NCBI GenBank assembly: GCA_038087875.1
Contig: JAXLNO010001599.1
Location: forward strand, 124,001 to 188,000
Source of the DNA: Malacoraja senta
Lineage: Eukaryota
Reading direction: 5' to 3'
Length of the DNA: 64,000 nucleotides
A program made the position numbers and the translations under genes. Shown in pieces: positions 1 to 64,000 of the stretch (positions within the stretch are counted from its first letter, which is position 1; every line of letters starts with the position of its first letter). The notes beneath the pieces are model-generated. The model had not been told where the DNA came from. It ran no database searches and was given only the letters and a program-made list of their open reading frames with translations.

Positions 1-3000
1 GGGTGCGTGGGGGGCTATGTGTGAGCAGGGGGGTTTGGGGGTAAGGGGTGTGTGGGAGAGAGGCATGTGTGAGCAGGGTAGGGTTGTGAGGGGTGTGTGG
101 AAGGGAGGGCTGTGTGGGAGGGAGGGGTGTGTTTGGGGTGGTTGGGTTATGGGGGGGACGGGTGTGGGGGAAGGGGGGAGAGAGCTCGGAGAAAAGATGG
201 GGGAAGAGCCATGGGAGAGAGTTCGGTATTACGGGGAGGTGGGCAGGAGCCAGCGAGGGAGGCCAGAGGGGAAGGGGCTGGAGGTGCGATGGGGACTCAC
301 TGTGGGTGCTGGCCGCTTCGCTGTTCTCCTCCGCACGGCTCGCGGACTCAATCAACACGGCTGGTGGACTCAGCCCCGCATCCGGGGTTTTATTCTCCTC
401 GCCCCACCCAGTGATTAACTGCGGGTGCCGGAAGGGGCGTTACCTTCATGGTGACTGACAGGCGAATAGACAAATCTGCTGATCTCACGATTTTTTTAAC
501 ATTCATAACTTTTGTAGTCTTCCACCGATCGGAACAAAACTTGGTGCGCTTGGAGCAGAGGAGAATGGTGAATAAGGTGGCGAAAAATCCTAGCAATATA
601 GGGGACCGTTTTTGCACAAATTTTTAAAAAAGCAAACCGGAAGAGGACAAGATGAAAGTTTTAAATAATAGTATAGATGTAGGAAATGTTCATGAATCAT
701 TTTGTGAGAAACATAAGATCACTGCAAAATGAGGCGGCCAGAGTAGGATGAGTTACAAATGTAACGGTTGAAGAATAGAGAAGAGAGGGAGGGATTTGAA
801 AAGGTCGATGAGAATTTTAATTTGCCACATCTCAATTAGAAGACAGAAGTCCATAAGCAGAGGGATAAAGACACAGCATGAGTTAAGAAAAGCACTAAAA
901 CAGATAAGTATTGTGTATTTTTGCAGAAAGTATTAAAATCTCATTTACCTGGAGCTGAAACCATAATCTGACATCTCGTGAGGATCGCAAGCAAGAAGTC
1001 ATTATGAGAATGCACTGCAAAACAAAAATGACTTTTTCCTTTAATAATTTCATGGTTAATCCACCACAGTTTAGAACCAAGTCTGTGCTAACCTGAGACC
1101 AAAACGGTTGTCAATGCAAAAAAAAGATGGGCAACCCCATCACTTTTCCCTGCTGCCTCAAAATTATTTGCTTTTCATGTACAAATCTAATTCAATTAAA
1201 AAATGTATTACTGAAGCTATTGTCTCTAATCATTTAGGGATTTGGCTGCAGTGAGACTGTCCTTGCTACCTTTAGCCTCACGATCGACAATGTTCACCTA
1301 AACTATCCGAACATTTCGGATGTTGAGCTGAACATTAGCTAAGTATATTTCACAGTGAATCCCCACATGCAACAGAGAGAGAACATACCTCATCAGTCTG
1401 GTGAGTTGTTCATCAAGTTACTGTATTACGATACAATAAAACTTTATACATACCTGGAGGGAAATTGGGGTGTCACCTGTTTCCCTTGGATAATACTCCA
1501 GCTTAGTTTATTGTCACGTGTATCAAGGTTGCGTGCGTGTTAACCAGTCATCAGAAAGACAATACATGATTACAATCCAGCCATCCAGTGTAGATACATG
1601 ATTAAGGAAATAACATTTAGTGCAAGATAATGTCCAATAAAGTCCGAACAAAGATAGTCCGAGGGTCTCCAATGAGGCAGATAGTAGCTCAGGACCGCTC
1701 TCCAGTCGGTGATAGGATGGTTCAGTTGCCTGCTGTTCCCAGACCATGCTGTGATGCACCCTTGATACATTTTGAATGAATACAAAAGGAGGGCTGCATG
1801 AGGGAATACAAGCACAGTTTTACACATTGCATGGGTGGCACAGTAGAGCAACGGTAGAGTTTCTGCCTCACAGCACTAGAGACCAGGGTTCCATCCTGAC
1901 TATGGATGCTGTCTGTTCGGAGTTTGTACCTTCTCCATGTGACCACGTGGGTTCCAGTTTCCACCCACACTCCAAAAACATGGAGATTTGTAAGTTAATT
2001 GGTTTCAGCAAAAATTGCCTCTGGTGTGTGGAGGATATTGATAGTGGACTGGTCGGCACGGACTTGGTGGGTTGAAAGGCCCCTTTCCGTGTTGTATCTG
2101 AGGTAATGTAATGATGTTGCCAGGACTCGTGGGCCTGAGCTACAGGGAGAGATCGGGTAAGCTCGGACTTTATTCCTTGGAGCGCAGGAGGCTGAGGGGT
2201 GATCTTATAGAGGTGTATAAAAAGTGAGGGGAATAGGGTGAATACACACTGCTTATTTCCCAGGATAGAGGAATTAAGAACCAGAGTAATAATTGGAGCC
2301 TTCGCAACTGATCCACGGTTATCGATAGTGAGGGCAGCTATTGGATGGAGGGAAAATGCCAGATCTTATTGTGGGGAAAGGTGACTTGGAGGGTTATTAA
2401 AACTTTGCAGCAATTGGAAAGGGAATTTTATGTCAAGAATGAGAGTTTTTTCTTTAATTTCAATAGGTCTTGTGTTACCTAAAGTTAATAAGGAGAAATG
2501 CAAACATGAGCGGAGATTGATCCTTTTTGAAATGGGGAGGATGAAGAGCTGGAAGCTCAAGCTGGGGATCAGCTAAGGTGAAGAGGATGTGAACTGTGAT
2601 TCAGAAAGTGTCAGGCAATCACGTAAGTGTTTAAAATCTGTATGAAGCCAAAATAGTGGGTTACATTTTTTTCTAAGAGATGCAGCGTGGAAACAGGCCC
2701 TTCAACCCACCGAGTCTGGGCCGACCAGCGATCGTCATACACTGGATCTATGCTACAGATTAGGGACAATAGGACAATTCATTGCCTCAGAAGGTTGCAG
2801 AGGCCAAGTCAATTGGGTATTTTTATGGCAGATAGAGTCTTGATTAGTACGGGTGTCTGGGTTTATGGGATGAACGCAGGAGAATGGGGTTGTCAGGGAA
2901 AGATAGATCAGCCATGATTGAATGGTGGAGTAGACTTGATGGGCCAAATGGCTTAATTCTGTTACTATAGCTTATGAACATGAATTTACAGCAGCCAATT

Positions 3001-5595
3001 AACCTACAAACCTGCACATCTTTGGAGTGTGGGAGGAAACCCACAAGACTGCTAAACAGCTTCCTGCCATATGCTGTGAGGCTGCTAAACAGCCACTCTG
3101 TACTCACAGTCACCTGATTCTGCGGCTTGGCACGGACACTTCAATAACTGGCACTGGCCACTCAAATCAGCTGCCCCGGACATGTTTATGATTGGTTTTA
3201 CTGTATTTTTACGTTGTTTTTACCTACTTTTTAACTATTTATATTGTTCCATCAGGGACTGGATTGTTTTTAGTGTTATTATGTGTGAAATGTTTTAAAT
3301 TTCATGTGCGATGCTCCAGTATCCCCTGGGAAACGTCTTTTTCATTTTGCACTGTACAACTGTTGCTTGCAAGATGACAATAAAGGTTGATTTGATTTGA
3401 TTTGATTTGGTCACAGGGAGAACGTAAAATCTCCATACCAACATGAATTCGTAGTCAGGATCGAACCCGGGTCCCTGCGATGTGAGGCAGAGATTCTACT
3501 GATTAAATTACATTTTATTGGAAGAAATTAAATACTAAAAAAGTAGTTAAATCCTTTTAATACTGGATAACAGACCTACACTCTGCATGGATGGCTGGAA
3601 AGATGGAGCTGGACATCATCATTAGACGTGTAGGAGGCAACGCCCAAATCTGCAGGTTGCGTTACCAAGAACAACATGTGTGAGAAATGCAGAGCCAAGG
3701 ATAATCCTGGGGGTTTCCTAGAACAAATCCCATGGCTGAAGAAACTAAAAATACAACCTGATCAATGTGGAACCAATTCCATCAGGTTGGATAATGGAGG
3801 GAAGACACTGGAGGAGATTACAATGACTTGTTCAGAGGCAGCAGAAAATTCAAAGATAACATAGAAGGATACTGAACATCAATGCAGAAACTGGTTATAT
3901 ATAAAACCCGTGGCAAATATTCTCGATTGATGTTGTAAAGTCCAATAATATCTATTTTTTTAACATTGTCCAACCTCATTTGTATTCATTGAAAATATAT
4001 TTACTTTAGCACTAAATTTCCCCTCCTGTTATTTGTCCCCTAATTAGGAAATTATAGGCATTTATTTCAAAAATGTCTCCAGAAGCAAGAGACCATGACA
4101 AAAGGGACATGGATCAGAATTTAAAGCATAGGGTGTTCTCAACTCTGATTTGAAATTAGCAGAAAAGTCACAAAGTATTTGTCTTTCTGGAGGCCAAGGA
4201 GCAAGTGTGACTTTATTGGATGTGTTTATCAGGGAGTGGATATTGTCCTTGGGGATTATATCAATGCCCTCCTGAAATGCTATACAGGAAAAAAAATGGC
4301 TCCTCAAAGGTGTTTTATTGTCACGTGTTCACTCCACACTGAAATTCTATTTGCATCGCTCACACATGCATGAGTTGCCATATTTTGGCACCGTTTACAC
4401 TAATGTCCAGTCCAAACACGTGCTCGATGTACTGGAGAGGCTCCCACTCCAGGTAAGCCCCAGGCTTACCTCCTCTGTCACCCTCGACTGGCTCGGCCCG
4501 TGAACCGACGTCCCTCTCCTCACCCGACTGCCTGTGTCCCGGGGATGCTTCCTGCAGCCGGCCTTGAAAGCGCTGGAGGCAATACACAGGTCCCTCTCCT
4601 CGTGTCCGTCGTCACCAGCGGCTCCCTCCTCCACGACTCTACTCGGGGCCGAGCTCGGGGACTTCCCAGCTTCCCCCCTGCAGGCCGTGCTGTGCCTTAT
4701 GGTGTTGGACTTGAGGCCACAACTGCATGCTTCTGCATCATGCATGTTCCATTTGTGCAATAACCAGCCATTGTCCTTGGCTTGGACTAAGTCCCACGAC
4801 ATCTGACCACTGTCTGCAAGTGTGCCAGAGAATCTGTGAAATTCATTGCCACAGACGGCTGTGGAGGCCGTCAATGGATATTTTAAAGAGGAGATTCATA
4901 GGTGCTTGATTAGTACCGGTGTCAGGGGTTATTGGGAGAAGGCAGGAGAAGGGGGTTGAGAGGGAAAGGTAGATCAGCCACGACTGAAAGGCGGAGTAGA
5001 CTTGATGGGCAGAATTCCGCTCCTACAACTAATGAACTTATTGCAAACAATGACGAAGCCGAGTACAAGATGGAGATACAGGGCTTGGTAATTTACCCAG
5101 GGGGTACATTTTGCCAACCCATGGAATAAATTTGTTGATTTTGGATTTGTACATATTTTCTCTTGTTGACTGACTGTGTTTCGTTCTGGTTCATCATTAG
5201 TTATTCACAAATAAGTGAAATAACATTGTTATGTGCTATTAAAGTTGCCTTGGATAAACAGGACAAAAAGGTTGGAAACCCCTGCTCCAGTCTGTATCAA
5301 TGGTGCTGAAGTGGAGATGGTCAAGATCTTCAAGTTTCCATGTGTAAATTTGTCCTGATTCAACCACATTGACACTACAGCCAAGAAAGCACTAATGCCT
5401 TTACTTCTTCAGAAGGCTAAGTAAAATGGGCACATCTCCAATGACTCTTATCAATTTCTATGATAGAGAGCATTCTATCTGGACACATCAAAGCTTGTTT
5501 CTCTGCCCGAGACAGCAAGACATTGCAGAGTTATGATCACAGCACAGTTTATCACACAATCCAGCCTGCCATCCCTCCAACTCTCAAACATGCTA

Positions 5596-5860
5596 TTGTG
5601 AGTTCTAACAGGTAGACAATTACAAAGCAAAGATTTATGGATGTTCTCAAAGGGTCTTTGAAGCAACCCAACATTCCCATGCCACTGAGTCCTGGGAACC
5701 TCTGGCCAACGGCCTCTCCAAATGGAGAAGCAGCCGGGACGGTGTGCACAACCTTGGTCCCTTTGCCTGTGCAGATCACAAACGCCAGCTGACAAACTAC
5801 CCAACAACCCTACCCGGGGATCAGTTAGTGGCCTCATCAGCCACTTCAGAACCCACGACA
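5596..5860 (+). mobile_element. Degraded RTE-clade LINE 3' fragment
   Basis: Weak resemblance to the RTE C-terminal pattern (..KRYKD.LK.SLK...WE.LA..R.KWR). Confidence 0.4.
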
Positions 5861-5879
5861 CTGACGTGGTTCCCCCCCT

Positions 5880-6720
5880 CTACCCCTCCCACTGCCGCTA
5901 CCTCTCTCTAACCCCACTCCCTTTAACATCTTTAGCCCACACCTGCTCCTCTCCATCTACCCCTCTCAGTCCCTATCCCTCGCTCCACCCCCTCTGTCTC
6001 CTTCCACCCCCCTTTCCTCCATCGGCCCTCTGGTTACCCCCTCCACCCTTTGCCCGGCAACTCCTTCCTCCTCCCTCTATCCTCCACACCAACCTATTCC
6101 TCCGATTCCATCCTTTCATCCTTCTCCTATGCCCTCCGAGCTCCTTCTACCCTCTTTCCATCTCTTTCTGACCCCCCTCCCTCCTGCTATATCCCCCTCC
6201 CAAACTTACTCCTCCCTCTCCCACGATCCCTTTTCCACCACTTTCCACACTTCCCCAACCCCTTCCCACCCTCCCCCCATCCCCTCCCCAGCACTCCTCC
6301 CTTCTTTCACCTTCCTTCTCCTAACCCCTCTCTCCCCCCCTCCCATTCAACCCTACTCCCTCACCCATGTGTCCACATCACCCCTTCCTCTCACTCCTCA
6401 ATCCCACTACGCCTTCCTGCCTCTGCCTCCACTTCCCCCACCCTCTACCCCCTCTCCCCAAACCTTTCTCCCTCCATCCACTCCCCTGTCTCTTTCCCAG
6501 CCTCACTCCTCCTTCCCCTTCATTCTCCACCCTATCCTCTCCCTCTCCCATCCTCCCTCCCCCTCATCTCTCACCCTTCTCTCTCCCCCTCCCTCTCCCT
6601 TCATCCCCCCTCTTCCCTCTTACTCCCCCTCCCCCCTTCTCCTCCATCCCCCTCCTCCTACCCTCTCTCTCCTTCCCCTCTTACTCCCCATCCAGACCCT
6701 CGCCAGTGATCACATTGACA
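5880..6720. repeat. Long C/T-rich low-complexity tract
   Basis: Almost no G on the + strand over about 840 nt. Confidence 0.9.
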
Positions 6721-9432
6721 ACCCAGACGCAGTTCCGACCCTCCTCCTCTCCCGCCGCCACTCACTGCTTCATGTTCTCCCCCAGCGCCTCCGCTGAGAG
6801 CATGAGCGGCTGGGCTTGTACACTCTGGAATTTAGAAGGATGAGAGGGAATCTAATTGAAACATATAAGATTATTCAGGGTTTGGACACGATAGAGGCAG
6901 GAAACATATTCCCGATGTTGGGGCCAGAACCAGGGGCCACAGTTTAAGAATAAGGGGTAAGATATTTAGAACGGAGATGAGGAAACACTTTATCACACAG
7001 AGATTTGTGAGTCTGGAATTCGCTGCCGGTGGGCGGTGGAGGCCGGTTCTCTGGATACTTTCAAGAGAGAGCTAGATTGGGTTCTTAAAGATAGCGGAGT
7101 CAGGGGATATGGGGAGAAGGCAGGAATGGGGTACTGATTTGGGATGATCAGCCATGATCACATTGAATGGCGGTACTGACTCGAAGGGCCGAATGGCCTA
7201 CTCCAGCACCTATTGTCTATTGTCTACTGTCTATTGTCTATTGATTGTGGCCCAGGCTGCTGCTTCAGTCTTAAACCTGATTCACTGAGCAGCCTTGGTT
7301 CTCATCAGCAAACATCAGCTCAAACACGTTCTACAGGGATTCTGCCCACGGCTTTTTGTAATGTTTTAAAGGCAGCTCGTGCAACTTTTTAGTTTGTCCT
7401 TAGTTTATTGCTTTGATGCTGCCAATGCCCATCTACCCGATCACTTTAACTACAGTCATCAGGGTGGATCTCTATGATCAGCTTGAGCAAACACAGAATA
7501 AGTTGCTGGTGGGAGTCTCTCAGCTCCATCAGAACCTAAAATGCAGGTGTACGTATGTCTGGACAGCTCGGTCCCATTACTTAATCAGTGTAATCATGAT
7601 CAGTGACAATCACCAGCACTTTGAACCCATTTCTAAACGTGGCAAATTTACTGAAATGTGGAGAGGGTCTTCATTGCCCATTGGTTTTGATTCTTTCAGC
7701 CCCATTTCGTGGGGTAAACATGAACCTGTTGGTACAAAACACAGCATCAGAATTATTTTTTCATATGTAAAGCAGTGTGTTTATTCTTTGTAGTAACAGC
7801 CCTGCTGGGAGGGCCCCCTGCTCAAATTAAACCTGCCTGTGCAAACTGAGAGGAAGTGTAAGTAGAAGGACTGGGTCTGAATGTTATCAGAGTTTCAGAC
7901 ATCTGGCAGTTATTAATAACAAATGGTTGCTGCGATTCAAGTAAATCAATGGCTGTCTTTGATACCTCATGAAGTTTTCATCCAAGTTAATGCAAATGTT
8001 AATGTAATGAAATGTAATGCAAGTTAATGTAATGAAGTGGATCTCCCTCCTCTTAAAGCCCAGAGAAACATGTGGCAGTCTGTGGCCCAGGGGTGGTATT
8101 GTGAGGTGTTGATTTGTTCAATGGGTTTATTTGGTTTCTGCAGGTTCAATTTGTCTGCCATTATCAATCATGATATTGTATTATAGAATATAATAAAAAT
8201 GATCTGCAGATGCTGGTTTGTACCAAAGATCGACACAAAAATGCTGGAGTAGCTCAACAGGTCAGGCAGCATCTCTGGGGAAAATGGGTAGGGGACGTTT
8301 CAGCTTGGGACCCTGCTTCAGTCTGAGGAGAGAGGCGAGAGAGGGATTGCAAGGGTTACTTGATGTTGGAGAAATCAATATTCATACCGCTGGGTTGTAA
8401 GCTGCCGAAACAAAATTTGAGGTGCTAGTTCTGCAATTTGCATGTGGCCTCAGTCTGACAGTGGAGGAGGCACAGGACGGAAAGGTCAGTGTGGGAATGG
8501 GAAGAGGAGTTAACATCTTTGGAAACTGGTAGGTCTCGTAGGCCAAGGCAGACTGAGCCTAGGTGTGTCAGCAAAATGATCGCCCAGTCTGTGCTTAGTC
8601 TCGCCGATACATTGGAGGTTGGAGGAGGTGCGTGAACCTCTGCCTCACCTAAGAGGACTGTCGGGGTCCGATGCAATCCCTATCACTCCCTCCCTCCACA
8701 ACCCGAGACAACTTGTTAGTTTCATGGTTCGTACCCCTTCGTTATCACTTCATGCAAGCCAACAATGGACCATTGTGGGCTCTACCTTTCCCGAGTCATC
8801 AATGATGGCTCTCATTTGTTCTGTACGTTTTTGTACCTGTAGTTTCCCTTTCCCCTGACTCAGTCTGAAGAGGGGTCTTGATCCGAAATGTCATCTATTC
8901 CTTTTCTCCAGAGATGCTATCTGACCCGCTGTGTTACTCCAGCATTTTGTGCCTATTTCGGTGTAAACTAGCATCTGCAATTCCTATCAATACTCCTGCT
9001 CACCTCTATCCACCTATCACTTGCAAGGTTTTGTTCTCCCCCCCCCCACCACCACCACAATCAATGAAGAAGTATCCCAACCTGAAACACCACGACCATG
9101 TTCTCCAGAGAAGCTGCCAGACCCATTGTTACTCCAGCACTTTATTTTTTTAGCGCTGCCTTTAGTATTTTTAGTTTGAAGTAACAAAAGAAAAGTCATT
9201 GGTATTGAAAATACCTTTAGTTTTTAAATCCTGTCGGAAAAGTAACTTTCTCATTGCGAGTCTGAAACACTCTAGCCCCAAAGCCTCCTTTCCCCCATTG
9301 GTATCATTGTCTTTACAAAGTGATTTTGTACAACATGAAGCTTCTTCAGAACACAATTATCACATTGGAGCAGATTATTTGTAAAGGGTCCTGAACACTT
9401 TCCCATCAGCACTACATAGCAGATGCAATTAT

Positions 9433-10465
9433 AGGTCCTTTTCAGAATGGCAGGCAGTGGCGAATGGAGTGCCGCAAGGCTCGGTGTTGGGGCCGCAACT
9501 GTTTACCACATATATTAATGATTTGGAAGAGGGAATTAGGAGCAACACCAGCAAGTTTGTGGATGACACAAAGCTGGGTGGCAGTGTGAACTGTGAAGAG
9601 GATGTTAGGAGGTTGCAGAGTGACCTGGACAGGTTGAGTGAGTGGGCAGATGCAGTATAATATAGATAAATGTGAGGTTATCCACTTTGGTGGCAAAAAC
9701 AAGGGGGCAGATTATTATCTCAATGGGGTTAGGTTAGGTAAGGGGGAGGTGCAACGAGACCTGGGTGTCCTTGTACACCGGTCTCTGAAGATTGGCGTGC
9801 AAGTACAGCAGGCAGTGAAGAAAGTTAATGGAATGTTGGCCTTCATAACAAGAGGATTTCAGTATAGGAGTAGAGAGGTTCTTCTGCAGTTGTATAGGGC
9901 TCTGTTAAGACATCTGGAGTATTGCGTACAGTTTTGGTCTCCTAATTTGAGGAAGGACATCCTTGTGATTGAGGCAGTGCAGCGTAGGTTCACGAGATTG
10001 ATCCCTGGGATGGCGGGACTGTCATATGAGGAAAGATTAAAAAGACTAGGCTTGTATTCACTGGAGTTTAGAAGGATGAGGGTGGATCTTATAGAAACAT
10101 ATAAAATTATAAAAGAACTGGACAAGCTAGATGCAGGAAAAATGTTCCCAATGTTGGGCGAGTCCAGAACCAGGTTTCACAGTCTTAGAATAAAGGGGAG
10201 GCCATTTAAGACTGGGGTGAGAAAAACCTTTTTCACCCAGAGAGTTGTGAACTTGTGGAATTCCCTGCCACAGAGGGCAGTGGAGGCCAAATCAGTGGCT
10301 GGATTTAAGAGAGAGTTAGATAGAGCTCTAGGGGCTAGTGGAATCAAGGAATATGGGGAGAAGGCAAGCATGGGTTATTGATTGGGGACCATCAGCCATG
10401 ATCGCAATGAATGGCGGTGCTGGCTCGAAGGGCCGAGTGGCCTCCTCCTGCACCTATTTTCTCAT
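9433..10465 (+). mobile_element. CR1 LINE 3' fragment
   Basis: GVPQGSVLGP, FVDDTKLGG and LEYCVQFWSP motifs. Confidence 0.9.
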
Positions 10466-10489
10466 GTTCTATGTTTCTATATTTCTATA

Positions 10490-11160
10490 AAGAAGGCACA
10501 TCAACGCTACTTCCTGAGATGATTACATAGAATTGGTATGTCAAGGAGGACTCCCTCGAACTTCTACAGGTGCACAGTAGAGAGAATACTGACTGGCTGC
10601 ATCGTGGCTTGGTTCGGCAACTTGAAAGTCCAGGAGTGGAAAAGAATGCAGAAAGTTGTGACCGCTGCCCAGTCCATCATCGGCTCTGACCTCCCCACCA
10701 TCGAAGGGATCTATCGCAGTCGCTGCCTCAAAAAGGCTGCCAACATCATCAAAGACCCACACCATCCTGGCCACACAATCATCTCTCTGTTGCCATCGGG
10801 AAGAAGGTACAAGAGCTTGAAATCTGGAACATCCAGGTTCAGGAACAGCTTCCTCCTCACAGCCATCAGGAGATTAAACACACCATCAAACAAACTCTGA
10901 ACAATAACAGCCTATTGCACTATTTATTTATGTGTATATATATATGGTCTATGGTATATAGACACCATAGACGAGGTTAACGAACAAAGCCACGATGCAA
11001 CCAGTCAGTATGCTCTCTACTGTGTACCTGTAGAAGTTTGAGAGAGTCCTCCTTGACAAACTGACTCTCCGTAATCTCAGGAAGTAGAGGCGCTGATGTG
11101 CCTTCTTTATGATGGCATCAGTGTGCTGGGACCAGGAAAGATCTTCGGAAATATGCACGC
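10490..11160. mobile_element. Two L2-type LINE 3' fragments in opposite orientation
   Basis: FYRCTVE.ILTGCIVAWFG and KDPHHPGH motifs (ORFs 10538 + and 10949 -). Confidence 0.75.
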
Positions 11161-11419
11161 CAGCTGACAGACAGTGATTCCATAAGGAAATGACCAATTG
11201 CATTGGGCTCAAGAGCAAAGCAGGAAGGTTTGCTTTGTGTTGAGAGACCACTGATAGGTTTGGATTAATCCTGAGCTTGAATTTAAACCAATGCTCTTAA
11301 CGTGCCTCAGTTGATGGGAAACGCTGGGATACAAAGGGGGTGGGCTTTATGCTGCTGTATAATAGAGCTCCACATCTGGAGCTCTGGGTGTGATTCTGGG
11401 CAGCACCGCTCAGGAAGGA

Positions 11420-12226
11420 TAGACAATAAACAATAGGTGCAGGAGTAGACCATTCGGCCCTTCGACCCAACACTGCCATTCGCTGTGATCATGGCTGATC
11501 ATCCACAATCAGTACCCCGTTCCTGCCTTCTCCCCATATCCCCTGACTCCACTATCTTTAAGAGCCCTATCTAGCTCTCTCTTGAAAATATCCAGAGAAC
11601 CGGCCTTCACCGCCCTCTGAGGTAGAGAATTCCACAGACTCACAACTCTCTGGGTGAAAAAGTGTTCCCTCATCCCGTTCTAAATGCCTTACCCCTTATT
11701 CTTAAACTGTGGCCCCTGGTTCTGGACTCCCCCAACATCAGGAACATAGTTCCTGCCTCTGGCATGTCCAAACCCTTAATAGTCTTATATGTTTCAATAA
11801 GACCCTCTCTCATCCTTCTAAATTCCAGATTATACAAGCCCAGCTGCTCCATTCTCTCAGCATATGACAGTCCCACCATCCTGGGAATTAACCTTGTGAA
11901 CCTACGCTGCACTCGCTTAATAGCAAGAATGTCCTTCCTAAATTTAGGGGACCAAAACTGCACACAATACCCCAGATGTGGTCTCACTCGGGCCCTGTAC
12001 AACTGGAGAAGGACCTCTTTGCTCCAATACTCAACTCCTTTTGTTCTGAAGGCCAACATGCCATTCGCTTTCTTCACTGACTGCTGTACCTGAATGCTTA
12101 CTTTCATTGACTGATATACAAGGAACCCCAGATCCCGTTGTACATTCCCTTTTCCCAACTTGACACCACTCCGATAATACTCTGCCTTCCTGTTTTTGCC
12201 ACCAAGGTGGATAACCTCACATTTAT
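11420..12226 (-). mobile_element. CR1 3' fragment, continues at 17398-18140 across an inserted element
   Basis: YCVQFWSP and RRFTRLIP motifs; sequence resumes at 17398. Confidence 0.85.
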
Positions 12227-12852
12227 TAGGGCTGCCAACATTGGGTGAGAGTTTAGAGTGAGAAATTGTCCCCCCCTCTCACGGTGGGGAGCTTTCGCAT
12301 TTTTCAGCTTGAAATTGTGCAATCTGGTGCATGCTGTAGCGAGTCTTTTAACTTACACCTGAATGCAACATTTATGCTTTAAATTGGATTAGGTATGAAT
12401 AAGGTTAGGCTAAATTGCATTCCTAATTACATTCCACAATAGAGCCAGGCTCTGATCAACAGCACATGAATGACTATATTCATGTATGGAAATCTGATTA
12501 TATTCATGCTGTTATGCATATATATATAGAGAAAAACACAGAGAAATAAGGCAAGAGTCAGACTTCCATCACTGTTCTGCACAAATAAATCAATCAACCT
12601 TACCCGTTGAATATCGAAACAAGACGAAAATAATGCCACATATTCAATCATATATGGTTCAATGAAATTGAGATATATATGTAAAAAAATATAGATGGAA
12701 ACAGGCCCTTCAGCCCACCAAGTCCACACTGACCAGCAATCTATCATATACCAGTTCCATCCATCACGCCTGGGACAATTTACAGAAGCCAATTAACCTA
12801 CAAACCTGCACTTCTTTCGGATATGGGAGAAACCGGAATATCCAGAGAAAAC

Positions 12853-14584
12853 CAGGGCCGGATTTAGATGAAGAAAGGCCCCAGGCTATTCCACTTGTAA
12901 GGCCCCTCCCAATCCCCCACCCCCACGACGAGAGGAAGATGAGAGTCCACCAGATTGACACCGATGTGCGGCCAATGAGATAAGCTGCGCTTTTTATTTA
13001 TTGCCAGTGCTAGTGTCGAGTTATCAGCTTAAAACAATATTATTCTGAAATGGAGAGCAAGGAAAATTACTGAAGTGTTGTTTAGAGACTACAGTGCGTT
13101 GTGACAGCATATGTAAGAAAGGCCTATGACAGTGTCAAAAATATTATACACCAGGCACGATTTTCAAGAGGAGGGGTGGCATGGCAGGATTTAAAAAATG
13201 TATGTGAAATAAGTGTACACAGCGCATATCACAAGCGCGAAGCTCAAAGACCCATGCTCTGGGGTTTTAGATGCTCTCTGGTGCATTCTGAGCCTTATTT
13301 TGGAGCATTTTTGCACCAAATTTATGACCAATATTTCAGAAATAATTTTGGTTGTCAAGAGTAATGAGTGGTTGGAATGGGATGATTGGGGTCATTGTTG
13401 CATACATTTTTTTTAAACAAAATTGAAGCTGTCCTTGTTTTAATAATCAAGTTGTACTGTAAAATGTTATGTAAAGTGTTATAAAGGAGCATGCAAACAC
13501 TGAAAATAAAATACTGTAAGTTTTTGCAGTAAATAAGTTTTTTTTTAGAAAATGTTTTGTGTTTTGATTTGATTGCCTGTTACTGTTCGACTGTGTTAGT
13601 GTGTGCACATTAAAAATATGAAGCAAAATGAAAGTCACAAACTATGGAATTCATATTTTTCAGTATTGTTATCAAAGAAAGCAGTTCCAATTGTTTGATA
13701 TTATTCATATGGAGGAGAAAATATAGTTGCTCTAAAACCTACCTTAATTTTGCAATCTCACTAAAGATAATCCCCCTTTCCCTCTCCCCCCTCCTCCTTC
13801 CCTCTCCCTCCACCTCTCTCTCGCTCCCCATCACTCTCTCCCCCTCCCCCCTTCCCCTCTCTCTCTCTCCCCCTCCCCCTCTCCCTCTCTCCCCCTCTGT
13901 CTCAACCCCTTTCCCCCTCTCACATCCCCTCTCTCTCCCCTCTCCCCCTCTCTCTCTCCCCCTCCCCAATCTCTCTCTCTCCCCCTCCCACTCTTCTTCT
14001 CTCTCCCTCCCCTCCCTCTCTCGCCCCTCTGTCTCAACCCCCCCTTTCCCCCTCTCACATCCCCCTCTCTCTCTCCCCCTCCCCCTCTCTCTCTCACTCT
14101 CTCTCACTCTCCCTCCCTCTCTCTCCTCCCTCTGTCTCAACCCCCCACTACCCCCCTCTCTCTCCCTCCCTCCCACTGTCTCTCCCTCCCATGCAGCGAG
14201 GCTCCGACTCCGCGCCGCAGACACCGCAGCCCCCCCCCCCCAGCCCAGAGACACGGGCACTCCCACAACGCAATATTCCACTACTTACCTGCAGTAGACA
14301 CGAGGCATCGACAGCGTCATTTTGCGTCACTACTGCGTAACCGGCTTCCCCCAACTGCGCAGGCGTGGATGGTCGCAATTTCCCCCCCCCCCCCGAAACT
14401 TCCAGCGGGCCGGTACCAGAATTTTGGGTAATTTCCGTCAAAGTGGAAATGCTGATAGCCCTCCAATTTTTTTTTCTCAGGATTTTTTTTACTCTGGGAA
14501 AAACCCCCCAGCTTGTCCGGAGGCCCCCTAAATTTTGAGTCCCTCGCCTTCAGCTTGCGAAGCTTATACGTAAATCCGGCCCTG
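12853..14584. mobile_element. hAT-like non-autonomous element
   Basis: TIRs CAGGGCCGGATTTA / TAAATCCGGCCCTG with a perfect 8-bp TSD GAGAAAAC. Confidence 0.85.
13770..14190. repeat. CT-rich low-complexity tract
   Basis: Direct reading. Confidence 0.9.
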
Positions 14585-16521
14585 GAGAAAACCCATGTGG
14601 TAGTAAGACAGCAACTCTACCGCTGCGCCACCGTGCCATCCCATTAAATTATTTTTTCTGTAATATATTTATTATGGTGTCACATCAATAAAGATGAACA
14701 CATGATTCTGGTTTCTGCCTTTAGTTGGATAACACACATCTCCAGTCATTGTGTTTCATGGCTGGTTTTCAACCTCTTCAGTCTGAAGGTCTCGACCCGA
14801 AACATCACCCATTCTTTCTCTCCAGAGATGCTGCCTGTCCTGCTGAGTTTTTCTAGTTTTTAGTGTCTATCTTCAGTTTAAACCAGCATCTGCAATTCCT
14901 TCCTACACTGTTTGTTAAGCAGAACAGGTCCTATTCTCATAATATTTTTCACACCGCGACTGTTTTTCCTTCACCTCCGTTGCTGCAGAGAATACAATCC
15001 CAGTTATCAAATCTTTCTTCAAAATGAAAAAAAAATTCCAGCCCTGCCAACCTCTTCATAAATCGCCCCTGGATCCTCTCCAGAGCAATTGCACCCTTTC
15101 TACAATGTGTCATAGTCTTACAGCATGGAAACAGGCCCCTCATCCCAACTTGTTCATGCAGTTCAAGATGCCCCATCTAAACTAGTCCCATTTATCCGCA
15201 TTTGGCCTATATCCCTTTAAACCTTGTGTGTGCCACTGTGTGTGTGTGTGAGAGTGTGTGTCAGTGAAGCGGCGAAAACATCTGGAGTGAGCGGAGACTT
15301 GGCGATGCCCGGGGAGCGTCTCCCTCCCCCCCTCCCGGGAATGCGGGCCGGCCCAGGTGCTCATTGTCCAGCTGGGGTCCGGGGGAGGTGAGGGTCAGTG
15401 ACCCGGGGGTCCGGGGGAGGTGAGGGTCAGTGACCCGGGTGTCGGGCATCGGAGCGGAGCCTTCGCCCGAGATTCATCCCCGCGGCTCCGGATGCGGCAC
15501 CGACGCCCCCACTCACCCGGTCTGTTCCTGGCTCCGGGCTGGGGTTAAAACTCCATGGGGTGTGGACAGAGCGGCCGACGGATATAAAGCCTCCGGAGGT
15601 GAGGGTGGGAGGTGTGTGCCGTGCCTTGGGGGGGAAGGGAGAGGGGGGTTGGTGCTGGGACCACCGCCGTGTCTCACCTCATCTGCACAGTAGAAACTAA
15701 ACTACTTTTTTCCCCCCCAAAACCATCCCGCGGGCCGATAGTTTGACAGCCCTGCTTTAAACCAATGCCCTCTAGTTCTTGAATCGCCTATGCCGGGAAA
15801 AAGACTATGCATTCACCTTATATTCCCCTCATGGTTTTTACTTACCTCTAAAACAATTTTTGCTTTATTTTGATCTCCCAGGATCTGCAGATTTTTGAGC
15901 GTGAGAAATTTGTGATCAGCGTGAGAGCGTGAGAATTTTGTGAAATGCGTGAGTCTCACGCTCAATGCGTGAGAGTTGGTAGCCCTGCTAATAATGCAAA
16001 CATTTTATGCAAGTTCCAATTGTTTGGACAAAAATCACTTATTACTGCTTTTTAACAATTGTTACTTTAAGACCATTTCAGAAATTATGGCAGTCAACTA
16101 ACAACCAACTAACAAATTAATGCAAACTAAAAAAATAACATGTTCCCTTTCCTGACTCTACCTCATAAGTACTTTAATGCTGTTAACAGAGCAAAGGGAT
16201 ATTAATCTCAAGATTCAAAATGGCGAAAGTGGGGGCAATTTTGCTTAAATGGTAATTCTAAGCCCATTCAGATCTGCATAGTCAGAGTTATACAACATGT
16301 ACATGGCTGGCCCAATTTGTCCAAAATGATCAAGTTGTCATTTTGCACGTGCCCAGGGACTGGCTGCAGTTCCCAGGTCAGCTCGCATCCCAGGGTCTGG
16401 CTGCAGTTCCCAGGTCGGCTCACCTGCCCCGACCCCGCGAAAATGAATTGAACGAGCTGGATTCGGCCCGTGTGCCGTAGGTTGCAGAACCCTGTCCTAG
16501 ATGTTTGGCCTCATTGTGGCC

Positions 16522-16990
16522 ACAGACACACACACACACACACACACACACAGGGAGGCACACACACACAAGGAGACACGCACAGGGAGACAGACAGACA
16601 CACAAGGAGACACACACAGGGAGAAAGACACACACACACACACACAGGGAGACACACACACATGGAGACACACACAGGGAGGCACACACACACGCACAAG
16701 GAGACACACACAGAAAGACAGACACATACACACACACACACACACACACACCTTTCCTTCCCCCTCCTCCCTCCCTCTTTCCTCCCTCTCCATCTCCCTC
16801 CCTCTTTCCTCCCCCTCCCTTCCTCTTTCCTCCCCCTCCCTCTCTTTCCTCACCCTCCCTCTTTCTCCCATTTCTCCTTCCCCCCTTCATCTCCTTTCAA
16901 CATTCCCTCCCCGTCTCACTTTGCCTCCATGCCATTTTTTCTTTCCCTCTCTCTCTCTCTTTCTCCCCTCCCTTTCTCTCCCCGGACGCC
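16522..16990. repeat. (CA)n/(GA)n microsatellite and CT-rich tract
   Basis: Direct reading. Confidence 0.9.
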
Positions 16991-18449
16991 CAATGGGGAG
17001 TCTGGCGGGCACGATGCAGCGTGGATTGGCGGCGCTGGTGCTGCCATGTGAGCTGAAGGGCAGGAGGGAGGAAGGGAGCGAGGCTGCAGCGGTGGCCGGC
17101 AGCGCAGCGCTCGCAGCCGGCGCACAGAGGCGCTGACACCCGCTGCCCGGGAGCTTCCCCATTCTATCTCCGGCTGCTTCATGTTGTCGGCGGCTGCACA
17201 TCCGAGCAAGAGAGAAGTGACGCGACGTCACTCACAGCCGTCAACCGACGCGCTTCCCCAGATCTACAGCTCCGCTATAGGATCTTTGCTGTGCAGGGAC
17301 TGAAGTCAGCGTGAGAATTATGTCAGCAGCGTGAGGGCGTGAGAATTGGCTGAAATGTGTGGCTCTCACACTCAAAGCGTGGGAGTTGGCAGCCCTGCAT
17401 TTATCCACATTACACTGCATCTGGCATGCATCTGCCCACTCACCCAACCTGTCCAAGTCCCTCTGCATTCTCATAGCATCCTCCTCACAGTTCACACTGC
17501 CACCCAGCTTTGTGTCATCCGCAAACTTGGAGATGTTACATATAAATCCCTCGTCTAAATTGTTAATATATATTGTAAATAACTGTGGTCCCAGCACCGA
17601 GCCTTGCGGTACCCCACCAGTCACTACATGCCATTTTGAAAGGGACCCGTTAATCCCTACTCTTTGTTTCCTGTCTACCAACCAATTTTCTATGGATGTC
17701 AGCAGTCTACACCTAATACCATGTGCCCTAATTTTGCCCACCAATCTTCTATGTGGGATCTTATCAAATGCCTTATGATTGACTCCAGCATCTTCCCCAC
17801 CACCGGTCTGGCTAATTGGTCTATAATTCCCTGTTTTCTCTCTCCCGCCTTTCTTTAAAACATGGAATAACATTAGCTACACTCCAATCCACAGGAACTG
17901 ATCCTGAATCTATAGAACATTGGAAAATGAACACCAATGCGTCCACGATTTCTAGAGCCACTTCCTTACGTGCCCTGGGATGCAGACCATCAAACCCTGG
18001 GGAGTTATCTGCCTTCAGTCCCATCAGTCTACACAACACCATTTCCTGCATAATGTGGATTTCCTTCCATTCCTCCATCACCCCAGATCCTCTGGCCGCT
18101 AGTACATCAGGAAGATTGTTTGTGTCCTCCTTAGTGAAGACAGATGTGTGTCCTTGGAGGTGGTGCAGTGGGTGCATCCCCTCCAGGGACAGTGGCAGTG
18201 GGAGAGAAGTGGTTGGAATATCAGGTCTGGTTCTATGCTCCCTGAGGTGTGGAGAATTGAAGGTGTAATTGGGGAGATTAAAATAATCACTGGATGCACC
18301 GGAGCAGACAAGGAATCTGCTTCCTCTGCTGTGGATCCAAACAAGGACAAAAACATAAACATGGCATCCAGGATATTGAGGGCACTGGAAACCCAGAACT
18401 GCCCCTGGAAGCTGTCAAGTCTGGGGTTCAGTTGAAAGTTTCCACATGG

Positions 18450-20520
18450 ACACAATGTTAGAAACATAGAAACATAGAAAATAGCTGCAGGAGTAGGCCA
18501 TTCAGCCCTTCATGCCTGCACTGCCATGCAATATGATCATGGCTGATCATCCAAAATCAGTAACCTGTTCCTGTTTTTCCCCATATCCCTTGATTCCATT
18601 AGCCCAAAGAACTATATCTAACTCTCTTGAAAACATCCAGCGATTTGGCCTCCATTGCATTCTGTGGCAGAGAATTCCACAGATTCACAACTTTATGGGT
18701 GAAAACGTTTTTCCTCATCTCAGTCCTAAATGGCCTACCCCTTATTCTGAAACTCTGGTTCTGGACTCCCCCAACATCGGGAGCATTTTTCCTGCATTTA
18801 GCCTGTCCAATCCCTGAAGAATTTTATATGTTTCTATAAGATCCCCTCTCATCTTTCTAAATTCCAGTGAATACAAGCCCAGTCGACCCATTCTTTCATC
18901 ATATGTCAGTTGCGCCATCCTGGGAATGAACCTGGTGAACCTACGCTGCACTCCCTCAATAGCAAGAATGTCCTTCCACAAATTAGAAGAACAAAACTGC
19001 ACACAATAATACTCCAGGTGCGGTCTCACCAGGGCCTGTACAACTACAGTAGGACCTCCTTGCTCGTTTACTCAAATCCTCTCTGTACGAAGGCCTAAAT
19101 GCCATTAGCTTTCTTCACTGCCTGCTGTTCCTGCATGCTTACTGTCAGTGATTGATGTACAGGGAAACCCAGGTCTCGCTGCACTTCCTCTTTTCCTCAT
19201 CTGACACCATTCAGATAATTATCGGCCTTCCTGTTCTTGCCATCAAAGTAGATAACCTCACATTTATCCACATTATACTGCATCTGCAATGCAACTGCCC
19301 ACTCACCCAACCTATCCAAGTCATGCTACAGCCTCATAGCATCCTCCTCGCAGCTCACACTGCCACCCAGCTTTATGTCATCTGCAAACGTGGAGATGTT
19401 ACATTTGATTCCCTTGACTAAATTGTTAATATATATTGTAAATAATTGGGGTCCCAGTACCAAGCCTTGCGACACCCCACTCGTCATTGCCTGCCATTCT
19501 GCAAAGGACATGTTAATTCCTACTCTTTGCTTCCTGTCTGCCAACCAGTTTTCTATCCATGTCAGTACCCTACCCCCAATACTGTGTGCTCTCATTTTGC
19601 ATACGAATCTCTTGTGTGGGACCTTGTCAAAGGCTTTTTGAACGTCCAGATAAAACCACATCCACTGGCTCTCCCTTATCCATTCTACTTGTTACATCCT
19701 CAAAAATTTCCAGAAGATTAGTCAAGGATGATTTCCCCTTCATAAATCCATGCTGACTGACCGATCCTGGCACTGATTTTCAAATGCGCTGCTATTACAT
19801 ATTTAATAATCGACTCAAGCATCTTCCCCACTATCAATGGATGGCTAACTGGTCTATAATTCCCTTTTTTCTCTCTCCCTCCTTTCTTAAAAAGTGGGGT
19901 TACATTAGCTACCCTCCAGTCCACAGAAACTGATCCAGAGCCTATAGAACATTGGAAAATGATCACGAATGCATCCACGATATCTATGGCCACCTCCTTG
20001 TGTACTCTGGGATTCAGACCATCAGGCCCTGGGGATTCATCGGCCTTCAGTCCCAACAGTTTCCCAACACCATTTCATGACTAATGTCAATTTCCTTCAG
20101 TTCCTCCATCATGCCAGATCCTCAGTCCCCTAGTATTTCTGAGAGATTGTTTGTGTCTTCCTTAATGAAGACAGAACCAAAGCACTTGTTTAACTGGTCT
20201 ACCATTTCCTTGTTTCCCATTATAAATTGATCTGTTTCTGACTGTGAGGGACCTACATTTGTCTTCACTAATCTTTTCCTCTTCACATACAATACAGTAT
20301 CAAAAAATGTTTTTACGGTCAGTTTTTATATCCCCCACAAGCTTTCTTTCATACTATTTCCCCCCCTTAATTAACCCCTTTTGTCCTCCTCTGTTGAATT
20401 CTAAATTTCCCCCAGTCTTCTGGTTTGCTGCTTCCTCCAGCAAATTTATACGCCTCTTCCTTGGATTTAACACTATCCCTAATTTTCCTCGTCAGCCACG
20501 GTTGAGCCAACTTCTTTGGT
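18450..20520 (-). mobile_element. Degraded CR1 LINE fragment
   Basis: RT motifs in ORFs 18742, 19326 and 19718. Confidence 0.85.
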
Positions 20521-21289
20521 GATTAAAGGACATAGAACCAAGTTGGATAAATGGAGTTCAAACACAGATCAGCAGAGAGTGGGGACGGGCTGGAGGGCTG
20601 AAGAACCTTTTTACTGATCCTCTATGCATGGGACAAATTTGAACACAATCTCTGCGTGCAGCTGTTGATTTACCAGAAACACGTTTCATATTTTGACTGT
20701 TGACGGGTGTGTGAAACTGGACAGTGATATGGGCACTATTTCCTTCACCTCAGATTTCCTGTTGGAGATGGCAGCTTGTCTTAATCTGAACAGGGGGGCC
20801 TCCCACAGGGACAGACTTGCTAAAAAGAACAAGCAGGCTGCTTGACATATGGAAATATGTTCCTGACTTAAGGACCAACACCTAGAAACAATTCTTACAT
20901 TACTGAAAAGATAACCGACCAATAGGACTGACTCTGAAGACAGAGGACAATGAAGAGATGTGCTTCATGCAAGCATGGAGAATATTGGTCATTTTTAGAA
21001 AAACAACTCAGTATTTGGTCGGATTGAACCTCATTTTCCATTTCTTTGCCCATTTCTGAGCTGATCTATACCCTCTATACTTCAGAGTGCATCTGCCCAC
21101 TTACCCAACCTATCCATGTCACCCTGCAGCCTCATAGCATCCTCCTCGCAGATCTATACTTTAACATCCTTGCTCACTGTCCGCAGATCCCTGCAGAACT
21201 CAGCTGGTCACAGACTTCCAGTCTGAATAATGCCCTTTATCACAACACTCTGTCTTCTATCAGTAAACCTGTATTGACCCAGACGACAA

Positions 21290-21930
21290 AATCAAGTTCA
21301 AGTTCGTGAGTTTATTGTCATGTGTCCCTGATAGGACAATGAAATTCTTGCTTTGTTTCAGCACAACTGAAGATAGTAGGCATTGACTACAAAACAGATC
21401 AGTGTGTCCATATACCATTATATAAATATATACACACATGAATAAATAAACTGATCAAGTGCAAATAACAGATAATGGGCTATTAATGTTCAGCGTTTTG
21501 TCCGAGCCAAGTTTAAAAGTCTGATGGCTGTGGGGAAGTAGCTATTCCTGAACCTGGTCGTTGCAGTCTTCAGGCTCCTGTACCTTCTACCTGAAGGTAG
21601 CTGGGAGATGAGTGTGTTGCCAGGATAGTGTGGGTCCTTGATGATACTGCCAGCTCTTTTGAGGCAGCGACTGCGATAGATCCCCTCGATGGAAGGGAGG
21701 TCAGAGTCGATGATGGACTGGGCAGTGTTTACTATTTTTTGTAGTCTTTTCCTCTCCCGGGCGCTCAAGTTGCCGAACCAAGCCACTATGCAACTGATCA
21801 GCATGCTCTCTACTGTGCACCTGTAGAAGTTAGAGAGAGTCCTCCTTGACAAACCGACTCTCCGTAATCTTCTCAGGAAGTAGAGGCGCTGATGTGCTTT
21901 CTTAATAATTGCATCAGTGTTCTCGGACCA
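21290..21930 (-). mobile_element. L2-type LINE 3' fragment
   Basis: ORF 21490-21996 motifs KKAHQRLYFLRRL and FYRCTVES. Confidence 0.8.
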
Positions 21931-23803
21931 GGAAATCACTATGAATGCCGTGCATTTTGACTTTCTTGGACAACCAACCATGGAGAACTTTCTCAAGCCT
22001 TACTAAGGTCCATATAGACAACATCCACTGCCCTACCTTCATCGATCACCTTTTTTCACATCCTCAAAAAAATAATTCAAGTTAGTAAGACATGATCTAT
22101 GGCGTACAAAGCCATGCTGATGGTTCCTAACTAGCCCATTGTCTTCCAAATGGTAGTCAATCCTATCCCAAAGAATCGTCTCCAATTGTATCCCTACCAC
22201 TGATGTGAGGCAAAGCATACTTTGGAACACAAGTGGAACCAAAACATTCATACCCCAGGAGAAAGAAAATACTGAATGTCTAATCTCTCTAAATGCCTTT
22301 TAATCATTGTGTTTTATCTGCTTCCACAACGTCCCCTGGTAATGCATCCCAGACATCAATGTTTTGTACAATCTTCATAGGTCTTATCTACTGTCATACA
22401 CCTGAGGACATCGAGCACCTCCATGTCCATAATATGCATATCCTCAGGACATCTCCATTAACTGTCCCAAGTTCCTGTAAAAGGACAAATGGCAATGGTC
22501 AAAGTGAGGTTGAAAGGGTAACAGGACATCTGTTTAGCTGCCATGGGAGTTGGATTAAGCTGTGTTTGTTGCTATATGTCTGTTGGAGGTGCATGATTTA
22601 AAACTGTTGTGAGACCATTCTGAAGAAGGAACAGATGCTCCACAGAACGTCTCTCCCTGGGATTTCCTGCCATTGACCTGTCCAGCAGCACTTGGCTGCC
22701 CCCTTGACTGGGCAGCCTCCTGTTTCTCAGTACAACTGCTTCTCTTAGTGTTGCACTTCCTGTTCTTGAAAACTTGCATCAAAAGACCCATGGCTGACAC
22801 AGATCAAAGCGTTTTCTAACAGTAGCGAGGGGACATCTGTCCAGTAGTCCAGTAGTTTTAATGGCTGGGAGAGAAAATTCCTCACCAATATATAATCCTC
22901 CTTCCACCCAAGTAATTCTGGTTCACATTGATTCTTCCAAGGTTAGTGGAGGCAGACGATACTGCAAATTAGTTTTATCAATTCAGTCCCATTATCTCAC
23001 TGCATGGGTTCTCCCAGTCAATCTCTCTCAGGGGGATAACTTCACACTGCTCACAGTTTCTCTGCAGCTTTCAGTCTCTCTCTCTTTCTATCTCTCTCTC
23101 AGAGGGTTATCTGTATACTGACCGGTGAACCTTACTCCCTCTCTCTCAGCTTGATATCTGTACACTGAGTTGTGAATCTGTGGAATTCTCTGCCACAGAT
23201 GGCAGTGGAGGCCAATTCACTGGATGTTTTCATGAGAGTTAGATTTAGCTTTAGTGCTAAATGAATCAAGGAATATGGGGAAAAAGCAGGAACGGGGTAC
23301 TGATTTTAGATGATCAGCCATGATCAGAAGGGCCAAATGGCCTACTCCTGTACCTATTTTTCTATGTTTCTGTTCTACACTGACCAATGTCTCTCTCTCA
23401 TGGGGATATCTGTACACTGACCAGTGTCTCTCAGTGCCTCTCTCTTGGCATATATGTACACTGACAGCTAGCGCTCTCTCTCCCTCTCCCCCCTCCCCCC
23501 CTTCCCCCTCCCCCCTCTCCCACCTCTCCCCTTCCCCCCCTCTTCCCCTCCCCCTCTCCCCTGTCAAGGGTATAGCTGTACACTCTTTCATGGGATATCT
23601 ACAGTCTGATACCATTATAGCAGCCAAGCCCATCACCAAACACGAGGGACTTGGAGTCAGTACTCACCTCTGCAACTGCATCATTGACTTCAGTTCAGTT
23701 CAGTTTAGTTTATTCTCATGTGCACCGAGGCACTGTGAAAAGCTTATGTTGTGTGATAATCTGTCAGCAGAAGGACAATGCATGATTACGATTAAGCCAT
23801 TTA

Positions 23804-24660
23804 AGGGCCTGTCCCACTTAGGCAACTGCCTGCGACTGTCATGTTCGTAGCAGGTCGCAGAAAAAACGGCGACTGGACCCCCCTACAACAATGTCTATGA
23901 GAAGCTACAACAACTTGCCACCTAGTCGACGTCAAGCTAAGGCAAGCTACCAACAACCGGTGACCCATTCGTCGCGACTTGGGACGTCCGCCTACGACAA
24001 CCTATGACGACACATACGACAATCTACGACTACACAGGAGACAACGGAAGTCAACCTACGTCCACCCGCGACAGGCCACGGCAAGTTACGACTGTCGGAG
24101 ACAACTGAAGACAATTCATGTCATTTTGGCCTCCAAAACAATGGAATCAGCCAGTTATAAAAGGGGATGTATTGTTTCCAACATCTGAGGGCATTGCTCT
24201 CATTAGAAGAAGCCATGCTGCTTGCAGCAGCCCTCATGCTTAAAGATCAGCAAGACAGAAGGACAAGAAGAATGGGGAAGAGGAAGCCCAAGTAGAGGTG
24301 TGTGTGGTTGAAGCCCTTGTCCCCGTAGAGACCCAGGTTGGGCCAGTATGACAACCTGATGATTGAGCTCCAGCAAGAAGATGAGGCTGCCTTCAGAAAC
24401 TTCACCAGGCTTCCCCCTGAGCTGTTTCAGGAGATGAAGACACAGGGTAGGCCCTCTCCTGGAGAAAAAGGAGACCCACGGAGGAGCCACTGTCGTAGCC
24501 TGGTGTAGCTAGTCGCGTCAACTGTTGCCGATGGTCGCCAGCTGTCGTAGCATGTTGCCGGTATGGTCGTAGCTTGTCGTCGGTATGGTCATACATTGTC
24601 GTAGATTGTCGCCGATATAGGCGTAGATGGACTTCATTCATAGCATCACGACTGGCTGTT
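23804..24660 (+). mobile_element. PIF/Harbinger-type remnant with transposase fragment
   Basis: TTA|AGGGCCTGTCCCACTT left end, inverted subterminal ACGAC-rich arrays, degraded peptide VWLKP...LGQYDNLMIELQQEDEAAFRNFTRLPPELFQEM...RVGPLLEKKET at about 24302-24478. Confidence 0.75.
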
Positions 24661-24924
24661 GTAGTTTGACTTCTGTGCTCTATCTACCTCATTGGAGACC
24701 CTCGGACTATCTTTGATCGGAATTTACTGGTTTTATCTTGCACTGAACTTTATTCATGTTATTCCCTCCATCATGTTTCTGTTCACTGTGCTCGATTGTA
24801 ATCATGTATTGTCCATCTGTTGTCTGGTTAACACACAACTAAAGCTTTTCACTGTACCTCGGTACATGTGACAATAAACTCAACTCAAACTCAACTCAAA
24901 CTCGACTCAGTCCTCTCGTTGATA

Positions 24925-25280
24925 TGGATATCTGCACTAACTGGTGTCTCTCTGTCCCTCTCTCTCACCAGGATATCTGTACACTGACCGGTGTCTCTCA
25001 GTCCTCTCTCTCAGGGGGATATCTGTACACTGACCGGTGAACCTTTGCCCCTCTCTCCCAAGGGGGTATCTGTACACTGACTGGTCTCTCTCAGCCCTCT
25101 CTCTCAGGGGGATATCTGTACACTGACCAGTGTCTCTCAGACCTCTCTCTCAGGGGGATATCTGTACACTGACCGGTGAACCTTTGCCCCTCTCTCCCAA
25201 GGGGATATCTACATTGACAGGTGTCCCTCTCTCTCAGGGGGATATCTGTACACCGACTTTTAACTCAGCCCCTCACTGGG
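24925..25280. repeat. Imperfect ~39-bp tandem repeat (GGATATCTGTACACTGACC...CTCTCTCAGGG)
   Basis: About 8 units; related units at 23030-23170 and 23395-23600. Confidence 0.85.
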
Positions 25281-25545
25281 GTATCTGAGTGTCCTCTTGC
25301 TCCACAAAGTGTTCAGCATTGTAATGAGTGGATGGAGCAGAGTGGGATCAATCTTTAATCCGGATCTCATCATTGCCCCTCCACCCGCCGCCTGTTGTGG
25401 AGACAAACATCTTTTGGGGAATTGAACTGGGTGCTGGGGGCAGGGACAGGAAGCCGCGCCTCTGGTTTCAGTGGGTGGGGAACCGGTTCAAGCCGCGGCT
25501 CCCTCTCTCTCTCTCTCTCTCTCTCTCACTCACAACTCACTTGCC

Positions 25546-25553
25546 TATTTAAA
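25546..25553 (+). promoter_or_regulatory. TATA-like box of the VH promoter
   Basis: TATTTAAA 87-94 nt upstream of the leader ATG, directly after a (CT)n tract. Confidence 0.6.
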
Positions 25554-25639
25554 CAGCGCTGACTGCTGCTCCAGACAAAGCCGGCCTGAGCTGGTCGCCC
25601 ATTCCTCGAGTGTCCAAGTGTGTGTCAGTGCTCAGAGTG

Positions 25640-25685
25640 ATGGGGGTCGCTGCTTATCTCTGTCTCCTTCTGTCCTGTCTGCCAG
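25640..25685 (+). CDS. IGHV: IgW heavy-chain leader (signal peptide) exon, MGVAAYLCLLLSCLP-G
   Basis: ATG at 25640, hydrophobic peptide, 46-nt exon ending in a phase-1 donor G|GTGGG, the usual split Ig leader. Confidence 0.9.
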
Positions 25686-25799
25686 GTGGGTGTCCCCCCG
25701 CGGCGTCACCCCCACTCGGGGCCGGGCTGCTTCTCGGACACTCTTTCACCCTCTGCCTCTTCAACTGTTTATTCAACTTTGTTTCTCTTTTATTGGCAG

Positions 25800-26112
25800 G
25801 CGTTCGATCCGCGATCGTGCTGAATCAGACCCCGACCGCGGTGGCAAAGTCCGGAGAGTCCCTCAAACTGACCTGTGTAACCAGTGGGTTCTGGCTCTAC
25901 AGCTACGGCATGCACTGGGTGAAACAGGTCTCCGGGAAAGGGCTGGAGTGGGTGGGGGTTGTGTGGGGTGGTCGTGATAGTAGCAAACTATACGCGCCTG
26001 CCTTCAGCGGCCGATTCGAGATTTCCATGGACAGCAGCAACGTCTATCTCGAAATGAACCGCCTGACACTGGGCGACACGGCCACCTATTACTGTGCGAG
26101 ACATATGAGTAG
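25800..26112 (+). CDS. IGHV: IgW VH exon (GVRSAIVLNQ...LTC...WVKQ...GLEWV...DTATYYCAR + HMSS extension)
   Basis: Acceptor TTGGCAG at 25793-25799, open frame, conserved Cys/Trp/Cys, short FR3 (RFEISMDSSNVYL) as in IgW/IgX V regions, followed by an RSS. Confidence 0.95.
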
Positions 26113-26150
26113 CACAGTGTGAGAGATGGGACTTCCTCCATACAAAAACC
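26113..26150 (+). other. Recombination signal sequence, 22-bp spacer, 3' of V
   Basis: CACAGTG (26113-26119), 22 nt, ACAAAAACC (26142-26150): consensus heptamer and nonamer. Confidence 0.97.
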
Positions 26151-26476
26151 TGCCGCAACTAAACGCTTTAAATCACGTCTCTGGGCGCTGCAGCCGCCGC
26201 CTTTCCCCGGGACCCGTGGATATAAAGCAGATCCCGAGTGTATCATCTGGCACAGGGAACAAGTTCCACTGGAGATGTGGGAACACAAGCAGCGAGGAGC
26301 CGCTGTGGGTCGAGGCACGGTGACAGTCCCGGTGGGTTCTCTCATGTCCACTACAGGGCTGCAATGGCCGAGACTGGACGCTGTTGTGTGGGACACACAG
26401 GACACAGATGGATGGGGCTTTAATTAAGCCGCTGCCCACTCTGGCCCGTTGGATTTCGGGCTGGATGTGGTAGCAC

Positions 26477-26504
26477 AGTTTGTGAGCGGCGGTGAATCAC
26501 CGTG
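26477..26504 (-). other. Recombination signal sequence, 12-bp spacer, 5' of the J-containing segment
   Basis: Heptamer CACCGTG (26498-26504); nonamer AGTTTGTGA (26477-26485) at 12 nt matches GGTTTTTGT at 6/9; the 22- and 23-nt positions match only 2/9 and 4/9. Confidence 0.7.
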
Positions 26505-26557
26505 ATAGCTGGCTTTTGAATACTGGGGTGCAGGAACCTCGCTGACAGTGACTTCAG
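26505..26557 (+). CDS. IGHJ: JH segment, possibly pre-joined D-J (…LAFEYWGAGTSLTVTS)
   Basis: WGxG motif, LTVTS end, phase-1 donor CAG|GTAAG at 26558. Confidence 0.95.
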
Positions 26558-29500
26558 GTAAGACCAATTCGTCAATTCCATTTTACCCAGTTGTGTTTTA
26601 TTAATTTATGGTCTTTGCGAATTCTGTAATTGACCTGAACTCGGTGAGATATTTGGAACAATTGCACGGATTTCCCGGAGACAGGCGGGTTTCTCCAGAG
26701 TTAGAATCTACCCAGCAACAGTACATTTCCCACCACGTTGAACTGCCCCACAGTATGTTCTTTCCCTGAGTCTCGCCATCATCTGCCTTCAGTCCATCTT
26801 GTGCATGCCGACCAAGCTGGCTTTCTGGGCTCGTCCCATTGGCCACATATCCTTCTCATCCATTTACCGGATTTATTTGATAATCGTAATTCTATCTGTT
26901 TTTATAGTTCCCTCTGGCAACTCATTCCAGATACTGCCGACCCAATGTGAATAAAAATGCCCCTGAAGTCCCCTTTTAAATCTCTCCCCACGCACCTTAC
27001 GCCTGTGCCCTCTTGTTTTAGAAACTCTATCCTGGGAAAAAGCCTGTGAGTGTGCACCTTATCCATGCCCCTCGTGATCTTGTTCATCTCAATAAGGTTG
27101 CCGCCTAGTGTCCTTTGTTCCATAGAAAGAAACCCCCACCTTATCCTCCCTCTCCCTAAAACAGAACCCCACATGTCCAGACATGTGGAGGAGGACTGGC
27201 CAAATGTTGTGCCTTCCACCACAGTGATGAATGCTGTGGTGGATGTTTGTGTTAAATTTATATTGTGTTTTGTGTGTTCTTTTTCATTGTACCGCTGGGG
27301 GCAAATTCATTTCACTTGCACTTTATGTGCAGGTGACGAATAAAACTGATTGTATTGTATTGATTGTATAATATCTTGTGGTGAATCTTTTCCAAGTCCT
27401 TCCCAATATAATGACATCCTTCCTGTAGCTGGTGACCAGAACTGCACACAGTACTAACTCCAAGTGTGGTCTCACCAATGACTTGTACAGCTGCATCATC
27501 ATGTCCCAACTTTTATACTCAGTACCCTTCCCATTGAAGGCTGTCTGCCAAAAGCCACCCCAGCTCCCTGTCCACTTAACTCGCCACTCTCAGCGAACCA
27601 TGCCCCTGCATTTCCACATCTGTCTGTTCTACAACACTCTCCAGGCTCTACCATTTACTGTGTAAGTCCAGCCCTGGTTTGATCCACCAAAGTTCAACCC
27701 CCCCCTCACTTGTCAGAGTTAAATTCCATTTGGTATTCCTTGGCTCCCCTTCCCAACTGATGTAGATCTTCTTGTAAACTTATCCTTCTCACTGTCCACT
27801 CATGCACTGATTTTGGTGTAATCTGCAAACTTACTATCAATGTCCACTATATTTTATGGCAAACTGTTAATGTAGATAACCAACAACAGTGGTCACAGCA
27901 CTGACCCCTGCAGCAGTCCACTTCCTCCAAGCTAATTTAGCTCATGTGGGTTTCATGTGATCTAACCTTCCACGCCAGCCCACCATGCCAGACCTTGTTG
28001 AACCTTATCAGGTTCATGAGGCACAATTTCCCCAACACAAGCCATGCTGTCCCTAATCCTTGGCCCACCCTCCCAAGTGATCTAGATCTTGTAAACTTAG
28101 GACTATCCCTAATCAGTCCATGCCTATCCAAATACTGGTAGTTCCTGTCCCTAAGGACATTCCCATCAATGATGTTAGGCTCACTGGTGTAGATCCCTGG
28201 CTTGGCCCTAATGTCCTTCTTCAATTACACTTCAGTATCAGCCACCCTCCAGTCTTTTTGGAGATTAATCTGCCTGTTTCCATACTATTAATCTATGACT
28301 CTATGACTCCAGTACCTGCTCCCACAAAGCGATCCCATCAAACACATCCAGGGCAGACAGAGCATGAGTCAAATGCAGAATAAATCTCCCCGTGTCACTG
28401 TGCTGTCAGCTACAGATTAGATACAAAATTCCATCTGTCCTGTCCCAATGCTCCCAAGGAAGGGACAGCACAGGTTAGACAAGGAGTGAGGCTCCCTCCA
28501 ACCTGTCCCCACACACACCCAGATTACAGGTTAGTCACTGGGTGAAGTTCCCTCTACACTGTCCCCACACACACCCAGGGTACAGGTTAGTCACTGAGTG
28601 AAGTTCCCTCTACACTGTTACATACTCCCAGTGCAGGGACAGAGTGTTTGACACAGAATCAAGCTCCCTCTACATTGCTCTGTCAAACAATCCTTGTGTA
28701 AATGCTTCAGAACACACAACATTCTCTAGATTGTAAAACAAATTGATGCTGGTTCAAAAACAAAGGTTCACAATAATGAACGATTTGAACATAATGAGAG
28801 AATGTTGTACATGGTTCTACATGTGGGTTTTAGTACATCTGGTTTTCTTTGCGTCTTGTATTGAATTTCAACATTTAGAGATCCTTAGTAAGTCAATACC
28901 TTTTATTCTTCATTGTGAATTCACTGATGTGCGTAGTTTAGATTCTGAGTCAAGTTGTTTGGTGTTTTTGACGTGAGTTTTGCTTCACAAAAGAACTGCT
29001 TTTTCCCAGGTCACAGATGGAGGAATTAACTCTAATTACCTGCCCTCCTCCATCAGCCGACTGGGTTTGTCCAACAAGTGTTTTGCTCCATTAACCAGGG
29101 CTGCTGGTGTCTCAGTGAATCTCAGTGGTCATTCACAGAGCATCTTTCATGGTGTCCCCAAGCGCTTCACAGGCAGTGAGGCATGTTCACAATAGAGCCG
29201 TGTTGTAAAGGAGGGACTGTGGATCCACTCTGCACACAGCAGAATCGGCAAACTGCTGGTGAGGGGGAAATGTTGTCCCAGACACCACAGATACAGTGAC
29301 CCAATGGACAGGCATCAGGCTGCAATCAGACCCCAGTTTAATTCCGCAACAACTGTGGAATTTAAACTCTGTTCATAATCTGGGACAGATTGGACCTGTG
29401 TCAGATTTTTAATAACCTGGATTTTGTGCACTAATCCACAGTAATGATGACCTCTCAGTTTCCCTGCTGTCCCTCAGCGAAGGAGATCTATTGTCCTTAC

Positions 29501-29586
29501 CCAGTCGAGCCTATTTCTGACCCAGCAATGCAATTGGCACTAAATGCCCCCAGGATGGCAACCCAGACGGGCAGTTTATTGCCCCT

Positions 29587-30172
29587 CCTCACCCCAGCAC
29601 ACTACTGTGCCTCCCAGCATCCTGCTCCTCACCCCAGCTCCTCACCCCAGCACCCAGCTCCTCACCCCAGCACCCAGCTCCTCACCCCAGCACCGAGCTC
29701 CTCACCCCAGCACCCAGCTCCTCACCCCAGCACCCAGCTCCTCACCCCAGCACCCTGCTGCTCACCCCAGCACCCTGCTGCTCACCCCAGCACCCTGCTG
29801 CTCACCCCAGCACCCTGCTGCTCCACCCCAGCACCCTGCTGCTCCACCCCAGCACCCTGCTGCTCCACCACAGCACCCTGCTGCTCCACCCCAGCACCCT
29901 GCTGCTCCACCACAGCACCCTGCTGCTCCACCCCAGCACCCTGCTGCTCCACCCCAGCACCCTGCTGCTCCACCCCAGCACCCTGCTGATCCACCACAGC
30001 ACCCTGCTGCTCCACCACAGCACCCTGCTGCTCCACCACAGCACCCTGCTGCTCCACCACAGCACCCTGCTGCTCCACCACAGCACCCTGCTGCTCCACC
30101 ACAGCACCCTGCTGCTCCACCACAGCACCCTGCTGCTCCACCCAGCACCCTGCTGCTCCACCCCAGCACCCA
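29587..30172. repeat. C-rich tandem minisatellite, 20-bp units grading into 21-bp units
   Basis: CTCACCCCAGCACCCAGCTC and CTCACCCCAGCACCCTGCTG units to about 29820, then CCACC(C/A)CAGCACCCTGCTGCT units. Confidence 0.95.
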
Positions 30173-32488
30173 GTTGCCAGTATGATGTGTTTTCCAGACC
30201 CTGACCCACCTCCTGACCATATTAGGAACATTGATCCAAATTAAACTGCACTCATCACCTGCTGATCCCGGGATGGAAAACACTGTGAGCTGCAAATCTC
30301 TCCGCCTGACATTATCGAGCCTTCTGCATGAAACACTCGGCAGCTCAGTCAGCATCTGTGGGGAGAGAAGCAGAATCACCCTTTCACTTCAGTGCTCTTT
30401 CATCAAACTCTTTCAGTACAGTTTCTGACAACCACGCTATTTCCACTTCTATTTGCTGGGTTTTTATTTTGTTGAAGGTTTCCACAACCCCAGGACATCT
30501 CAAAGCATTTCCCAGCCCATTAATAACTCAGAGACATAGTCATACAGCACGGAAACAGGCCCTTCAGCTCAGCTCGTGCAAGGCAGCCTGATGCCCCATG
30601 TATGCTAGTCCCACTTGCCCATGGTGACCTCATATCCTCTAATCCTTTCCTATCCATGTATCTGTCCAAGTGTCTTTTAAATGCTGTTATCGTACCTGCC
30701 TCAACTGTTTCCTCTGGCAGCCTGTTCCATGTACCCACCACCCTGTGTATGAGAAAGTTCCCCACACATTCCCATTAAATCTTGTTCCTCTCATCTTACA
30801 CCTATATCTTGATTCCCCTATCCTGTGTAAAAGACTGCATTCACCCTATCTATTCCCCTCATGGTTTTATACACCTTTATAGGATCACTCTTCTGCCTTC
30901 TAGAGGTATAAAGGAGTAAAGTCCGAGCCTGCCCTACTTTTCCCTCCAGCTCAGGCCCTTGCGTCCTGGCAACATTCTTGTAAATCTTCTCAGCACTCTT
31001 CTAGCCTAATGATACCTTTCCTAGAGTAGCTTGATGAAAACTCAACATTGTATTCCAAATTCAGCTTCACCGATTTCTTGTAACACTCTAGTACAACATC
31101 CAACGTCTGAACAGTAAACCCTCATTTTAACGGACCATGGTGTGGGGGGATAGTATCCGTTATTGCAGAATGTCCGCTTTAAACGAGTAAGGTTTTATCC
31201 ATGTATGTAGTTGAAACAAATAATGCAGATGCTGGTTAATACACAAAAGACACAAAGTGCTGGAGTAACTGGTCAGGGAGCATCTCTGGAGAATATCGAT
31301 AGGTGAGGTGGGGACTCTTCTTCAGACTGATTCAGTTTACTGGGTTACTCAAACACTTTGTGTTGTTTCACCTTAAAACCAGGCGCCATTGCCTCTGCTC
31401 TGCACCAGCGAGTCCTTCTTCATCCACCGCACGGTCCGGTGACATGGCTGTGGTTGTGGCTCACATTGTAGCCTCTGGCTGGCAGTGCTTTCTTCAGGCC
31501 GCTGCCACTGACAGGGTGCACGCTCACCATGGGGCACCCTCTCCTCTCACCAGCTGCTGCTTCCAAGGTGCAGTATGTTGGTGACTCCAGGGAGAAGGAG
31601 GAGGAGATGGCGGTGGAGGGGGGAGGGGGAAGAGGCTGAGTGGACAGAGCGAGGGGAGGACGAGGGGCAGATGGCGGTCGAGCAGGGAGTGGACAAAGTG
31701 AAGAGCCGACAGGTTGAAGCAGCAGCAGGTGGGAGGGGAGGGAGCCTCATGGTGACCAAGCACGTCCTGTCGAGGACAGCAGCTTGAAGAAAGCGCTCAT
31801 CTCGGGGGCTCCGTGAGCCGCAACAACAGCAGCATCACGGACCATATGGTGGTGGGTGAAGAAGGGCTCACTTGCGAGTCAGGGGTGGAGTTGGAAGCCG
31901 GGGCTCTAAGCGGTCAAGATCCATGCGTGCAAGGGTGCTATCAGCAGGTCCGTCCGCTATATCCAAAATCTGTTATAAAGGGGTCCGTTAAAATGAGGGA
32001 TTACTGTCTATTAATTCCCTGACTCATGAAGAGCTTTTTTTTACCTATTTACCTGTGACAACGCTTCCTGGGATCTGTGTACCTGTACTCCAAGATCCCT
32101 TAGTTGTACAACACTCCCTGGGGCCCAGCGTGAGGAAGGTCCACAACAGGCCAGATCCAGCACCATTTGGCCCCGTGGTTGTGGATATGGTCCATCTGGC
32201 ACCGTACCATGTGCTTCCTGACCTGGGACACATCACCCACAGCACAGGCCGGTTTGTCCCTCTGGTTGGTAGAAGTTGCCTCCCCAGTGGCCAGTGTGAG
32301 ATCAGCATTTCACTGCTTGGTCATGCATGGTGTGAAAGGGATTGGGAAAGGAACCATTTCTCTGCTCTGCCTGACCATCTCTCAGCCTGAATCACCTGCA
32401 TTTACTGAGCAATCAGCATGAACCTGTTGCACATGCTGGTAATAATCCATTTACTACAGAACCAACTGTTACTTTATTTACATTTCAG

Positions 32489-32797
32489 ATATTAAGACCT
32501 TGCCTTCAGTCCACATCACATCTTCCTGCAACACAGAATCTGGCCAAGAGGTCAGCCTCCTCTGTCTGGTCAAGGACTACCAGCCTGAGATCATCACTCA
32601 GACATGGTCCACCAGCAGTGGGGACATCACCACTGGAATCACTAAGTACCCACCAGTGTTGGGACAAAACAACAAGTACACAATGAGCAGCTTGCTGCGA
32701 GTCCCTGTGGCAGATTGGAACAGGAATAACGTCTACTACTGCAAGGCAGGATTCAAGCAGGACAACATGGTGAGAACGGAGATCCAGAAGCCTCAAG
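32489..32797 (+). CDS. IgW: IgW CH1 exon (DIKTLPSVHITSSC...LLCLVKDYQP...YYCKAG...EIQKPQ)
   Basis: Acceptor TTTCAG, 309 nt, C1-set Cys/Trp/Cys, N-terminal extra Cys for light-chain linkage, phase-1 donor G|GTTAG; resembles skate IgX CH1 from recall. Confidence 0.95.
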
Positions 32798-33993
32798 GTT
32801 AGTGTGAGATTTTGTTGTCCATTTAAAGCTGATAATTGAACTGAAGTGGAAGCCTTTGCCGAACAATGTAGGAGGAAGCGAATTACTTATTTTGCTCATT
32901 CATTCTCCTCCTATCAGCTAGAGTGCTGCACAAGGAAAAAGACAGTGAGAATTTATGTGGAAGGAGATAATGGTTGGTGGGGGAGGGGGGTGATTCACGG
33001 AGGAAGCATCTCATCTTGATCTGCCTCCATTCTATCCACTGCTTTGTCTAATTCCTGCAGCTCTCTCCCACCCCAAACACCTCCCTGCAGATCAGCTGCT
33101 GTGCACAGAGCCACACCTATTGTGCACAGTGTGGAGATTTAAACCTTCCTCACTCTTCCTGCACTTTCCCCTCAACCCTGCAGCCGACCCCTCACCAAGT
33201 GAAATCCAGTCTCCTTGTGGAAATGACATGAATCTGCTTCCACTCTCACTTTTAACCACTGCCTTCCAGTTCTGATCAAATCATTGCTGTCATAACAAAA
33301 TAAGTTTCTCGTCCATCTGACCTCCTTTCCCATTAAACTTAAAGTTGTGTCAGAAGGAACTGCAGATGCTGGTTTCAAGTGAAGATAGACAGCTGGAGTA
33401 ACTCAGCGGGTCAGACAGCATCTCTGGAGAAAAGGAGTTGGTGACGTTTTGGGATGAGACCCTTCTTCAGACTGAGAGTCAGTGAAAGGGAAAAGAGAGA
33501 TATATACGGTGATATAGAGAGATATAGAACTAATGAATGAAAGATATGCAAAAAAGTAATGCTGATAAAGGAAACAGGCCATTGATAGCTGTGGGCTAGG
33601 TGAAAACGAGTTACAGACAAAGTAGAGGTGAGGACAACTTAAAGTTGTGATTCCCAAACCTCCTGCCAGTAGAAACAGTTGTCTCATCTATTCCTCTGTC
33701 TGCTCCAGCACACACTGAGATCACAGATGGTCTGTACGCCACTTACTCACCTCCACCCTTACCACTGCAGAGTGGCCCACACTGCTGGGGAGGCCTGTGT
33801 TCTAACCCAGCCTCCCAATCACAGCTCTGACCAGCACCTCACTGTGGGACCCACCGTATCAACACATCACCGGCATATCACCTGCATTGTGGGGAGGGCT
33901 GGTACTGGGGCACTTGTCCCAGATGCTGGGAGAGTGGAATCCTACACTGTGGCTGAAGGAATCATGTTATAACAGATATTTTATATGTTGCAG

Positions 33994-34302
33994 CTTCTAG
34001 AGCTCCACAGCTCATCCCACTTGTTCCATCTCCGGAGGTTCTTCACAATCAAACAATTGCTGTCCTGGGCTGCATGATATCCGGATTCTCTCCTGACAAT
34101 ATTAAAGTTTCCTGGAAAAAAGCTGGACTTAATCAAGCGGGTGTCATTCTCCCGTCCACTCCGGGAACTAATGGTGGATTTGAAACAGTTGCTTACCTGC
34201 CGTTGCGTGTTGAGGAATGGACCAACAAACAGGAATATACTTGTGAAGTGACCCACGCGCCTTCCGGCTTCAGCGACAGGATCAACATGAGATATCAAGA
34301 GG
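33994..34302 (+). CDS. IgW: IgW CH2 exon (ASRAPQLIPLVPSP...LGCMISGFSP...YTCEVTH...MRYQE)
   Basis: Acceptor TTGCAG, 309 nt, C1-set motifs, donor G|GTGAG. Confidence 0.95.
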
Positions 34303-34758
34303 GTGAGTGGTGTCTGTTAATTTACTTACAGTATTAAACAATCTTACTGACATTTCCACCAAATTCCTGTCCCTGAGATCAGTCCTGTTGCGGTGTATTA
34401 TGTTCAGATTTGGCTTTTTGTAATTTAAGCCAATGCTTTCCATCAGTAATTCTAACTCATTCTACAGGACATGTAGAGAGGAAGGTCACCAGTGTGTTTA
34501 CTCTCACTCCTCTGGTTGCCTTTGTGTGCAGTGGTAAGAAAAATGGGACAGTGAATAAACCACCGGTCCCATTCGATATCTGGAGAAGATCTCTCTTCCC
34601 TTCTCACTGTCTTCTTTATGTTAGTTTGTCCAAATTCATCTTTTTCCACTGTTTCCTGAGTGTTCTGTATAGACAATAGGTGCAGGAGTAGGCCTTCGAG
34701 CCAGCACCGCCATTCAATATGATCATGGTTGATCATCCCCAATCAGTACCCCGTTCTT

Positions 34759-36609
34759 TTTTTTTTTTTATTTATTTTTTTTCTTTTTTTTCTCTTGCTT
34801 TTTTTGAAAGAAAAAGAAAGAAGTAAGAAAAGTGAAGAAAGTGCGCAAAGGTTGTGAAGTGCAAAAGAGTGTTGGGAAAAGAAAGCCCCTTAGAAAAGAA
34901 GTTAGAGAAGGAAGTAAAGTTAGAAAATAGACCCTAGAAAAGAAAGAGAAAGAAAGAAGGAACAATCGCTCTATTATAACTCTTATAACATACTTCATAG
35001 AGAAGGAACTACCAACCAAGTCTGTTTTTGTTTTACCTCCCATTACCAGGTCCAGATACCTTTTATTTATTTATTTGTTTTTCTAAATTACTATTGCACC
35101 TCATGCTTGTAATAGGTCCAAAAACGTAGACCACGTCTTTTGAAATTGGTCTACTTTGCCTACTAGGAGGAATCTCATCTCTTCCAGATGTAATGTTTCC
35201 AACATATTTGATGTCCACATTTTTATTGTTGGTGTGGGCGCATTTTTCCAGAATTTAAGTATAAGCTTTTTTCCCATTATTAGCCCATAATTGAGTAAAT
35301 TCTTCTGATACACGTTTAATTCAGGAATACCTTCCGATATTCCAAAAATAATCCATTCTGGTTTTGGTACCAGTTTTATTTTGATTAATTTTGAAAAAAT
35401 ATCAAATATTTCAAACCAGAATTTTTGGATTTTTGTACAAAAAACAAAAGAATGTGCTATGGTAGCTTCTTGACATATACATTTATCACAGATTGGTGAG
35501 ACGTTAGGAAAGATTTTATTTAGTTTGGTTTTTGAATAATATAATCTATGTAATGTTTTAAATTGGATAAGCGTATGTCGTACGTTGATCGAGCATTTAT
35601 GCACCTGTAATAAATGATTATCCCAACTCTCTTTTGAAATTTTTATACCTAGATCTTGTTCCCAATCTCTTCTAATTCCATCTGTTGTGGGTATTTCTAT
35701 GTTTAAGATGATATTATATAAGTATGATATTAAATTAACTGATTCCGCCTTTGTCTTCATTGCTTCATCTAGTAAGTCGGAAGGCATATTATAATAATCT
35801 TTTGTGTGTGTTTTCAAATAGTCACAGATTTGTAGATATTTAAAATATTGATTATTTTTCAAATTATATTTCAGTTGTAGTTGTTGGAATGATAGTAATT
35901 TTTCTAATTCATACAGATCTTCGAGCGTTTTGATTCCCATTCTTTTCCATTGTATAAATGATTTATCTATGATTGAAGGTTTAAACGATGGGTTATTGAC
36001 TATTGGTATTAAGAGAGATAGGTTTCTTAATTTTAGATTCTGTTTTATTTGCTTCCATGTTCTAATAGTGCTATATATAATTGGATTTTTATTATAATTT
36101 TTATTATTCAAATTTATTGGAGAGAGAATAATCGCTCCTATATTATTCGGGGAGCAATCCCCTTTTTCCATTATAATCCAGTCCACCTGCTGGGCAGAAT
36201 TGTCCAGCAGGTGAATCATATTTTTAATATTTACTGCCCAGTTATAATACATAAAGTTAGGGAGCGCTAGACCCCCCAACTCTTTTCGTTTGTTAAGGTG
36301 TGTTCTTTGTATTCTGTGGGATTTGTAATCCCATATAAAATTTGTAATGTCCGAGTCCAGTTTTTTGAAAAACTTTTTTGGGAGATATATAGGTATTGAT
36401 TGAAATAGGTAAAGGATTTGTGGTAAGAAAATCATTTTTATAGCATTTATCCTACCTATTAAGGACATCGGAAGTGTTTTCCAAAATTTAATCAAATTAT
36501 TTAATTTCTTAAGTAGGGGATTATAATTAGCTTTAAACATATCATGGTAATTTCTAGTAATCTCAATTCCTAAATATTTGAATTTTTCCATAGCTATTTT
36601 AAAAGGGAA
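34759..36609 (-). mobile_element. 5'-truncated L1-clade LINE with poly(A) tail and target-site duplication
   Basis: About 500 open codons of ORF2 C-terminus (KYLG, RINAIKM, CCHC-like CDKC...HSFVFC), T-run at 34757-34790, TSD AGTACCCCGTTCTT at 34745-34758 and 36610-36623. Confidence 0.9.
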
Positions 36610-36735
36610 AGTACCCCGTTCTTGCCTCTCCCCATATCCCCTGACTCCGCTATCTTTAAGAGCCCTATCTTGCTCTCTCTTGAAAGTATCCAGAGAATCG
36701 GCCTCCACCGCCCTCTGAGGTAGAGAATTCCACAG

Positions 36736-39700
36736 TACAAGATGGGCGGCCAGGAGATGTGCCAATACTGTGAGATGTGGGAATTTGTCGACACCATTGA
36801 TGTAGATGGTGTAGATGATCCCTACAGCTGCAGTAAGTGTTTGAGGCTAGCGGAACTCGAGCTCCGCATTGAGGAGCTGGAGACCCAACTTCATACGCTG
36901 CGGTACATCAGGGAGGGGGAGTATTACCTGGATGTTTTGTGCCAGGGGATGGTCACACCGACCAGTTTAACTAATTCAGTAGTGAGTGAGCAAGGAAAGG
37001 AAGGTGTGGCCATAAGCGAGGCAGGTAGGGGGAACCAGGAGGAGATGCGGCAGGAGCCACAGCCCTTGTTCCTGACGAGCATGACCGAGGCTCTTACTCA
37101 ATGTGAGGACGGGATCAGGGGCTGTGGGAGGGATGAGCAACCTGGCTGCAGCACCGTGGATCAGGGGGACATTCAAGAGGGGGAGTTAGAAGAAATGCCG
37201 TTGTGATAGGGGATAGTATTATTCGGGGGGTAGATAAGGTTCTCTGCGGCCAGCAGAACATGTCCCGAAGGCTGTGTTGCCTACCCGGTGCTAGGGTTAA
37301 GGATATCTCTGCGATGCTGGAGAGAAACTTGCAGAGGGAGGGGGAGGATCCAGTGGTCGTGGTCCATGTGGGGACCAATGACATAGGAAGGACGAGGAAG
37401 GAGGATCTGCTGAAGGAGTTTGAGCAGTTAGGGAATAAATTAAAAAGCAGAACCTCGAGGGTACTGATCTCCGGATTGCTACCTGAGCCACGGGCCAAAT
37501 CGGCGAGAGTACGTAAAATTAAAAAGCTGAATGCGTGGCTCAAAGACTGGTGTGGGAAAAATGGGTTTGGTTTCTTGGGCCACTGGCACCAGTACTGGGA
37601 CGGGGGGATCTGTTCTGTAAGGACGGACTTCACCTGAACGGTGCTGGGACTGGGGTCCTGGCAAATCATATAACTAGGGCAGTAGAGAGGTCTTTAAACT
37701 AAGTAGCGGGGGGGGAGGTATCAAGGGTGGTAATAACGGCAGGGGTAGAGGAAATAGAGCAGGGTATCAGTGGGGAAACAGAAAATCAAAATGTGACAGG
37801 AGGATCCAGAATGTGTGAAGATAAAGCTCTAGATGTAAAAGAGGCAAAAACAGAAAGGAAGGGTAGTAAAAATCATCTGAAAGTGCTGTATCTAAATGCA
37901 CGGAGTATTCGAAATAAGATAAATGAATTAACGGTGCAATTAAGTATATATAGTTATGATATCGTGGCCATTACGGAGACATGGCTGCAAGGGGATCAGG
38001 ACTGGGAGTTAAATATAGAGGGGTACTCGACAATTAGAAAAAATAGACAGGAAAGAAAGGGAGGAGGGGTGGCCCTTTTAATAAGGGAGGGAATAACAGC
38101 AATAGAGAGGAAGGATATTGCGTTGAAGGATCAGGATAGTGAAACAGCTTGGGTACAGATAGAGAATAACAAGGGGAAAAAAACACCAGTGGGTGTAATT
38201 TATAGACCTCCAAATAGCTGTGACGCTGTTAGTCAGAACATAAATCTGCAAATAGTTGACGCATGTAAAAAGGGAACTGCTGTAATCATGGGAGACTTCA
38301 ATTTTCATATTAATTGGGCAAACCAAACTGGGCAGGGTAAACTAGAGGAAGAGTTTATAGAATGTATTAGAGACGGGTTCCTAGAACAGTATGTCACAGA
38401 ACCGACAAGGGGGGAGGCAATCTTGGATCTGGTCCTGTGTAATGAAGCAGGATTAATTAAAAATGTCATAGTTAGGGACTCGTTGGGAACAAGTGACCAC
38501 AATATGGTTGAATTCCATATTCAAATAGAAGGGGAGCAGGTTGAAACTCAGGCTAGGGTACTTAGTCTAAATAAGGGGGATTATGAAGGTATGAGGACTG
38601 AGCTGATCAAAGTTGACTGGGATAGCAGACTCAAGAATAAGACGGTACATGAGCAGTGGTGTACGTTTAAGGATCTACTGTATAACCTTCAAGAAAAATT
38701 TATTCCTATGAAGAAAAAAAGGGGTAAGGGTAAGAACAGTCAGCCATGGCTCAGTAAAACTATAAAGGATAGTATTCGGCTGAAGGCAAGGGCATATAAG
38801 GTAGCCAGAGATAGTGGGAGGGTAGAGGATTGGGAAGCATTTAAAGGTCAGCAAAAAATAACTAAGAGATTAATTAAGACGGGGAAAATAGACTATGAAA
38901 GGAATTTAGCGAACAACATAAAAACTAATAGTAAGAGTTTTTATAGCTATATAAAAAGAAAAAGGGTGGCTAAGGTGAACGTTGGTCCATTGGAGGGTGA
39001 GACTGGAGAGTTGTTGGTGGGGAACATGGAAATGGCAAAGGCATTAAACGAGTATTTTGTATCAGTCTTCACCATAGAAGACACAAAAAATATTCCAACG
39101 CTGGATAAACAGGGGGCGGTAGGAATGGAGGAGCTAAATACTATTAAGATCACCAAGGAGGTGGTATTAGGGAAATTAATGAGACTGAGGGAGGATAAAT
39201 CCCCTGGGCCTGATGGATTACATCCAAGGGTCTTGAGGGAGATAGCGGTGGGGATTGTGGATGCATTGGTGATAATTTTCCAAAACTCCCTGGAGGCAGG
39301 AACGGTCCCAGTGGATTGGAAAATGGCCAATGTAACACCTATATTTAAAAAAGGAAGTAAACAGAAGGCGGGTTAGTCTAACATCGGTGGTAGGTAAAAT
39401 GTTAGAGACAATTATTAAAGAAACACTAACGGGGCACTTGGATGGACATGACTTCATCGGACAGAACCAGCATGGTTTTGTGAAGGGGAAGTCCTGTTTA
39501 ACGAATCTGCTCGAATTCTTTGAGGAAGTAACAACCCGGGTGGATAAAGGGGAACCGGTGGATGTGGTATACTTGGACTTCCAAAAGGCTTTTGACAAGG
39601 TGCCACATAAGAGACTATTGCTAAAAATAAAAAATTATGGGATTGGGGGTAATATATTAGCATGGGTAGAGGATTGGCTAACAAATAGGAAGCAGAGTGG

Positions 39701-40998
39701 GGATAAATGGTTCATATTCGGGATGGCAACCGGTAACTAGCGGGGTTCCGCAAGGGTCGGTGCTGGGACCCCAGTTGTTCACAATTTATATAAATGATTT
39801 GGAGGAGGGAACCAAGTGTAATATATCAAAATTTGCGGACGATACAAAAATGGGAAGAAAAGTAGGGGATGAGGAGGATAGGAAGAGTCTGCAAAAGGAT
39901 ATAGATAAGCTAGGTGAGTGGGCAACAACTTGGCAGATGAAATTTAATACTAATAAATGTGAAGTCATTCACTTTGGGAAAAAAAATGATAGGGCAAGTT
40001 ATTTTCTAAATGAGGAGGAGCTGCGCTGTAATGCAACGCAAAGGGATCTAGGGGTAGTAGTACATGAATCACTAAAAGTTAGTATGCAGGTGCAGCAAGC
40101 TATCAGGAAGGCCAATGGAGTTTTGGCCTTTATTGCTAGGGGGATTGAGTATAAAAACACGGAGGTCTTGCTGCAGCTGTACACAGTATTAGTGAGACCA
40201 CATTTGGAATACTGTGTACAGTTCTGGGGTCCATACTTAAGAAAGGATGTACTGGCCCTGGAGGCAGTGCAGCGAAGGTTTACAAGATTAATTCCTGCAA
40301 TGAGGGGATTGACATATGAGGAAAGGTTAAGTAGGCTGGAACTCTACTCTTTGGAGTTTAGAAGAATGAGAGGCGATCTCATTGAAACATATAAGATCGT
40401 GAGGGGCCTTGATCAGGTGGATGCACCGAGGATGTTCCCAATGATCGGGGAAACTAGAACTAGGGGACATAGTTGCAGAATAAGGGGGGGCTCTTTTAAA
40501 ACTGAGATGAGGAAGAACTTCTTCACCCAGAGGGTGGTTAATTTATGGAATTCACTGCCCCAGGGAGCAGTGGAAGCAGAAACATTAAATATATTTAAGT
40601 CTAAAATAGATGTTTTTTTAGCTGCCAAGGGGATAAGGGGCTACGGGGAAAGGGCAGGGATATGGACCTAGGTAGGGTTAGTATAGTAAGACCTGAGTGA
40701 TCTCCTGGACAAGTGTCGATCGCCTGGATTGGGGTCGGAGAGGAATTTCCCGGATTTTTTTCCCGAATTGGACCTGGGTTTTTATCCGTTTTTTTGCCTC
40801 CCCCAGGAGATCACGCGGTTCTTGGGGTGGAGAGGGGTGATAGCGGTATAAAGGGGAGGGTAGTGTCTTGTGTTCTGTGTCTTGTGTCTACTGTTTGTGG
40901 GTAGGGGTGTTTGTTTGGTGTTCAGCCATGAGCGAATGGCGGTGCGGGCTCGATGGGCCTGGTGGTCTGCTCTCGCACCTACTTTCTATGATTCTATG
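36736..40998 (+). mobile_element. Near full-length CR1-clade LINE with several frame breaks
   Basis: ORF1 with CxxC..CxxC, coiled coil and SGNH esterase (GDS, HVGTND); ORF2 APE (YLNARS, ETWL, GDFN, SDH) and RT (GVPQGSVLGP, FADD); 3' (ATTCTATG)-type terminal repeat. Confidence 0.95.
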
Positions 40999-41639
40999 AC
41001 TCACAACTGTGAGAAAAAGTGTTTCCTCATCTCCGTTCTAAATGGCTTACCCCTTATTCTTAAAAGATGGCCCCTGGTTCTGGACTCCCCCTACATCAGG
41101 AATATCTTTCTTGCCTCTAGCGTGTCCAAACCCTTAATAATCTTATATGTTTCAATAAGATTCCCTCTCATCCTTCTAAACTCCAGGGTATACAAGCCCA
41201 GCTACTCCATTCTCTCAGCATATGATAGTCCCGCCATTCCAGGAATTAACTTGATGAACCTACGCTGCACTCCCTCAATAGCAAGAATGTCCTTCCTCGC
41301 ATTAGGGGACCAAAACTGCACACAATACTCCAGGTGTGGTCTCACTAGAGCCCTGTACAACTACAGAAGGACCTCTTTGCTCCTATACTCAACTCCTCTT
41401 GTTATAAAGGCCATCATGCCATTCGCTTTCTTCACTCCCTGCTGTACCTTCATGCTTGCTTTCATTGACTGTTGAATAAGGACCCCGAGATCCCATTGTA
41501 CTTCCCCATTTCCCAACTTGACCCAATTTAGATAGTAATCTGCCTTCCTATTTTTGCTACCAAAGGATAACCTCACATTTATCCACATTAAATTGCATCT
41601 GCCATGCATCTGCCCACTCACCCAACCTGTCCAAGTCAC
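40999..41639 (-). mobile_element. CR1 fragment, host of the two nested LINEs (other pieces 34671-34758 and 36610-36735)
   Basis: RT C-terminal translation; the pieces rejoin into the same sequence seen uninterrupted at 11420-11700. Confidence 0.85.
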
Positions 41640-41874
41640 CTGTAGATTGCCCTTTCATTGAAATGTCGGTGCCCTGGATTATTTTTGAACTCATCTCCAC
41701 CCTCTTTAAAGTGTTGTCTGATCCTGGACAAAGTGAAGCAGTTTATTGTGGTCGGCATAATCTCATGCTGATAAATACTGAGGACACAGACTGGGAATAT
41801 GTGGATCTCCTGTTTCCTCAACACAGGAGGTGAAAATCTCTTAACATTTAAATCAATGAATCTTCCATTTCCAG

Positions 41875-42002
41875 GTGGAGAATGTCCCGGCTGCTCGAAG
41901 TGTCTGCCGAAGTTCTTCTACCAGAGTAATCTCAATGTGACATTCTCAGATGGTTCTACCCGGCAGTATCATTGTTGGGCAGGAAAGTGTGAAATAAAGT
42001 AA
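41875..42002 (+). CDS. IgW: Short-form IgW secretory exon, cysteine-rich tail GGECPGCSKCLPKFFYQSNLNVTFSDGSTRQYHCWAGKCEIK*
   Basis: Acceptor TTTCCAG, phase 1, five Cys, NVT sequon, stop at 42000-42002; matches my recollection of the skate IgX short secretory tail. Confidence 0.9.
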
Positions 42003-43778
42003 TTGGCTGCGTATGGAATTTGTCATTCTATTATTACAACCCATTTATAAGATTCAAATCCAACCCCTGGTATCCATTGGGATCAAAGTGTACCAGAGTG
42101 GGGGGAAATACCCAATTCAAGCTGCCTCCCTCTCCCCTCCACGTTGCCTGTATACTCATTCATTTGCAGACATTGCTGCTTCACATCCCAGTGCCAATGG
42201 CCAGATTTCTTCTTGCTCAGACTCTAGTCAGCAAGGACCACCCAGAGATCGCAAGGCAGGATATGTTTAAGGTGAATGGTGTGAAATGTCAAAGTGGCTC
42301 AGTAAAAAATTGGGTGACCCTATAATAAAGGCAAACTGGTGAGGCAAGATCCAGGGCTCTAACCGCTCTCCTGTCCCATACTGGCTTTGGGTGAAAACTG
42401 TGGTTAGCACAAATTGCCACAGATTTATTAACCCAACTCCCGGACACAGACCTCAGTCCAAAGGAGAAACTCAGGGAATGCAAGGAATGTTGCAAGGAAT
42501 GGACGTGTTTGGTTATATTCATCCAAGGATAAGCAAGACAAAATGTCTCTTGTGGAAGATACCAATATTTTACAGCATGGAGAGTATCTATACTCTGCCA
42601 GGTTTCATATGAGGCGATTTCCCCCCGACACCGCGATGGTGGAACTACACGACTGTCACTGATATGGGACGGGATTGAGCATCTTGCAAACACACATGTT
42701 AAACAATATCACATTGCTGATTAAAACAAGATTCACAAAGCAAGAACATTGTACACGGTTAAACTAGGCTTACAAATTTCTGATGACACTGCAACAACTG
42801 TCATCCACACTAATATCACGCACATAACTATTTTTGAAAGGAATTTGCTCGCCATTTTGCTTAAAGAATGAGGGGTTGTGAAATAGACAACATCTTACAT
42901 TGACAAATGTTATGTCTCCTGTCAGACAGATACTGTGTATGACCTCTGCTTCTACGCAGCTGAAGGCTTTAATCTCCAGGCTCACTGAAAGTTTCAATTC
43001 TGACACAAACGTAATCACCCTCCACAATAAGTGCTTGAGAGCAAAAACAGCTCATGTGGTCCAAGTGACTGAGTGTGTAAACAGTGCCCACACGAGAGTG
43101 ATCTGAGTGCAACTAGACTCATATTGCTGCTTCAGAAGACAAGTGGCAGTGCAGGTCAGTCAGGGGCAATGAATGAATAAATTATTCTCTTCCTCGCCCA
43201 ATGATTCTGAAACGGGAAAATACATCTAATGCAGAATTTCATCCCAATCTGCAGCAGGAGGGGGACCTTAATACTTCTAACCATTTATGATTTGCTCTGC
43301 TGTCGCTGGAGAGTCAGCCACTAATTTATTTCAGATAGTTTCTATCAATTACTGAAACGCCTCAAAGTCTTCACTGGAGCACAGTCACACTAAACTGACA
43401 CTAGTCTGTAGCCATTTTGCTACAGGTGTGGAGTTGCGTACTGGCCAGAACAGATATGATGACACATTCCCTTCCATGAAGTGCAGCAGTGAACTATCAA
43501 CATGCGTCACCACCAACGGAAGCGTTTTACGTCAGAATGCATTTATTAATAGAATTGAAATTCCCAGATCACGGGTTGGAATTTGGAGCTCATGTCACCA
43601 GATCGACAACTCCTGGATTCACATTTACCATCATTCCTCATTTCAAGGAGGAGAGATGGGATCTGCTGAGTGAGTTTTGGTGCTTGTGGGCAACATTGCA
43701 ACGTGACACAGCAAGTGGTACAAAGGTGAAAGGAGTGCAGGCTTACGAGTGCCCAGAGTTGGAGTAGTCGCCCAATGA

Positions 43779-43898
43779 GTCGTACCTTGTTCTGGTCGCC
43801 GTTGGATTTTCAACATGTTGAAAATTTTCGGCGACCTGCAACGACCTATGACGGGTGCCGGCAGTCGCCGAAAAAGTCGCGTAAGTGGGACGGGCCCT
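43779..43898. mobile_element. Right end of the same Harbinger-type MITE family
   Basis: AAGTGGGACGGGCCCT|TTA end, same subterminal repeats. Confidence 0.7.
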
Positions 43899-43954
43899 TT
43901 AGTAACAGATGAGTCTCAACTAAAATTCTGAACTTTTCCATTTCTGATCCACAG

Positions 43955-44257
43955 TATTGTCCGTCTTCATTCAAAATCCTGGCATGAAAGAGATTTGGAT
44001 CAACAAGACCGCTACGCTGGTGTGTTCAGTGATCTGTAGTGATCCGAGCCAGGTCCATCTCACCTGGAAGGTGGGAGGAAAGGAGAGAAGTAAAGGAGTT
44101 GTGACCCGTACACTGAGCCATGAAGGCACCCGAAACCCAGTGATCAGTGAACTCCGGACCAGCGTGGAGGAGTGGACCAGCGGGGTGGAGTTTGTGTGCT
44201 TCGCCCAACAATCTTCATCATCCTCACCAGTGTCAGCGCGGACCAACCATAACAAAG
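43955..44257 (+). CDS. IgW: IgW C3-type exon, copy a (VLSVFIQNPGMKEIWINKTATLVC...EEWTSGVEFVC...NHNK)
   Basis: Acceptor CACAG, 303 nt, C1-set motifs, donor G|GTGGG. Confidence 0.93.
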
Positions 44258-44803
44258 GTGGGCAACAGATCAGTGATTAAATGGCCGTGACAGAGAGAGA
44301 GAGAGGGTACAGAGGGGATTTACAAGGATGTTGCCAGGGCTAGAGAGCTATAGGGAGAGGTTGAGTGGGCTGGGACTCTATTCCTTGGAGCGTAGGAGGA
44401 TGAGGGAATATCTTATTGAGGTGTATAAAATCATGAGAGAAATAGATTGGATAGATGCACAGAGTCTCTTGCCCAGAGTAGGTGAATTGAATACCAGAGG
44501 ACATAGGTTTAAGGTGAAGGGGGAAAGATTTAATAGGAATCTGAGGGGTAACGTTTTCACGCAAAGGTTGGAGGATGTATGAAACAAGCTGCCAGAGCAG
44601 GTAGTTGAGGCAGGGACTATCCTAACATTAAAAAAACAGACAGGGACAGGTTTGGAGGGATGGGGACCAAACACGGCAGATGAGACTAATGTAACTGGGA
44701 CATGTTGGCCAGGGTGGGCAAGTTGGGCTGAAGGGCCTGTTTCCACACTGTATCACTCTATGACTCTACGAGAGAGTTTAACATTTATTTTCCTCTGTTC
44801 CAG

Positions 44804-45121
44804 TTGAGCCCAAAAAACCTGAAGTCAGACTGCTGCTTCCAGCACACGAAGAGACCAAGCGTAGCCACAAGGTCACCCTCGAGTGTGTGGTCTCTGGATT
44901 CTACCCAGACCTCATCACCGTCACTTGGAGTAAAGACGGTGCCCTGATCTCCAACAACACCAGTGCTGCACCAACTGCTCTGGAGCAGGGGGGCACTTTC
45001 AGTGCCATCCACTTCCTGACCATGAGTACAGAGGATTGGAAGTCAGGCTCACGCTTCGATTGTACAGTGTATCATCGCGCCTCCAACACCATCATCACGA
45101 AGGATGTGAAGAACATCCAAG
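44804..45121 (+). CDS. IgW: IgW C4-type exon, copy a (VEPKKPEVRLL...LECVVSGFYP...FDCTVYH...KNIQ)
   Basis: Acceptor TTCCAG, 318 nt, C1-set motifs, donor G|GTAGG. Confidence 0.93.
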
Positions 45122-45255
45122 GTAGGCTCCTGGGATTCACTCCATTCTCCACATTGTAAACTGTGTCACACATGGGCAACACTGTAACACGGTGCAGTCC
45201 TGTTGTGGGCTTGTAAGTGAGTCTGGCCACAGAAATAATTGTATCTTTGACATTG

Positions 45256-46370
45256 CTTTAGAAACTTGAGGGCAATCCAAGCCAGTCGACAGGCCAGACA
45301 CGGTGGAGATCCACGATACTCTTCTTCAAAACGGTCTTTCCCTCTGCCTTTGTACTTAATGCCAGTGGGTGCCTCAGCTGTGACAGAGTGTCCAGCAGAG
45401 CAGCTCTCTCCCTGCCCCAGCGTGGCAACAGTCAGTCTGGGCAATGTGTAGCAGCCTCTGGAACAGGCCGGCTGCAACACACAACATTCTGACAAAGCAG
45501 CAGGAGAGTTTAGTTACACCTCATGGATACAAACTGCATTTAAACAGTTGTGACTAAATGAAAGGACACAAAGTGCTGGAGTAACTCAGCAGGTCAGGCA
45601 ACATCCCTGGAGGACATGGGGAGGTGAGGTTTCGGGTCGAGACCTTTCTTCATCCTACTCCAGACCACTCGCGACTAAATAACATAATGCCGCTGCTTCT
45701 AATTTATAATATAAAGTGAAGAACTTTCCGCTGACTGGTTAGTACGCAACACAAGCTTTTCACTGTACCTCGGTACACGTGACAATAAACTAAACTGAAC
45801 TGAACATTTTGACCTCAAACATTAGCTTGATTTGCCTCTCCTCAGAGGGAATTTCATACATTTGATTCAGTAAATAGCTGGTAACAGGTTCAATGATCAC
45901 AAAACTGTCAAATAATGTAAAAGTCAACTTGTTCATTCACATTGTTTAGCAAGGTTTCCTTGTGGGATCAATAGGAAGCTTCATTCCTACACCAATGTAG
46001 ATAAAACTCCCTGAAGTTGATTGGACCGGCATATCATTCGGTGGAGATGAACACAAAATACTTCAGTGGCAAGCTGCTCCATCAGGGAACGATGACATAA
46101 TAATTGTGATTTTTCTAGATGGCTGTTCAGATACCCACCCCTCGGTCACTTTAAGCAAACCTTCCTTCGAAGAGATCTGGATCAACAAGACAGCCACCAT
46201 TCTGTGTAAGGTGGTTCACAATGATTTAGAGGTATTCAGGGTAACCTGGCAAGTGAATGGAATGAAGAGAGAAGACGGGGTGACAACTCATGGTGCAGAG
46301 AGGATCGGAGGTGCAGACACCATCACCAGCGGACTGACGGCCCCCGCTGCAGAGTGGGAGAGTGGGGCTC
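45256..46370 (+). repeat. Segmental duplicate of 53074-54189 (intron plus 5' part of C5)
   Basis: Near-identical sequence at offset about 7818. Confidence 0.95.
46119..46370 (+). pseudogene. IgW: Truncated C5-type exon (DGCSDTHP...EWESG), second Cys and splice donor lost
   Basis: Near-identical to 53938-54189, then breaks into repeat sequence; frame runs to TGA at 46409-46411. Confidence 0.9.
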
Positions 46371-48594
46371 CAGAGATGGCGTCTCTCCAGAGATGGCGTC
46401 TGTCCCACTGAGTTACTCAAGCTTCTTGATAAATGAATCGTTGGAAGCTCCTTCGTGGCGTGTTGCTATTCAGAGTTTTAAGTGTATTTGTACTAACCCG
46501 TGCAATATGCTTGCCAAAGATAGGAGGCGTTCAGTGGGGAAGTTCACAAAATAAGTTCACAAGTTCAAGAAGGAACTGCAGATGCTTGAAAATCGAAGGT
46601 AGACAAAAGTGTTGGAGAAACTCAGCGGGTGCGGCAGCATCTATGGAGCGAAGGAAATAGGCAACGTTTCGGGCTGAAACCCTTCTTCAGTCTGAAGAAG
46701 GGTTTCGGCCCGAAATGTTGCCTATTTCCTTCGCTCCATAGATGCTGCCGCACCCGCAAATAAGTTCACAAGCTGCGTTGGTAATTAAGACCAGAGTTAT
46801 TTTTGTGTGTTATGAAAGATAAATTAATTTCAGGTTTTTTACTTCACAATTATTCTCCTAAAAAGTTACCCACAACTTTACATTGTAAATGGGTTGGTTT
46901 CAGTCCAGCAAAAACACATAACATAAGTCCTTAATGACATTTCTTAGAAACACAGTGAGAGAGTGTGAGGTGTAGATGGGATATGACTCCAATTTTTAAC
47001 TAACTCCTGTGTTCGTGTATTCATATTTTTCCAATAAATTATGGTATCTACACCGGATGATAGATAGTCTATCGTACAATATAGGAAAACATTCTCATAT
47101 TTACAATTAAGGGCCAATTGTATTCGGGTTTTTAATAAAAACTCTGTTTACCTGAGTTTAAATTGAAACTTGGGCCAGGCGCTGGGAAACTCTGGGACAC
47201 CACTGCTGAAGAGAACATCTGAGCTTTGTCTTTCATTCAAAGGTTCGCGGGGAGGCTGGGTTGACTGTTGGGCTCTGAAAACTGATTCCCAGGGCTGGGG
47301 TGAGTGTGAAAGGGATGGTTTCTGGGCAGATCTGCCCAATCAGCAATGTTTTGAGCCGCTGCTTTTTATACAGTTTAAGTCGCAACGGTGGGACGGCTGC
47401 TCTGACGGACATACTGGGTGAGTAGAGACACACACACTGCTATCCCTCTGGTCTACGGACCTTGCTATCGGGGGAAAAAATAACCTTAATGTTCAATTTA
47501 CCTAATCTTTTTGTTAGATGTTTACCAATGTTTTGATGAGAGATAAATTAAGGGAATAAAACAATCTTACTAGACACAAAAAGCTGGAGCAACTCAGCCA
47601 AGCCGGACGGCAGAATCTCTGGAGAGGAGGGTCGAAACGTTTTTTCAGTCTGAAGAAGGGACTCGACCAGAAACGTCACCCATTCCTTCTCTCCAGAAAT
47701 GCTGCATGTCCCGCTGAGTTACTCCAGCATTTTGTGTCTATCTTCGGTGTAAACCAGCATTTGCAGTTCCTCCCGACACAAAACAGCCTATGCCTTTCAA
47801 TGATTGATGCCAGACCTTGAACAAATGCTGTTCAAATGGACTTTTGAATGCAATTTTGGAAGGATTGTTTCTTGAAACAAACTGCTCTAAAAGTTTGTGG
47901 GAAGGAATTGCAGATACTAGTTTAAACCAAAAATAGACACAAAATGATGGACTAACTCAGCTGGTCAGGCAGCATCTCTGGAGAAAAGAAATAGGTGATG
48001 TTTCCGGTCGAGATCGTTCTTCAGGCTGTGTCTATTTATAGTGAAAATAAAACTGCATGACATCATTTTTACCATGTGATGATTTTTCCACACGTCGGTA
48101 GTCGTTGTTGGCTCAAGAGTAACTCGGGAGAGGAGCTTGGTAACTCGGGAGAGGAACTTGGTACATCGCAGAAATGAGAAGTAAACGGCAAACTTGGACA
48201 TACACGTGGGAACTCGTTTAAACTCGTGAACATAAACTTGGAATCTCGTAGACAACCACGAGTTCGATTTTTTCTTTCACTCGGGATCACTCGTGGGTGG
48301 ACTCGCACCGTGAGACAGGGTATTAGTGTTATTGTATTTGTATAAGTGTTGTGGAGAATGTATTGTGTTCGATTATTAGAAATTAGAGAGTGCGCATAAT
48401 TTCAAGGGTCAAACTCTGTATAAATGCTGAGTGGAATTTCAGAGCAGCAGGTAACTGGGACTGTGCTGCTCTCTTTGTGCACACGTCAATAAAGTGAGTC
48501 TGGAAAATGAATGCAAGTTGTCAGAGTCCAGTTGATCGGCGACGACAACACCAGACCTTGTCCGGTTTGTAAGCTTCCTATTTCTCATCTGCAG

Positions 48595-48897
48595 AATTGT
48601 CTGTCTTTATCCAAAACCCCTCCACTGAAGAGATTTGGATCAACAAGACCGCTACTGTGGTGTGCATGGTAATGGGTGCTGATCTGAGCCAGGTCCAAAT
48701 CTACTGGCAAGTGAGCGGAAGGGAGAGAACAACAGGGGCTGTGACCCACCACCCGAGAGGGGAAAGGACCCAAGACAGAGTGAGCAGTAAACTCCAGAGC
48801 AGTGTGGAGGAATGGACCAGTGGGGTGGAGGTTGTGTGCTCTGCCCAACGATCTCCATCATCCTCACCAGTGTCAGCACGGACAGAAAGTGCCAAAG
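48595..48897 (+). CDS. IgW: IgW C3-type exon, copy b
   Basis: Acceptor CTGCAG, 303 nt open frame, donor G|GTGGG. Confidence 0.9.
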
Positions 48898-48943
48898 GTG
48901 GGCGAGAGATCGGCAATGATACGGCCAACATTAGTTACCATGA

Positions 48944-49281
48944 AGGGCCTGTCCCACTTACGCGACTTTTTCGGTGACTGCCGGCACCCGTCATAGGTCA
49001 CTGTAGGTCGGGAAAAATTTTCAACATGTTGAAAATTCAGCGGCGACCAGAAAGACGCTACGACTCTTTATGCGACTTAGGAGACTCACGACCATACAGG
49101 CGACACCTTGGTGACATGTCGTGGGGTGAAGCCTGTATGGTCGTGAGTAGTCGCCCAAAGAGTCGTACCTTGTGCCGGTCGCCGCTGATTTTTCAACATG
49201 TTGAAATTTTTCGGCAATCTGTAACGACCTATGACGAGTGCCTGCAGTCAACGAAAAAGTCGTGTAAGTGGGAGAGGCCCT
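48944..49281. mobile_element. Harbinger-type MITE in the C3b-C4b intron (copies at 51000-51309 and 62830-63167)
   Basis: TIRs AGGGCCTGTCCCACTTA / TAAGTGGGAGAGGCCCT, 3-bp TSD TGA on both sides. Confidence 0.85.
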
Positions 49282-49323
49282 TGAGAAAGAGGGACTCACG
49301 TCTACTTTGTTCCTCTGTTCCAG

Positions 49324-49641
49324 TTGAAACAAAAAGACCCAAGATCAGACTGCTGCCTCCAGCTCACCAAGAGACCAAGCGTAGCCACACAGCCACCCTC
49401 GAGTGTGTGCTCGCTGGTTTCTACCCGGACCTCATAAACGTCACTTGGGAGAAAGATGGAGCCCCGATCTCCTCCACTACCAGCGCTACACCAACTGCTC
49501 TGGAGCAGGGGGGGACTTTCAGTGCCAGCCACTTCCTGACTGTGAGTTCAGAGGATTGGAAGAAAGGCTCAGTCTTCGGCTGTACAGTGTCTCATCCTCC
49601 CTCGAACACCATTATCAGTCGGGAAGTGAAAAGCTTTCAAG
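49324..49641 (+). CDS. IgW: IgW C4-type exon, copy b
   Basis: Acceptor TTCCAG, 318 nt open frame, donor G|GTACG. Confidence 0.9.
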
Positions 49642-49952
49642 GTACGGTGCTGGGATTCACTCTAATCATCACATCTTTTACCCCGTCACAAAATAGGGCC
49701 AGGCAAGTTTTGCACTGCAGGACAGGTGTTGTAGTGTGTGAGTGAGGGAGTGATAACCAAGAGGCCTAGACTAGTGTCAAGAAGAGTCAAGAGTGTTTTA
49801 TTGTCATATGTCCCAGACGGGACAAGGAAATTCTTACTTGCTGCAGGACAACAGAATATGTGAATATGTAAACATAGTGCATAACGGGGGAAGAGCAAAA
49901 AAGAAAAAGTTCAATAAATAACAAATAGTGCAAATAACAAATAATAATATAG

Positions 49953-50530
49953 TATTTAGCCTGATGGCCTGATGATTAAAACTGTTCTTCAGTCTGGTGG
50001 TACTTGCAGCCATGCTCCTGTATCGTCTGCCTGTCGGTAACAAGGAGAACAGTCTGTGTGCTGGGTGGCTGTGGTCCATGATGATGCTGTGTGCCTTCCG
50101 CAGGCAACGCCGGTGGAAAATGTTTTGAATGGCCAGGAGACAGTTGCCAGTGATGTGTCTGTGCCGCCTTCACCACTCTGTAGTGATTTGCGGCTGTGGG
50201 CAGAACAGTTCCCGTACCAGACTGTGATGCAGCCCGTCAGCAGGCTCTCGATGGTGCATCTGTAGAAGTTTGTGAGGATGCTGGCGTTCATGTCAATCTT
50301 CCTCAGTCTTCTCAGGAAAAAGAGCCACTGGCGGGCTTTCTTTGTTATTGTGTCCGTGTGCAGTGTCCAGGAGAGGTCCTCAGTGATGTGCACACTGAGG
50401 AACTTGAAGCTGCTGACCCTTTCAACCTCAGCATCACCGATATGGATGGGGAGGTGTCCACTCCCCTGCTGTCTCCTGTAGTCCACGATCATCTCTTTAG
50501 TTTTGCAGACATTGAGAGAGAGGTTGTTCC
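49953..50530 (-). mobile_element. L2-type LINE fragment (copy begins at 63839)
   Basis: ORF 49989-50540 motifs KTKEMIVDYR and FYRCTIES. Confidence 0.8.
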
Positions 50531-50650
50531 TTGTGCACACGTCAATAAAGTGAGTCTGGAAAATGAATGCAAGTTGTCAGAGTGCAGTTGATCGGTGACG
50601 ACAACACCAGACCTTGTCTGGTTTGTAAGCTTCCTATTTCTCATCTGCAG

Positions 50651-50953
50651 AATTGTCTGTCTTTATCCAAAACCCCTCCACTGAAGAGATTTGGATCAAC
50701 AAGACCGCTACTGTGGTGTGCGTGGTAATGGGTGCTGATCTGAGCCAGGTCCAAATCTACTGGCAAGTGAGCGGAAGGGAGAGAACAACAGGGGCTGTGA
50801 CCCTCCAACCGAGAGGAGAAAAGACCCAAGACAGAGTGAGCAGTAAACTCCGGAGCAGTGTGGAGGAATGGACCAGCGGGGTGGAGGTTGTGTGCTCTGC
50901 CCAACGATCTCCATCATCCTCACCAGTGTCAGCACGGACAGAAAGTGCCAAAG
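50651..50953 (+). CDS. IgW: IgW C3-type exon, copy c
   Basis: Acceptor CTGCAG, 303 nt open frame, intact donor. Confidence 0.9.
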
Positions 50954-51351
50954 GTGGGCGAGAGATCGGCAATGATACGGCTAACATTAGTTACCATGAA
51001 GGGCCTGTCCCACTTACGCGACTTTTTTGGTGACTGCCGGCACCCGTCATAGGTCGTTGAAAATTCAGCGGCGACCAGAGAGACGCTACGATTCTTTATG
51101 TGACTGAGGAGACTCACGACCATACAGGCGACACCTTGGCGACATGTCGCGGGGTAAAGCCTGCATGGTCGTGAGTAGTCGCCCAAAGCGTCGTACCTTG
51201 TTCTGGTCGCCGCTAGATTTTCAACATGTTGAACATTTTCGCCAACCTGTAACGACATATGATGGGTGCCGGCAGTCGCCGAAAAAGTTGCGTATGTGGG
51301 ACAGGCCCTTGAGGAAGAGGGTCTCACATCTACTTTGCTCCTCTGTTCTAG

Positions 51352-51669
51352 TTGAAACAAAAAGTCCGAAGGTCAGACTGCTGCCTCCAGCTCACCAAGA
51401 GACCAAGCGTAGCCACACAGCCACCCTCGAGTGTGTGCTCTCTGGTTTCTACCCGGACCTCATAAACGTCACTTGGGAGAAAGATGGAGCCCCGATCTCC
51501 TCCACCACCAGCGCTACACCGACTGCTCTGGAGCAGGGGGGGACTTTCAGTGCCAGCCACTTCCTGACTGTGAGTTCAGAGGATTGGAAGAAAGGCTCAG
51601 TCTTCGGCTGTACAGTGTCTCATCCCCCCTCGAACACCAGTATCAGTCGGGAAGTGAAAAGCTTTCAAG
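51352..51669 (+). CDS. IgW: IgW C4-type exon, copy c
   Basis: Acceptor TTCTAG, 318 nt open frame, intact donor. Confidence 0.9.
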
Positions 51670-53937
51670 GTACGGTGCTGGGATTCACTCTAATCATCAC
51701 ATCTTTTACCCCGTCACAAAATAGGGCCAGGCAAGTTTAGCACTGAAGGACAGGTGTTGTAGTGTGTGAGTGAGGGAGTGATAACCAAGAGGCCTAGACT
51801 AGAGTCAAGAAGAGTCAAGAGTGTTTTATTGTTATATGTCCCAGACGGGACAAGGAAATTCTTACTTGCTGCAGGACAACAGAATATGTGAATATGTAAA
51901 CATAGTGCATAACGGGGGAAGAGAAAAAAAGAAAAAGATCAATAAATAACAAATAGTGCAAATAACAAATAATAATATAGCCTTTTGCAGTTCAGAGCTC
52001 AGAGCTTATTCGTTGTGTTTAATAGCCTGATGGCTGTAGGGAAGAAGCTGTTCCTGTACCTGGTCGTTACAGTTTTCAGGCTCCTGTAACTACTTCCTGA
52101 TGGCAATGGTGAGATGAGTGTGTGGCCAGGATGGTGTGGGTCCTTGATGATTTTGGCTGCCTTTTTGAGGCAGCGACTATGATAGATCCCTTCGACGGTG
52201 GGGAGGTCAAAGCCGGCGATGAACTGGGCAGTTGTCACAACTTTTTGTAGTCTTTTTCGCTCCTGGACGTTCAAGTTGCTGAACCAGGCCACAATGCAAT
52301 CAGGACTAGGGCACAATGCTAAATATTTCTGTGCTTTCACAACTTCAGTTTATTCCAAAACTCCTCAGTAGCCAGGACACTGAGAAGACCAAGCCTGCTG
52401 TTCTTCAAAATTAGTGTCACGGGGTCAGTCCACTTATTGTTGTCGGCCCTCTGTGTGTGGCATCTCAGACTAGTTGTCTTGCTGCTAATTTGAAGAGTGG
52501 GGTCGAGTATTTGCACTTGTACAATTGTTTGTCGACACTGGAAAAGTGGTCCATCAGAAAGTCCATTGTGTGGATGGAGCTGGGTACAAGCATGTTGTCA
52601 TTGGAGTGATCATGGAGTCTAAGATTTATACAGGATGTTAACAGGCCCTTCGGTTCAGCTTGCCTTTGCCAACCAAGGTGCCCGATCTACACTAGTCCCG
52701 TCTCCCCGTGTTTGGCCCAAATCACTGATCATCTCATGTTCCTGTGATAGGAGCAGAATTAGGCCATTCAACCCATCAAGTCTACTCTGCCATTCAATCA
52801 TGGCTGATCTATCTCTCCTTCCTAACCCCATTCTCCTGCCCTTTCCCCTTGACAGCAATACTAATCAAGAATCGATCTATCTCTGCTTTTTAAATACCCA
52901 TTGAGTGGGCCTCCACAGCCTTCTGTGGCAATGAATTCCTCAGATTCACTACCCTGTGTCTAAACAAATTCCTCCTCATCTTCCTAGAGGAACCTCCTTT
53001 AATTCTGAGGCTATGGTCCTCGACTCTCCCACCAGTGGAATCATCCTCTTTACATCAGCTCTATCCATTACTACTTTAGTAACTTGAGGGCAATCCAAGC
53101 CAGTCGACAGGCCAGACACGGTGGAGATCCACGATACTCTTCTTCAAAACGGTCTTTCCCTCTGCCTTTGTACTTAATGCCAGTGGGTGCCTCAGCTGTG
53201 ACAGAGTGTCCAGCAGAGCAGCTCTCTCCCTGCCCCAGCGTGGCAACAGTCAGTCTGGGCAATGTGTAGCAGCCTCTGGGACAGGCCGGCTACAACACAC
53301 AACATTCTGACAAAGCAGCAGGAGAGTTTAGTTACACCTCATGGATACAAACTGCATTTAAACAGTTGTGACTAAATGAAAGGACACAAAGTGCTGGAGT
53401 AACTCAGCAGGTCAGGCAACATCCCTGGAGGACATGGGGAGGTGAGGTTTCGGGTCGAGACCTTTCTTCATCCTACTCCGGACCACTCACGACTAAATAA
53501 CATAATGCCGCTGCTTCTAATTTATAATATAAAGTGAAGAACTTTCCGCTGACTGGTTAGTACGCAACACAAGCTTTTCACTGTACCTCGGTACACGTGA
53601 CAATAAACTAAACTGAACTGAACATTTTGACCTCAAACATTAGCTTGATTTGCCTCTCCTCAGAGGGAATTTCATACATTTGATTCAGTAAATAGCTGGT
53701 AACAGGTTCAATGATCACAAAACTGTCAAATAATGTAAAAGTCAACTTGTTAATTCACATTGTTTAGCAAGGTTTCCTTGTGGGATCAATAGGAAGCTTC
53801 ATTCCTACACCAATGTAGATAAATCTCCCTGATGTTGATGGGACCGGCATATCATTCGGTGGAGATGAGCACAAAATACTTCAGTGGCAAGCTGCTCCAT
53901 CAGGGAACGATGACATAATAATTGTGATTTCTCCCAG

Positions 53938-54258
53938 ATGACTGTTCAGATACCCGCCCCTTGGTCACTTTAAGCAAACCTTCCTTCGAAGAGATCTGGA
54001 TCAACAAGACAGCCACCATTCTGTGTAAGGTGGTTCACAGTGATTTAGAGGGATTCAGGGTAACCTGGCAAGTGAATGGAATGAAGAGAGAAGACGGGGT
54101 GACAACTCGTGGTGCAGAGAGGATCGGAGGTGCAGACACCATCACCAGCGGACTGACGGCCCCCGCTGCAGAGTGGGAGAGTGGGGCTCTGTACACCTGT
54201 GTGGTGGAGGACAAGAGTTTGCCAACACCGGAGAGCAGATCCTTGGAGAAGCCGACAG
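53938..54258 (+). CDS. IgW: IgW C5-type exon, intact (DDCSDTRP...ILCKVVH...YTCVVED...LEKPT)
   Basis: Acceptor CCCAG, 321 nt, both C1-set Cys, donor G|GTACG. Confidence 0.93.
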
Positions 54259-54649
54259 GTACGTGTGGACAGAGGTTGGTGCGAGTCTGATCTGAGCAAA
54301 TGGACAGATTTATCACATCCAGCATAGAAAATAATTGCAGGAGCAGGCCATTCAGCCCTTCAATCCTGCACAGACATTCAATATGAGCACGGGTGATCAT
54401 CCATATTCAGTACTCACTTCCTGCATGCTTGCCATATTCCTTGATCCCTTTACCCTAAGAACTAGATCCAACTCATTCTTGCATATATCTAATAATTGGG
54501 CTTCAGTGCTGTCTGTGGCAGAGAATGCCCAGGTTCACCACTGTCTGGGTGAAGACATTTCTCCCCCTCTCACACCTACACACCTTCACCTCAGACTGTC
54601 ATCTCCTGGCCTGGATTCTCCAATATCTGAAACATTCTGCCTCTGCCTC

Positions 54650-55860
54650 ACCTGTTCATAGAAACATAGAAAATAGGTGCAGGAGGAGGCCATTCAGCCC
54701 TTCGAGCCCGCACCGCCATTCATTGTGATCATGGCTGATCGTCTCCAATCAATAACCCGTGCCTGCCTTCTCCCCATAGCCCTTGATTCCACTAGCCCCT
54801 AGAGCTCTATCTAACTCTCTCTTAAATCCATCCAGTGATTTGACCTCCACTGCCCTCTGTGGCAGGGAATTCCACAAGTTCACAACTCTCTGGATGAAAA
54901 AGTTTGTTCTCACCTCAGTCTTAAATGGCCTCCCCTTTATTCTAAGACTGACCCCCTGGTTCTGGACTCGCCCAACATTGGGAACATTTTTCCTGCATCT
55001 AGCTTGTCCAGTCCTTTTATAATTTTATATGTTTCCATAAGATTGCCCTTCATCCTTCTAAACTCCAGTGAATACAAGCCTAGTCTTTTCAATCTTTCCT
55101 CATATGACAGTCCTGCCATCCCAGGGATCAATCTCGTGAACCTACGATGCACTGCTTCAATGACAAGGATGTCCTTCCACACATTAGGAGACCAAAACTG
55201 TACGCAGTACTCCAGATGTGGTCTTACCAGAGCCCTATACAACTACAGAAGAACCTCTCTACTCCTATACTGAAATCCTCTTGTTATGAAGGCCAACATT
55301 CCATTAGCTTTCTTCACTGCCTGCTGTATCTGCACGCTAACTTTCAGTGACCGGTGTACAAGGACACCCAGGTCTCGCTGTACTTCCCCCTTACCTAACC
55401 TAACCTAACCCCATTGAGATAATAATCTGCCCCCTTGTTTTTGCCACCAAAGTGGATAACCTCACATTTATCTATATTATACTGCATCTGCCACGCATCT
55501 GCCCACTCACTCAACCTGTCCCGGACACCTTGCAACCTCCTAGCATCCTCTTCACAGTTCACACTGCCACCCAGCTTTGTGTCATCTGCAAACTTGCTAG
55601 TATTGCTCCTAATTCCCTCTTCCAAATCATTAACAAATAATGTAAACAGTTGCGGCCCCAACACCGAGCCTTGCGGCACTCCACTCGCCACTGCCTGCCA
55701 TTCTGAAAAGGACCTGTTCACTCCTACTCTTTGCTTCCTGTCTGCCAACCAATTTTCTATCCACGTCAACACCCTACCCAATACCATGTGCTATAATTTT
55801 AGTCACCAGTCTCCCGTGCGGGACCTTATCAAAGGCTTTCTGAAAGTCTAGACACACTAG
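54650..55860 (-). mobile_element. CR1 LINE 3' fragment in the C5-C6 intron
   Basis: GVPQGSVLGP, FADDTKLGG and LEYCVQFWSP motifs. Confidence 0.9.
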
Positions 55861-57278
55861 CTCCCCTTCATCAATCCGGTTAAGAATTTAATAGTTTCTC
55901 TCAGATTCCTTTGGATTTTTCTGAACTCCAGTTGATATCTAATGGATATTGGGTGGACTTACAGATGGTCAGAGAGTGTGAGGGAGCAAAAGAATATTAA
56001 ACTCAGCTGATTAACCACATCATTAAAATCCAAAGTCACCACGACAGCCTCGCCCAAAACCACACTTGTTCCCACAGCGTGAGCTGCTTAGACAGAGTCG
56101 AGGGAGAGGGATTTGCAGCTTTCACAAGCTGAGATACAGACTGTCAGGACTGGAGGAGCAGGGAGCTTGAGGCAAAGTCCAGCAGATCATTTAAGCAGAA
56201 GGGGAGATGGAACAGACAGCGCAGGACCAGGCTGGTCCAAAGACTGAGTTCCACTTTCTGTAGAGTCTCAGTATTCAGTGGTTCCTGTTGATTAACTAAC
56301 CAATTTAAACTCACTGAAAGCTCTAGGTCAGTTTAGTTTAGAGATACAGTGCCCTTCGGCCCATCATGTCCGGGCCGACCAGCGATCCCCGCACACTAAC
56401 ACTACCCAGCACATACTAAGGACAATTTACAATTAAACCAAAACAATTAGCCTACAAACAATAGACAATAGACAATAGGTGCAGGAGTAGGCCATTCAGC
56501 CCTTCGAGCCAGCACCGCCATTCAATGTGATCGTGGCTGATCATCCCCAATCAGTACCCCGATCCCGCCTTCTCCCCATATCCTCTGACTCTGCTATCTT
56601 TAAGAGCCCTATCTAGCTCTCTCTTGAAAGTATCCAGATAATCAGCCTCCGCAGCCCTCTGAGGGAGAGAATTCCACAGACTCACAACTCTCTGTGTGAA
56701 AAAGTGGTTTCATCTCTGTTCAAAATGGCTTACCCCTAATTCTTAAACTGTGGCCCCTGGTTCTGGACTCCCCGAACATCGGGAACATGTTTCCTGCCTC
56801 TAACGTTTCCAAACCCTTAATAATCTTATGTTTCGATCAGATTCCCTCTCATCCTTCTAAATTCCAGAGTATACAAGCCCAGCCGCTCTATTCTCTCAGC
56901 ATATGACAGTCCCGCCATACAGAGAACATGTACGTTTTTCGAGTGTGGGAGGAAACCTGAGCACCTGGAGAAAACCCACGCGGTCACGTACAAACTCCAT
57001 ACAGGCACCACCCATAGTTGGGATCAAACCCATGTCTCTGGCATTGGAGGCAGCAATTCTACCGCTGCGCCACCATGCCACCCTGTAAAATGCACCAGAG
57101 GCATGATTTCTCTTCCACACATCCCTACAATGAGCAGAAAGGAACAGCCTTTAGTTTCAGGTGAACTGAGATCCCTCAGGATGTAAACGGTATCCATGTC
57201 AGTATAAGATTGGAATGTATTGGGTAAGTACAGAATTACTGACAGATTCCGTCTAACTCAGGTTCTCTCTGTTCCCAG

Positions 57279-57664
57279 ATGGAGTTGAGAGTCGTCCTCA
57301 AGTCTACCTCCTCCCCCCTTCATTGGATGAGGTGGAGACGGATGAGACGGCCACCTTGACGTGCCTGGTCACCAGATTCTCTCCTGCAGACATCTATGTG
57401 GCCTGGATGGCCAACGACACCCTTCTGAAGACAGGGATCGTGAACCAGCCCGTGACCAAGGACACAAGGAATGGGTGGAACACCATGACCAGTCAGTTGA
57501 AGGTTTCTCCAGAGGAGTGGAACTGTGGCACCACCTTCTCCTGTGTTGTGGGACATGGGTCCATCACAACCAGCCTATTTAGAAGCATCAATAAATCTCA
57601 CAACAAACCCACCCTGGTCAATGTCTCACTTGTTCTGGCTGACAGCTTTAAATCTTGTGTGTAA
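57279..57664 (+). CDS. IgW: Terminal IgW C exon (C6-type) with secretory tailpiece NKPTLVNVSLVLADSFKSCV*
   Basis: Acceptor TTCCCAG, PQVYLLPP motif, C1-set Cys pair, tailpiece with NVS sequon and penultimate Cys like mu/alpha tailpieces. Confidence 0.95.
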
Positions 57665-57956
57665 CATGATTCATTTCTCAAACATTTGTTTTGTTCATTT
57701 CTGGATTTGTTAACTGACCCAGAGGATGATGGGTTAGTTCCCTAATACATCATCAAAATGTGAACCTTTGTAAATCATTAAAAACAAAATTCCACACGAG
57801 ATACAAATTAAGCCACAGCCATGATTCACCAGAAATGTCTGAGCTTCTGGATACATTTACAGAACTTTTTCTGCCATGCTTGAACAGATTTCAACCATGT
57901 ATGGGATCACACGATGTATTAAATCTATGTATGTGTCAATGTACCAATACAAGTTC

Positions 57957-57962
57957 AATAAA
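57957..57962 (+). terminator. Candidate poly(A) signal of the long secretory form
   Basis: AATAAA about 290 nt after the stop, followed by GT-rich sequence. Confidence 0.55.
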
Positions 57963-58599
57963 TGTGATGTGAAAAAGGTTTTGTGTGCGTGTCCTTGACT
58001 GGTGTGTTTTGGGTGGGAGTACATGGGTAGCTTGGGATGTGAGGTGTGCACATTCTAGGAGAAGCACATTCTGGGAGAAATAGGTGTTGTTGGATCAATC
58101 TGTCCAAAACCTTCCACCATTGGGTGTTCTCACACCCACGCCTGGACCAGTTGAAGACAGAGGTTGATTGTGGTCGTTGGTCGTTAACTCCATTATCACT
58201 GTGCCATGCGACCATCAGGGTGACACAAGGTGATCTGATTGGACCATGGTCTTTCCTAGCCCAGCTGTGACAATGTACCTGATGCAAGCTCCCACATGGG
58301 AAACCAAATCTGGCCAGATCGCCTGCGTCAGGTAGTCCTTGCTTTCACCCTCTTTCCCCTCCCCTTCCCAGCTCTCCCACAGCCCACCTGTGTTTAGCTG
58401 TTTGGTTTCAGGATAAATATTAGCTCAGGACTCTGAGCAGAACTCTCGTGGTCATGTCGTGGCATTGCTGATACCTACCTGAGAAGCACCTCCTTAAAGC
58501 CTCATCCCAAAGACAGCAGCTTTCATGAGGTGACATTGCTCACCACTGAGCCACACATGACATCTGTGTCTAACAAGGGGGATGGTTGTTTGAGGAGTC

Positions 58600-59395
58600 T
58601 CTGTCCTCAGTGGGTGTGCACGGATGATGTTGAATAAAAGAGACAACTCATCATTGGTAACTCTTCTATTCCAATGTTACAATTAAACATCTGCCTGTCG
58701 GTGCTTAAAGTAAATCTGTTTTTGAATCTGCTGCTACGTGCTTTCAAGCTTCTTGTATCTTCTGGAGAGGGGAGTAGAGACAATGACTGGGATGTGAGGG
58801 TTCCTCGATGATGTTGGCTGCTTTCCTGAGGCAGCGTGAAGTGTCGATGGTGGAAGGAGTAATGGTCTAGGGTGGGGAATGCAATGCCCATTGTGTGGGC
58901 CGAGGGTTGTTTAGTTTAGTTTATTGTCACGTAGACCGAGGTACAGTGAAAATGCTTATTGTTGCATGCTAACCTGTCATTCCACCAGGGAATAATGTTT
59001 TGTGCAAGGTAATGTCCGATTATACATAGTGCGAGGGTCTCCAGTGAGGTAGGTGATAGCTCAGGACTGCGCTCTAGTTGGCGAGGGGATGGTTCAGTTG
59101 CTTGATAACAGCTGGGAAGAAACTGTCCCTGAATCTGGAGGTGTGCATTTTCACACGTATACCTTTTGCCTGATGGGAGAGGGGAGAAGAGAGAGTGGCC
59201 AGGGTGCAACTTGTCCTTGATAATGCTGCTGGCCTTGCTGAGGCAGCGTGAGATGTAAATGGAGTCAGTGGAAGGGAGGTTAATTTGTGTGATGATCTGG
59301 GCTGCAACCGCAATTTGCTGCCATTTCTTGGATGGAGCTGTTCCCAAACCATGCCGTGATGCATCCTGATAAAATACTTTCTATGGTGCACTAAA
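58600..59395 (-). mobile_element. L2-type LINE fragments
   Basis: SRCLSKASSIIKD and HPGHSLFSPLPSG motifs. Confidence 0.7.
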
Positions 59396-59443
59396 ATTAA
59401 ATACCAATAAAGAATTGAACAGCATGTAGTTTTATTTGTGTTA

Positions 59444-62208
59444 AACCCCTGTCTCACGGTGCGAGTTCACCCACGAGTGATCCCGAGTTAAAAACAAATC
59501 AAACTTGTGGTAATCACGTAGAATTAACGTAGCGGGAACTCGTGGATGTAAGTTAGCGACTCGTAACACTAACGGCAGAACCTCGGGAAACTTGTTAACT
59601 CGTGAAAAATTTTCAACATGTTGAAAGATTTCCACGAGTCAAATTTACTCTTGAAGGAAAAATGTGAAACTTTTAAACTCGTTGTAATACCGTAGTAACC
59701 CGTGAGTTTACCGTAGTGACTCGTGAGTAACTCGTGGGTTTGGCCTGAGTGCCAGAAGTGAAATGTTGAAGATTAGTCAGATCTTAATGGAAAATTTTAC
59801 AGTGATCTAACAATTCACTGTTACGGAGCAAAAAGCACTCACCGGGGATCTGAGACACAGTGGCAAAAAGAATGAACCATGCAGTGTTGGGAAAGCCGCA
59901 TTGCGAGAGTTAATTAGTTCCCTTCAGAACTTTAACTTTTCTCATTGAAACGGTGCCATGAATCCTTGTTAGGTTAATGCGCTTTTTATGGAGAAGCAGA
60001 TATATGGGACTGTTGTCCCATCTCAGGATTTATATCTGACAAATTAACATCAGTTATTGAAGGCTGATGCGTTTATACAGGGGATTTTCTCAGGCATCAC
60101 TTTCCACCCAGTCTGTCTGCGTTAGAGAGCAATTGGTCAAAACAATGTTGTAAATGTGACGTTTTATTTTATAATTTTATAAATGGGAATTTTATAAAAG
60201 TTATAAATTATAAATGGGAAGGAACTGCAGATGCAGGTTTAATCCGAAGAAGGGTCTTGACCCGAAACGTCACCTATTCCTTCTCTCCAGAGATGGCGTC
60301 TGTCCCGCTGAGTTACTCAAGCTTCTTGATAAATGAATCGTTGGAAGCTCCTTCGTGGCATGTTGCTATTCAGAGTTTTAAGTGTATTTGTACTAACCCG
60401 TGCAACATGCTTGCCAAAGATAGGAGGCGTTCAGTGGGGAAGTTCACAAAATAAGTTCACAAGTTCAAGAAGGAACAGCAGATGCTGGAAAATCGAAGGT
60501 AGACAAAAGTGTTGGAGAAACTCAGCGGGTGCGGCAGCATCTATGGAGCGATGGAAATAGGCAACGTTTCGGGCCGAAACCCTTCTTCAGTCTGAAGAAG
60601 GGTTTCGGCCCGAAATGTTGCCTATTTCCTTCGCTCCATGGATGCTGCCGCACCCGCAAATAAGTTCACAAGCTGCATTGGTAATTAAGACCAGAGTTAT
60701 TTTTGTGTGTTATGCAAAATAAATTAATTTCAGGTTCTTTACATCACAAGTATTCTCCTAAAAAGTTACCCACAACTTTACATTGTAAATGGGTTGGTTT
60801 CAGTCCAGCAAAAACACATAACATAAGTCCTTAATGACATTTCTTAGAAACACAGCGAGAGAGTGTGAGATGTAGATGGGATATGACTCCAATTCTTAAC
60901 TAACTCCTGTGTTCGTGTATTCATATTTTTCCAATAAATTATGGTATCTACACCGGATGATAGATAGTCTATCGTACAATATAGGAAAACATTCTCATAT
61001 TTACAATTAAGGGCCAATTGTATTCGGGTTTTTAATAAAAACTCTGTTTACCTGAGTTTAAATTGAAACGGGCCAGGCGCTGGGAAACTCTGGGACACCA
61101 CTGCTGAAGAGAACATCTGAGCTTTGTCTTTCATTCAAAGGTTCGCGGGCGGGCTGGGTTGACTGTTGGGCTCTGAAAACTGTTTCCCAGGGCTGGGGTG
61201 AGTGTGAAAGGGGTGGTTTCTGGGCAGATTTGCCCAATTAGCAATGTTTTGAGCCGCTGCTTTTTATACAGTTTAAGTCGCGACGGTGGGACGGCTGCTC
61301 TGACGGACATACTGGGGACACACACACTGCTATCCCTCTGGTCTACGGACCTTGCTGTCGGGGGAAAAAATAACCTTAATGTTCAATTTACCTAATCTTT
61401 TTGTTAGAAGTTTACCAATGTTTTGATGAGAGATAAATTAAGGGAATAAAACAATCTTATTAGACACAAAAAGCTGGAGTAACTCAGCCAAGCCGGCAGC
61501 ATCTCTGGAGAGAAGGGTCGAAACGTTTTTTCAGTCTGAAGAAGGGACTCGACCAGAAATGTCACCCATTCCTTCTCTCCAGAAATGCTGCATGTCCCGC
61601 TGAGTTACTCCAGCATTTTGTGTCTATCTTCGGTGTAAACCAGCATTTGCAGTTCCTCCCGACACAAAACAGCCTATGCCTTTCAATGATTGATGCCAGA
61701 CCTTGAACAAATGCTGTTCAAATGGACTTTTGAATGCAATTTTGGAAGGATTGTTTCTTGAAACAAACTGCTCTAAAAGTTTGAAGGAAGGAATTGCAGA
61801 TACTAGTTTAAACCAAAAATAGACACAAAATGATGGACTAACTCAGCTGGTCAGGCAGCATCTCTGGAGAAAAGAAATAGGTGAAGTTTCCGGTCGAGAT
61901 CGTTCTTCAGGCTGTGTCTATTTATAGTGGGAAAAAAACTGCATGACATCATTTCTACCATGTGATGATTTTTCCACACGTCGGTAGTCGTCGTTGGCTC
62001 AAGAGTAACTCGGGAGAGGAGCTTGGTAACTCGGGAGAGGAACTTGGTACATCGCAGAAATGAGAAGTAAACGGCAAACTTAGACATACACGTGGGAACT
62101 CGTTTAAACTCGTGAACATAAACTTGGAATCTCGTAGACAACCACGAGTTTGATTTTTTCTTTCACTCGGGATCACTCGTGGGTGGACTCGCACCGTGAG
62201 ACAGGGTA
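59444..62208. mobile_element. Probable 2.8-kb Harbinger-type non-autonomous element
   Basis: Ends (A/T)ACCC(C)TGTCTCACGGTGCGAG inverted, TTA on both flanks, ACTCG-rich subterminal arrays. Confidence 0.55.
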
Positions 62209-62480
62209 TTAGTGTTATTGTATTTGTATAAGTGTTGTGGAGAATGTATTGTGTTCGATTATTAGAAATTAGAGAGTGCGGATAATTTCAAGGGTCAAAC
62301 TCTGTATAAATGCTGAGTGGAATTTCAGAGCAGCAGGTAACTGGGACTGTGCTGCTCTCTTTGTGCACACGTCAATAAAGTGAGTCTGGAAAATGAATGC
62401 AAGTCGTCAGAGTCCAGTTGATCGGTGACGACAACACCAGACCTTGTCCGGTTTGTAAGCTTCCTATTTCTCATCTGCAG

Positions 62481-62783
62481 AATTGTCTGTCTTTATCCAA
62501 AACCCCTCCACTGAAGAGATTTGGATCAACAAGACCGCTACTGTGGTGTGCGTGGTAATGGGTGCTGATCTGAGCCAGGTCCAAATCTTCTGGCAAGTGA
62601 GCGGAAGGGAGAGAACAACAGGGGCTGTGACCCACCAACCGAGAGGGGAAAGGATCCAAGACAGAGTGAGCAGTAAACTCCGGAGCAGTGTGGAGGAATG
62701 GACCAGCGGGGTGGAGGTTGTGTGCTCTGCCCAACGATCTCCATCATCCTCACCAGTGTCAGCACGGACAGAAAGTGCCAAAG
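62481..62783 (+). CDS. IgW: IgW C3-type exon, copy d (downstream of terminal exon)
   Basis: Acceptor CTGCAG, 303 nt open frame, donor G|GTAGG. Confidence 0.85.
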
Positions 62784-63209
62784 GTAGGCGAGAGATCAGC
62801 AATGATATGGCACACATTAGTTACCATGAAGGGCCTGTCCCACTTACGCGACTTTTTTGGTGACTGCCGGCACCCGTCATAGGTCATTGTAGGTTAGCAA
62901 AAATTTTCAACATGTTGAAAATACAGCAGCGACCAGAAATACGCTACGACTCTTTATGCGACTGAGGAAACTCACGACCATACAGGCGACACCTTGGTGA
63001 CATGTCGCAGGGTGAAGCCTGCATGGTCGTGAGTAGTCGCCCAAAGAGTCGTACCTTGTGCCGGTCGCCGCTGATTTTTCAACATGTTGAAATTTTTCAC
63101 CAACCTGTAACGACCTATGACGAGTGCCTGCAGTCAACGAAAAAGTCGTGTAAGTGGGAGAGGCCCTTGAGAAAGAGGGACTCACGTCTACTTTGCTCCT
63201 CTGTTCCAG

Positions 63210-63527
63210 TTGAAACAAAAAGACCCAAGATCAGACTGCTGCCTCCAGCTCACCAAGAGACCAAGCGTAGCCACACAGCTACCCTTGAGTGTGTGCTCTC
63301 TGGTTTCTACCCGGACCTCATAAACGTCACTTGGGAGAAAGACGGAGCCCCGATCTCCTCCACCACCAGCGCTACACCAACTGCTCTGGAGCAGGGGGGG
63401 ACTTTCAGTGCCAGCCACTTCCTGACTGTGAGTTCAGAGGATTGGAAGAAAGGCTCAGTCTTCGGCTGTACAGTGTCTCATCCTCCCTCGAACACCAGTA
63501 TCAGTCGGGAAGTGAAAAGCTTTCAAG
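63210..63527 (+). CDS. IgW: IgW C4-type exon, copy d (downstream of terminal exon)
   Basis: Acceptor TTCCAG, 318 nt open frame, donor G|GTACG. Confidence 0.85.
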
Positions 63528-64000
63528 GTACGGTGCTGGGATTCACTCTAATCATCACATCTTTTACCCCGTCACAAAATAGGGCCAGGCAAGTTTTGCA
63601 CTGAAGGACAGGTGTTGTAGTGTGTGAGTGAGGGAGTGATAACCAAGAGGCCTAGACTAGTGTCAAGAAGAGTCAAGAGTGTTTTATTGTCATATGTCCC
63701 GGACGGGACAAGGAAATTCTTACTTGCTGCAGGACAACAGAATATGTGAATATGTAAACATAGTGCATAACGGGGGAAGAGAAAAAAAGAAAAAGATCAA
63801 TAAATAACAAATAGTGCAAATAACAAACAATAATATAGTATTTAGCCTGATGGCCTGATGATAAAAACAGTTCTTAAGTCTGGTGGTACTTGCAGCCATG
63901 CTCCTGTATCGTCTGCCTGTCGGTAACAAGGAGAACAGTCTATGTGCTGGGTGGCTGTGGTCCATGATGATGCTGTGTGCCTTCCGCAGGCAACGCCGGT

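Follow-up and report, generated by a model that had tools for sequence, protein, structure and literature searches.

The 64,000-nucleotide stretch of Malacoraja senta DNA analysed here (the window) probably carries a partly pre-joined batoid mini-locus of the IgW (IgD) type, with the arrangement VD1 - 22-RSS ... 12-RSS - D2J - C. The structural part of this reading, VD1...D2J, is nearly certain on the sequence comparisons below. That both joins were made in the germ line is very likely. The configuration itself is already known, in horned shark IgM since 1988; the window adds an IgW example in which both junctions are traced, one to D1 and one to D2.

A single V, a single J and several C1-set exons make up the cluster, which extends from 25.6 to 57.7 kb on the + strand. 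No second V or J is present in the 64 kb (the two lie on the + strand), and the window contains 0 N and no gap. Its parts, whose anatomy and descent can each be followed in the DNA, are the following.

25546..25553, + strand: TATA-like box TATTTAAA, the predicted V promoter (motif search; promoter function putative)
25640..25685, + strand: leader exon, MGVAAYLCLLLSCLP plus a split Gly codon (ATG at 25640, GT donor at 25686)
25800..26101, + strand: VH exon body, to the CAR codons (open frame, conserved Cys/Trp/YYCAR)
26102..26112, + strand: V-D1 coding joint and D1 remnant CATATGAGTAG (free D1 in relatives' contigs)
26113..26150, + strand: 22-spacer RSS, by descent the D1 3' RSS (perfect heptamer and nonamer; sawfish comparison)
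26151..26476, + strand: D1-D2 intergenic DNA (aligned with the sawfish D1-D2 interval; RSS scan)
26477..26504, + strand: 12-spacer RSS, by descent the D2 5' RSS (sawfish comparison; relatives' contigs)
26505..26513, + strand: D2 remnant and D2-J coding joint ATAGCTGGC (free D2 in organisms B and C)
26514..26557, + strand: JH coding segment (..FEYWGAGTSLTVTS), with WGxGT motif and splice donor at 26558
32503-32799, + strand: CH1 (Pfam C1-set)
33999-34295, + strand: CH2 (Pfam C1-set)
from 43960, + strand: repeated CH3/CH4 pairs (Pfam C1-set)
53964-54260, + strand: CH5-like exon (Pfam C1-set)
57257-57661, + strand: last C exon with secretory tail (Pfam C1-set)

On the V side, leader and VH are intact from 25640 to 26112. 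A leader intron of 114 bp separates the leader exon from the start of the V exon at 25800, and the intact V matches Pfam V-set (E 9.6e-12). The CAR codons (TGTGCGAGA, 26093-26101) are followed by 11 nt, CATATGAGTAG (26102-26112), and then by an RSS with heptamer CACAGTG (26113-26119), a 22-nt spacer and nonamer ACAAAAACC (26142-26150). This RSS has 0 mismatches to the consensus. It is the only exact consensus match in the 64 kb, where 0.85 matches are expected by chance at <=3 mismatches.

The RSS on the J side is far less conspicuous. It has nonamer AGTTTGTGA (26477-26485), a 12-nt spacer and heptamer CACCGTG (26498-26504), and it lies 4 positions from the consensus; a pattern search with the consensus 12-RSS at <=3 mismatches returns no match. 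Therefore, it has no significance by itself, and what supports it is orthology. Against the D2 5' RSS type of sawfish (GGTTTGTGA-12-CACCGTG) it shows 1 mismatch, with 0.04 such matches expected by chance. The J coding sequence (26505-26557) then reads ATAGCTG, GCTTTTGAATAC and TGG..., up to a GT donor at 26558; its start, ATAGCTGGCTTTTGAATAC, is followed by TGG GGT GCA GGA. The 19 nt ahead of the J tryptophan codon are not in themselves unusually long for a JH. Hence we build the case for D2 on RSS type and orthology, not on length.

From heptamer start to heptamer end the two RSSs span exactly 392 bp. The elements on which an earlier note on this DNA was based (the RSS pair, the 392-bp interval, 11 nt after CAR and about 7 nt before the J core) are thus all present. 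The note had also claimed that V and J have no free D between them. A two-strand RSS scan of the 392-bp interval finds no further credible RSS and hence no free D. We considered a cryptic D in the interval and rejected it: the only two hits, at 26251 and 26474, are weak (4 mismatches in either nonamer) and unconserved in sawfish.

Spacer types alone do not single out one arrangement. A 22 spacer after V and a 12 spacer before J also fit a V-23 facing a 12-D1D2J, that is, a V-D1D2J cluster whose V RSS faces the D1 5' RSS, or a natively D-less V-J cluster. What decides between these and VD1...D2J is the origin of the interval and of the RSSs at its two ends. As reference we used the IgW cluster of the smalltooth sawfish, Pristis pectinata (GCA_009764475.2, loci L001 and L002), named 'immunoglobulin delta heavy chain-like' by NCBI, a name given by automatic annotation. 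The layout of L001, read directly, is unjoined: V-23, 12-D1-23, 12-D2-12, about 23-J. This is the order that the earlier note had given for unjoined clusters, V-22/12-D1-22/12-D2-12/22-J, with spacers of 23 in place of 22. The segments of L001 are as follows.

V end: ...TGTGCGAGAGA, then CACAGTG-23-ACAAAAACC
D1: GGTTATCGT-12-CACAGTG, ACTATATACTGGATGG, CACAGTG-23-ACACAAACC
D2: GGTTTGTGA-12-CACCGTG, ATATGGATATAC, CACGGCG-12-ACACAAACT
J: heptamer and weak nonamer with a 23 spacer, then ACTATCTTTACTAC TGG

The sawfish V ends with GCGAGAGA, to which the heptamer adjoins directly. From heptamer to heptamer, the spacers are 432 bp (V-D1), 397 bp (D1-D2) and 401 bp (D2-J).

The two clusters have the same layout and share 78-94% of nucleotides from the promoter to the J-C intron, and 70% of amino acids in CH2. 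The 140 nt 5' of the ATG are 78% identical, with the block CTATTTAAACAGCGC in both. Identity is 94% in the leader exon (43/46 nt), 83% in the leader intron, 79% in V, 85% in J (29/34 nt from the Trp codon to the donor) and 80% in the J-C intron. Since identity is 78-94% in all compared parts of the cluster, the comparison is between genes of the same kind throughout. At the protein level, the best V match in a word-indexed search is also from a batoid (Mobula, 62%), and the Pristis 'immunoglobulin delta heavy chain-like' gene is among the matches; this search, made with the V ORF, returned no close skate V protein or cDNA. The difference between the clusters lies in the joins. The sawfish keeps all three spacers and six RSSs, whereas in the window the V-D1 and D2-J spacers are gone, and with them four RSSs.

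The spacer that survives is the middle one. Aligned end to end, the 392-bp interval matches the sawfish D1-D2 interval at 326 of 379 positions (86%), with a score of 365 (shuffled sequences score 2.6 +/- 1.6). It gives no alignment with the sawfish V-D1 and D2-J intervals (scores 14 and 13). The RSSs agree with this assignment: the V-side RSS shares 34/39 positions with the sawfish D1 3' RSS compared to 28/39 with the sawfish V RSS, and the J-side RSS has the same heptamer and nonamer as the sawfish D2 5' RSS except for one base. Hence two proposals of the earlier note, that the interval is the D1-D2 spacer and that the surviving RSS pair is the D1-to-D2 pair, are borne out. The alternative it had kept, a natively D-less V-J heavy chain, is contradicted by the D1-D2 orthology of the interval and the RSSs. 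Interval and both RSSs are orthologous to D1-D2 and not to V-D1, and the V side carries nucleotides of D1, the J side those of D2 (see below). We give a D-less cluster, or a V-D1D2J one, next to no chance.

Two features of the interval are worth recording in their own right. It is slightly better conserved towards sawfish (86%) than the V exon (79%), and its best conserved block (26197-26252, 93% identical) holds GGATATAAAGCAG, with TATAAA at 26221. The block may be a promoter for DJ-type sterile transcripts. Furthermore, the spacer of the J-side 12-RSS (26486-26497, GCGGCGGTGAAT) is like the D1 5' RSS spacer of organism B and of sawfish, and unlike the sawfish D2 5' spacer. This resemblance suggests that, in the skate lineage, the two 12-RSSs have undergone exchange or conversion.

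The ends of the joined segments can be assigned with the help of close relatives. We compared public contigs of related runs (organisms A, B and C) across window positions 25500-26900, and the findings hold among the contigs listed. An organism B contig covers 26105-26507 with 14 differences. Leftward it continues as ...ACGGCGGTGAAT CACAGTG ACTAC, that is, a free D1, ACTACATGAGTAG, with its own 5' 12-RSS and, on its 3' side, the same 3' RSS as the window. Rightward it continues as CTGGCC CACGGCG-12-ACAAA, that is, a free D2, ATACTGGCC, with a sawfish-like 3' 12-RSS. Organism C (apparently DNA) has the same right-hand end as organism B, with free D2 ATACTGGCC and CACGGCG-12-ACAAA. The sawfish D2, ATATGGATATAC, and the free D2 of organisms B and C share the same 3' heptamer. 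On the left, a contig of organism C follows V to 26101, continues with 280 other letters and then takes up the window sequence from 26103, which is an unjoined V-D1. Contigs of A and C match the window rightward from 26103; those of A, B and C align across the 12-RSS as far as 26507, after which all relatives' contigs depart.

In the relatives, the homologous interval thus lies between a free D1 ending ...ATGAGTAG and a free D2 starting ATA. Therefore, the extra nucleotides that follow CAR derive from the 3' end of D1, and ATA(GCTGGC) derives from the 5' part of D2, as the earlier note had expected of the two extensions. By this comparison CATATGAGTAG holds the 3' 8-10 nt of D1: at least ATGAGTAG is D1-derived, and the D1 part is probably ATATGAGTAG. 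At the V-D1 joint the V end was trimmed by about 1-2 nt and D1 by about 3-5 nt, with at most 1-2 untemplated bases. On the other side, the ATA at the tip of D2J is certainly D2 by its match to the free D2 segments, and ATAGCTGGC is probably D2 joined to a trimmed J. The D2 share before J is 3 to 9 nt. Its boundary with J is ambiguous within this range because nothing in the free D2 of the relatives corresponds to the G at 26508, which could be an N nucleotide or a later insertion.

From these comparisons we propose the following history. The ancestral cluster would have been V-23/12-D1-23/12-D2-12/23-J. Two RAG-type coding joints, V-D1 and D2-J, would have been made later. The first would have removed the V RSS, a spacer of about 200-400 bp and the D1 5' RSS; the second, the D2 3' RSS, a spacer of about 400 bp and the J RSS. 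Both joints show slight trimming of the ends and at most 1-2 untemplated bases. With such joins, the V-side end ...AGACATATGAGTAG and the 12-RSS before J would not be native to the unjoined V and J. The joins were most likely made in the germ line, as in other germline-joined Ig genes of cartilaginous fish.

Alternatively, the two joins could be a product of the assembly: an ordinary V-D1-D2-J cluster would have been collapsed and its V-D1 and D2-J spacers lost. In favour of this, the region is part of a multi-copy family, the window contains large recent duplications, and the closest runs include the unjoined form. However, the collapse of a repeat would leave one RSS in place, without the coding end. 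Instead, each junction is a clean coding joint in which D nucleotides are retained (D1 in one, D2 in the other) and exactly one 12/23 RSS pair is missing, and the window has no N or gap. A collapsed assembly is therefore very improbable, and real joins of V to D1 and of D2 to J remain the preferred reading.

A harder question is whether the joins are fixed in the germ line. In organism A, X1 shows 0 differences from the window over 26112-26392 and 26421-26507 (368 nt), and X2 differs in 4 letters. Those organism A contigs that reach the ends of the interval run on for 54-91 letters that disagree with the window past 26103 and 26507; therefore, an unjoined copy or allele exists there. No independent contig among those listed contains the joined form across either coding joint; such contigs drop minority paths. 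Exact look-ups in public assemblies with the V-D1-spanning ORF and the interval ORF return no record.

Joined IgW genes of other kinds occur in the same material. Organism A has a fully joined IgW paralogue, V(26101)+TGACA+J(26522), which is out of frame and has the identical junction in two samples, and organism C DNA has a joined paralogue V(26095)+22 nt+J(26522), which is in frame. The TGACA paralogue means that joined IgW genes exist in the lineage; both samples could come from one animal.

VD-DJ could be real without being a fixed germline form. The assembler could have kept a somatic two-step intermediate of a lymphocyte clone, or the joined gene could be an allele, rare or heterozygous, of a locus that otherwise stands unjoined. 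Shark B cells and thymocytes commonly contain VD-DJ intermediates (PMC2435157), and what the closest runs show is the unjoined form with an identical D1-D2 interval (0/368 nt differ in X1), with no joined contig among those listed. Yet somatic junctions vary from cell to cell and should not win a consensus assembly. Another joined IgW gene of the lineage has its TGACA junction unchanged in two samples of organism A, and in sharks near-identical joined and unjoined paralogues are the norm (PMC2193156). On balance we consider a somatic or unfixed form improbable and prefer inherited germline joins. A more specific version of the germline scenario is that the joined gene and an unjoined copy with identical D1-D2 interval, be they alleles or very young paralogues, coexist after very recent germline RAG events; we regard this as possible, at rather long odds.

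The two remaining RSSs, D1 3' (22 spacer) and D2 5' (12 spacer), have the same orientation, and their heptamers face the coding ends; the pair is deletional and obeys the 12/23 rule. Rearrangement and expression we infer: in a lymphocyte, a single deletional RAG cut-and-join would remove the 392 bp and complete the V exon. The resulting CDR3 would have fixed flanks, CAR-H-M-S... and ...(L)AFEY-W, around one variable junction, similar to a light chain.

We simulated such joins without N addition, taking 0-6 nt off VD1 and 0-9 nt off D2J. In-frame joins make up 24 of 70, and 19 of these 24 are free of stops (for example CARHMSRLAFEYWGAGT). The untrimmed join is in frame and reads CARHMSR-stop. 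The tip of D2J contains TAG (26506-26508) in the J frame, and thus a productive join needs trimming of at least about 2 nt. Since stop-free in-frame joins are obtained, the cluster can, in silico, yield a short CDR3 whose one variable junction lies between fixed flanks. No run recorded as RNA contains the stretch. The 26112-to-26505 joint of a single-junction CDR3 transcript is likewise absent among the contigs listed, which is weak evidence because contigs drop rare and diverse junctions.

Germline VD-DJ or VD1-D2J clusters are documented in cartilaginous fish and listed in reviews (PMC2193153; PMC5192425). For horned shark IgM, germline VD1-D2J, VDD-J and VDJ clusters go back to Kokubu et al. 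1988, as summarised there. For elasmobranch IgH loci, a paper that cites skate work puts the joined share at about half (PMC3308330). We found no description of a VD-DJ cluster in skate IgW/IgX in a literature search that excluded the early skate papers.

The window shares with horned shark IgM the cluster-type organisation, the pre-joined V-D1 and D2-J, the D1-3'/D2-5' RSS pair that is left, and derivation from an unjoined cluster via RSS-directed coding joints with trimming. It differs in being IgW, in its batoid host and in having a near-identical unjoined counterpart in the closest runs. The somatic 2R 'VD-DJ' intermediates of nurse shark (PMC2435157) have the identical configuration, made by the same two joins. 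However, these arise per cell in lymphoid DNA, whereas the form in the window comes from a genome assembly and was most likely inherited. With Ig light-chain V-J clusters the window shares the one RSS pair and, presumably, the single somatic join that makes CDR3. In contrast to a light chain, its V side has a 22/23 RSS and D1 nucleotides, its J side has D2 nucleotides, and its constant region is that of a multi-domain heavy chain.

Pre-joined antibody genes of sharks and skates show the action of the RAG recombinase in germ cells. The receptors that they encode are limited in diversity, in the present case to one junction between fixed CDR3 flanks, and may serve early in life. Because a near-identical unjoined counterpart occurs in the closest runs, the locus is a practical one for asking whether germline joining is recent or polymorphic. 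Polymorphism of joined and unjoined forms has been sought in nurse shark light chains by Lee et al. 2000 and was not found (PMC2193153; PMC2193156). If the joined and unjoined forms are alleles or very young paralogues, then germline RAG activity has been recent in the lineage. A joined/unjoined polymorphism, if true, would show directly that Ig genes are still being rearranged by RAG in the germ cells of skates.

The constant region (32503..57661, + strand) comprises at least eight C1-set exons, with Pfam E values from 1.6e-08 to 5.6e-21. CH2 is 70% identical in amino acids to an exon of the sawfish 'immunoglobulin delta heavy chain-like' gene. By its number of C1-set exons (at least eight) and by sawfish orthology (about 80% in the V-to-J flanks), the heavy chain classifies as the IgW/IgD type.

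Beyond the single exons, the region contains much repeated sequence. CH3/CH4-like pairs lie at about 43.9/44.8, 48.6/49.4, 50.6/51.4 and 62.5/63.3 kb (window 43960-63604), and the block at 47.9-49.8 kb is repeated at 61.8-63.7 kb, 3' of the secretory-tail exon (57257-57661). The J-CH1 intron holds a 21-nt tandem repeat (29643-30171, 25.6 copies, 97% matches) with the unit CACCCCAGCACCCTGCTGCTC. The complementary strand of this repeat, which is the template strand, is G-rich and has GAGCAG/GGGGTG motifs. In tetrapods, switch regions are found at the position of the J-CH1 intron. Finally, retrotransposon ORFs of the endonuclease/reverse-transcriptase type (up to 554 aa) occupy 35101-40671, between CH2 and the first CH3 exon, and this insertion lengthens the CH2-CH3 intron to about 9.6 kb.
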